Assembly: GCF_003231495.1 (NCBI RefSeq)
Contig: NZ_PQWO01000005.1
Location: 90,001-122,000 of the forward strand
Length of the DNA: 32,000 bases
Reading direction: 5' to 3'
Origin: Acaryochloris thomasi RCC1774
GTDB lineage: Bacteria; Cyanobacteriota; Cyanobacteriia; Thermosynechococcales; Thermosynechococcaceae
Shown here: positions 1-32,000 of the stretch, in pieces
Layout: every line of letters starts with the position of its first letter
How positions within the stretch are numbered: position 1 is the first letter of the stretch
The notes under the pieces: generated by a model
What the model was told of the DNA's origin: nothing
Database searches by the model: none
Seen by the model: only the letters and a program-made list of their open reading frames with translations
Translations under genes and position numbers: made by a program

Positions 1-334
1 TCAAGATTTCTGGAAATTGCGCGATCTGCTCAAGAACATGAGGGGACAAATGCGTTGCTAATAAAACAACTTCTGTCTGCCTAGAAACCTTGAGATCACG
101 ACAAGCCCTTAGAAACTCAAAGCCATCCATGCGAGGCAGGTGGATATCTAAAAAGATTAGATCGACAGCTTCATGATCACTGGCCTGCAAATATTCCAGT
201 GCCTCATCAGCGTAGAGGAATTCATGAACCGTTTCGATTAAGCCAGACGACTCAAGATGAATACGATGAATGTAGTTGTCAGCTCCATCATCGTCTATTA
301 AGAGAACTGACTTAAGTTTGCCTAGCGGGTGCAT
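1..334 (-). CDS. CheY-like response-regulator receiver protein (C-terminal end runs off the window start)
   Basis: Absent from the ORF track because there is no in-window stop. ATG at 334-332, and the frame stays open down to position 2. My translation is MHPLGKLKSVLLIDDDGADNYIHRIHLESSGLIETVHEFLYADEALEYLQASDHEAVDLIFLDIHLPRMDGFEFLRACRDLKVSRQTEVVLLATHLSPHVLEQIAQFPEIL. It shows the acidic DDD pocket and the phospho-acceptor Asp in LIFLDIHLP. Confidence 0.75.
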   Translation of the reverse strand, partial: MHPLGKLKSVLLIDDDGADNYIHRIHLESSGLIETVHEFLYADEALEYLQASDHEAVDLIFLDIHLPRMDGFEFLRACRDLKVSRQTEVVLLATHLSPHVLEQIAQFPEIL

Positions 335-432
335 AAATTCTATTTTCAGACAGCCTGAAATGATCGACTACATTCAGTGTGCCCGCTTAGATCAGGGAGT
401 CTTACCTTGCTGACAATAGGGTGGTGAAAAAA

Positions 433-873
433 TCATTCATTCTGCAACGGTAGCTCGGCAGTCGTGAGCCAGAAGTGCTGGACTTGCTCAACCATTTGCA
501 TAAACTGATCCAGGTCGCTCGGCTTCCTTACGTAGCAATTAGCTCCCAGTGCATAGGTCCCCAAGATATCTTCATCTGCATCTGAGGTTGTCAACACAAC
601 CACAGGAATTGACTTGAAATTTTTTTCTTGTTTGACAGTCTGTAAAACTTCTTTGCCGCTCAGGCCAGGTAAATTCAAATCTAAAAGAATTAAGTTGGGG
701 CGTTGTACGTTGGCATACTGACCCTCATTGCGTAGATAACTAAGTGCATCCTGTCCATTACCCACCACGTTAAGGTCTAGGGCAGCCCCAGTGCGAGCTA
801 GACCAATGCGAGTGAGTTCAGCATCACCGGGATCATCTTCAACTAACAGAACTTGAAAATTACGGGATGTCAT
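433..873 (-). CDS. Single-domain CheY-like response regulator (Rcp1-like)
   Basis: 146-aa ORF with LLVEDDPGD, NLILLDLNLPGLSG, PVVVLTTS and NCYVRKP receiver motifs. No output domain. Strongly resembles the small regulators paired with cyanobacterial phytochrome-type kinases. Confidence 0.9.
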   Translation of the reverse strand: MTSRNFQVLLVEDDPGDAELTRIGLARTGAALDLNVVGNGQDALSYLRNEGQYANVQRPNLILLDLNLPGLSGKEVLQTVKQEKNFKSIPVVVLTTSDADEDILGTYALGANCYVRKPSDLDQFMQMVEQVQHFWLTTAELPLQNE

Positions 874-1065
874 TATGACTCAACTACTTAGCAAGGATTC
901 AGATTGACTCAATGCGATCTATTAATGATTGTAGTTCAGCTTTGTTCTATCAGGTTTTCTTTACAATCCCTGAGACCGAACTACAGTGAGAAATATTCGG
1001 CAGATGCAGGACTGTTATCGTTACAATGATGTGTAGAGTTAATAAATGTTAAAGATTTAGGTTTC

Positions 1066-2511
1066 ATGGTCCCGATTCAGCAACCGCTTACCCATAGACC
1101 GAAGCCTCCGATGTGGCTGTTGGGCTTGATGGGAGCAGGAATTGTGCTTGGAGTCTCAGGAGTATATGTGATCGGCCAGAGTGCATCTGGCGATATTGAT
1201 CTCAATCAGCTAACAGTTCCCGTCAAATCAGAAAGTTTAACGCTTCGGATCGCTGCCAGCGGAACGCTGATTCCTGCTCAGAACGTCAATCTCAGCCCTA
1301 AGGTCGCAGGCGTTGTAGCGCAGCTTCTCGTTGAGCAGGGCGATCAGGTTGAGCAGGGTCAAGTGATTGCTCGCATGGATCGCCGCGACTTAGAAGGGCA
1401 GATTATTCAAGCCCGAGCTTCTGTCGCTCAAGCTCAGGCAAGATTGGCAGAGCTACGGGCCGGAAATCGGGTTGAAGAGGTGGCGCAGGCACAGGCTCGG
1501 ATGTCTCAAGCGCAGGCCGAATTGGCACGCCGCCGAGATCGTCGCCCAGAGGCAGTGGCCGAAGCCAGCAGTCAAGTCGCAGCCGCTGAATCCATGGCAA
1601 AACTCTCCCAAAAGCGGGTGGACCGCTATCAGGGCTTAGCGGAGGCTGGGGCTGAAACGCGCGATCGTGTGGATGAAGTCATTGCAGACAATCAGAATGC
1701 CCAGGCAATGCTGCGAGAGGCTAGAATGCGGCTCCAGAGGGTCCAAAACGAGACGGAGAGAGAGGTCCAGCAGTCTGTTGCCAGCGTTCAAGAGGCTCAG
1801 CAAGCGTTCCGTTTATCTCAACAGGGCACACGTCCCGAAGAAATTGCGCAAGCTGTTGCCGCGACTCGAGAAGCTGAGGGTCGCTTGCGAATCGTTGAAA
1901 ATCAATTTCGAGATACAGACATTCGCGCCCCGTTTGCAGGGATTATCACGCAGAAGTTTGCCTCCGTGGGCGCTTTTGTCACCCCCACGACCTCAGCATC
2001 TTCCACCCTATCTTCAACGTCAGCTTCTATTGTGTCGCTGGCAAGAGAGTTAGAGGTGGTCGCGAAGGTGCCGGAAATCGATATTGGCAAGGTTAGACCT
2101 GGCCAGCAGGTCGAAATCAGAGCTGATGCCTATCCCGAAAAAACCTTTACAGGACGGGTTCGTCTGGTCTCTCCTGAAGCGGTTGTGGATCAAAATGTCA
2201 CGTCATTTGAGGTGCGTATATCACTGCTGAGCGGACAGGACCAGCTGCTATCAGGGATGAATACAGACCTCACCTTTTTGGGTGACAAGGTAGATGATGC
2301 GGTGGTGGTGCCGACGGTTGCGATCGCAACCCAAAAGGGCCAAGCCGGTGTCTATCTCCCTGACGAGGACGACAAACCAGAATTCAAGCCCGTCACCATC
2401 GGCACCTCTGTTGCTGACAAAACCCAGATTTTAGATGGCGTAGAACCGGGCGAGCGTGTCTTCATCGACTTCCCGGAGGGCGTAGAGCCGGAGGACAGTG
2501 AGGCAGAATAA
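1066..2511 (+). CDS. Efflux periplasmic adaptor, HlyD/MacA/DevB family
   Basis: 481 aa. N-terminal TM helix (MWLLGLMGAGIVLGVSGVYVI), a lipoyl-like segment (KVAGVVAQLLVEQGDQVEQGQVIARMD), a long Ala/Gln/Arg-rich coiled coil, and a beta-barrel segment (IRAPFAGIITQ). The stop overlaps the next start (TAATG at 2509-2513). Confidence 0.9.
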   Translation: MVPIQQPLTHRPKPPMWLLGLMGAGIVLGVSGVYVIGQSASGDIDLNQLTVPVKSESLTLRIAASGTLIPAQNVNLSPKVAGVVAQLLVEQGDQVEQGQVIARMDRRDLEGQIIQARASVAQAQARLAELRAGNRVEEVAQAQARMSQAQAELARRRDRRPEAVAEASSQVAAAESMAKLSQKRVDRYQGLAEAGAETRDRVDEVIADNQNAQAMLREARMRLQRVQNETEREVQQSVASVQEAQQAFRLSQQGTRPEEIAQAVAATREAEGRLRIVENQFRDTDIRAPFAGIITQKFASVGAFVTPTTSASSTLSSTSASIVSLARELEVVAKVPEIDIGKVRPGQQVEIRADAYPEKTFTGRVRLVSPEAVVDQNVTSFEVRISLLSGQDQLLSGMNTDLTFLGDKVDDAVVVPTVAIATQKGQAGVYLPDEDDKPEFKPVTIGTSVADKTQILDGVEPGERVFIDFPEGVEPEDSEAE

Positions 2512-3728
2512 TGGATATTGTTGAGAGCGTTAAGATGGCCGGGGCCACCCTGATTGCCAATCGGCTCCGCAGCAGCTTGACCATGCTGGGCATGATTATT
2601 GGCAACGCCTCCGTGATTTCGATGATTGCTGTCGGGCAAGGAGCAGAGAAATATGCAGCTGGGCAGTTTGAATCACTCGGTCCTAATTCTCTATTTATTG
2701 TCCCCGGTAGCGACAGAGCAAGGCGGCGCACCTTTGAGGTTCCCAAGACTCTTGTTCTGGCCGATGCCGAAGCGATTAGGACTCAAGTTCCAACGGTCCA
2801 GGGGGTTGCTCCGCAAATTCAAGAGCAGCTTTCTGTTGTATACGGAAACGTCAATACCAGCATTTCAGTGACGGGCACCGACGAAAATTATGCTGCGGTG
2901 CGCGACCATGACGTCGCTCAGGGGCGATTTATTACGGCTCTCGATGTTAAACGCGGCAATCCTATAGCCGTCATTGGCTCTGATGTCGTAGATAAAGTCT
3001 TTGGCAGCACAAATCCCCTAGGCAAACAACTGCGGCTCAACAACCTCAGTTTTCAAATCGTGGGAATTATGGAGACGAAAGGTTCTTTCCTTGGCTCCAG
3101 TCAAGATGACGTCATTTTTATTCCGCTGTCGGTGATGGCGGATCGGCTGTCAGGTTCCACTTCTCCCTTCGGGACTCAGCTCACTTTTATTTCGGTTTCT
3201 GCCCGCAATCAGGCCAGTATTCCAGCCGCACAGTTCCAGATTCGCAACCTGCTGCGGCTCCGGCACAAGATAATCGATGAAGATGATTTCACGGTGCGAT
3301 CGCAAAAGCAGGCCCTCGAAATTATTGGCAACGTCAGCGGTGCCTTAACCGTTATGCTCGCCGCCATTGCCAGCATCTCGCTCTTGGTCGGCGGCATCGG
3401 CATTATGAATATCATGTTGGTTTCTGTGACCGAGCGCATTCAAGAAATTGGCCTGCGGAAAGCCATTGGCGCTTCACAGCAGGATATTTTGGTGCAGTTC
3501 ATGATTGAAGCCATCATTCTCTCAGCGGCAGGCGGCCTGATCGGGACCGCAGTTGGCGTCGGCGGCACCCTCGTAGTAGGAGCCTTCACACCCTTAGAGA
3601 CGGGCATTTCAATCCCTGCCGTGGTTATGGCAGTCAGCGTTTCCGGCGGCATTGGTCTCTTCTTCGGCGTCGTGCCCGCCCGTCGCGCCGCCAGGATGGA
3701 TCCCATTGTCGCGCTCCGCAGCGCCTAA
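2511..3728 (+). CDS. ABC-transporter permease, MacB/DevC-like (FtsX domain, large periplasmic loop)
   Basis: 405 aa. N-terminal TM helix, a periplasmic domain of about 230 aa, and a C-terminal FtsX-type three-TM bundle (ERIQEIGLRKAIGASQQDILVQF, ARRAARMDPIVALRSA). Translationally coupled to the adaptor gene. No ATPase gene follows. Confidence 0.9.
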   Translation: MDIVESVKMAGATLIANRLRSSLTMLGMIIGNASVISMIAVGQGAEKYAAGQFESLGPNSLFIVPGSDRARRRTFEVPKTLVLADAEAIRTQVPTVQGVAPQIQEQLSVVYGNVNTSISVTGTDENYAAVRDHDVAQGRFITALDVKRGNPIAVIGSDVVDKVFGSTNPLGKQLRLNNLSFQIVGIMETKGSFLGSSQDDVIFIPLSVMADRLSGSTSPFGTQLTFISVSARNQASIPAAQFQIRNLLRLRHKIIDEDDFTVRSQKQALEIIGNVSGALTVMLAAIASISLLVGGIGIMNIMLVSVTERIQEIGLRKAIGASQQDILVQFMIEAIILSAAGGLIGTAVGVGGTLVVGAFTPLETGISIPAVVMAVSVSGGIGLFFGVVPARRAARMDPIVALRSA

Positions 3729-4005
3729 TCAGATTCTCTACAAGTGGGTCTATAGGAGATGAGGCTCGGAAACCGCTTTGGTGCTGATCTTTTGAACTAG
3801 GTTTGGCCATTCTTATCGATTGACCAAGCACAGAAACAAACTTTTGGTAGCGCTGACGTATTAATCCATACACTTGGGAGCATAGATAGTCAAGTTCGTA
3901 ACGATGCTAAAAAAAAGATTTTTCTATGCAAAAATCAAACTGACGTGTTGCGACATGATTTCGTGCAGCAACAAAGGTAAATGAGTTTTTTAAGGTATAG
4001 GTATC

Positions 4006-6420
4006 GTGAACAATCAAAGCATACTCGATCAGCTTCGAGAGTTTAAGGCACAGAAAAGCTTATTTTCTGAGCGTTACAGCTTCATACAGCAAGAACCTGA
4101 TGTGCCTACGGAGCCTTCAAGCTCAATACAACAGCCACTCCTTCGTACTGAAGTGAGTCAGAACGGTTCTTTAGGTTTGGCATCCGTCATTCAGCCACCC
4201 TCCGCTTTCAGATCGTTGGGCAGCACACAGACAGCAGCACCGCTGAGTGATGAGGCATTACCCGAACTCATTCTCGATCCCGTTACACAACTGGTGACGG
4301 TTGACGATGATTCCCCTACTGTTTCTGTCCTCTGGGACCGGGCCGTGCAGCTAGCGGTGATCAATGGCGCTCCAGGTCCAACGGTCGCATCCCGCGCCTA
4401 CGGTATGTTGCACACGGCCATGTTTGACGCTTGGGCAGCCTATGACCCCGTTGCGATCGCAACCCAACTGGGCGATGACCTGCAGCAGTCCGCCTCAGCC
4501 AACACCGTCGAAAACAAAACAGAGGCCATGAGTTACGCCGCCTATCGCGTACTCACCGATCTTTTTCCTGAAGAGATTGCTAGCTTTGACGCCTTGATGG
4601 CTGAATTGGGCTTTGACCCCAGCAATACCACCACCGACACCACCACCGCTGCCGGGATTGGAAATGTATCAGCAGAAGCGCTTCTAGAGTTTCGCCGTAC
4701 GGATGGCTCAAATCAGCTCGGTAACGATCCGAACGGCACGCTGGGTACTCCCTACTCTGACAACAGTGGATACACCCCCTTCAACAATACGGGCGAAAGC
4801 ATTGACATCGAACGCTGGACCCCCGAGAGCGTTCCCATTGACGCGGCCCCCGGAGAAGAACTTCGAACCCAACAATTCCTAACGCCCCAGTGGGGTGATG
4901 TCACCCCCTTCAGCCTAGACTCCGGCGATCAGCTTCGCCCCGAAGCCCCTGAACCCTTTTTGGTTGACGGCGTTGGGGGAACCGTCGATCTCGAAGCCAA
5001 AACCATTACGCTAGCCGACGGCACGGTACTCCCCATTAGCAAAGACCTGATTGGTACCGTTATTAACCCTGGCTTTATTGAGCAAGCCGAGAGAGTCGTC
5101 GAAGTCAGTGCCAATCTAACCGATGAGGAAAAGCTGGTTGCTGAATTTTGGGAAGACGGCGGCGGGACTTCATTCCCTCCCGGCACCTGGATGACTTTCG
5201 GGCAGTTTGTTTCAGCCCGCGACAACAACAGCCTCGACACCGATGCTCAACTGTTCTTCGGACTTGGCAATGCTGTCTTCGACGCGGGCGTGACTACCTG
5301 GGAAGCCAAAACGTTCTACGACTACGCCCGTCCGGTTCGCGCAATCCGCGATCTCGGTGAACTCGGCCTGATCGGCGAATTTGATGCAGACCTGGGTGGC
5401 TTTGCCGTTGATGCTTGGGCAGGCCCCGGTGAAGGCACCCAAAGAATACTGGCGACAGACTTCATCACCTATCAAACCCCCGGCACAGACCCGTCACCTC
5501 CGTTTGCTGAATACACCTCAGGACACAGCGCCTTCAGCGCTTCCGGTGCCGAAATCTTGAAGTTGTTTACGGGCAGTGATTCCTTCGGCGGGTCTGTCAC
5601 CTTTGCACCCGGTGAATCACGGTTTGAGCCAGGTCTCACGCCAGGGGATGAAACAACCCTAGACTGGAATACTTTCACGACGGCAGCCGACGAAGCCGGA
5701 ATTTCTCGGATTTATGGTGGCATTCACTTCGATGACGGTGACCTTAATGGTCGAGCATTGGGTCGCCAAGTCGGTCGCTCTGTCCTCGATCAGACCCTGC
5801 TTTTTATTAACGGAGGCCAAGCCGTCAACTCCATTACCGGTACCGAGCGCCGTGACTTTTTACGCGGCACTAGTGGGGATGACCGCATCGTGGGTCTCGG
5901 TGGCAATGATGTCATCTGGGCTCGTCGCGGCAATGATCGGGCACTTGGGGGCGATGGGCGTGATGTGATCTTCGGCGGACAGGGCAGCGATTCTCTAAGT
6001 GGCGGCAGCGGTCGGGATGCTTTGCTGGGCGGCACCGGACGGGATTACCTGACGGGTGGCCACGATCGTGACGTCCTCAAGGGCGGCAGCGCTGATGACA
6101 TCCTGATGGGCGATCAGGGCAATGATGTTCTGTTCGGCGGTCGGGGACGTGATGGCTTTATCTTCGGCAACGGCGACGGCAAAGATGTCGTCTTTGATTT
6201 CAAGGTAGGCACTGACTTCATCGGCTTAGTGGACGGGTTAACCTTTGATGACCTCGATATCTCTCGCCGGGGCCGCAACACGGTTCTAGGCGTCACCGAA
6301 ACGGGAGAAGACCTGGCCATTCTTAGACGGGTTTCCTCTTCTCAATTAACAGAAGATCAGTTTTTAGCCGCCGCTGACTTCTCAGGTTTCACTAGAATTC
6401 CTAGCGATTCAGTCACCTGA
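4006..6420 (+). CDS. PAP2 / vanadium-dependent haloperoxidase-like protein fused to C-terminal RTX (hemolysin-type Ca-binding) repeats
   Basis: 804 aa with a GTG start. PAP2/VHPO motifs: K-x6-RP (AKTFYDYARP, from 5308), SGH (YTSGHSAF, from 5518) and SRIYGGIHF (about 5704-5727). Roughly 10 GGxGxD nonapeptide repeats lie at about 5840-6200 (GGNDVIW, GGDGRDVIF, GGQGSDSLS, GGSGRDALL, GGTGRDYLT and others). No N-terminal signal peptide, which fits type-I secretion substrates. Confidence 0.8.
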   Translation: MNNQSILDQLREFKAQKSLFSERYSFIQQEPDVPTEPSSSIQQPLLRTEVSQNGSLGLASVIQPPSAFRSLGSTQTAAPLSDEALPELILDPVTQLVTVDDDSPTVSVLWDRAVQLAVINGAPGPTVASRAYGMLHTAMFDAWAAYDPVAIATQLGDDLQQSASANTVENKTEAMSYAAYRVLTDLFPEEIASFDALMAELGFDPSNTTTDTTTAAGIGNVSAEALLEFRRTDGSNQLGNDPNGTLGTPYSDNSGYTPFNNTGESIDIERWTPESVPIDAAPGEELRTQQFLTPQWGDVTPFSLDSGDQLRPEAPEPFLVDGVGGTVDLEAKTITLADGTVLPISKDLIGTVINPGFIEQAERVVEVSANLTDEEKLVAEFWEDGGGTSFPPGTWMTFGQFVSARDNNSLDTDAQLFFGLGNAVFDAGVTTWEAKTFYDYARPVRAIRDLGELGLIGEFDADLGGFAVDAWAGPGEGTQRILATDFITYQTPGTDPSPPFAEYTSGHSAFSASGAEILKLFTGSDSFGGSVTFAPGESRFEPGLTPGDETTLDWNTFTTAADEAGISRIYGGIHFDDGDLNGRALGRQVGRSVLDQTLLFINGGQAVNSITGTERRDFLRGTSGDDRIVGLGGNDVIWARRGNDRALGGDGRDVIFGGQGSDSLSGGSGRDALLGGTGRDYLTGGHDRDVLKGGSADDILMGDQGNDVLFGGRGRDGFIFGNGDGKDVVFDFKVGTDFIGLVDGLTFDDLDISRRGRNTVLGVTETGEDLAILRRVSSSQLTEDQFLAAADFSGFTRIPSDSVT

Positions 6421-6445
6421 TATCAGCAGGAATAAACTTTCATCA

Positions 6446-6478
6446 GCGCGGGTGACCATAGGATCACCCGCGCTTTTT
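6446..6478 (+). terminator. Rho-independent terminator after the RTX gene
   Basis: GCGCGGGTGA (6446-6455), an 8-nt loop, TCACCCGCGC (6464-6473), then TTTTT (6474-6478). This is a perfect 10-bp GC-rich stem. Confidence 0.75.
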
Positions 6479-6564
6479 ATCGACCCACCACGATAGATTT
6501 TTCTCTGAAGAAAGGTTAGGTTGGGCATGCTTTTCTGCTTTTCATCCATCATTGGCACCTGCAC

Positions 6565-7254
6565 ATGCTGAAATATCTAACGTTCGGTATTGTTCTTGGC
6601 TTCAGCACTCCGCTGCTTCCTGTTGCCGCTGAAGTTCTAGAACGACGAGGCCCTGACAGCCAGGATGCTCGGCTCTATTTCAATCGGGGGTTGTCTGATC
6701 ACGAGCAAGAGAAGTATGGAGATGCGATCGCAAACTTCAGTCAAGCCATTCAGCTCAATCCCAGAGATGCAAAGGCTTACAATGCACGGGGCAATGCCCA
6801 CGGCACACTTAAAAACAGTAAAGATGCGATCGCAAACTATGCTCAGGCCATCCAGCTTGATCCAGGGTTTTCTTGGCCTTACTACAATCGAGGCAACTTA
6901 AAGGCCCAGTTACAGAACTATGCCGGTGCGATCGCAGACTATAACTTGGCGATTCAGCTCGATCCGCAAGATTCCGATATGTACAATAACCGGGGCTACG
7001 CGAAACAGAAGCAGCAAGATTACCTCAGTGCAATTACAGATTTTACCCAAGCCATTCGCCTGGAACCTGAGAATGCCAAGGCTTATTACAATCGAGGTCG
7101 TTCCCAAGCTCTTCTTAAAGAATACGACGGCGCAATGGCAGACTATCACCAAGCAGAATCACTTTTTAAAGCTCAAGGTGATACAAAAGCCACTCGCGTC
7201 ATTCAAAGGAGTCTCCGAGAACTAGAGCAAGCCTTCAAGCCCATTATCAGTTGA
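6565..7254 (+). CDS. Secreted/periplasmic TPR-repeat protein
   Basis: 229 aa. Signal-like N-terminus (MLKYLTFGIVLGFSTPLLPVAAEV) and five consecutive 34-aa TPR units (AIANFSQAIQLNP, AIANYAQAIQLDP, AIADYNLAIQLDP, AITDFTQAIRLEP and others). Confidence 0.9.
   Translation: MLKYLTFGIVLGFSTPLLPVAAEVLERRGPDSQDARLYFNRGLSDHEQEKYGDAIANFSQAIQLNPRDAKAYNARGNAHGTLKNSKDAIANYAQAIQLDPGFSWPYYNRGNLKAQLQNYAGAIADYNLAIQLDPQDSDMYNNRGYAKQKQQDYLSAITDFTQAIRLEPENAKAYYNRGRSQALLKEYDGAMADYHQAESLFKAQGDTKATRVIQRSLRELEQAFKPIIS
6724..6935. repeat. Three HIP1 octamers (GCGATCGC) at an exact 102-bp period inside the TPR gene
   Basis: GCGATCGC at 6724-6731, 6826-6833 and 6928-6935. Each encodes the Ala-Ile-Ala of the TPR consensus, and the 102-bp spacing equals 34 codons. 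Confidence 0.9.
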
Positions 7255-7329
7255 TGTTTGCCTGGGCAGACTCTCTCTCGGGTCGGGTATAGCTCTCTCA
7301 ACGCTATTCGTCGTCTCTTTTCAAAGCCA

Positions 7330-8040
7330 CTAAACCAAGCGAAGAACTTCAGCGCTTTCAATCAACTGAGAAGTCGCCCCATCCGCAGTTGGGACAACGT
7401 TGTATGCGGCTGCATTTTCACGACCAGAGATAATCCGCTGCAGCTCACCATCCACAAAATGAACGGCAGCACCATCATCAATAGCAATGCCAGGGGGGAG
7501 TTTGCCCGTTGCCACATGTTCTTCAAAAGTTGGCTGACGTGCTTCATCGGCAGAATAATGAGGACAACAACTCCCGGAGATGAAGTCGAGGCACTTGATA
7601 AGACCTAGCCCGCCCGCTCTGGCATCTGTAACACCGCATTCAAACCAGCAAACAGCACCTGCACTAATGCCTGCGAGAACAGTTCCGTTCTGAACGGCCT
7701 CTTTCAATAGGGGGACTAGGCTCCAGACTTCCCAAATCGCCAACATCGTAAGGGTATTGCCACCCCCTACATAAATAATGTCCTGCTGTTGGACCCAAGC
7801 AGCGAGATTGGGTGTCCGGTGGAAAAAGGTGAGGTGCGAGGGCTGACAGTTGAGTTTGGAAAAGCGGGAATAGAACTTTAGGCAAGCGCTATCTGAGTCT
7901 CCGCTGGCGGTTCCTAGAAAGCCGATCTTCGGTTGGCTGGTTTGACTCTGCTCAAGAACATAGGTATCAAGACCGGCTTTAGCCTTCTCGCAGAGGCCGC
8001 CGCCGCCAATGGCAATAATCTGACCTTGAGTCATGATCAC
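7330..8040 (-). CDS. Peptidase S51 family protein (dipeptidase E / cyanophycinase-like)
   Basis: 236 aa with IIAIGGGG, IIYVGGGNTLTMLAIW and VLAGISAGAVCW (Ser nucleophile context). The track start at 8040 is GTG; ATG at 8034 (MTQGQII) is the likelier start. Confidence 0.8.
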   Translation of the reverse strand: MIMTQGQIIAIGGGGLCEKAKAGLDTYVLEQSQTSQPKIGFLGTASGDSDSACLKFYSRFSKLNCQPSHLTFFHRTPNLAAWVQQQDIIYVGGGNTLTMLAIWEVWSLVPLLKEAVQNGTVLAGISAGAVCWFECGVTDARAGGLGLIKCLDFISGSCCPHYSADEARQPTFEEHVATGKLPPGIAIDDGAAVHFVDGELQRIISGRENAAAYNVVPTADGATSQLIESAEVLRLV

Positions 8041-8072
8041 AATTTAACCAACAGTATTCATCTGCCATAATA

Positions 8073-8090
8073 TAGCTAGATTAGCTAGAT
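8073..8090 (+). promoter_or_regulatory. Candidate VapB operator: perfect tandem 9-bp direct repeat TAGCTAGAT x2
   Basis: TAGCTAGAT at 8073-8081 and 8082-8090, 12 nt upstream of the vapB start. Each unit contains the CTAG/TAGCTA palindrome, and a -10-like CATAAT/TAATAT (8066-8073) abuts it. Confidence 0.35.
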
Positions 8091-8102
8091 GAGTAATGAA
8101 TA

Positions 8103-8345
8103 ATGGAATGGCGACTAGCAGAGGCAAAGAATAAATTCAGTGAGTTGGTCAACCTTGCACTTTCGGAAGGGCCTCAAAAAGTAAAACGTCGGAATGATGT
8201 TGTGGTTGTGTTAGCTGAGCATGACTATGAACTATTAACTGGTACAAAGCCTAGCTTTAAAGACTTTTTGCTGCAGGACGGTCCCAGTCTAGAGGGAATT
8301 GAGCTAGAACGAGATCGCTCCCCCATGCGAGATGTAGAATTGTGA
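8103..8345 (+). CDS. vapB: Type II antitoxin, Phd/YefM-like (VapB role)
   Basis: 80 aa. MEWRLAEAKNKFSELVNLA...VVVVL is the typical Phd/YefM N-terminus. There is a 4-nt overlap (GTGA) with the downstream PIN gene. Confidence 0.8.
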   Translation: MEWRLAEAKNKFSELVNLALSEGPQKVKRRNDVVVVLAEHDYELLTGTKPSFKDFLLQDGPSLEGIELERDRSPMRDVEL

Positions 8346-8764
8346 GCACACTGCTCGATACTTGCGTTTTATCTGAGTTGAGACATCCCAATTGTGATGA
8401 GGGGGTCAAGATCGCAGTATCTACTCTAGCCAGTCAAGATCTATTCATCAGCGTGATTTCCATAGGTGAAATTACGAAGGGGATTGCATTACTTGAGGCG
8501 AGTAAACGTAAACAGGAGCTTTTAACCTGGATCCACAAGCTGGAAAAGAATTATTCAGATCGTCTTCTACCCGTCGATCTTGAGGTGGTAAAAATTTGGG
8601 GAGAAATTACGGCAAACGCTCAGAGAAAAGGGCGAATCATCCCTACTGGTGATGGGCTGATTGCCTCAACAGCTCAACATCATGGCCTAAAGGTGATGAC
8701 ACGAAACATTTCTGACTTTGAGCCGACGGGGGTAATGCTCGTGAATCCTTGGAGTGGAGATTAG
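8342..8764 (+). CDS. vapC: Type II toxin VapC (PIN-domain ribonuclease)
   Basis: 140 aa with a GTG start. LLDTCVLSE (first acidic PIN residue), GEIT...A, and a C-terminal D...TRN segment (GLKVMTRNISDF). Confidence 0.9.
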   Translation: MSTLLDTCVLSELRHPNCDEGVKIAVSTLASQDLFISVISIGEITKGIALLEASKRKQELLTWIHKLEKNYSDRLLPVDLEVVKIWGEITANAQRKGRIIPTGDGLIASTAQHHGLKVMTRNISDFEPTGVMLVNPWSGD

Positions 8765-8815
8765 CGCAATCTTATTCTCATTGCCCCCTAACAGAAAACG
8801 CAAAAGATCATGTGC

Positions 8816-9055
8816 TCATATATGGAAATATTTCGACAGCTCTGTAGCTGGAATATACTGACTAGCCTGCTTAAAAATGGCCCTGCATGTTCCAGTATCT
8901 AGCTGCTTATGATTAGGAATGGTCAAAGTCTCTTTGCCTATCTCGGTTACGCGCCGCATTTTGATATGACTGCCACGTTGACTGTGGATCTTAAAACCGA
9001 ATATTTCAAGTATCTTGACGACTTCTGGCCCTGGTAGCTGCTTGAATTTAGGCAT
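8816..9055 (-). CDS. hicA: HicA-family toxin (mRNA interferase)
   Basis: MPKFKQLPGPEVVKILEIFGFKIHSQRGSHIKMRR is the HicA/YcfA signature. I prefer ATG at 9055 over the track's TTG at 9073. ATG 9055-9053 overlaps the hicB stop (TAA 9050-9048) as ATGCCTAA. Confidence 0.8.
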   Translation of the reverse strand: MPKFKQLPGPEVVKILEIFGFKIHSQRGSHIKMRRVTEIGKETLTIPNHKQLDTGTCRAIFKQASQYIPATELSKYFHI

Positions 9056-9284
9056 ACTCTGGCTGCAGTTCAAAGGTAACAGCCAGAGACGGCTGGGCTA
9101 CTAAGCCAAACTCTGTAGCGTCTGCATCCTCAAGATGTAAGCTAACGGCTTCACTTAAATTCTTTGAAACTTCATCCAGTGTCAAACCCTGCGTAACAAC
9201 TGATATTTCCATGCATTCAGCAAAATATCCTTGCTCTTCACCAGGTCGAATAATGGCGTGAATGTTTTGTTGTAGATGACTCAC
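9048..9284 (-). CDS. hicB: HicB-family antitoxin (UPF0150 fold, no obvious DNA-binding tail)
   Basis: 78 aa. IRPGEEQGYFAECMEISVVTQGLTLDEVSKNLSEAVSLHLE matches the HicB N-domain pattern. The gene lies immediately upstream of, and overlaps, hicA. Confidence 0.75.
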   Translation of the reverse strand: MSHLQQNIHAIIRPGEEQGYFAECMEISVVTQGLTLDEVSKNLSEAVSLHLEDADATEFGLVAQPSLAVTFELQPEYA

Positions 9285-9458
9285 TTCAGATTTATTCCAG
9301 GGATACTAAGCTGATTCTAGCAGTGGCACCGGGGAGAATCAGATGTACTGCAATGAGGTAGACAATTATAAGTAGGCTGGCTGATTTATCTTTAAGATAG
9401 AAATATCCTGAGATGTTTTCAGAGTAGGGCTTTGTGGGCTTGATAGTGTCAAGTCTAG

Positions 9459-9854
9459 TTATGCTTGCCTACTTACTTTTGTCTCGAGATGCTCAGCTTC
9501 ATCAAATTTTTCAAGCTCATGGAACCATCTTAGATTTGCTGCAAGAGCATGAGGAACGTCAAAATCTATACTTTTCCCATCTTGTCCCACCTCGCATCTA
9601 ATCCCCAAGAATATATTTATCTCTATTTTTCCACTCGTCGAACCATTCCAAAAGTATCGATATCTCAAGCCTGTCAGGCGATCTAGAGGACGGGAATCAA
9701 AAATTCTACACAAGGCAGAGTAAGTATTGGACGTAACTCCGAAGCTAAAGTGTCTCCGCTGTAGGTTTTTCGGTACAGAGATAGTTAAGAAATAGCCCTC
9801 GTCCTTTTTGGAGACGTTGAGCAGTTCAATCATTCCCTCGCTACTGTCACGCAT
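9459..9854 (-). CDS. Hypothetical protein (orphan, no recognisable domain)
   Basis: 131-aa ORF, visibly more AT-rich than its neighbours, with no motif I recognise. It starts about 40 nt after the psbA terminator. Confidence 0.5.
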   Translation of the reverse strand: MRDSSEGMIELLNVSKKDEGYFLTISVPKNLQRRHFSFGVTSNTYSALCRIFDSRPLDRLTGLRYRYFWNGSTSGKIEINIFLGIRCEVGQDGKSIDFDVPHALAANLRWFHELEKFDEAEHLETKVSRQA

Positions 9855-9894
9855 ATAGAAACCTTAAGAGCTAACACATCAATATAAATAGCCT

Positions 9895-9928
9895 ATAAAA
9901 GCGCCCTCAACATTGAGGGCGCTTTTAT
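9895..9928 (-). terminator. psbA intrinsic terminator (bidirectional hairpin)
   Basis: AAAAGCGCCCTCAA-ca-TTGAGGGCGCTTTT (9897-9926). The stem is GC-rich and flanked by A-runs and T-runs on both strands. It lies about 60 nt downstream of the psbA stop. Confidence 0.75.
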
Positions 9929-9986
9929 AATCACTATCTAATTATTGAGCTAACTTTCGTTAGGTCATTTCATTAGACTTGCGTGA

Positions 9987-11069
9987 TTAGCCATTGATGA
10001 CTGGAGCAGTCAGAGCAACAGTAGTGGATTCCATCGACGCTAGGTCCAGAGGGAAGTTGTGAGCGTTGCGCTCGTGCATGACTTCAAAACCAAGGTTAGC
10101 TCTGTTCAGAACATCGGCCCAAGTGTTGATCACGTTGCCGCTTGAATCAACGATGGAGTGGTTGAAGTTGAAACCGTTGAGGTTGAAAGCCATGGTGCTG
10201 ATGCCCATTGCAGTAAACCAGATTCCAATCACCGGCCATGCACCCAAGAAGAAGTGCAGTGCGCGGCTGTTGTTGAAGGAAGCGTATTGGAAGATCAACC
10301 GACCGAAGTAGCCGTGGGCTGCAACGATGTTGTAAGTCTCTTCTTCTTGACCGAATTTGTAACCGTAGTTAGCTGACTCAACTTCAGTTGTCTCACGGAT
10401 GAGAGTAGAAGTAACGAGTGAACCGTGCATCGCGGAGAACAGTGAACCACCGAAGACACCAGCAACTCCCAACATGTGGAAAGGGTGCATCAGAATGTTG
10501 TGCTCTGCCTGGAAGACAAACATGAAGTTGAAGGTTCCAGAAATACCGAGAGGCATACCATCAGAGAAGGAACCCTGACCCAATGGGTAGATGAAGAATA
10601 CTGCAAAGGCAGCGGATACTGGAGCAGAATATGCAACACAGATCCAAGGACGCATGCCGAGGCGGTAAGAGTATTCCCACTGACGACCCATCCAGCAGCA
10701 GATTGCAATCAAGAAGTGAAAGCAGATGAGCTGGTAAGGACCACCGTTGTACAGCCACTCATCGAGTGAAGCTGCTTCCCAGATAGGGTAGAAGTGGAGG
10801 CCAATAGCGTTAGAGGAAGGAACAACTGCACCGGTGATGATGTTGTTGCCGTACATGAGTGAACCAGCGACTGGCTCACGGATGCCGTCGATGTCGACGG
10901 GAGGGGCGCCAATAAAGGCGATGACGAAACAAGTAGTCGCAGCGAGGAGCGTAGGAATCATCAATACGCCGAACCAACCGATGTATAAACGGTTATCGGT
11001 GCTTGTGATCCAGCTACAAAAGCGCTCCCAGGCGCTGCCGCTTTCGCGACGTTGTAGAACAGTTGTCAT
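9987..11069 (-). CDS. psbA: Photosystem II D1 protein (Q130 form, all Mn4CaO5 ligands present, 16-aa C-terminal extension)
   Basis: 360 aa, unmistakable D1 ([60 protein letters not shown]). D170, E189, H332, E333, H337, D342 and A344 are all present. Confidence 0.99.
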
Positions 11070-11127
11070 AATATAAGTGCGGGTAATGGGTATGTAATGA
11101 ACGACGGGGTGAATATGATGTGTCGCT

Positions 11128-11166
11128 CTTGTTAACTAATGTAACAGACTCTGCCTCCCATTACAA
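11128..11166 (-). promoter_or_regulatory. Putative psbA promoter with overlapping HLR1-like repeat
   Basis: The minus strand reads TTGTAA (11166-11161), a 17-nt spacer, then TACATT (11143-11138). GTTACATT-AG-TTAACAAG (11145-11128) approximates the HLR1 consensus (G/T)TTACA(T/A)(T/A)-NN-(G/T)TTACA(T/A)(T/A) with 2 mismatches. Confidence 0.4.
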
Positions 11167-11214
11167 GGGCGTTTGAGCGTATTCTTCTAATTCTCTTAAC
11201 AATTCGAGTCAATT

Positions 11215-11463
11215 TTAGGTGTCGTGGATGCCGGGGATAATCAAGTCTTCTGCTGACCTAAAATCATCATCTTCTGTCTTCTCGCCGATGAGTTCAGGCT
11301 GTTGGTTGATGCATCCTGGCTTCTGATTGAACTGACAGACTCTGGCGTAGAGCTTGGCCCGCGTCCCTGGCTGACCCACTGCAAAATTTACTTTTTCGTC
11401 TGCTGTGATGGAAACGTTACAGGCGGGGCAAGTTTCAAGGGTCTGATTATCTTGTGGATTCAT
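11215..11463 (-). CDS. Small Cys-containing (zinc-ribbon-like) hypothetical protein
   Basis: 82 aa. CPAC near the N-terminus, a later C-x8-C (CQFNQKPGC), and an acidic tail. No family recognised. Confidence 0.55.
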   Translation of the reverse strand: MNPQDNQTLETCPACNVSITADEKVNFAVGQPGTRAKLYARVCQFNQKPGCINQQPELIGEKTEDDDFRSAEDLIIPGIHDT

Positions 11464-11567
11464 GAGTTCCTTTACTCGACCGATACGTCAGCTTTATTTA
11501 CACAAGGATAAGGGGTGAGACCTTTTCCCTTCTATATAGATAGATCCTTCAGCGCTTAATTGAGGAA

Positions 11568-11600
11568 CCCCCAGTTCATACAAGCTGTATGCACTGGGGG
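11568..11600 (-). terminator. Hairpin downstream of the 90-aa gene (possible terminator)
   Basis: CCCCCAGTTCATAC-aagct-GTATGCACTGGGGG forms a 14-bp stem with one mismatch. The T-tract on the minus strand is weak (TTCCTCAATT). Confidence 0.45.
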
Positions 11601-11683
11601 AGCTTTCTGAATCAAATGCAAGATTCAGTCGCGTTACCTATAACCCTAGAAGGGCCATAAGGTAATTCTCAAGTCGAAATGGA

Positions 11684-11956
11684 CTAGCTAACGAGAATTG
11701 CAATAGAGACTGGAATCCAGGTGACAGCCGCAAATGCTACGGCTTGCCATGCTCGTGTCTTGACTGAAGTTTTCTCAGCAGCGGAACTTGTAGGTCCGAC
11801 TGCATAGTTATTGGCTAGACCCTCTTGGTCAACGGTGCCACCAAAGACGCGAGGCATAGGAAAACCCTCTGACCGCTTGAGGCGTGCTGCTGCCTCAGCA
11901 GGGATGAGTTCGTTAGCAACGGAATACTGTTGAGCAGTAGAAGTAGCGGAAGTCAT
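11684..11956 (-). CDS. Small tail-anchored membrane protein, function unknown (putatively high-light regulated)
   Basis: I place the start at ATG 11956 (MTSATSTAQQYS...), preceded by AAGGGA. The track's TTG at 12019 is the -35 hexamer of the predicted promoter. There is one C-terminal TM helix (AWQAVAFAAVTWIPVSIAILVS). Confidence 0.6.
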   Translation of the reverse strand: MTSATSTAQQYSVANELIPAEAAARLKRSEGFPMPRVFGGTVDQEGLANNYAVGPTSSAAEKTSVKTRAWQAVAFAAVTWIPVSIAILVS

Positions 11957-11971
11957 AAATAAATCCCTTTG

Positions 11972-12019
11972 TGTAACGCTTTGTATCAATAATGTAACAA
12001 GTTGTAACGTTAATGTCAA
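11972..12019 (-). promoter_or_regulatory. Promoter (-35 TTGACA / -10 TACATT) overlapped by four phased HLR1-type half-sites
   Basis: Minus strand: TTGACA (12019-12014), a 17-nt spacer, TACATT (11996-11991). Half-sites are GTTACAAC-TT-GTTACATT (12008-11991), then GATACAAA-GC-GTTACACA (down to about 11970). On the plus strand these are TGTAAC/TGTATC at 11972, 11982, 11993 and 12003, spaced 10-11-10 bp. Confidence 0.5.
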
Positions 12020-12262
12020 ATGGTATTTTTATTTGTGGTTCTTGTGGTAATGGATTGTGTCTAGAAGAGCCTAGAGGCCACTATCTCATGAGGCTTCTCT
12101 ACCTCCACTCCACATATGTGGAGCAGTTTTTCTCCAGGCTATGGGCAACGTGATGATGATCACGAGGGGGTAGGGCGTAGATCACGGCGGCAGCTTCTGG
12201 ATTATTGGATTATCAGCCTAGTTAAGAGAGCAGCACACCTCAATCAACCTACGGAGACAACG

Positions 12263-12448
12263 ATGCAACTCACCTATCGCGGCATTTCTTACCATGCTCC
12301 TGACCCTGTAGAAGTCTCTTCTCAAGGGACAGTTCAAGGGCTGTATCACGGCATCTCTACACAAATCACGTTGCCACAGGTGACTGAAGGTCTTGATGAA
12401 TTACTCGGCCAAATGATCTATCGAGGCATTCAACTAGCTGCTCACTAA
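12263..12448 (+). CDS. DUF4278-family small protein
   Basis: MQLTYRGISYHAPDPVEV... is the characteristic M-x-L-x-YRG-x-x-Y start of DUF4278, preceded by GGAGA. The longer track ORF from 12116 adds an implausible Arg-rich leader. Confidence 0.7.
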   Translation: MQLTYRGISYHAPDPVEVSSQGTVQGLYHGISTQITLPQVTEGLDELLGQMIYRGIQLAAH

Positions 12449-12769
12449 AAAATTCAATTTCCTCCGCAAAATAAACCATCTGCACCTCTTTGGACTCTCA
12501 GTGATGAGTGTCTATGGGGGTGTTTTTATAGAAGGGAGCGAGGAAAGGACTGAACAGCATAAACTCACAGGCATCACAGAAAGCTCAAACCTCTGATGGT
12601 TTATGTCTGCACGTATAGCCTTCGACATATTGATTAGGACATCAAAGCGATTGAAAGCTATGTCTGCCGAAGCCGCGCTGCTGGCGACGGCTATAGAAGA
12701 GAGACCAGACGGCCCACACTGGGCGTAGAGATAGACCATGCAGAAACCAAAACCAGCACCAGCAGCGAC

Positions 12770-13540
12770 CTAAGCGAGCGGCGCTGCTTCAGTCGTGCGG
12801 AGTAAATCCATGATTTCATCTTGATATTGTTGAAATTTGGATTCTCGTTTGACAAGGTAAGTGCGTTCGCTTGGCAAATCCACGGCAATTTCGCGCTGGA
12901 CCATACCGGGACGAGCGGTAAGTACATAAACCCGCTGGGAGAGAAAGACGGCTTCGCCCACGTCATGGGTGATCATCAAAATTGAGGTGCCGGTCTGTCG
13001 CCACAGATTAAGCAAGAACTGCTGCATGGTCTCTTTTGTTTGGACGTCCAAAGCCCCAAACGGCTCGTCCATTAACAAGATTTTGGGCTGGCAGGCTAGG
13101 GCACGGGCTATAGCAACTCGCTGCTTCATCCCCCCCGACAATTCTCTAGGTAGCGCCTTTGCAAACGCCGTCAAACCTACAACATCTAAGTAATAGGCTA
13201 CTCGATCTCGCCGCTCTTTCTGAGAAAAGCCCTGAAGCTTCAGACCAAACTCTACATTTTTTGCCACCGTCATCCAGGGATAAAGCGTGTAGCGTTGAAA
13301 CACCATCCCGCGATCGGGTCCAGGACCTACCACTGTTTTATCATCGACGGTAATCAAGCCAGTGGTTGGCAGATCTAGCCCAGCGACCATGCGCAATAGC
13401 GTTGACTTACCTGAACCAGAGGCACCCACCACGCAGACAAACTCGCCGGTTTCAACATGGAGATTGATTGCTTCGAGAACCGAAAGCGAACCTTGCTGGG
13501 TGGGGAATGACTTATAGAGATCCGTAATTTCTAAATGCAT
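12770..13540 (-). CDS. ABC transporter ATP-binding protein, NitT/TauT (nitrate/sulfonate/bicarbonate) family; probable guanidine importer ATPase
   Basis: 256 aa. Walker A GASGSGKST, signature LSGGMKQR, Walker B LLMDEPFGALD, H-loop ITHD. Last gene of the riboswitch operon. Confidence 0.93.
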   Translation of the reverse strand: MHLEITDLYKSFPTQQGSLSVLEAINLHVETGEFVCVVGASGSGKSTLLRMVAGLDLPTTGLITVDDKTVVGPGPDRGMVFQRYTLYPWMTVAKNVEFGLKLQGFSQKERRDRVAYYLDVVGLTAFAKALPRELSGGMKQRVAIARALACQPKILLMDEPFGALDVQTKETMQQFLLNLWRQTGTSILMITHDVGEAVFLSQRVYVLTARPGMVQREIAVDLPSERTYLVKRESKFQQYQDEIMDLLRTTEAAPLA

Positions 13541-13544
13541 GGCC

Positions 13545-14381
13545 CTAATCCACCGCCCACTTACAGGATATGTTCAGCAACCAGCGGAAAAACAGATCCA
13601 AACAAAAGCCAATCAAGCCCAGGATCAGCAGCAGGGCAAAAATTTCGTCAGTGCGAAAAAATCGCTGCGCCAGCTCCACCCGCTTCCCGAGACCTTCGGT
13701 AGCTGCCACCAGCTCTGCAATCACCACTAAATTCCATGATGCAGCCATGTTCACCCGGAAGGCGTCGATAATTTTAGGCATGACATAGGGCGTAATCACC
13801 TGCATCAGCACTTGCCGCTGACGCCCGCCCAGAGTATACGTCGTTTCAATCAGTTCTTTGGGCACAAACTTCACCGCATCCATAATCATCAAAATATTGA
13901 AGAAAACGGTGCCAATGAAAATTAGCGCAATTTTAGGCGGTTCATCTAAACCGAGATAAATGATCAGGAGTGGGATAAAGGCTGGAGCTGGCATATAGCG
14001 GACAAAGCCAATGATGGGTTCCAAAAGTGCCCTGATGCTGGGAAATGTCCCCATACCAATTCCAATCGGAACTGAGAGAACCGCAGCCAGTAGAAATCCA
14101 CCACCCACTCGAAAACAGCTTGCAGTCGTATCTTTGAGCAAGTATCCCTTCTCCCAAAGCGTACCGAACGCTTCAATCACCTTGGCAGGAGAGGGCAAAA
14201 ACTTTGGATCAACAAAACCCGCGCTAGAAAGACCCCACCAGAGTATCAAAGGCACTAGAAACGATAGTGCAATCAAAAACCACTTAAGACCGATCGGAAT
14301 ATCATCAACGATGCGCCAAAAAACGGTGGGCCGAAGTCCTTCTAATTTAGTGTCTGGCGCTGAGGTCGGGTGAGAGATCAT
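13545..14381 (-). CDS. ABC transporter permease, NitT/TauT family
   Basis: 278 aa, multi-TM, with an EAA-like loop (ELVAATEGLGKRV). There is a 4-nt gap to the ATPase gene. Confidence 0.92.
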   Translation of the reverse strand: MISHPTSAPDTKLEGLRPTVFWRIVDDIPIGLKWFLIALSFLVPLILWWGLSSAGFVDPKFLPSPAKVIEAFGTLWEKGYLLKDTTASCFRVGGGFLLAAVLSVPIGIGMGTFPSIRALLEPIIGFVRYMPAPAFIPLLIIYLGLDEPPKIALIFIGTVFFNILMIMDAVKFVPKELIETTYTLGGRQRQVLMQVITPYVMPKIIDAFRVNMAASWNLVVIAELVAATEGLGKRVELAQRFFRTDEIFALLLILGLIGFCLDLFFRWLLNISCKWAVD

Positions 14382-14450
14382 GGAGGTGCCTACAAAATGA
14401 TCAATGGGCAGGCTAATGCCCGCCCAATATCAAATAGCCAATCAGCCTAA

Positions 14451-15479
14451 CTAGCCCTTGTTCTGTTCAGCATAAGCTTTGACAAAGGTATCGTCGAAGA
14501 TCTTCGTCAAGTCTGGACCTTCAGGAATAAAGCCAACATCCACCATAAACTTCGTCATCCGCTCCGCAGCGAAGGGCATATGCTTCATGTTGTCTCCGTC
14601 GCTGAAGGCTTCGAGATTATCTTCAATCGTGAAAAAGCGCGTCCCTTCATTGAACTTCTCGAATTCTTCCGGCGACACCCCGGCACGCTCTGACAATATC
14701 TTGTCCGCTTCTTCAGGATTTTCTTCCATGAAGGCTCGGATATCAAACCAAGTATTCACAAGCGCCTGTACCTGATCAGGGCGCTCATCGATCAGCTTTT
14801 GGCTCACGGTCAGCAAGTCAGGAATCGCCCCTGGAAACTGTGCTGAAGAGAAGAGCTCTTTACTCCCCTCTCGTTGAAGGGCCGTCAGCCAGAAGGGCGG
14901 GAATGCACCCACTGCGTCCACCTGACCTGCAACAAATGCCGCTGCCGCTTTACCTGTCTCTAGGGGAACAATTTCGACGTCCTCGCGCTTCATCCCCTCT
15001 TCTTCTAGCCCTAAGGTCAGCAAAAAGTCGTCAACAACGCCTTCTTCAACGGCAACTTTTCTCCCTTTCAGATCTTGAATACTATTGATTTCCTCTGTAA
15101 CAATAATTTTGTCATTGCCATCAGAGTTATCGTTTACAAGCACCACTACTTGACCATTGGTCGAATCGGCAGCGAAAGAAATTGTGTCATTGAGCGTTTG
15201 GGTGTTGCCGTCTAGTTGACCTGCAGCAAAGGCTTCCATCGACTGTAGATAACCATCAAACCATTTGAGTTCGACGTTAGCCCCGTTCTTTTCAAAGAGT
15301 CCTTCTTGTTCAGCAATCACCCAAGGCCACCAGCCCGGCCAGCTACTGTAGCCAATCACCACAGGGGAGCCACCGTCACCAGCGGGCGCATTACCAGATG
15401 GCGTTTGGGTACAGCTCACCGTCAACAGCAAGCTACATAGAAAAAGAGTACAGATAGATAAAAAGCTACGCCGCTTCAT
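14451..15479 (-). CDS. ABC transporter substrate-binding protein (NMT1/SsuA-like), possible lipoprotein
   Basis: 342 aa. Signal peptide ending LLLTVSC. Periplasmic binding fold typical of NitT/TauT systems (VVIGYSSWPGWWPW). Confidence 0.9.
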   Translation of the reverse strand: MKRRSFLSICTLFLCSLLLTVSCTQTPSGNAPAGDGGSPVVIGYSSWPGWWPWVIAEQEGLFEKNGANVELKWFDGYLQSMEAFAAGQLDGNTQTLNDTISFAADSTNGQVVVLVNDNSDGNDKIIVTEEINSIQDLKGRKVAVEEGVVDDFLLTLGLEEEGMKREDVEIVPLETGKAAAAFVAGQVDAVGAFPPFWLTALQREGSKELFSSAQFPGAIPDLLTVSQKLIDERPDQVQALVNTWFDIRAFMEENPEEADKILSERAGVSPEEFEKFNEGTRFFTIEDNLEAFSDGDNMKHMPFAAERMTKFMVDVGFIPEGPDLTKIFDDTFVKAYAEQNKG

Positions 15480-15522
15480 AGGCTTTCCTTAGATTGAATT
15501 GATACGATGTGAAATTAAACCA

Positions 15523-16218
15523 CTATGCTGATTGATGGGCCGGTTTACGGCTTCTGACTTGCGATCGCAACCAGTCAAACCACCTCTCTAACCCATCACC
15601 CGACTGCGCCGAGACCGGAATAACTTTCACACGGGGATTAAGCTGTCGCACATTAGCAACAATGCGCTCAATCTCAATGTCAAGGTACGGTGCCAAATCA
15701 ATTTTAGTAATCAGCAAACAATCTGCCGCCTGAAACATCACCGGATATTTCAGCGGCTTGTCTTCCCCTTCTGTGACGCTGAGCAGTGCTACCTTGGCAT
15801 GTTCGCCGACTTCAAACTCAGCGGGACAGACTAAGTTACCCACATTTTCCACCAGCACCAGGTCTAGATCGGTGGGTCGATGATCTTGCTTGAGCTGATG
15901 AATTCCCCCGGCGACCATCTTGGCATCTAAATGACAAGAGCGACCCGTATTAATGGCAATAACGGGCACATCATATTGTCTAAGGCGGTCTGCATCCAGT
16001 TCAGTCGTCATATCACCCTCGATCACCGCAATTTTGAGTTCGGGGCGCAGTGCAGCTAGGGTTTTCTCCAGCAGGACTGTCTTGCCAGCACCGGGACTGC
16101 TCATCAGGTTTAGGCAAGTCACACCCCATTCATCAAAATGGACACGATTGTGATCGGCCCCTTCTTGGTTGGCATGGAGGAGGTTAATCCCCAGCGCCGC
16201 ATCAACGGTTTGGTGCAT
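15523..16218 (-). CDS. hypB: HypB-type Ni-metallochaperone GTPase (GhaB-like accessory protein for guanidine hydrolase)
   Basis: P-loop [17 protein letters not shown], and the TKIDL GTPase motif. I prefer ATG 16218 (MHQTVDAAL...) to the track's TTG 16257. Overlaps the hypA 3' end by 17 nt. Confidence 0.9.
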
Positions 16219-16582
16219 AGGTTTGTTCCGAATCGGTACAGTATTCGATGCGATCAATCTTTAGCTCCCGCCCCGAGCGGATATCGTCCATTGGGGCTTT
16301 GCAGTCAGGGCAGGCATATTGCAGACCTATTTCAGGGGAGTATTCCTGCTCACAAGAATGACAAAAGGCAATCAGCGGCGTCTCGCGAATCACCAGTTCG
16401 GTATTCTCTAAAAAGGTGCCTCGAGTCTGCACCTCGTAGGCAAACTGGAGACTCACCGGCTCCACGCAGGTGAATCGGCCCACTACGAGATGAACCTTAC
16501 TCACCTCCGGTCGCTCAGGCTGGCTTTCCCACCAGTCCGTGACCGTCATGAGCAGAGCCTTGGTCATATCCGTCTCGTGCAT
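16202..16582 (-). CDS. hypA: HypA-type Ni-metallochaperone (GhaA-like)
   Basis: 126 aa. N-terminal MHE nickel motif and a zinc site CHSC...CPDC. The start overlaps the gdmH stop (TAATG, 16584-16580). Confidence 0.9.
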
Positions 16583-17780
16583 TACCGCCAGTCACCCATA
16601 CCAACAGACATATTGGCCTGCTCGTGAATGTAGGCTGCCTTCTCAGGTCGAGGCAACTGACCAGAGGTGACTAAGTGAGCCATCGTGTCACAGATGACGC
16701 GGGTCGCCATTAACGAGGTCATATCGCTGACGTCATAGGGCGGGGACACCTCAACGATTTCCAGACCGCAAACGGGGGCATTTTGGACAATTTTGCCCAG
16801 CATGTACAGCGCTTCACGGGGCATCAGACCGCCTGGTTCCGGCCAGCCCGTACCGGGGACAAAGCCTGCATCAATACAGTCAATATCAAAGCTAATATAG
16901 ACGCAGTCGGTACCGTCTAGGGCACGCTCAAGGGCAAAGTCTACGGCGGCATCCATGCCCATTTCCATGATGTCGGTCACGGTCAGAATATTGGTGGCCC
17001 GCTCACGGCAGACTTTGACGCCCTGGCGGGGCACCTGCCAGCCGCCAATCCCAAGCTGCACCAGGTTCTTGGCTGGCGCATTGGCCATGTTGGTAGCGTG
17101 GAACCAAGGACAGGTGTGCATCCGTTCGTCGAGATCGGTCTCTTGGGTATCAACGTGGCGATCGAAGTGAATGATGCCCACTTTTAGATCGCCTAGGTGA
17201 CGGCAAACGCCTCGAATGGTGGGGAAGCCAATGGAGTGGTCGCCCCCCAAAATGATTGGGAACGCGCCAGAACTAAAGATGTGAGCAATGCCCTTAGAAA
17301 TCTGATCGAAAGACTTTTCGTTGTTCGCAGGGATGGTAAAGATATCCCCAACATCGCAGAGAGTAATTTGCTCTCTGAGATCGACGCCCAGTTCAAAATT
17401 GTATGGCGTATACAACGCTGATATACGTCGTATACCTTGGGGACCGAAGCGGGTGCCGGGTCGATAGGTGGTGCCGGAGTCGTGGGGAACGCCGACAATA
17501 GCGACGTCGTAGTTGCCGACTTTGCGGACACTTCTAGATAGGGAGCCTTGAGAAAGGTATTGATGCCTGCGTAGTGGGGCAGTTCACCGCGAGAGAAGGT
17601 GGGGATAGTGCGATCGCGAATGCTTTCAGCCGCCTCTAAGCCAAACTGCAGCCCTTGATCCACTTCTTGCTGCCATCCGGTCAGCGGCAGTCGGGATTCT
17701 CGTTCTAGAGCCTGTTCAGCAACGCTCTCGCCCGGTTGAAAAACAGCATCGGGTTGTTGGAATAAAGGATCGTCAGTCAT
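16582..17780 (-). pseudogene. gdmH: Ni-dependent guanidine hydrolase GdmH-like (agmatinase/ureohydrolase family), with the reading frame broken by a 1-nt shift at about 17520
   Basis: Codons 1-87 (17780-17520) encode the long N-terminal extension ending ...INTFLKAPYLEVSAK. The conserved core (VGNYDVAIVGVPHDSGTTYRPGTRFGPQGIRRISALYTPYNF...GGDHS...DRHVD...SFDIDCID) is open in the -1 frame from 17520 to the stop at 16582. Joined, the two parts give 399 aa. The track shows them as the overlapping ORFs 17193..17780 and 16582..17415. Confidence 0.8.
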
Positions 17781-17870
17781 GATTCATCCGTCAGTAGGTC
17801 AAAGAATTGTATTTTTCTTTTTAAAGGAATATCTTTTCTGAATGTCCCAAATCGCTCCTCAACAGCATAC

Positions 17871-18048
17871 ATAAAACCCGGGGCAACAACTCATAGAGAT
17901 ACCGATCCCTACGACTGTTCCTCCCGGGCTTTTGTCCCGCCGTGTCACTAGATAAACAACCGAAGCACAACATTCGGCTCTAGGTTCTAGCTGCTTCTCT
18001 CGGACCAGACATTCATCGTTAAAAACGAGAACCGGAACCCTAGAAGCG
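17871..18048 (-). promoter_or_regulatory. ykkC: Guanidine-I riboswitch (ykkC class) with a terminator-type expression platform
   Basis: The minus strand reads GCUUCUAGGGUUCCGG...CUGGUCCGAGAGAAGC (18048-17992), a variable hairpin, then ACACGGCGGGACAAAAGCCCGGGAGG (to 17920). These are the two invariant ykkC blocks. CCCGGGAGGAACAG (17928-17915) can instead pair with UUGUUGCCCCGGG (17889-17877), which is followed by UUUUAU (17876-17871). Confidence 0.88.
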
Positions 18049-18180
18049 ATGATTTGTAATGATTAAAACTGAAATTTCATTGACTTGTTTACAACGCTAG
18101 CAAGACCTAAATCAAAGAACTGTAGCAAGCACTACTAAACCTAGCTTCAAGTCCCCTGGACAAGCACTGTAACCTGTTAG

Positions 18181-19569
18181 ATGCCGTTGTTAGAATCGCC
18201 GATGGACACCAACCCCTTTAAGCCCGACTTCACCTGGGGAGCCGCTGCTGCGAGCTACCAGATTGAGGGAGCCGCCCATGCTGACGACAAAGGCTTGTCT
18301 GTATGGGATATTTTTTGTCAGCAACCGGGCAAAGTAGCTGGGGGCGACAATGGCGTCGTAGCCTGCGATCATTACCATCGCTCTATTGATGATGTGCAAC
18401 TAATGAGTGAGATCGGTCTGCAGGCTTATCGACTCTCTATTTCTTGGCCACGAGTGCTCCCTGCGGGCGTCGGCACCGTTAACCAAGAAGGCTTAGACTT
18501 CTACGACCGTCTCGTTGATTGCCTGTTAAGCCACAACATTCAGCCCTGGGTAACGCTATTTCACTGGGACTATCCCTACGACCTCTACTGTCGCGGAGGC
18601 TGGCTCAATCGGGACAGCGCCGACTGGTTTGCAGACTATACCCAAGTGATAGTGGATAAGCTCTCAGACCGGGTGCAACACTGGATTCCACAAAACGAAC
18701 CGCAGTGCTTTATTGGCCTCGGCCATCAGCAAGGCGAACATGCACCGGGCCTGAAATTAAGCCTGCGGGAAATGCTGCTGGCTGCCCACCATTCGTTTTT
18801 AGCCCACGGGAAATCAGTTCAGGTGATTCGTGACCGCGCCCAGCTTCCTCCGACTATTGGCACCGCGCTAGTGGGCATTGTGGCGATACCGGCCACCGAC
18901 AGCCCCGCAGATATTGAGGCAGCCCGCAAAGCAACTCTGTCGGTCAAGGCCAAAAACTGCTGGAATAATACTTGGTTCGCCGATCCTATTTTGCGCGGCG
19001 AATATCCTGCTGATGGGCTGCAGCTTTTCCGGGAACATCTGCCTGAAATCAGCGCAGAGGATCTGAAGACGATGCACCAGCCCCTAGACTTTTATGGTCT
19101 CAATATTTATCAGGGCTATACCGTCACGGCAAAGCCAAATGGAGGGTACACGTTTGTTTCGCCTGCGGTGGGAGCGCCGCGTACGACGATGGATTGGCCG
19201 ATTACGCCTGAGGCACTTTACTGGGGGCCAAAGTTTATCCATGAACGCTATCAGCTCCCAATTGCAATCACTGAGAATGGAATGGCGAACAGCGATTGGG
19301 TTCACCATGATGGTCAGGTCCATGATCCGCAGCGGATCGACTTTCTAAAGGGGTATTTGGGGGCTTTTGGAGATGCGATCGCATCTGGCATCCCTGCAAA
19401 GGGGTACTTCCTCTGGTCAATTATGGATAACTTTGAGTGGGCCTATGGCTACCAAAAGCGCTTCGGCATCATCCACGTTGACTACGGTACCCAGCAGCGA
19501 ACGTTGAAAGATTCGGCTCACTGGTATAAACAGGTCATTGCTTCCCAGGGAGAAGTTTTGCGGCGCTGA
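18181..19569 (+). CDS. bglA: GH1 beta-glucosidase
   Basis: 462 aa. FTWGAAAASYQIEGA, the acid/base motif WIPQNEPQ, the nucleophile motif IAITENGMA, and the C-terminal DNFEWAYGYQKRFGI. Confidence 0.95.
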   Translation: MPLLESPMDTNPFKPDFTWGAAAASYQIEGAAHADDKGLSVWDIFCQQPGKVAGGDNGVVACDHYHRSIDDVQLMSEIGLQAYRLSISWPRVLPAGVGTVNQEGLDFYDRLVDCLLSHNIQPWVTLFHWDYPYDLYCRGGWLNRDSADWFADYTQVIVDKLSDRVQHWIPQNEPQCFIGLGHQQGEHAPGLKLSLREMLLAAHHSFLAHGKSVQVIRDRAQLPPTIGTALVGIVAIPATDSPADIEAARKATLSVKAKNCWNNTWFADPILRGEYPADGLQLFREHLPEISAEDLKTMHQPLDFYGLNIYQGYTVTAKPNGGYTFVSPAVGAPRTTMDWPITPEALYWGPKFIHERYQLPIAITENGMANSDWVHHDGQVHDPQRIDFLKGYLGAFGDAIASGIPAKGYFLWSIMDNFEWAYGYQKRFGIIHVDYGTQQRTLKDSAHWYKQVIASQGEVLRR

Positions 19570-19750
19570 TGCGGGGTGCAAAATGACGGGAGTCCTGGTT
19601 GACTCGATTGTCATTGATAGATTTGAAGATGCGATCGCACTTGTCCGCCAGCATGATTAGATGAACCGGAGCGATAACAAGTCGGGCGTTCGCTTCGCTC
19701 ATCCATGTCAACTTAACGCCTGGTTACCATAGACGTTAAAAATCGATCGC

Positions 19751-20071
19751 ATGTCCAAGCAGTCTGACTATGGTCGCAACCCATCGAACAAAGAATTGAG
19801 AGAAGCTGAGCGAGTCCTCCAGCTTCATGCAGAACAGCAGAAAGCTCACCCCTCTGCGATCGCTTCAGATACCAGCAAACTCTCTCACATCAACACCTAC
19901 GGTCGCCTGCCAGAGTACTACATCGACCAACCGTTCACCTGCCGACTCTGTGGCAAACGAGAAATCTGGAAAGCCGCATCCCAGAAATGGTATTACGAAG
20001 AAGCAAAAGGGCATATCGATGCAAAGGCTGTCGAGTGCCATTCCTGTCGCAAAGCAAAAAGGCAGAAATAG
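19751..20071 (+). CDS. Zinc-ribbon domain protein (zf-trcl-like), function unknown
   Basis: 106 aa. FTCRLCGKREIWKAASQKWYYEEAKG...ECHSCRKAK gives CxxC...CxxC. Chosen over the overlapping 19827..20156 ORF, which has no motif. Confidence 0.6.
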   Translation: MSKQSDYGRNPSNKELREAERVLQLHAEQQKAHPSAIASDTSKLSHINTYGRLPEYYIDQPFTCRLCGKREIWKAASQKWYYEEAKGHIDAKAVECHSCRKAKRQK

Positions 20072-20085
20072 GCTCATTTTCAGCT

Positions 20086-22764
20086 CTAAATCGCAACAGT
20101 GTCTGTTTGATGCTGCAAAATCAACCGTTGGCGATGAATGTGTCGCAACTCAATAGCCTGGTCTGAAATCTTCTCAAGCATAAAGATTAAATGCTCAGGC
20201 CGCAGAATATTTCCGTCATTGCAGCAGGTGCCCACATATCGAACGCTCACTGGTTCCATTTGAGTTAGCTCCAGCTCAAGCAGGCGATCGCACAAATTAA
20301 CAACCCGCTTCTTCCCAGATTTGGTCGTATGCTCAAAATTAATCTCAGTCGCCGCCTTAATTTGATCAATCCAACCCTGCCATTGTTCCGAGGTCCCAGA
20401 CTCCTGAGAAGCGATCGTCAGTAAATATTCTGCCTGATGCACCGCCTGGGTTGCAGAGGGATCTGATAGCTCAATAGCATCGACTCGATAGATAGGAATG
20501 TCTGCAGGCAAACATTCCGCCAACGTTTGACGAAACTGATCAACCTCCATCATTTGGGTTAGCTCGAAGTCTACAATCTCGCAATTACTGGTTGCGCCGA
20601 GCGCTAAAGCATTGGCTGGGGCAATTCGAGGGCCGGGATGGAAACCGCCTGTGAAAGCGATGGGGATTTGCGATCGCCGCACCACCCGATCAAACAACCG
20701 CAGCAGATCTAAATGACTGACTAAAGACATATCGCCCTGCTTGCCAAACCAAACCCGCAGCCGCTGCACCCGATCTTTATTAGGGACAAAGTGGCCCGAA
20801 AACTCAGGGATTTCAGGGGGCGGCACCACGACGTTATGGCCGAAATCGATGCTGCAGACACCACAGTGAGAACAGCCTTCAAAGGCGCAGTCAGGTACAG
20901 TGGCAGCTTCCAACGCTCGCTGCAGATCATCCTTAAGCCACTGCTTATCAATTCCGGTATCAAGGTGGTCCCAAGGGAGAGGAAAGTCGAGTTTTGAGTC
21001 TTGAGTTTCGAGTTCTGAGTTGGGGTGTTGGGGTGTTGGAGTGGATGCATCGCCAGCTTCAGCGGGAGTAGAAGGATCGAAGATATTCCACTCACCGGTT
21101 TCAACTTGGCGATATTTCCAAGTGAGGTTAGCTTCTTCAATTGCATCCGTCCAAGCTTGAAATGCCTTGTCTAAGTTCTCCCACCAGGAATCCATACCCG
21201 CACCGAGTTCCCAGGCGCGACGGACCACTGGAGACAGACGGCGATCGCCACGCCCCACAAAATCTTCCATCGCAGAAATACGAACGTCAGTGAAGTTGAC
21301 CTTCACTCCGCGAATCTGCCGGAACTCCGCAAATAATAGCTCTCGTTTACGCTTAAATTCCGTTGTGGAAACCGAATGCCACTGAAAAGGCGTATGGGGC
21401 TTCGGCGTGAAATTAGAGATAGTAACGTTGAAATTCAGACGTTTGCGGCCCTGAGCCTGACATTCTCGGCGCAGCCAGCGCAGCGTCTCAGCAATACCGA
21501 TCACATCGGCATCCGTTTCACCAGGAAGCCCAATCATAAAATAGAGCTTTACCTTGCTCCAGCCCTGCTCACAGGCGGTTTTAATGCCCCTTAATAGCTC
21601 CTCATTGGTCAGACCCTTATTAATGATGTCTCGCATCCGCTGGGTACCGGCTTCAGGGGCGAAGGTAAGGCCAGTTTTGCGAGTACCGCCGATGATATTA
21701 GCAATATTTTCATCGAAGCGATCGACCCGCTGACTGGGCAGCGAGAGCGAAATATTCTGATCCTGGAGCCGATTTTTGATTTCCATCCCTACTGCGGGTA
21801 GAGCCAGATAGTCAGAACAGCTCAGCGATAGCAGCGAGAACTCGTTGTATCCGGTTTCTCGCATCCCCTTCTCAATGGCGTTGACAACCTGTTCAGGGTC
21901 CACATCCCGCGCTGGGCGAGTGAGCATTCCTGGCTGACAGAAGCGACAGCCACGGGTGCAGCCGCGTCTAACTTCTACCGTGAGGCGATCGTGAACCGTT
22001 TGCACATAGGGCACCAAACCAATGGAGTACTCCGGCATGGGGTCGGCCACCCGCCTGAGGATGCGTTTTGGTACACCGGGTCGATTGGGGTGGACCGAGC
22101 CGTCATCAGCCATGTCGTAGAACTGCGGCACATAAACCCCTGGCACTTGGGCTAGATCCAGCAGGAGGGCTTCTCGACTGAGTCCCGCTGCTTTTCCTTC
22201 TTCTAAAATGAGGCCGATCTCAGACAGCAGTTCTTCGCCATCACCGAGGGCAACGAAATCGAAGAAATCAGCATAGGGTTCTGGGTTAGAGGTAGCGGTC
22301 TGGCCCCCCGCAAAAATCAGTGGATAGCTTTTGTTAGGATCCATTGCTCGTTCGGCCCAAGTCAACGGAATATTAGCCAAATCCAGCATTTCGAGGATGT
22401 TGGTAGCTCCGAGTTCGTAGCTGAGGCTAAAGCCGAGGATGTCGTAGTCGATGAGGGGACGCTTGGACTCTACGGCAAACAGGGAGGTGTTTGTGTCGCG
22501 GAGTTTTGTTGCGAGATCGAGAGCGGGGAGATAGGCGCGATCGCAAAGCTGTCTCGGCTGCGCATTAAGAATGTTGTATAGAATAATGTGCCCTAAGTTT
22601 GAAGCCCCTACCTCATAAATCTCAGGATAGGTCAGCACCCAGCGAACATTGGCACTCTCCCAAGGCTTATGCACAGCCCCTAACTCATTACCTAAGTAAC
22701 GAGCAGGCTTCATGATTTCAGGGGTCAACAAAGATTGAACGGCAACAGCCACGGCAAGACTCAA
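20086..22764 (-). CDS. B12-binding-domain radical SAM protein fused to a DUF2344-type C-terminal domain
   Basis: 892 aa. N-terminal KPARYLGNELG, radical-SAM cluster motif CTRGCRFC, and a C-terminal domain (VWFGKQGDMSLVSHLDLLRLFDRVVRRS). The track start is TTG at 22764; ATG at 22713 (MKPARYLG) is an alternative. Confidence 0.88.
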   Translation of the reverse strand: MSLAVAVAVQSLLTPEIMKPARYLGNELGAVHKPWESANVRWVLTYPEIYEVGASNLGHIILYNILNAQPRQLCDRAYLPALDLATKLRDTNTSLFAVESKRPLIDYDILGFSLSYELGATNILEMLDLANIPLTWAERAMDPNKSYPLIFAGGQTATSNPEPYADFFDFVALGDGEELLSEIGLILEEGKAAGLSREALLLDLAQVPGVYVPQFYDMADDGSVHPNRPGVPKRILRRVADPMPEYSIGLVPYVQTVHDRLTVEVRRGCTRGCRFCQPGMLTRPARDVDPEQVVNAIEKGMRETGYNEFSLLSLSCSDYLALPAVGMEIKNRLQDQNISLSLPSQRVDRFDENIANIIGGTRKTGLTFAPEAGTQRMRDIINKGLTNEELLRGIKTACEQGWSKVKLYFMIGLPGETDADVIGIAETLRWLRRECQAQGRKRLNFNVTISNFTPKPHTPFQWHSVSTTEFKRKRELLFAEFRQIRGVKVNFTDVRISAMEDFVGRGDRRLSPVVRRAWELGAGMDSWWENLDKAFQAWTDAIEEANLTWKYRQVETGEWNIFDPSTPAEAGDASTPTPQHPNSELETQDSKLDFPLPWDHLDTGIDKQWLKDDLQRALEAATVPDCAFEGCSHCGVCSIDFGHNVVVPPPEIPEFSGHFVPNKDRVQRLRVWFGKQGDMSLVSHLDLLRLFDRVVRRSQIPIAFTGGFHPGPRIAPANALALGATSNCEIVDFELTQMMEVDQFRQTLAECLPADIPIYRVDAIELSDPSATQAVHQAEYLLTIASQESGTSEQWQGWIDQIKAATEINFEHTTKSGKKRVVNLCDRLLELELTQMEPVSVRYVGTCCNDGNILRPEHLIFMLEKISDQAIELRHIHRQRLILQHQTDTVAI

Positions 22765-22939
22765 TTAAAAAACAAGGCCGACCCAGAAGGATCTCAAATC
22801 TACTATATCCATGTTCGGCAGAAGGCTGGAGATAAAGATGAAGGACTTCCACGTTTCACAAATTGCTCCCAGCAATAGGGCACCCTAAACTCACAGAGCG
22901 CTTGAGCTATCGTGGAGTCGAGGACATCAGGGTAAAAAG

Positions 22940-23443
22940 ATGGTTAATAACGGAACAGCTTATCTTTTCTGGCTGGCTTTCTTTTTTGGATTGGGTGGTA
23001 TCCAGCGATTCTATCTGGGTAAACCTATCAGTGGTGTCTTATATCTTTGCACCTTGGGGTTTTTTGGCGTCGGACAACTGCTCGATATTGCCCTCATCCC
23101 CGGTATGGTAGATGAGAAAAACACAAAATACCGGGCACTGTATGGCTCTCCACATCAAACAGCAGTCCCTCAAGTTGTAGTGAATGTGGGTGAGGGGTAT
23201 CACAACACCACGTCCCCAGCCTTCACCGAGCTACCGACAGCAAACACCGCTAACAAGCGCTTAGACGTTAGCGTTCTCAAAATTTGTCGAGATCTTGGTG
23301 GGGCAACAATGAGCGATTGCGTTATCGAAACCGAAGCCGATCCTGAAGAGATTAAAGCTATTGTCCACCGCCTCAGCGTTGATGGCCTGCTCAGCATTGA
23401 TAACCGAGAGCCAGATGGCGCAATTATTTATCACGCTGTCTAG
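22940..23443 (+). CDS. TM2-domain membrane protein with a soluble C-terminal domain
   Basis: 167 aa. TAYLFWLAFFFGLGGIQRFYLGKPISGVLYLCTLGFFGVGQLLDIALIP is the TM2 two-helix signature. Confidence 0.8.
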   Translation: MVNNGTAYLFWLAFFFGLGGIQRFYLGKPISGVLYLCTLGFFGVGQLLDIALIPGMVDEKNTKYRALYGSPHQTAVPQVVVNVGEGYHNTTSPAFTELPTANTANKRLDVSVLKICRDLGGATMSDCVIETEADPEEIKAIVHRLSVDGLLSIDNREPDGAIIYHAV

Positions 23444-23495
23444 AAAGCCTCTCTGAGGCAACAGTAGTTCTGCCATTGCCTTGGCAAACAAACAA

Positions 23496-23523
23496 GAGGG
23501 CCGTAGTGTGACTTACGGCCCTC
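23496..23523 (+). terminator. GC-rich hairpin after the TM2 gene (terminator-like, no T-tract)
   Basis: GAGGGCCGTA, an 8-nt loop, then TACGGCCCTC (23496-23523). This is a perfect 10-bp stem, but it is followed by AATAATAA rather than a U-run. Confidence 0.4.
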
Positions 23524-23542
23524 AATAATAATCCAGCCTTTC

Positions 23543-23830
23543 ATGGAACCTAATTATCGTCGCTGTATTTGCTGTCGCAAAGTTGCGCCCAAACAAGAGT
23601 TCTGGCGAGTCGTTAGAGTCCATCCTGACCGATCAGTGCAGCTCGATCACGGTATGGGGCGCTCAGCTTATCTCTGTGCTCAAGCTGACTGTCTTAGACT
23701 CGCGCAAAAGAAAAATCGCTTGGGTCGTGCACTTAGAGCATCAGTCCCAGATTCGATCTATCAAACGCTGCAAGAGAGACTCACAGAAGGCGACAGAATA
23801 TTAAAGCCATTACCGGTAAGCAAAAATTAA
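23543..23830 (+). CDS. ylxR: YlxR/RnpM-family (DUF448) RNA-binding protein
   Basis: 95 aa. RRCICCRKVAPKQEFWRVVRV and GRSAYLC are the DUF448 hallmarks. Confidence 0.8.
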   Translation: MEPNYRRCICCRKVAPKQEFWRVVRVHPDRSVQLDHGMGRSAYLCAQADCLRLAQKKNRLGRALRASVPDSIYQTLQERLTEGDRILKPLPVSKN

Positions 23831-24379
23831 ACAGATCAATCGAGATTATTTGAATTTCACCAGAGTTTAAAAGACCTGTTAAGCCATTAAAAATAATTAA
23901 GGTATCTAAATATTTCCAGGCGCCATAATGGCAGACTTGGATACCCTGTTTTTCGTTGACAGCAGCTCTGAACAAGCCATTCCGATCGAATTCTTGAGCA
24001 TAGATATGGAAGCGCTGTAGAAATTATGATTGCATCACAATTGACTTTTGATTCAGAAATAGTATGATAATACCCGGTGAACTGCATTATCAAATCAGCA
24101 AAGTTTTTGCTGGTCCTAATTTCTATGGGGTTAGAAAAGGGGCGCACCTGTATTACCTTCCAGAATAAGTACTAGAGCAACTTTAGTGGCTTTTACTTAT
24201 GCGGGAAGAGGCAGGCAATATTTTGCATATTTATTTTTTGAACTGAATATAAAAAAGACGGAAATTAATATCTGTAGATATTGATTTAATTTTTTCGAGT
24301 AGCTATTTTTTCTGTGCTATCGAAAATTTTCTGTGCGTCTTGATTTCAAAGAAAGTTTTTCTGAGAATTAAGTACAGGT

Positions 24380-26239
24380 ATGTATACTTTTCTTTTCGTC
24401 CAAAATCCTAAAGGTAAGAGTTCAGAAGCGGAACTCAAACGCTGGGCAAATCTAACAAAGAAATGGATGCCATCTTTAGACACCTCTCTTACGAAAAGGG
24501 TCTGCTGGCTACCTGATGTTAGTGCTGGTTGGTTTTATTTACAGCCAACAGTTGACGTTAAGTACCCAATAATGAGTGATGTCATCAATGAACACTATGC
24601 GGTCCTTGCTTTCGGAGTCGTCTTACCAACATCTTGCAGCACAGCTCAACACATTCTCAACGCCTGGCTGATAGGTAGAGCAAAGGGTGTACAGGCCTTG
24701 GAAGGGAGCTTTTCAGCCGTTATCATCAATCGAGCAACAGGTGCTGTTGTCTGGATGGGTGACATCATGGGTCGGCGCCGACTCAGATACCACTATGCCC
24801 GCACCAGAGGAACGTTACTCATTTCTCCCCATGATGTCTCTCTAGTCGCCACTGGCAAGGTGCCGGTAGAGTTTGATGATATTAGTGCAGCTAGCATCGC
24901 TGTTGTTAAGTGGTCTTTAGGCGGCAAAAGCTTATTGAGTTCCGTTCAAAGCTGTCATCCGTCGGAATATATCCACTACTCAGAAGGGCACATCAGCTCA
25001 CATTCACTACCGCTCATCAATCCCGATGAACGAATTTCATCCCGTGATATTAAAGGAATTAAGCGGCATCGAGATCAGCTCATTGAGACTGCACGCTCTC
25101 ACTTGAAACCACTAGTCAGTGAGCCTGAAATTAAAGCTTCACTAACGGCTGGCCTAGATAGCAGAGCCATGTTGAGCTTACTAATTTCGGTTGTCGATCC
25201 CAAAAAAATCACAACTTTTACCAGCGGTCAGCCAAATTGTCTTGATGTTCAGATAGCTCAAAAATTAGCGCATATAGCAGGAGTTAAACATAATGTTATG
25301 TCTCCTGAAAAACATAATGAGAATCTTATCAATTATGCTGATCTGCTGGCCTTCTATTTCAATGGAGATGCAACCAGTAAAGTCGGTCTTATTAGTCCGC
25401 TACCCAACTTTCAGCCTAATAACCAACCCCACTTAGGTGGTTTGGCTGCAGAAATCTTTCGAGGCTTTTCTTATCGAAAATGTCTTTTCCCAAATCTACG
25501 ACCTCTAGCGCTCCATAGTGTTGTGGGAATGCTCGCTGGTGAAAGAGTCAGCAGTCATCATTTGCCATGGGACTCTTCAGAACTTGAGAATGCTGTTCAC
25601 AGAAGATTAGAAGGCCTTATCAGACACTATTCAACAGTGACGACAGATGGATATGACATACTCGATCTATTCAATATTTATGAGGTGAGTGGTGTCTGGG
25701 GAGCAAGACAGCAAAACCCCTGGAATCCGAGCCCCAAATGGAGTCCCTTCTCCAGTCGCCAGTTACTCAAGCTTGCCCTGAGACTACCGGCTCCAATGGG
25801 CTACCATGCACGGATTCACCAGGAAGCCATTCGTCGATACTTGCCCGAAGCTTATTGGATGGCCGTCAATGGTCAAACGCTGCCAGCTCTTCGCAGTAGT
25901 GAGCTAATCGCTAGCTACAGGAAAAAGTATCAACGCGGTTTACGGCGTCTGGGGCTATGGAGAGAAAGCGTTGCGGCTAATGCTTATACGCCTCGAGATT
26001 TACAAGCGTCTGCCTTAGCTGGTCCTGTAAGACAGACTGTCTGCGATCTGCTTTTAGATCGTGATAGCTTCAGTCGAAAAATTTTTAGTCAAGCCCATCT
26101 GGAAGCATTACTGATGCAAGAACAATTTCCAACGAGGATTGTTGACACAATAGGATCGATGGTGACGATGGAGCGGTGGCATCGACTCATGCAGGGGGTA
26201 CGGCAAGAGGCTCAAGGTTTACACGTTACATTACGATAG
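24380..26239 (+). CDS. Asparagine-synthase-like PP-loop ATP-pyrophosphatase family protein lacking the N-terminal Cys nucleophile
   Basis: 619 aa. It begins MYTFLF (no MCG), and an in-frame TAA lies just upstream. There is an AsnB-like N-domain remnant (EGSFSAVIINRATGAVVWMGDIMGRRRLRY) and a PP-loop-like SLTAGLDSRAML (nt 25139-25174). No HIP1. Confidence 0.8.
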   Translation: MYTFLFVQNPKGKSSEAELKRWANLTKKWMPSLDTSLTKRVCWLPDVSAGWFYLQPTVDVKYPIMSDVINEHYAVLAFGVVLPTSCSTAQHILNAWLIGRAKGVQALEGSFSAVIINRATGAVVWMGDIMGRRRLRYHYARTRGTLLISPHDVSLVATGKVPVEFDDISAASIAVVKWSLGGKSLLSSVQSCHPSEYIHYSEGHISSHSLPLINPDERISSRDIKGIKRHRDQLIETARSHLKPLVSEPEIKASLTAGLDSRAMLSLLISVVDPKKITTFTSGQPNCLDVQIAQKLAHIAGVKHNVMSPEKHNENLINYADLLAFYFNGDATSKVGLISPLPNFQPNNQPHLGGLAAEIFRGFSYRKCLFPNLRPLALHSVVGMLAGERVSSHHLPWDSSELENAVHRRLEGLIRHYSTVTTDGYDILDLFNIYEVSGVWGARQQNPWNPSPKWSPFSSRQLLKLALRLPAPMGYHARIHQEAIRRYLPEAYWMAVNGQTLPALRSSELIASYRKKYQRGLRRLGLWRESVAANAYTPRDLQASALAGPVRQTVCDLLLDRDSFSRKIFSQAHLEALLMQEQFPTRIVDTIGSMVTMERWHRLMQGVRQEAQGLHVTLR

Positions 26240-26845
26240 AATCGACAGATATTGATTAACTTGCCTGGGCTGAGAATAAGCAAAGGGCATTGTTCAGGCA
26301 TGCAAGACAGTTAGTCACAGATGACCTAGCCGTATCCTACGGCACCAGTCTTCGTGCCAAAAACTACTCAAAAAAATACTACAGTAGAGACCCTAGAAAA
26401 GCGGAAAATGCAAGATCTTTTTCGGCTGGATCTGACCGACAGTATAAACTTTGAGTTTCAGCAGTAAGCGAACGAAGCGTGTGCTACTTGAAACAGAAAT
26501 TATTACAAGTACTATGACCTCTCAAGCACAGGTCAAAATACACAAAGTATGATAAAAACTTGGCATATACTATTCGACAGCATAATATATGCACGGTACT
26601 ATGTGCACCTCAATCCAAATAAACATAGATCTGCTCAAGATCCTATTTTTATTGGGACAGAGATGCTAACGCTGTAAACCTATCTCACCTTCATGATATG
26701 AGGAGACTTGGCTTCCAGGCGGAAAGTATGCAGCACTTAGATAGGAATAAAAATGAAGGGTTAAGGGCTTAGTAATCTAGCTCTATAAACTTTAGAGAAA
26801 ACGGAAACAGGAATTAATCAATCTCCGATAGGTAGGAATTAAAAA

Positions 26846-29035
26846 ATGAAGGGAAAAATATTATTATTAACAGCAATAAGTATTCAGATTTTCTTCCTTG
26901 CTTTCACAGAAGAATCAAAAGCTCACGCTCCACATGATGTAATTTCAGATATATATATTTCTCCTGAATTTGAGACTAACAAAGTTCTACTTTCAGTAAT
27001 TAGAGGAATTCTTTTAAGATCTACTGATGAAGGCAAGACATGGAAAAAAATTGTACAGGGCTTACCCAGCTCATATCGACTCAATGAACTAGACAGCTCT
27101 CCAAAAGATAGTAATACTATTTATCTTTCATCAGAAGGTAACGGCATATATAAATCGGTAGACTATGGGCTGTCGTGGAAAAACACCAGCAGAAATCTAC
27201 AAGACAAAAAAATTGGCACTATCAAAGCTTCACCTACTTCATCTCAAGAAGTTATAGCATCTGGGCAAGCAGGTGGAGTTTATATAACAACAGATGGAGG
27301 GGGAAGTTGGAAACAGGTAATTTCAGAAAAAATAAAGATTAACGCCATAGAATTTTTCGAAGAGAAAGTCTTATTAGGCGGGCAAGACGGCAGATTGCAT
27401 ATACTCAAAAATAATCGAAAAGATACGGAAACAGTAGAAATAAAAGGCGGATGCCAAATAAGCTCCATAGCAGCTAATAAAAATTCTTCTGCATCTCCAC
27501 TGTTATTTTTAGGAACCAATAACTGCGGCCTATTTTATTCCAATACTGATCTATCATCATTTCAGAAAGCTGAAGATAAATTCCTAGATGAACCTATCAA
27601 ATCAATTCAATTTTCTCCTGATTTCAGTGTCGACTCCAAAATCTATCTTTCCACTACTGGTAAAGGCGCTTTTTGCTTCATAAAGGATGAGGAAAATTGG
27701 GAAGAGTGTAGCAATGGTCTTACAAAAGATAAGCAAGCTGAAAAATATAAAGAGCCACACTTCACAAAACTAGCAATATCACCTTCTTTTAGCAAAGATA
27801 GAACTATTTTTCTTGAAGGATTTAATGGCTTATTTAAATCTGAGAATGCAGGAGAATCATGGTCTGAAGTTGACACGCTTTCGCCTGAAATTATCGTTGG
27901 TTTAGATGTCTCGCCAAACTATAAAAATGATTCAACAGCAGCTGTTTCAACATATCTGGGTGGAGCATATTTGACAAATAATTCAGGGATGGATTGGTCT
28001 CCGATCAATAACGGGATACTATCCTTTGCAAGGTTATTTGAAAAAGATCAAATAGAACGTATTTTTTCAATAAAATTTTCACCCAACTACATTAAAGATA
28101 GGACAATTTTTTCTTCGTCTTGGTGGGATTTTCTAAGATTCAAAAGTAGCAATAAAATTTGGGTAAGAGTTCCAGGAAAGAAAGAGAATATTGCAGTAAC
28201 GATTGATTTTTCTCCAGACTATGATGAAGATCAAACTCTATATACTGGATCAGATAGAGGACACATTTTTAAGTCGCAAGATGGAGGGAAAAACTTTTCT
28301 AAAGTCAAAAGTTTTAAAGGAGAAATATCAAGTCTAAGTATTTCACCAAGCTTCAAATCTAATCGAAAAATTCTTGCAATTGTAAACAATAAATTGCACG
28401 AGACTTCAGATGCTGGAAAATCCTGGAAAGAAGTTAATTTTTTTAGTGAACTCTTTGTTAGAAGTGCAGAAATATTGACTGATAGTTCGTCAGGTATAAA
28501 GTCTATAGTTGCGACTAATGAAGGGATCTATTCTCAGTCAACATCAGAAGAGTCGTGGGAAAAATTTAGCGATGAAAATGTCGATCAGTACATCGAAGCA
28601 TTGGCAGTTTCCCCTAATTTTAAAAATGACGAAATACTGCTTGTTAGCGTCAGCGGTAAAGGTTTATTCAAGAGCAATAATGGGGGAGAAATATTTTATG
28701 AAGTCGGAAGAGAACTTATAAAAAATAACCACCTTTTATCAAACTTCAGCAGCAGCTCTAACGTCACTTCTCAACCAATAAAGTTTTCACCTACATTTTC
28801 TGAAGATAATACAGTTTATGGATATTCTGATAAAAGCACCTTTAGGTCAGTTGACGGTGGTGAAACCTGGGAAGAAGTTGGTGTTCCTAAATTAAATAAA
28901 AATAAATTTTTGCTGTATACTACGATGAGTTTCAGAAAATATATTTTATACTTTCTAGCTGCATTTCTCGTAATTATTTTTATTACTATAAAAGCAAGAA
29001 AAAGATCCATAAGTGAGAATCACAAGGCATCCTAA
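26846..29035 (+). CDS. BNR/Asp-box repeat beta-propeller protein (Ycf48/GH74/sortilin-like) with a signal peptide and a C-terminal TM anchor
   Basis: 729 aa. Signal MKGKILLLTAISIQIFFLAFTEESKA. About 14 S-x-D-x-G-x-(S/T)-W-type boxes (STDEGKTW, SVDYGLSW, TTDGGGSW, SENAGESW, SQDGGKNF, TSDAGKSW, SVDGGETW and others) alternate with SP(N/D/S)F..D.T(I/L)(F/Y) strands. C-terminal YILYFLAAFLVIIFITIKARKR. Sampled lines count about 35% G+C. Confidence 0.8.
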   Translation: MKGKILLLTAISIQIFFLAFTEESKAHAPHDVISDIYISPEFETNKVLLSVIRGILLRSTDEGKTWKKIVQGLPSSYRLNELDSSPKDSNTIYLSSEGNGIYKSVDYGLSWKNTSRNLQDKKIGTIKASPTSSQEVIASGQAGGVYITTDGGGSWKQVISEKIKINAIEFFEEKVLLGGQDGRLHILKNNRKDTETVEIKGGCQISSIAANKNSSASPLLFLGTNNCGLFYSNTDLSSFQKAEDKFLDEPIKSIQFSPDFSVDSKIYLSTTGKGAFCFIKDEENWEECSNGLTKDKQAEKYKEPHFTKLAISPSFSKDRTIFLEGFNGLFKSENAGESWSEVDTLSPEIIVGLDVSPNYKNDSTAAVSTYLGGAYLTNNSGMDWSPINNGILSFARLFEKDQIERIFSIKFSPNYIKDRTIFSSSWWDFLRFKSSNKIWVRVPGKKENIAVTIDFSPDYDEDQTLYTGSDRGHIFKSQDGGKNFSKVKSFKGEISSLSISPSFKSNRKILAIVNNKLHETSDAGKSWKEVNFFSELFVRSAEILTDSSSGIKSIVATNEGIYSQSTSEESWEKFSDENVDQYIEALAVSPNFKNDEILLVSVSGKGLFKSNNGGEIFYEVGRELIKNNHLLSNFSSSSNVTSQPIKFSPTFSEDNTVYGYSDKSTFRSVDGGETWEEVGVPKLNKNKFLLYTTMSFRKYILYFLAAFLVIIFITIKARKRSISENHKAS

Positions 29036-29257
29036 AACCTCCTACTCTAGAAGAAAATTTAAATTCACTTTTGCATTTCTAGGTAAACTAAGTAAATTTA
29101 TTATTATGGATATTTAGTCTCTGAAAAACTTAGAGAAATCTAATTATAGCAACATGCGTATTGATTAAGGCATCTAAAGTTTTGAACATCACGTCTGTTA
29201 AAGAGGAGCTGTCCTAACTCAGCCGGGTACTGCTATGGTGTGAAATATTTCAACACA

Positions 29258-30142
29258 TCAATTCTTTAGTTCACTAAACTCAAATCCCCACTCTTTAACA
29301 TCAAACTTATAAACGTCTTGCAATCTTTTCATATCATCTTCAAGTTCAGAGTAAACCATTTCCTTTTGATAATCTGAAAGCCTGTATAAGCTTTCATCTA
29401 CTTGCTTTCCAACTATTTTCTTTATCTTTCTTCTGAGAGTTCTAAATCCATCATCAAATGGAATATTATGCTCAAGAAATCTAGCAGCTTTTTTAAAGAA
29501 ACTGCTGACTACAAGTTTTTCAGATCTTGAGTTATATACTTTATCTAACAGAGATGCACATTTTTTGCTGATCGACTCATCGAGATTTAAAAAATCAAAC
29601 ACTTTTAGTAAAGTAGCTTCTTTATCTGAAATCAATTCATCTAAAGACAGCATCAGTATATTATCGTTAGTAAAATAATTCGAGTATTTATTAACTTGAG
29701 TAAAATACTTGCTAGTAGAAATTAAATTTTTATGGATACTTTCTGTCTTCGAGAGTTTTTCAGTTGATTTCCATCCTTTGACCTGTCCATCAATATAAGT
29801 AGATTCAATTCTATCAAAAGGATTTCTCATAATATAGATGAAATGAAAATTCAAATCATGTTCTTTAGAGAATTCAGAAATTCTTTCAGCACAATCTGGA
29901 AAATGAGGCGTTTTCGTATATGTCGTTGATGCTTCTAAAGCCATTTTATGAATACTGGGATCATAGTCTACCCAAAGATTTTGATAATCTTCCATCTTAA
30001 ATGTGTCGTTAGTGCTAAAGAACTTAGGTTCTTTTTTGATGCACGAGCAAATTTCAGGATGTTTTGCAATATAGTTATATAAACTACTTGTTCCACATTT
30101 CATTGCCCCAATGATTATCACAAAATTTTTGATCATTATCAT
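29258..30142 (-). CDS. PAPS-dependent sulfotransferase
   Basis: 5'-PSB motif IIIGAMKCGTSSL and 3'-PB motif IMRNPFDRIES. I prefer ATG 30142, preceded by a canonical AAGGAG, to the track's TTG 30154. Sampled lines count about 33% G+C. Confidence 0.85.
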   Translation of the reverse strand: MIMIKNFVIIIGAMKCGTSSLYNYIAKHPEICSCIKKEPKFFSTNDTFKMEDYQNLWVDYDPSIHKMALEASTTYTKTPHFPDCAERISEFSKEHDLNFHFIYIMRNPFDRIESTYIDGQVKGWKSTEKLSKTESIHKNLISTSKYFTQVNKYSNYFTNDNILMLSLDELISDKEATLLKVFDFLNLDESISKKCASLLDKVYNSRSEKLVVSSFFKKAARFLEHNIPFDDGFRTLRRKIKKIVGKQVDESLYRLSDYQKEMVYSELEDDMKRLQDVYKFDVKEWGFEFSELKN

Positions 30143-30530
30143 CCGCTCCTTCAAATATTAAAACCTATTTATTTAATTTCTATAAGATTTATTTATTAAT
30201 TCAGTAAAAATTCTTAGCATCAGTTTATTTATTTTTCTGTTCTCAACACCTTTATTTTAAATTAAAAGAACTCTATTCAAGTGTGCTTATCGCTTTCATG
30301 ACCTCCTTTAGGATTTAAGATATTGAGACAAAATCAAATTTTTTTGATTTTGCAGAATGCTACTAATTTACTACATTCTCACAATTATTTTTGTAGACGG
30401 TAGTAGAAAAGCACCGCAGTGAAATCTCTACTACAGCCTACTAATAGCTCAGGCTAGCATTCTGAAGAGCTTATCAAAGTGGATATGGGATATGTGGCAT
30501 AATAATCCGGCAATTATCTAGCGGTATCTC

Positions 30531-31583
30531 ATGGCGCAGAGTAGTGTCGAGTCTCAGATTGTTTTGTCAGATGCCGTAGTTGAAGGGTCTAATGAACTCA
30601 ACCTCAAGCTACCGGATCCAGAAGATGAAATAATTTCTGATTTTGATTTTCAGCAACAGGTGAATGCAGCCTGGTTGGTTTGCGATCGCATCAATCTGCA
30701 GTCCGACATATGGCGAGGTCGCATTCTAAGGGCCGTGCGCGACCGCGAAAAACACAGCGGCGAAGGCCGGGGCACTGGTTTTCTGCACTGGCTGCAGGAG
30801 CAAGAGATCAGTAAAAGTCAGGCCTATAGCTGGATCGAACTGGCCAACAGCGCCGATACCCTGCTCGAAAACGGGCACCTAGAAGCCTCCGCCATTGACA
30901 ACTTCAGCAAGCGCGCCTTTGTGGAAACCGCCCAAGCCGCCCCCGAAGTGCAGCAGTTAATCAGCGAAACCGCCAACCAAGGGACCGCCATCACCCGCCG
31001 CGAAGTACAGCAGCTTACCGATGAGTGGGTCGGGATGACCTCAGACCTGGTTCCAGCAGAGATTAAAGCGAAAGCAGCCGATCAAACAATTCCCACTCGC
31101 TATTTAGCACCCTTTGTACGAGAGCTAGAGAAGCTGCCTGAGGTCCACCAGTCCGCCCTGCAGGAATCCCTGAGTGAAGATCCTGACATCGATACTCTCA
31201 AGCAGGTCACCAACGAAGCCAAGCAGTTGGCCAAATATTTGTCGGCCTCTACTGAAGTGCAGGCAATCACTGCCCACAGTATTGATTTAGAAGCCAGTCT
31301 AGAAGAAGCGCTGCGCCTTGGGTGTCTTAACTCAGCCGCTGATATGGTCAACCAGGCGGCCCAACTTGAACAGACAATTGCTAAACTTTATACGACTTGG
31401 CGGCGGATTCAGCGACTTTCGGGCAAAGTATACGCCGATAGTGGTGCCAGTACCCCCAACTTGCGATCGCTTGTGCAATCTTTAGAAGGTCTATGTGGCG
31501 AGGTACTAGAAATTGAGCTGGGTAGCCAATCTGCTCAGCCGATCACCGTTCGCCTGAAAATGCTCAACCCTGATGACGGTTAA
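30531..31583 (+). CDS. Hypothetical protein, DUF3102-like N-terminal region and helical acidic C-terminal region
   Basis: 350 aa. IWRGRILRAVRDRE...GTGFLHWLQEQEISKSQAYSWIELAN resembles DUF3102. HIP1 sites at 30682 and about 31463 indicate native composition. Confidence 0.55.
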   Translation: MAQSSVESQIVLSDAVVEGSNELNLKLPDPEDEIISDFDFQQQVNAAWLVCDRINLQSDIWRGRILRAVRDREKHSGEGRGTGFLHWLQEQEISKSQAYSWIELANSADTLLENGHLEASAIDNFSKRAFVETAQAAPEVQQLISETANQGTAITRREVQQLTDEWVGMTSDLVPAEIKAKAADQTIPTRYLAPFVRELEKLPEVHQSALQESLSEDPDIDTLKQVTNEAKQLAKYLSASTEVQAITAHSIDLEASLEEALRLGCLNSAADMVNQAAQLEQTIAKLYTTWRRIQRLSGKVYADSGASTPNLRSLVQSLEGLCGEVLEIELGSQSAQPITVRLKMLNPDDG

Positions 31584-31647
31584 ATTCCCCAAAGCTCTGC
31601 GGTCCTATCTTCCCAACTCAAGATCTCCTGTTCTGGGTTTTGGAATC

Positions 31648-32000
31648 ATGGACCTCTATATCTTGAAGGCATTAGCACTGCCTTTCTTGTTTGGTGTCGG
31701 GGCCTTCTTAGCTATCAGCCTCACCCTGGGCAGCCTCTTCGATCTGCTGCGTCAGGTCAGCGAGGAGGGCCTTGGCCTCACCATTGCCCTTCAGATTCTA
31801 GGCCTTCAGATTCCTAGCTTTTTAGTGTTAGCGCTACCGATGGCGACCCTGCTCGCCACCTTAACCGTTTATAACCAGCTCTCCCGCCGCAGTGAAATTA
31901 TCGCTCTACGGAACTGCGGCACCAGCATCTACCGACTGGTTGTGCCAGCACTATGCCTCAGCTTGCTGGTTACCTTGCTCACCTTTGCCCTCAGTGAACT
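31648..32000 (+). CDS. LptF/LptG (YjgP/YjgQ) family permease, 5' part only
   Basis: ATG at 31648. MDLYILKALALPFLFGVGAFLAISL...LQIPSFLVLALPMATLLATLTVYNQLSRRSEIIALRNCG is the typical LptF/G N-terminus. The ORF is open to the window end. Confidence 0.8.
   Translation, partial: MDLYILKALALPFLFGVGAFLAISLTLGSLFDLLRQVSEEGLGLTIALQILGLQIPSFLVLALPMATLLATLTVYNQLSRRSEIIALRNCGTSIYRLVVPALCLSLLVTLLTFALSE

Follow-up and report, generated by a model that had tools for sequence, protein, structure and literature searches.

The 32-kb window (the whole stretch of 32,000 nucleotides of Acaryochloris thomasi RCC1774 that was analysed) very probably carries the orthologue of the gdmH-ghaA-ghaB-gimABC cluster of Synechocystis sp. 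PCC 6803, which would work as outlined below and whose gdmH bears a one-base deletion in the deposited sequence. Six co-oriented genes, orthologues of sll1077-sll1082 in the same order, lie on the minus strand 3' of a guanidine-I riboswitch. Riboswitch and guanidine-assimilation cluster together are an already characterised cyanobacterial system, and the A. thomasi copy is ordinary apart from its broken gdmH. The GdmH enzyme was characterised experimentally by Funck et al. 2022 (Nature), as cited elsewhere, and Sll1077 also by Wang et al. 2021 (Nat Commun; PMC8390497), while experimental characterisation of the riboswitch and of the GimABC importer is found in Itzenhauser et al. 2025 (PNAS; PMC12704784).

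The six genes and the junctions described by the first-pass annotation were all recovered, namely the TAATG coupling of gdmH and ghaA, the 17-nt overlap of ghaA and ghaB and the 4-nt gap between gimB and gimC. The operon had also been called complete, a description that fails at gdmH, which falls into two ORFs that overlap (17193..17780 and 16582..17415). The layout riboswitch-gdmH-ghaA-ghaB-gimABC was found complete in 38 of 82 related sources (39 of 83 counting the window), most of the others being cut by contig ends. In the public A. thomasi record, the names "proclavaminate amidinohydrolase", "CmpD" and "aliphatic sulfonates-binding protein" are wrong.

Promoter, aptamer and terminator of the leader

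The leader contains the following elements:

18122..18135, minus strand: perfect NtcA consensus box GTAGTGCTTGCTAC (GTA-N8-TAC), from a consensus scan of the window
18094..18099, minus strand: putative -10 element TAGCGT (TAN3T), read from the sequence and by scan, 22 nt 3' of the NtcA box
17919..18054, minus strand: guanidine-I (ykkC) riboswitch aptamer, from the RF00442 covariance model
17871..17932, minus strand: intrinsic terminator (expression platform), from folding and shuffles, with a U-tract at 17876-17873 followed by AU

The guanidine-I riboswitch proposed in the first-pass annotation was confirmed by the Rfam covariance model RF00442 (ykkC-yxkD), which matched over its full length (model positions 1-107; 17919-18054, minus strand) with 67.7 bits (E 3.5e-10) against a gathering score of 63 bits. 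The margin of less than 5 bits is due to long insertions in P1b and P2, that in P2 being 33 nt long and folding into a hairpin of its own; both are longer than in the Synechocystis aptamer, which likewise lies in the gdmH 5' leader. The orthologous aptamers of three related loci (L081, L045 and L080) scored 72-75 bits. Both ykkC blocks quoted earlier are present in the alignment; the end of the aptamer lies at 18054 and not at 18048. The conserved blocks CUAGGGUUCCG, GGUCCGAGAG and ACGGnGGGAnAAAAGCCCGGGAG all match the consensus, with posterior probabilities of 9 or * on the cmscan scale, and are identical in L081 (ENA ERZ6863655 c_000001422156), a metagenomic contig that is the closest relative found, save for a variable position of the last block (C in the window, A in L081). 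Folding the isolated aptamer gave no independent support, the MFE fold differing from the Rfam fold and being no more stable than shuffles; such a departure is usual in the guanidine-I class.

The alternative hairpin pairing with 17889-17877, followed by UUUUAU, had been read as ON-switch logic and is borne out by the fold: its 5' arm shares AAAAGCCCGGGAG with the 3' strand of aptamer helix P3, and it reaches an MFE of -44.3 kcal/mol (z -6.3), with none of 200 shuffles as stable. In L081 the terminator is nearly invariant, its stem showing one compensatory A-U to G-C change and two G.U to A-U changes. While this anatomy is observed directly, the guanidine response of the predicted ON switch is suggested by analogy with the orthologous Synechocystis riboswitch, which binds guanidine with a Kd of about 58 uM and gave 4-5x GFP induction (PMC12704784). 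Without guanidine, the P3 3' strand of the leader's aptamer would join the terminator hairpin (17932-17873, UUUUAU) and transcription would end about 95 nt ahead of the start codon; bound guanidine would hold P3, prevent terminator formation and allow transcription of the genes.

As regards the promoter, GTA-N8-TAC occurs five times in the window where 2.7 are expected, hence without enrichment; the count alone not being significant, the weight lies on the position of the box and on its 22-nt spacing to the TAN3T element. In L081 an NtcA box with one mismatch occupies the same alignment columns, with TACCTT aligned to TAGCGT, and in Synechocystis too an NtcA-type box lies upstream of the aptamer. 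A perfect NtcA box together with a -10 element was retrieved from only 9 of 67 related leaders, coding-sequence controls yielding 3. From these elements we infer a transcription start near 18086-18090, at an NtcA-type promoter (18135-18122, -10 at 18099-18094) that would respond to nitrogen limitation.

Guanidine hydrolase, nickel chaperones and importer

The following features were identified 3' of the leader:

16582..17780, minus strand: gdmH, Ni-dependent guanidine hydrolase (Sll1077 orthologue), by homology across two frames, with a 1-nt deletion between 17531 and 17530
16202..16582, minus strand: ghaA, HypA-type Ni metallochaperone (TIGR00100, PF01155), its start overlapping the gdmH stop
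15523..16218, minus strand: ghaB, HypB-type GTPase (TIGR00073), starting at ATG 16218 within ghaA
14451..15479, minus strand: gimA, guanidine-binding periplasmic lipoprotein of a NitT/TauT-type ABC importer (SsuA_fam 282.5 bits; NMT1 domains)
14405..14426, minus strand: GC-rich hairpin of 9 bp between gimA and gimB (fold of the spacer -25.5 kcal/mol, z -2.8)
13545..14381, minus strand: gimB, ABC permease (PF00528), best matches being TauC/SaoP-type permeases
12770..13540, minus strand: gimC, ABC ATPase (PF00005), 4 nt past gimB

Once its frame was repaired, GdmH aligned with Sll1077 (PDB 7ESR/7OI1) nearly end to end at 793 bits, straight through YLEDVRKVG and interrupted only by a one-residue gap close to the N terminus, and with the Nitrospira inopinata guanidinase (PDB 9FEK) at 582 bits, whereas any other solved ureohydrolase gave at most 170 bits and the best chain named agmatinase 131 bits. 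The enzyme has the metal-ligand motifs GGDHS, FDRHVD and SFDIDCID and likewise the guanidinase-specific Thr105, His222, Trp313 and Glu344 (residue list from PMC11410670), at positions identical to those of the N. inopinata enzyme. The long N-terminal extension likened earlier to that of Sll1077 is real: the Pfam Arginase domain begins at residue 92, the alignment with Sll1077 starts at residue 14 and those with other ureohydrolases not before residues 63-94, leaving about 65-90 residues ahead of the domain common to both proteins. Judged from its sequence, the enzyme is GdmH of the Sll1077 clade of the arginase family, in agreement with the guanidine hydrolase identity assigned by the first-pass annotation.

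That the enzyme might instead be an ordinary SpeB-type agmatinase, with HypA/HypB serving hydrogenase or urease maturation and the riboswitch link incidental, has practically no probability. It could draw on the NCBIfam agmatinase equivalog TIGR01230, to which the protein scores 173.8 bits, just below the cut-off of 174.3, and on public records in which cluster members are called agmatinase. Against it stand the bit scores and the four guanidinase residues, by which the SpeB-type identity is refuted, and the report that Sll1077 degrades guanidine and not agmatine (PMC8390497). Moreover, of the 19 ORFs in the 32-kb window that reach 150 aa, none was a hydrogenase or urease gene, as had been noted at first reading.

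The assignment of the next two genes as HypA/HypB homologues was sustained, both equivalog models being passed (GhaA, TIGR00100, 113.3 bits, cut-off 88.1, with PF01155 also matched; GhaB, TIGR00073, 312.9 bits, cut-off 121.2). The mechanical ghaB ORF begins at TTG 16257, and in L081 the orthologous gene is called from the codon that matches ATG 16218 (231 aa). In Synechocystis, too, HypA/HypB-type chaperones directly follow gdmH, an adjacency kept in nearly all related loci. GhaA and GhaB would load nickel into GdmH, which would hydrolyse guanidine to urea and ammonium.

GimABC would be a high-affinity guanidine importer. The pocket residues of Sll1080, W59, W62, D135, F205 and D233 (taken from PMC12704784), correspond at these published positions and with a unique offset of 12 to W47, W50, D123, F193 and D221 of GimA, so that all five are present; among 54 orthologues four are invariant and the fifth is always aromatic. 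Synechocystis GimA binds guanidine with a Kd of 97 nM, and gimA/gimB mutants fail at low guanidine (PMC12704784). The earlier inference of guanidine import by the ABC system agrees with these experiments and, import by Synechocystis GimABC having been demonstrated, was already published; a link of guanidine-I riboswitches to NitT/TauT-family transporters is noted as well in PMC8390497.

Synechocystis gimABC forms a separate transcription unit (TU794) with its own NtcA-activated promoter (PMC12704784), unlike the A. thomasi genes, 5' of which no GTA-N8-TAC with up to one mismatch was found within 630 nt of gimA. The ghaB-gimA spacer is only 43 nt long and contains neither a terminator nor an NtcA box, so all six genes probably form one riboswitch-gated transcript. 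Across 55 loci, an NtcA-like box with a -10 element 5' of gimA was detected in only 3; the private NtcA promoter characterises the Synechocystis locus, not the GimABC protein family. Riboswitch control of the A. thomasi importer is plausible from this gene arrangement, and an internal promoter of non-NtcA type could conceivably serve gimABC here. Past the binding-protein gene, the hairpin of the gimA-gimB spacer may act to stabilise the transcript or to attenuate it.

The one-base deletion in gdmH

Homology to Sll1077 stays in one frame as far as the Glu codon that ends at 17532 and resumes in another at the Val codon that starts at 17529, the Asp codon between them lacking one base. The deletion falls in codon 84 (GAA G-T GTC), between 17531 and 17530, and parts the N-terminal extension from the catalytic domain. 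Frame 0 runs to a stop at 17193, open for 112 codons past the site, and the catalytic domain lies in the -1 frame, whose first canonical start is TTG 17415; a product begun there would lose the first beta-strand and Thr105. As deposited, the sequence cannot encode a functional GdmH. Of the joined 399-aa protein proposed earlier the identity stands but the uninterrupted gene does not, as the joining needs a frameshift repair that had been left unflagged. With its frame interrupted, the gene, though orthologous to gdmH, stands in this sequence as a frameshifted gene or pseudogene, which leaves the word "complete", and by implication a functional operon, unsupported.

The base is intact in 80 of 80 relatives of the first scan, and L081 has an intact gdmH of 398 aa. 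The dN/dS of gdmH (0.017; 0.009 3' of the lesion) is the lowest in the operon, the other five genes having 0.04-0.05, and lineage-specific substitutions number two in the window and one in L081. Strong purifying selection has therefore acted on gdmH until essentially the present and decay is absent, which leaves a very recent mutation, such as one fixed during culture, or a consensus error of the approximately 20x draft. The two are about equally likely, each falling slightly short of an even chance.

Should the deletion be genuine, gdmH of RCC1774 would be a freshly inactivated pseudogene, without guanidine hydrolysis, in a genome where riboswitch, nickel chaperones and high-affinity importer are all still encoded. 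No homopolymer occurs at the site, GAAG^TGTCC, and sequencing used a PCR-free Illumina library, a type of data in which consensus indels are uncommon; this sequence context predicts no Illumina indel error, which speaks against an artefact. The 195-aa frameshift product derives from the NCBI assembly, and the neighbours' RefSeq accessions (WP_110985919, -20, -21, -23 and -24) leave only one WP number for two genes, ghaB and gdmH, which would fit gdmH having been called a pseudogene. Furthermore, the rest of the 32 kb showed no broken gene, so that errors are not widespread in the assembly. On the contrary, neither a second lesion nor a raised dN/dS accompanies the deletion, the downstream genes and regulatory elements are all intact, and an independent sample of A. 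thomasi was looked for and not found. The assembly is, besides, a MiSeq draft with a mean coverage of only about 20x (PMC6002478). This low coverage, the strongest constraint in the operon and the intact gene of all 80 first-scan relatives and of L081 favour a sequencing or assembly error, in which case gdmH of the true genome would be an unbroken gene of 399 aa and the operon would be fully functional; a very recent mutation, however, would account for the evolutionary data just as well.

Programmed -1 ribosomal frameshifting or transcriptional slippage, by which full-length GdmH would still be made, is very improbable. Only the two overlapping frames and the open run of frame 0 past the site speak for it, and a long off-frame run is ordinary, since the same deletion, when simulated, gives at least 112 codons in 26 of 81 relatives. 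There is neither an X XXY YYZ slippery heptamer nor a homopolymer at CCC UAU CUA GAA GUG UCC, and the protein is encoded in a single frame in all 80 first-scan relatives and in L081, so no recoding signal is conserved.

Related loci and meaning of the cluster

The closest relative, L081, is syntenic over a radical-SAM gene, a GH1 beta-glucosidase, the riboswitch and all six genes, with 82% DNA identity and amino acid identities of 96% for GdmH and 90% for GimB; it differs, beyond its intact gdmH and its imperfect NtcA box, by an 82-nt insertion between terminator and start codon. Compared with Synechocystis, the unlike features are the frameshift, the longer aptamer insertions, the 43-nt ghaB-gimA spacer and the lack of an NtcA-like box 5' of gimA. 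The N. inopinata guanidinase belongs to the same guanidinase clade but is of nitrifier origin, lies in a different genomic context, has its own 14-aa N-terminal extension and lacks the cyanobacterial C-terminal one (PMC11410670). Proteobacterial urea/guanidine carboxylase operons (the ykkC subtype 1 regulon) share the aptamer class and an ON switch acting through terminator competition; there guanidine undergoes ATP-dependent carboxylation, whereas the A. thomasi locus encodes a Ni-dependent hydrolase.

Beyond annotation the significance is small. Where guanidine use by RCC1774 is deduced from gene presence, the one-base deletion needs checking first. With the genes so closely spaced and no internal NtcA promoter, importer and riboswitch appear to be coupled more directly than in Synechocystis, a small regulatory variation. 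If the deletion is genuine, for which the chances are nearly but not quite even, RCC1774 would be a natural gdmH knockout with intact guanidine-induced importer and Ni chaperones on an apparently single riboswitch-gated transcript. Guanidine would then be taken up without being degraded, so that the strain could serve directly to test whether guanidine import is toxic when hydrolysis is lacking, and would exemplify the loss, very recent and possibly acquired in culture, of a pathway for scavenging nitrogen. The Synechocystis guanidine-assimilation module, including the recently named GimABC, is kept in the Acaryochloris lineage.

The guanidine locus and the gdmH reading frame

The guanidine-I riboswitch and the genes gdmH-ghaA-ghaB-gimA-gimB-gimC (window 12770-18054, minus strand) are orthologous to a system that has been published and characterised by experiment and are, in this respect, already known; the sole departure from that system is a one-base deletion in gdmH. 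In the published system, Sll1077 converts guanidine to urea and ammonium (PMC8390497), and gdmH-ghaA-ghaB of Synechocystis PCC 6803 are expressed as a single NtcA-activated transcript (Itzenhauser et al. 2025, PMC12704784), whose gdmH leader functions as a guanidine-I riboswitch, its Kd being about 58 uM by in-line probing and its reporter induction 4-5-fold (PMC12704784). The products of sll1080-1082, named gimABC, form a high-affinity guanidine importer (GimA Kd 97 nM), and gimA and gimB mutants do not grow at 0.1 mM guanidine (PMC12704784).

In the ORF list the gdmH region appears as two ORFs overlapping in different frames, 17193..17780 (195 aa) and 16582..17415 (277 aa). Three-frame translation indicated that frame 0 holds ...HYAGINTFLKAPYLE and that homology goes on as VRKVGNYDVAIVGVPHDSG... 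in the -1 frame, the DNA at the lesion reading CTA GAA G-T GTC CGC. Since E-D-V-R lies in a single frame in 80/80 orthologous loci of the genome collection, among the matches listed (e.g. CTAGAAGATGTCCGG), the Asp codon here lacks one base, between 17531 and 17530, at codon 84 and just upstream of the arginase domain. The 195-aa frameshift product derives from the NCBI assembly, thus the deletion is present in the deposit, where GenBank annotates the C-terminal gdmH fragment only. The first-pass annotation interpreted the locus correctly but did not flag the deletion, which contradicts its description of the operon as complete. In the catalytic frame, the first canonical start is a TTG at 17415, and a product starting there lacks the first beta-strand and Thr105. 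From the sequence as it stands a functional GdmH could not be made, and ribosomes would stop approximately 610 nt before the start of ghaA.

Leader, promoter and transcription unit

The Rfam scan returned a guanidine-I riboswitch (RF00442) at 17919-18054 (-), scoring 67.7 bits where the gathering score is 63 (E 3.5e-10, model positions 1-107), as the sole above-threshold match in the whole window. The margin is modest because of long insertions in P1b and P2, the latter having 33 nt in place of the consensus 8; the aptamers of three Acaryochloris relatives, namely the closest one found (L081, metagenomic contig ENA ERZ6863655 c_000001422156), A. marina MBIC11017 (L045) and L080, score 72-75 bits with the same model. 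The call rests on the covariance model and not on minimum free energy folding, in which the aptamer, taken by itself, did not adopt the Rfam structure or outperform its shuffles. Folding of 17945-17860 gave a hairpin of -44.3 kcal/mol (z -6.3, 0/200 shuffles equally stable), the 5' arm of which, AAAAGCCCGGGAG, also serves as the 3' strand of the last aptamer helix, while the 3' arm (17889-17877) is followed by UUUUAU. Both the riboswitch and the alternative hairpin had been proposed at first reading; the two sequence blocks quoted for the former are present, and the arms and UUUUAU described for the latter are exactly those obtained. This terminator is nearly invariant between the window and L081, and its differences keep pairing: one A-U pair is exchanged for G-C by a double change, and two G.U pairs for A-U. 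Between terminator and gdmH start, the L081 leader has an 82-nt insertion with TTTAAAGATTGATTTA direct repeats (about 5600-5690), which the window lacks.

Two elements of a candidate NtcA promoter lie upstream of the aptamer:

18135-18122, minus strand: perfect NtcA consensus GTAGTGCTTGCTAC (motif scan)
18099-18094, minus strand: TAGCGT (TAN3T), exactly 22 nt downstream of the NtcA box

Transcription is predicted to start approximately 35 nt before the aptamer, near 18088. The number of NtcA motifs in the window (5 observed vs 2.7 expected) is not significant by count alone. The same alignment columns of L081 hold a one-mismatch NtcA box and a TACCTT element, and perfect NtcA boxes were found 62-71 nt before the aptamer in five other loci among the matches listed. 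The candidate promoter has modest support and fits the NtcA control already published. Neither it nor the long terminator was picked up by the consensus promoter/terminator scanner, owing to the scanner's loop limit of 8 nt.

The junctions reported in the first-pass annotation are correct base for base: the gdmH stop codon shares TAATG with the ghaA start, the ghaA/ghaB overlap amounts to 17 nt (with ATG at 16218), and gimB and gimC are 4 nt apart. The ghaB-gimA spacer is unstructured and 43 nt long; in the Acaryochloris clade it measures 27-61 nt, the median over 55 loci (from the matches listed) being 122 nt. Synechocystis gimABC has its own NtcA-dependent promoter (PMC12704784), whereas in the window the 630 nt preceding gimA contain no NtcA-like box, even allowing one mismatch. 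We infer that the six genes would form one riboswitch-gated transcript here, slightly unlike Synechocystis. Downstream of gimC, neither the scanner with its 8-nt loop limit nor folding gave a convincing intrinsic terminator.

Encoded proteins, spread of the layout and neighbouring genes

GdmH was analysed as the 399-aa protein with the Asp restored. Its alignment to Sll1077 (PDB 7ESR/7OI1), which had been suggested for the joined protein, gives 793 bits (E 4e-238). The Nitrospira inopinata guanidinase (9FEK) follows with 582 bits; no other solved ureohydrolase exceeds 170 bits, and the best of the chains that are named agmatinase reaches 131 bits. GdmH has the metal-ligand motifs GGDHS, FDRHVD and SFDIDCID, as are Thr105, His222, Trp313 and Glu344 (native numbering), the residues singled out for guanidinases (PMC11410670). 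The Pfam arginase domain starts at residue 92, thus the N-terminal extension noticed at first pass is real and common to Sll1077. On the NCBIfam agmatinase equivalog the protein scores 173.8 bits with a cut-off of 174.3, which places GdmH orthologues on the edge of automatic naming as agmatinase. Names in the public RCC1774 record are misleading: the GdmH C-fragment is a 'Proclavaminate amidinohydrolase', GimC a 'Bicarbonate transport ATP-binding protein CmpD' and GimA an 'aliphatic sulfonates-binding protein'. As previously claimed, GhaA and GhaB are HypA and HypB homologues, passing the respective equivalog models, and Pfam scans of the other large ORFs of the window find neither hydrogenase nor urease genes.

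Family searches identified gimA, gimB and gimC as a NitT/TauT-type binding protein, permease and ATPase. The published GimA pocket (W59, W62, F205, D135, D233; PMC12704784) is matched at all five residues by W47, W50, F193, D123 and D221 at offset 12, the only offset from -40 to +40 that fits all five; four do not vary among 54 orthologues from the matches listed, the fifth being Phe or Trp in every one. Guanidine import, initially inferred from riboswitch control, is already published for the Synechocystis orthologue (PMC12704784). The gimA-gimB spacer (69 nt, fold z -2.8) contains a 9-bp GC-rich hairpin at 14405-14426 (-), which may stabilise the upstream binding-protein message.

The layout was surveyed by an nhmmer aptamer profile and tblastn with the six proteins in 83 sequences (80 genome-scan loci among the matches listed, two further contigs and the window). 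The complete riboswitch-gdmH-ghaA-ghaB-gimA-gimB-gimC order occurs in 39/83 including the window and 38/82 without it (matches listed), and most of the remaining loci are interrupted by contig ends. The riboswitch was found in 68/83 by the profile and in 41/83 by a stricter regular expression (matches listed). In an Acaryochloridaceae MAG (L024; coordinates 1082-1202 and about 5051), gimABC lies upstream of gdmH with its own guanidine-I aptamer (82.1 bits), the aptamer before gdmH being a profile match only, below the Rfam threshold; in one further locus a second riboswitch separates ghaB from gimA. Thus the importer can come under riboswitch control of its own.

According to Pfam, the window also encodes an HlyD/MacB exporter, an RTX/VCPO-like protein, a TPR protein, peptidase S51, psbA, a GH1 beta-glucosidase, a radical-SAM protein and others. 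At 1066-6420 (+), HlyD-type and MacB/FtsX-type exporter genes precede an 804-aa protein with DUF6851, a vanadium-chloroperoxidase-like helical domain and RTX calcium-binding repeats, which, with exporter genes adjoining, is possibly secreted and haloperoxidase-like. Two overlapping pairs of short ORFs, at 8103-8764 (+; 80+140 aa) and 8816-9284 (-; 85+78 aa), lie between the peptidase S51 gene and psbA and look like toxin-antitoxin modules.

Origin of the gdmH deletion

In L081, a syntenic contig with 82% DNA identity, gdmH is intact (398 aa) and its protein 96% identical; the closest genome-collection relative among the matches listed has 91% protein identity. In comparison with L081, dN/dS is lower for gdmH than for any other gene of the operon (0.017 over the whole gene and 0.009 downstream of the lesion; 0.04-0.05 for the other five genes). 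When A. marina and L080 serve as outgroups, two unique substitutions, both conservative, fall on the window lineage and one on L081. With no sign of decay, gdmH was therefore functional until essentially now. The wrong frame 0 stays open for 112 codons past the lesion (window 17193-17530, -); the same deletion simulated in relatives gave at least 112 codons in 26/81 (from the matches listed) and exactly 112 in L081, hence so long an off-frame run is an ordinary property of the gene's codon usage. Programmed frameshifting, to which such a run might point, is very unlikely, the lesion site having neither slippery heptamer nor homopolymer and the gene being in a single frame in every intact relative examined (80 loci among the matches listed and L081).

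A very recent mutation and a consensus error in the deposited sequence are about equally probable. The RCC1774 genome comes from MiSeq sequencing of a PCR-free library, with a mean coverage of about 20x (PMC6002478). The exact 28/29-nt lesion site, with or without the extra base, had no metagenome match, thus providing no independent sample of the species. The WP accessions retrieved, WP_110985919, -20, -21, -23 and -24, belong to gimC, gimB, gimA, ghaA and the beta-glucosidase, respectively; ghaB and gdmH have a single number left between them, which would fit gdmH having been called a pseudogene.

Follow-up and report, generated by a model that had tools for sequence, protein, structure and literature searches.

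The question raised by this locus is how a guanidine hydrolase gene whose reading frame moves by one nucleotide within its coding sequence should be read. In the window (the whole 32-kb stretch of DNA analyzed here), gdmH lies on the minus strand and begins with an ATG at position 17780, the same start codon as in the intact gene of the closest relative found. An earlier note had placed the change of frame exactly on a slip-prone A-AAG codon and had offered three explanations: a homopolymer sequencing or assembly error, a very recent inactivating deletion, and low-level programmed or tolerated -1 frameshifting. As set out below, what the sequence holds is a one-base deletion of an ordinary kind, and both the gene and its locus are already known.

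Starting from the ATG, the upstream frame encodes MTDDPLFQQ...GINTFLKAPYLEVSAK, followed by low-complexity nonsense. Past ...APYLEVSAK it continues as SATTTSLLSAFPTTPAPPIDPAPAS..., forming a 195-aa ORF (17193..17780) whose out-of-frame stretch includes ...SAKSATTTSLLSAFPTTPAPPIDPAPASVPK if no slip takes place. The downstream frame is open from approximately 17590, reads VRKVGNYDVAIVGVPHDSGTTYRPGTRFGPQGIRR... from 17529 and VGNYDVAIVGVPHDSGTTYRPGTRFGPQGIRR... from the G at 17520, and closes with a stop codon at 16584-16582. Both translations agree with those given in the earlier note, and a join at the AAG indeed yields 399 residues. No single frame covers the whole enzyme: codon 84 is one base short, and the original frame ends after 195 codons.

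The protein obtained by repairing the frame has Synechocystis Sll1077 as its best match among solved structures (PDB 7esr/7oi1, E 3.2e-235, residues 14-394). Thousands of cyanobacterial homologues fall below an E value of 1e-50, the best of them with 82-91% identity, and a scan of species-representative genomes returned a best match of 90% protein identity. The metal-binding and catalytic motifs GGDHS, DRHVD and SFDIDCID are intact in the 3' segment and align identically with those of Sll1077. Homology thus identifies the gene as gdmH, encoding a member of the ureohydrolase superfamily (PF00491) with predicted Ni-dependent guanidine hydrolase activity. The translations and the Sll1077 match bear out both this identity and the single-nucleotide split, as had been proposed.

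The surrounding genes form a guanidine locus (Table 1), in which the gha genes are named after PMC12704784. The riboswitch, the two nickel chaperones and the transporter had been described as intact, and this holds, with the aptamer scoring above the gathering threshold of its family and the chaperone and ABC genes being full length. The ATG of ghaA overlaps the stop codon of gdmH (TAATG, 16582), and ghaB measures 231-239 aa in relatives. The three gim genes match substrate-binding, permease and ATPase families, respectively, and occur in the same order in the related loci L081, L083 and L091; guanidine import has been demonstrated for their Synechocystis counterparts sll1080-1082 (PMC12704784).

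Table 1 Features of the gdmH locus in the window.
Feature	Position	Strand	Basis and remarks
Guanidine-I riboswitch aptamer, upstream of gdmH	17919..18054	-	Rfam RF00442, 67.7 bits (gathering score 63), E 3.5e-10, full model 1-107
Probable expression platform (long hairpin and U tract)	17865..17940	-	Folding; overlaps the 3' end of the aptamer
gdmH 5' segment, original frame, Met1-Glu83	17532..17780	-	Translation; colinear with Sll1077 and 22 homologues up to ...KAPYLE
Lesion: leftover GT of the Asp84 codon, middle A of GAT missing between 17531 and 17530	17530..17531	-	Alignment to L091
gdmH 3' segment, Val85 to stop, displaced by one nucleotide	16582..17529	-	Translation; unbroken alignment to 7esr/7oi1
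A_AAG tetranucleotide, proposed slip site, read in the post-deletion frame	17520..17523	-	Present in the sequence
Stop of the original frame (195-aa product: 83 native and 112 out-of-frame residues)	17195-17193	-	ORF list and translation
ghaA, HypA-like nickel chaperone	16202..16582	-	TIGR00100 hypA, E 6e-33, full length
ghaB, HypB-like GTPase, start codon tentative	15523..16257	-	TIGR00073 hypB, E 9.7e-94
gimA	14451-15479	-	Full-length NCBIfam match; part of NitT/TauT-type ABC importer (12770..15479)
gimB	13545-14381	-	Full-length NCBIfam match; NitT/TauT-type ABC importer
gimC	12770-13540	-	Full-length NCBIfam match; NitT/TauT-type ABC importer

Upstream of gdmH, the hairpin of the expression platform folds with -39.7 kcal/mol, against -21.3 +/- 2.9 for shuffled sequences (z -6.3), and is a probable intrinsic terminator. 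A scan for consensus terminators did not pick it up because of its limit on loop length, whereas direct folding did. The platform is unusually long and stable, consistent with a transcriptional ON switch. At the other end of the locus, the approximately 1.6 kb at 11151-12787, between psbA (9987-11069, minus strand) and gimC, have no counterpart in the syntenic locus L081; they hold just two ORFs, of 111 and 110 aa, for which no NCBIfam match was found.

To place the lesion, we followed the homology in both frames. The last homologous codon of the upstream frame is Glu83 (GAA, 17534-17532), while Val-Arg-Lys-Val-Gly (GTC CGC AAA GTC GGC, 17529-17515) is already encoded in the downstream frame. 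All 22 aligned homologues carry the motif (L/I/V)-E-D-V-(R/K/H)-x-V-G at the break. Since Val-Arg-Lys, which belongs to this motif, precedes the proposed junction, the homology must change frame between Glu83 and Val85 (GTC, 17529-17527).

The closest relative found, locus L091 from the marine metagenome-assembled genome (MAG) Cyanobacteria bacterium P01_A01_bin.17, has a gdmH that is 91.6% identical at the nucleotide level and encodes an intact protein of 399 aa. At the lesion it reads, in short form, CTAGAAGATGTCCGCAAAG, where the window has CTAGAAG-TGTCCGCAAAG, one A fewer; the aligned segments are CTAGAAGATGTCCGC and CTAGAAG-TGTCCGC, respectively. Over a longer stretch, ...TATCTAGAAGATGTCCGCAAAGTCGG... 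in L091 corresponds to ...TATCTAGAAG-TGTCCGCAAAGTCGG... in the window, the flanks being otherwise identical over about 78 nt. Five further syntenic loci (L081 and L083-L086, 83-84% identity) reveal the same one-base gap when aligned with the window. The orthologous codons, whose comparison had been proposed as a check, were inspected in 89 loci covering the segment: every one has an in-frame GAR-GAY (GAAGAT in 58, GAAGAC in 18, GAGGAT in 11 and GAGGAC in 2), hence an Asp codon, and none shows the shift. Judged by these alignments, the Asp84 codon GAT has lost its central A, a single A flanked by G and T, outside any homopolymer.

The break therefore falls within the 17415-17540 interval originally given for it, but not on the A-AAG, which lies 10 nt, or three codons, further downstream. 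Neither did a homopolymer miscall, with four A's read as three, stand up to the comparison: the intact relative has the same AAA, in CGC AAA GTC (Arg-Lys-Val), and the missing base is elsewhere. The A_AAG accordingly predates the deletion and did not evolve in response to it. More generally, the case demonstrates the need to locate a frame junction from the homology of each of the two frames before appealing to a slippery motif that lies close by.

Could the ribosome nonetheless make use of this motif? A recoding explanation would have some ribosomes slip by -1 on the A_AAG to give a functionally relevant 399-aa protein (...LEVSAKVGNY...), as a tolerated or selected compensation. Among tetranucleotides, A_AAG is the one most prone to -1 shifts in E. 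coli; at (G_UU)A_AAG it has been documented to compensate a frameshift mutation close by, and CGA_AAG motifs are known to be used naturally (PMC5009743; PMC10861913). Here the motif lies no more than four codons from the lesion, a slip on it would preserve the native protein length, and the idea is compatible with purifying selection on gdmH. Among the genes of the window, A_AAG occurs at 0.9% of codons and any Z_ZZN tetramer at 7.9%; by our own estimates, an in-frame A_AAG is expected within four codons of about 3.5% of random one-base deletions, and any Z_ZZN of about 28%. The proximity is mildly unusual but not remarkable.

The rest of the evidence speaks against recoding. The junction defined by homology, at 17531/17530, is away from the motif, and the nucleotides of the motif are ancestral, so that nothing evolved to create it. 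We found no X_XXY_YYZ heptamer at the site (the sequence is C_GCA_AAG), no Shine-Dalgarno (SD)-like element (GGAG or AGGA) within 20 nt upstream of the A_AAG, and downstream no stimulatory structure better than in shuffled sequences (z 0.06 over 80 nt and -0.12 over 60 nt). In E. coli, tetramer motifs lacking a stimulator shift at a mean of 0.147%, against a background of 0.112% (PMC4066793). Nor would the slip product be as seamless as had been suggested: it reads ...LEVSAKVGNY... where the family has ...LEDVRKVGNY..., Asp84-Val85-Arg86 being replaced by Val-Ser-Ala. Asp84 never varies in the 89 loci, and Val85 and Arg86 are each replaced in a single locus. The second solved GdmH-type structure (9fek) likewise retains EDVRK, while the segment is variable in more distant ureohydrolases. 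With 0 of 89 orthologues frameshifted, programmed or tolerated -1 frameshifting is left unsupported, the bare tetranucleotide being the sole feature present, and we regard functionally relevant recoding as highly unlikely. The A_AAG is better described as a by-product of the ancestral Arg-Lys-Val codons that allows at most a trace of unprogrammed -1 slippage. A related scenario, in which the strain carries a real deletion and lives on small amounts of GdmH (as the Val-Ser-Ala variant) produced by such slippage of tRNA-Lys, seems to us very unlikely; if true, a fresh indel in a nitrogen-assimilation gene of a cyanobacterium would here be rescued by naturally occurring compensatory frameshifting.

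One candidate stimulator was considered and rejected. The only strong hairpin downstream, of 11 bp and inside gdmH at approximately 17405-17436 on the minus strand (GGUAUACGACGU-loop-GCGUUGUAUACC, -14.6 kcal/mol), within the codons for GIRRISALYTPY, starts about 85 nt past the A_AAG. It is common to the window and L091 (-17.4 kcal/mol) and is not present in the other 84 of 86 orthologues, over which the median is -6.1 kcal/mol. Being lineage-specific and so far downstream, it lends no support to recoding, and it looks like lineage-specific codon choice.

The same hairpin bears on another possibility, namely that the 3' part is translated separately and has activity, either by itself or in combination with the N-terminal fragment. 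A TTG at 17415 in the downstream frame does open an ORF of 277 aa, which public databases list as a protein. However, this TTG is inside the hairpin and has no SD-like sequence, and the downstream frame has no ATG, GTG or TTG between approximately 17590 and 17415. Missing from the 277-aa product would be about 38 conserved residues that follow the lesion, among them VAIVGVPHDSGTTYRPGTRFGPQGIR, nearly invariant among homologues, and none of the 22 aligned homologues or syntenic relatives is split. We consider a split enzyme or internal restart extremely unlikely. As for the databases, the TTG-initiated fragment (16582-17415, minus strand) is found as a protein in both nr and UniRef, and the 195-aa 5' ORF is not; the public annotation of the genome thus appears to regard the gdmH fragment as a gene, not a pseudogene.

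The age of the lesion was then considered from the pattern of substitutions. After repairing gdmH in silico, we polarized the differences between the window and L091 with three outgroups (L081, L083 and L089). On the window branch there are 0 nonsynonymous and 41 synonymous codon changes, compared with 5 and 28, respectively, on that of L091; in the 3' segment, the window has no amino-acid change of its own when set beside L091 and the outgroups. With about three nonsynonymous sites per synonymous site, a branch that was unconstrained for a fraction f of its length would be expected to show about 123 x f nonsynonymous changes, which by our own calculation limits the unconstrained share of the window branch to less than about 2.4% (95% bound). 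A lesion within so well-kept a gene must be either extremely young or an artefact. In other words, the substitution pattern indicates that gdmH was under full purifying selection until very recently, or still is, with the deletion existing only in the deposited sequence. Of the marks of a decaying pseudogene, only the disrupted frame is found; selection shows no relaxation, and the indel is the single lesion in the gene. A perfectly preserved gene with one lesion is also what a consensus error would look like. Two of the explanations first offered, an assembly error and a very recent inactivating deletion, remain live.

Homopolymers are the usual context of consensus indel errors. The base missing from gdmH lies outside any such run, which argues against an error, and the remainder of the assembly was searched for further broken genes as a sign of error-proneness; none was found in the window. 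All other large ORFs have full-length family matches, so the assembly does not look indel-prone. Over the approximately 8 kb that can be compared with L091 and L088 (a second locus of the same MAG), the gap in gdmH is the sole gene-breaking coding indel whose length is not a multiple of three. Homopolymer runs in other genes of the window are read in frame, including one at a site where the relative itself is shifted.

That site deserves a description of its own. In L088 (3138-3642), a TM2-domain gene is split into ORFs of 84 and 85 aa by an extra base in an A8 run (GATGAAAAAAAACAC), while the window (22940-23443, plus strand) reads GATG-AGAAAAACAC and has one whole ORF of 167 aa. The frameshift, whether real or a homopolymer error, is thus in the MAG and not in the window. 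The comparison with L088 also showed about 487 nt without counterpart (approximately 19620-20107), between the genes for a GH1 beta-glucosidase and a radical-SAM protein; an ORF of 106 aa within it (19751-20071) has CxxC...CxxC zinc-ribbon-like spacing and may be a small inserted gene. Elsewhere in the window, an 804-aa protein (4006-6420, plus strand) combines DUF6851, a second helical-bundle domain resembling vanadium chloroperoxidase and RTX calcium-binding repeats, and its gene adjoins HlyD/MacB-type export genes (1066-3728).

Independent copies of the allele were sought in large sequence collections. In a collection of 15 billion proteins, the proteins of the window come from only one NCBI contig, of 353,399 nt, and look-ups of the exact 195-aa ORF product and of ghaA returned no encoding contig on record. 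A metagenome search with a pattern of 32 specified bases and an optional extra base gave no match. A shorter pattern retrieved only two alleles, both intact and both from distant relatives with about 75% nucleotide identity.

These observations have to be set against the two remaining readings. The first is a consensus or assembly error, whereby the gdmH of the organism would be intact (GAA GAT GTC) and one A would have been dropped from the deposited sequence. It would account for a gene otherwise free of defects, with no nonsynonymous change on its branch and with catalytic motifs and locus intact, and for a frameshift that is known from a single assembly and absent from the 89 orthologous loci and the metagenome alleles. 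The context of the missing base, the lack of any further frame-breaking indel in the window and the correctly read homopolymers weigh on the other side. We put this reading at somewhat below an even chance.

The second reading, namely that one base was truly and very recently lost in the culture that was sequenced, we judge to have about an even chance of being correct; the position of the base outside a homopolymer and the otherwise clean assembly slightly favor a real allele. With a genuine deletion, the lesion would be present in the organism itself and not only in the consensus sequence. Ribosomes would translate the 83 native residues and then the 112 out-of-frame ones, terminating at the premature stop. 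Functional enzyme would be absent, translational coupling into ghaA through the TAATG overlap would be lost, and guanidine would probably not serve the strain as a source of nitrogen. The two readings also differ in the sequence they imply, the true one being GAAGATGTC in the case of a consensus error and GAAGTGTC in that of a real deletion.

The relevance of the finding extends little beyond annotation. The gene is a gdmH with a one-base deletion in codon 84, to be recorded either as a pseudogene or as a sequence to correct, and neither a 277-aa 'agmatinase' fragment nor a recoded gene would be a fitting annotation. Should the deletion be real, it would constitute a natural gdmH null in which the riboswitch, chaperones and importer are intact, predicting no growth on guanidine and possibly higher sensitivity to it.

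Finally, we compared the locus with known systems. Programmed frameshifting of the dnaX type combines three elements: an A_AAA_AAG heptamer, an SD-like element upstream of it and a stem-loop downstream. The window matches only in having a lysine AAG preceded by an A; heptamer, SD-like element and a stem-loop at 5-9 nt are all missing, and orthologues do not share the shift. Another comparison is with compensatory or incidental -1 frameshifting at A_AAG, as in suppression of a nearby frameshift mutation at (G_UU)A_AAG, Bacillus cdd (A_CGA_AAG) and IS1222 (G_CGA_AAG) (PMC5009743): the window likewise has an A_AAG three codons past the deletion, where a -1 slip of a single tRNA would restore the downstream frame. 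Unlike in cdd and IS1222, where CGA precedes the AAG, the preceding codon in the window is GCA and no stimulator accompanies it; three conserved positions would be altered in the slip product, and the motif is older than the lesion. In gene order the locus matches that of Synechocystis sp. PCC 6803 (riboswitch, gdmH as sll1077, and ghaA, ghaB and gimABC as sll1078-1082; PMC12704784), from which it departs by the one-base deletion in codon 84 and the resulting lack of a full-length product in one frame. A last parallel is offered by ordinary frameshifted genes of draft genomes, whether young pseudogenes or consensus indels. Nothing sets the gdmH of the window apart from these, with which it shares a single indel in an otherwise conserved gene, seen in one assembly.

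Follow-up and report, generated by a model that had tools for sequence, protein, structure and literature searches.

Synechan of Synechocystis sp. PCC 6803 depends genetically on the sulfotransferase XssA (sll5042) (PMC8205485). Maeda et al. (2021, PMC8205485) report that cyanobacterial sulfotransferases in general are located in polysaccharide clusters of Wzx/Wzy or ABC type. The sulfotransferase encoded in the Acaryochloris thomasi RCC1774 locus analysed here shares PAPS-binding motifs with XssA, and its closer homologues occupy clusters of the same two types. In contrast to the synechan (xss) system, the A. thomasi gene lies outside a biosynthetic cluster, alone with a gene for a BNR propeller protein in a variable slot; the inspected part of the xss cluster contains no BNR protein.

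Tandem seven-bladed beta-propellers with BNR/Asp-box repeats, features in common with this BNR protein, are found in GH74 xyloglucanases (PDB 6p2l, 6p2m, 2cn3). BNR-type seven-bladed propeller repeats are also shared with photosystem II assembly factor Ycf48/HCF136. Ycf48, however, is a single propeller of ~340 aa, whereas the BNR protein is predicted to comprise two and its gene stands in another context. The third gene of the locus encodes an AsnB-like protein, whose predicted two-domain AsnB fold is common with beta-lactam synthetase (1jgt), carbapenam synthetase (1q15) and TsnB9 (7ylz). As in Cys-less AsnB paralogues, the N-terminal cysteine is absent and a PP-loop-like motif is kept. The AsnB-like protein differs from these proteins in its low identity (12-14%), its PP-loop of (S/T)AGxD(S/T)R type, and lack of both the conserved SG[E/D]GxDE acidic residues and natural-product partners.

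Flexible genomic islands and modification genes that convert the serotype (O-antigen acetylases, glucosylation genes) occur in bacteria, and marine cyanobacteria possess hypervariable low-GC surface-glycan islands. The A. thomasi locus resembles them in that a fixed site holds varied AT-rich glycan-modifying cargo, namely an acyltransferase gene in a relative (L001) and the sulfotransferase/BNR pair in A. thomasi. It differs in that the slot revealed no phage, integrase, tRNA or att repeats and that the junction falls inside the ylxR 3' end.

A strain-variable slot at the ylxR 3' end

The analysed stretch of DNA (32 kb, hereafter the window) contains the following features.

23543..23830, plus strand: ylxR (rnpM-like), left flank (Pfam YlxR, 87 bits)
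23783..30486, no strand: strain-variable slot of ~6.7 kb (synteny, cargo, alignment, GC profile)
24380..26239, plus strand: AsnB-like protein, 619 aa, cassette 1 (Pfam/TIGR scores, AF2, Foldseek)
25139..25165, plus strand: putative degenerate PP-loop S-L-T-A-G-L-D-S-R, aa 254-262 (aligned to canonical AsnB SGGxDS)
26846..29035, plus strand: predicted exported BNR/Asp-box protein, 729 aa, cassette 2 gene 1 (Pfam, AF2, Foldseek, hydropathy)
29258..30136, minus strand: predicted cytoplasmic PAPS-type carbohydrate sulfotransferase, XssA subfamily, cassette 2 gene 2 (Sulfotransfer_1, XssA identity)
30531..31583, plus strand: right-flank backbone gene, 350 aa, without confident family (sub-threshold Pfam matches only)

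In the closest syntenic relative, L001, the flanks and the gene order (GH1, radical SAM, TM2, ylxR ... 350-aa gene) are the same. The radical-SAM proteins are 89% identical, and the 350-aa gene is kept beside the slot, as revealed by tblastn and blastn; Pfam did not return the label "DUF3102" previously attached to this gene. In L001 the interval from ylxR to the 350-aa gene is only ~1.7 kb long and is occupied by a gene for a 373-aa Acyl_transf_3 acyltransferase (30-36% GC). All three A. thomasi genes are absent from L001, in agreement with the island proposed in an earlier note on this DNA. Since L001 carries another AT-rich gene between the same flanks, the segment from the ylxR 3' end to the 350-aa gene is a flexible, strain-variable slot, with its left edge within ylxR.

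Homology of ylxR to relatives stops at about codon 80 (~23782), which places the final ~15 codons in the variable part. Aligned with L001 and a fragment from L082, the protein diverges after "...YQTLxxRL", and the left-side blastn match to L001 ends at 23761. The right edge was placed by alignment ~45 nt upstream of ATG 30531. In L082, one short metagenome contig, the stop of the AsnB-like gene is immediately followed by a 3' piece of ylxR (codons 49-81), which identifies the ylxR 3' end as a junction.

The slot had been described as an AT-rich, HIP1-free stretch with long spacers, and this description is accurate: GC content drops from ~50-55% to 30-46% at 23.8-30.5 kb, backbone genes having ~48-55%. 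The BNR gene (GC 34.3%, GC3 25.6%) and the sulfotransferase gene (GC 30.7%, GC3 27.1%) are AT-rich as claimed, the AsnB-like gene is of intermediate composition (GC 46.1%, GC3 40.2%) and slot spacers have 30-39% GC; the radical-SAM gene, on the other hand, has 51.9% GC, not ~55%. The ORFs, too, agree with the earlier description. Three spacers measure 549, 606 and 222 bp, as had been given; for the fourth, sulfotransferase starts at TTG 30154, ATG 30142 and ATG 30136 give 376, 388 and 394 bp, the earlier value of 388 bp applying only to ATG 30142. HIP1 (GCGATCGC) occurs at 17 sites in the 32-kb window against 0.42 expected by chance. Recounting returned exactly the figures of the earlier note, i.e. 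no site between 22544 and 30682 and four in the radical-SAM gene. Since a second HIP1-free gap (6935-15561, 8.6 kb), equally long, is situated in ordinary backbone, HIP1 absence alone is weak evidence.

No tRNA was found in the region, as previously stated, and an Rfam search gave no match. Neither integrase nor tRNA nor flanking repeats that could explain cassette movement were detected at the slot. Polysaccharide synthesis or export genes are absent from the window, and the target polymer is therefore not visible in it.

Conserved linkage of BNR and sulfotransferase genes

The sulfotransferase ORF (298 aa, 29258-30154, minus strand), convergent with the BNR gene, has candidate starts at TTG 30154, ATG 30142 and ATG 30136. 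The AAGGAG Shine-Dalgarno sequence reported earlier is present at 30151-30146, 9 nt ahead of ATG 30136. The product matches Sulfotransfer_1 with 49.5 bits (cutoff 22), contains the 5'-PSB motif GAMKCGTSS (30083-30109) and the 3'-PB motif RNPFDRIES (29801-29827), and is 33% identical to Synechocystis pSYSM sll5042/XssA over 180 aa. Its profile retrieves heparan-sulfate 3-OSTs at E 1e-32. Homologues with 40% identity are located in Wzt-type and Wzc-type glycan clusters. This polysaccharide context leaves the peptide modification suggested in the earlier note without support.

The BNR protein has a predicted signal peptide (aa 1-26) and, judged by hydropathy, a C-terminal membrane anchor (aa ~699-715, nt 28940-28990). 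Pfam matches are Sortilin-Vps10, PSII_BNR and BNR. The AF2 model (pLDDT 85.6) displays two seven-bladed beta-propellers and, together with the GH74 matches, is consistent with the ~14 blades counted before. As modelled, it is a secreted, membrane-anchored double propeller of GH74-like fold, possibly non-catalytic. The H-x-P-H-D sequence after the AxA site is invariant in the family, and SPxFxxDxT blades are also family-specific. As a further difference from Ycf48/HCF136, NF010237 is matched with 52.9 (cutoff 326). NCBI annotation of the protein reads "Xyloglucanase Xgh74A", and many family members are named "YCF48-related" in databases.

The protein might be a true GH74 endoglucanase/xyloglucanase for external plant or algal glucans, with the sulfotransferase as an incidental neighbour. 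GH74 enzymes are indeed the best full-length Foldseek matches (E ~1e-22, TM ~0.53), the BNR profile also matches GH74 chains, and NF045728 ("F510_1955 family glycosylhydrolase") is matched with 136.6 bits. However, the latter score is under the cutoff of 175, identity to GH74 enzymes is 11-14% only and sequence alignments are out of register. The BNR protein lacks a carbohydrate-binding module and appears tethered to the cell's own membrane, and the invariant H-x-P-H-D at the mature N-terminus and the SPxFxxDxT blades are, as far as judged, not GH74 signatures. Moreover, its gene recurs beside sulfotransferases and inside biosynthetic EPS clusters, not with glycan-utilisation genes. We consider a GH74 function of this kind quite unlikely.

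In a search space of 5.8 billion proteins, the best BNR homologue (45% identity) and the best sulfotransferase homologue (54%) are neighbours on L081, a 4.8-kb cyanobacterial contig of 33-34% GC in which HIP1 is present and the AsnB-like gene is missing. Two more distant BNR homologues come directly after sulfotransferases: P0028 after three of them within a Wzx/Wzy/Wzc exopolysaccharide cluster, and P0027 after a Sulfotransfer_4 gene plus a sulfotransferase-like ORF, in the vicinity of a sulfatase. Sulfotransferase adjacency was observed in four of five cyanobacterial BNR contexts. Cyanobacterial control loci totalling 1.6 Mb yielded only one sulfotransferase-like ORF, and the adjacency is thus far beyond chance. 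No sulfotransferase was found near the BNR homologue in the actinobacterial context or in cyanobacterial L016. Sulfotransferases adjoining distant BNR homologues belong to other subfamilies than that of the A. thomasi slot. BNR-sulfotransferase linkage is conserved; the recurring pair, evident in L081, P0028 and P0027, was overlooked in the earlier note. In the literature searched, this link seems not to have been described.

The AsnB-like gene and the mosaic organization of the slot

The AsnB-like protein combines an Ntn-amidotransferase-like N-domain without Cys nucleophile and a PP-loop synthetase-like C-domain. It starts with MYTF, conserved in the family alignment, and contains 6 internal cysteines; the epithet "Cys-less" thus applies to the N-terminal nucleophile only. 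Scores are below cutoffs for Asn_synthase (19.1 bits, cutoff 21) and TIGR01536 (42.9, cutoff 267). Foldseek search with the AF2 model (pLDDT 86.7) retrieved TsnB9, beta-lactam synthetase, AsnB and CarA at E 1e-17 to 1e-13. Fold and family assignments made earlier for all three products hold in Pfam, Foldseek and profile searches.

Residues A257, G258, D260 and R262 are invariant across 20 homologues, and in an hhalign alignment with a canonical AsnB, LTAGLDSR is matched to LSGGIDSP. The protein could nevertheless be inactive, since acidic residues of AsnB SG[E/D]GxDE are not kept in the family (human ASNS HMM alignment, hhalign). The family stands as a separate group, comprising at least 223 clusters at 50% identity.

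We inspected eight independent contexts of AsnB-like homologues. In L087 and L088/89, they occur amid GT2/GT4, Wzm/Wzt, canonical AsnB paralogues, a kinase and methyltransferases. Most contexts are not glycan clusters and feature, for example, a phosphatase (L082), a HerA-like ATPase (L083) or a PIN toxin-antitoxin pair (L086). Two share a conserved ~500-aa soluble partner, in L083-L085 a 45-aa ORF lies after the homologue, and L084 contains a Transglut_core gene ~7 kb downstream.

As a Cys-less AsnB paralogue sharing its fold with beta-lactam and carbapenam synthetases, the protein might be taken for an orphan lasso-peptide cyclase or a beta-lactam-synthetase-type natural-product enzyme. In none of the eight contexts, however, does a transglutaminase-type leader peptidase or a PqqD-like partner adjoin the homologue, and no precursor-like ORF is conserved among them. 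PADLOC gave no defence match, two contexts are glycan clusters, and the ~500-aa partner common to two is absent from the A. thomasi slot. Such a natural-product function is highly improbable.

The three genes might form one undescribed surface- or peptide-modification system, a possibility raised earlier; they would then act on a common substrate. They lie side by side in a single variable slot and are all compositionally atypical, and in L087 a PF00685 sulfotransferase lies 7 kb from the AsnB-like homologue in a glycan cluster. That sulfotransferase has, however, no detectable similarity to the one in the slot. None of the eight AsnB-like contexts adjoins a BNR protein or XssA-type sulfotransferase and none of five BNR contexts contains an AsnB-like gene; in this test, set beforehand, the trio co-occurred in 0 of 13 other independent contexts inspected. 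GC content is sharply unlike (46% versus 31-34% in the pair), a 606-bp spacer separates the AsnB-like and BNR genes, and the sulfotransferase gene runs on the other strand. A single system is thus very unlikely. The fallback offered in the earlier note, a mosaic of two acquisitions, agrees with the intermediate GC of the AsnB-like gene, with L082, whose AsnB-like homologue (74% identity) is accompanied by neither BNR nor sulfotransferase, and with the solitary pair of L081. Since the slot consists of two unrelated AT-rich insertions, it is a mosaic of two cassettes and not a three-gene system.

Alternatively, low GC might not reflect transfer, and slot genes might be old residents lost from relatives. 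Glycan-modification genes are typically low in GC; AT-rich surface-polysaccharide genes exist in many bacteria, and both the L001 cargo at the same site and the L081 pair are AT-rich. Nucleotide identity of the AsnB-like gene and its upstream spacer to L082 (~77%) is close to backbone divergence from L001 (79-81%), which suggests vertical descent of this cassette. On the contrary, slot content is wholly different between close relatives, GC3 of 26-27% is extreme against 50-60%, and the nearest BNR and sulfotransferase homologues among the searched proteins reach no more than 45% and 54% identity. We regard long residence as unlikely.

Proposed role of the two cassettes

We favour, as reasonably probable, a recombination hot-spot slot with two independently acquired glycan-tailoring cassettes, a sulfotransferase/BNR pair and a lone AsnB-like enzyme. 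The latter has lost glutaminase chemistry while keeping the PP-loop; if active, it would most likely adenylate a carboxylate, possibly that of a sugar acid, and amidate it with an amine supplied from outside.

The sulfotransferase/BNR pair probably tailors a sulfated surface sugar polymer. With PAPS as donor, the XssA-type cytoplasmic sulfotransferase would sulfate a sugar in the precursor of an extracellular polysaccharide, a precursor that a cluster at another genomic site would build. The BNR protein would be exported via Sec and held by its C-terminal helix at the outer face of the cytoplasmic membrane, where the cleft between its propellers may bind or trim the sulfated polymer during export. 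This role would parallel that of the hydrolases and lyases acting in the periplasm in other exopolysaccharide systems. The cassettes would work in trans, on a polysaccharide pathway located at a distance.

Composition and boundaries of the island

ORF calling in the window reproduced the coordinates and reading frames of the earlier note, which had described an AT-rich three-gene island devoid of the repeated cyanobacterial motif HIP1 (GCGATCGC). All three island products match proteins of Acaryochloris thomasi RCC1774 at 100% identity. The genes of the island and of its borders are as follows:

23543-23830, plus strand, ylxR (left border)
24380-26239, plus strand, AsnB-like protein, 619 aa
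26846-29035, plus strand, BNR protein, 729 aa
29258-30136, minus strand, sulfotransferase (ST)
30531-31583, plus strand, 350-aa protein (right border)

Windowed GC drops from about 50-55% to 35-50% at 24.0-26.5 kb and to 30-38% at 26.5-30.5 kb.

Table. Base composition of island and backbone
Region; GC; GC3
AsnB-like gene; 46.1%; 40%
BNR gene; 34.3%; 25.6%
ST gene; 30.7%; 27.1%
Spacers; 30-39%; not given
Backbone genes; 48-55%; 50-60%

The window has 17 HIP1 sites, where chance predicts 0.4. As claimed, none lies between 22544 and 30682, and the radical-SAM gene has four. Since ordinary backbone also has an 8.6-kb gap without HIP1 (6935-15561), absence of the motif alone is not diagnostic; base composition is the stronger island signal.

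This second gap includes a patch of 40-44% GC at 8.0-10.0 kb, which may be another small insertion. It contains a PIN-domain gene (8342-8764) and an ORF of 131 aa with no family (9459-9854), and it adjoins a Photo_RC (psbA/psbD-type) gene (9987-11069). In a TPR-repeat gene (6565-7254), three HIP1 sites (6724, 6826 and 6928) are spaced exactly 102 bp, the motif being embedded in each 34-codon TPR unit. The gene at 4006-6420 codes for an 804-aa protein in which DUF6851 is joined to RTX calcium-binding repeats and to a vanadium-haloperoxidase-like helical bundle (VCPO_2nd); just before it, at 1066-3728, is an export pair of HlyD/MacB type.

Relatives of the locus were retrieved via the neighbouring radical-SAM protein. 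The closest syntenic one, L001, is a contig of a metagenome-assembled genome (MAG) whose radical-SAM protein is 89% identical and which shares the order GH1 - rSAM - TM2 - ylxR ... 350-aa gene. The interval between ylxR and the 350-aa gene measures about 1.7 kb in L001 versus about 6.7 kb in the window, and it holds there one gene of 30-36% GC, coding for a 373-aa Acyl_transf_3 protein. Because L001 carries different AT-rich cargo between the same flanks, the interval is a strain-variable slot, filled in close relatives with different AT-rich glycan-modification genes. Atypical composition together with this presence/absence polymorphism at a fixed site supports the status of an island. L001 has in addition a GNAT acetyltransferase gene between the TM2-domain gene and ylxR, absent from the window; the Acyl_transf_3 and GNAT genes occupy L001:615-1736 and L001:2377-2835. 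Another relative, L002 (radical-SAM protein 90% identical), was rejected as boundary reference, its synteny ending with that gene.

On the left, homology between window and L001 stops near codon 80 of ylxR (window ~23782); on the right, it restarts about 45 nt upstream of ATG 30531. L082, the contig that encodes the nearest AsnB-like homologue (74% amino acid identity), has an upstream spacer homologous to that of the window. Directly after its AsnB-like stop codon, at L082:2131-2229, this single 3.3-kb metagenome contig carries a 3' fragment of ylxR (codons 49-81, then a new tail and stop), which resembles an att-type duplication. Given the position of this fragment, the 3' end of ylxR is the probable recombination point. 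Inside the island of the window no displaced ylxR fragment was found. The window also contains neither integrase nor tRNA, in line with the earlier note, and no transposase; no direct repeats flank the island. The sole trace of the hallmarks of integrative islands (integrase, tRNA target, repeats) is the duplicated ylxR fragment of L082. No Rfam family matched in the window, and promoter and terminator scans were uninformative. The right-flank gene had been assigned to DUF3102; Pfam did not reproduce this, giving no DUF3102 match at E<=0.01 and only sub-threshold ones (TipAS, EthR_C).

Co-occurrence of the three genes

The earlier note proposed that the trio might constitute one undescribed surface- or peptide-modification system, with a mosaic of two acquisitions as fallback. 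Neither the BNR protein nor a window-type ST is present in any of eight independent AsnB-like contexts (L082, L083-85, L086, L087, L088/89, L090, L091 and L093). Conversely, the AsnB-like gene is absent from all five further BNR contexts (L081, L098-100, L101-103, L016 and an Acidimicrobiia contig). This lack of co-occurrence refutes a single three-gene system. Taken together with the sharp difference in composition, it supports two separate acquisitions, as in the fallback: the juxtaposition is a mosaic, and as a "three-gene system" the locus is ordinary. A less likely alternative is that AT-richness arose without transfer. This is partly plausible for the AsnB-like cassette, whose nucleotide identity to L082 (about 77%) is like the divergence of the backbone.

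Searches of plasmids yielded no cyanobacterial BNR or AsnB-like homologues. A 629-aa protein with no Pfam match, encoded upstream of the sulfotransferases of BNR context L098, was considered as a distant AsnB-like relative and rejected (hhalign probability 0.1%; polytopic membrane protein).

The BNR-sulfotransferase pair

ST scores above the gathering cutoff of Pfam Sulfotransfer_1 (PF00685; 49.5 bits, cutoff 22). Its 5'-phosphosulfate-binding loop (GxxKxGT[ST]) reads GAMKCGTSS (aa 16-24) and its 3'-phosphate-binding motif (RxP..R..S) reads RNPFDRIES (aa 110-118); none of G16, K19, R110, P112 and R115 varies among 22 sequences. The AAGGAG Shine-Dalgarno noticed earlier is indeed present, and ATG 30136 is the most likely start. 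In the AT-rich spacer upstream of ST, at 30273-30308 (minus strand), a strong AAGGAGG stands 2 nt ahead of an 8-codon mini-ORF, MKAISTLE, a spacing too short for a typical Shine-Dalgarno.

Over 180 aa, ST shares 33% identity with the terminal sulfotransferase of the xss cluster on Synechocystis plasmid pSYSM, which was equated with sll5042/XssA by gene order. XssA is required for accumulation of synechan (PMC8205485). ST is closer to the protein in XssA position (94 bits, E 6e-27) than to that in XssE position (29 bits, E 8e-5). Homologues at 40% identity are located in Wzt-type and Wzc-type clusters, and with the family profile, matches to heparan-sulfate 3-O- and N-sulfotransferases were obtained (3-OST/NDST; E 1e-32 to 1e-21). 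From this glycan-cluster context and these profile matches, the acceptor is predicted to be a polysaccharide.

The BNR protein possesses a signal peptide, nine recognisable Asp-boxes, nine SPxFxxDxT blade motifs and a C-terminal transmembrane helix. Its AF2 model (pLDDT 85.6) and Foldseek comparison reveal two seven-bladed beta-propellers, bearing out the double-propeller, membrane-anchored protein described earlier. It falls below the curated Ycf48 and F510_1955 cutoffs (NF010237: 52.9 bits vs 326), and it differs from Ycf48/HCF136, a single propeller of about 330-340 aa, in having two propellers in 729 aa. The best full-length Foldseek matches are GH74 double propellers (TM about 0.53; about 0.5-0.54 for the matches over ~750-800 columns), with which it shares two seven-bladed propellers forming a cleft. 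Its membrane anchor, its gene context and an identity of only 11-14% nevertheless make a bona fide GH74 degradative enzyme unlikely. Profile alignments to GH74 are partial and out of register and do not place the catalytic aspartates, one per propeller.

In all 25 aligned BNR homologues, from a family of ~600 or more members, an invariant H-x-P-H-D (window 26924-26938, aa 27-31) directly follows an AxA-like signal-peptidase site; the mature protein is thus predicted to start with His. Besides H27, H30 and D31 of this motif, R53, Q297 and R405 are invariant. The motif may be a metal site or may help to close the propeller. Propeller 2 begins with a related PHF motif, which suggests a structural role of PH[D/F], and an LPMO-like histidine brace was therefore discarded.

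The best database homologues of BNR (P0023, 45%) and ST (P0143, 54%) adjoin on a 4,779-bp contig, L081, of 33-34% GC, which is taken as cyanobacterial because it carries HIP1. Within a Wzx/GT/Wzy/Wzc exopolysaccharide cluster, three sulfotransferase genes stand in a row, and BNR homologue P0028 (37%) begins 4 bp short of the end of the last one. Homologue P0027 (38%) is preceded by a Sulfotransfer_4 gene and by an ORF of 293 aa whose P-loop and RDP motifs resemble those of sulfotransferases; a sulfatase is encoded nearby. In total, four of five cyanobacterial BNR contexts display sulfotransferase adjacency. Since 1.6 Mb of unrelated cyanobacterial loci (L001-L080), used as control, hold a single sulfotransferase-like ORF, a background of ~0.6 per Mb, the adjacency is far above chance in this small sample picked by similarity. 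The literature searched contained no paper linking this propeller family to sulfotransferase clusters. What is conserved at the locus is the BNR-sulfotransferase pair. It agrees with a known theme, the tailoring of sulfated exopolysaccharides, to which it adds a previously unremarked extracytoplasmic propeller partner.

In a Xenococcaceae MAG, a BNR homologue of 36% identity (L016:12925-15321) is encoded between the orthologous radical-SAM gene, which it directly follows, and a hexapeptide acyltransferase. This context has no sulfotransferase.

The AsnB-like protein and a model of the locus

The AsnB-like ORF spans 619 aa here, versus 555 aa in the NCBI annotation, so that a look-up of the longer form by exact sequence gave no match. 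The label "Cys-less AsnB-like" stood in part. The Ntn-amidotransferase and adenine-nucleotide alpha-hydrolase domains are both recognised (AF2 pLDDT 86.7), with Foldseek matches over both to TsnB9, BLS, AsnB and CarA (E 4e-17 to 1e-13), and the N-terminal Cys nucleophile of glutamine-hydrolysing AsnB (TIGR01536/PF00733) is missing: full-length homologues all start with M-Y/H-T/S-F (MYTF in the window) and have no Cys at position 2. Family membership by score failed, all curated cutoffs being missed (PF00733, 19.1 vs 21; TIGR01536, 42.9 vs 267.1). The PP-loop is retained in the form (S/T)AGxD(S/T)R, versus SGGxDS in AsnB, with an hhalign probability of just 88%, and in HMM and hhalign alignments the acidic SG[E/D]GxDE positions of AsnB are variable or deleted. 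A k-mer-limited search with 21 matches had implied extreme rarity. This was overturned by exhaustive HMM search, which returned at least 223 representative clusters (50% identity) at E<=1e-30; the family is small, yet less rare than first implied.

Neighbours of the AsnB-like gene in L087 and L088/89 include canonical AsnB paralogues, GT2/GT4, Wzm/Wzt, an APH/choline-kinase-like gene and methyltransferases; in the remaining contexts they are unrelated to glycans. Two contexts (L086:12058-13524 and L088:3334-4926) encode, directly after the AsnB-like gene, a conserved soluble protein without Pfam family, about 500 aa long and 66% identical between the loci; the window lacks it. The AsnB-like gene is followed in L083-L085 by a 45-aa ORF; in L084, a Transglut_core gene is situated about 7 kb downstream. 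The protein might also be read as a lasso-peptide cyclase or an enzyme of beta-lactam-synthetase type. Partner genes are lacking for this reading, as no precursor peptide, leader peptidase with RRE, or clavam/carbapenem genes adjoin it in the window or the eight contexts. A role in defence was rejected: PADLOC matched none of the three proteins, and the HerA-like neighbour in L083 is not common to other contexts.

We propose that the slot accreted two cassettes. Acting in the cytoplasm, ST would add sulfate to a sugar of a nascent chain or lipid-linked repeat unit from a polysaccharide pathway encoded elsewhere in the genome. On the periplasmic side, the membrane-tethered BNR protein would bind the sulfated polymer, or trim it, while it is exported. 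If the AsnB-like enzyme is active, it would adenylate a carboxylate and couple an amine without glutamine, possibly on a sugar acid. Linkage, folds and topology are established, substrates and activities predicted; as a whole, we consider this mechanism moderately probable.

Sulfated exopolysaccharides are a cyanobacterial hallmark, with roles in biofilms, blooms and metal binding and with biotechnological use, and synechan/xss is the sole such pathway dissected genetically in the literature searched. That sulfotransferases recur with an uncharacterised exported double propeller, as a compact two-gene module, points to a missing extracytoplasmic step. More tentatively, and with rather less confidence than in the mechanism, we suggest that the cyanobacterial "YCF48-related" tandem propellers of ~730-800 aa, with invariant H-x-P-H-D and C-terminal anchor, could serve sulfated-polysaccharide production as a dedicated extracytoplasmic component that has escaped recognition (e.g. 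a sulfated-glycan-specific hydrolase, chain-length controller or export chaperone). With an XssA-type sulfotransferase they could form a portable two-gene "sulfation cassette", moving between cyanobacteria and re-tailoring their exopolysaccharide. The AsnB-like family represents an unstudied branch of the AsnB superfamily. The locus itself provides a clean example of a glycan-modification hot-spot at the ylxR 3' end, its cargo differing in close relatives, and as such bears on how surfaces diversify under pressure from phages and grazers.
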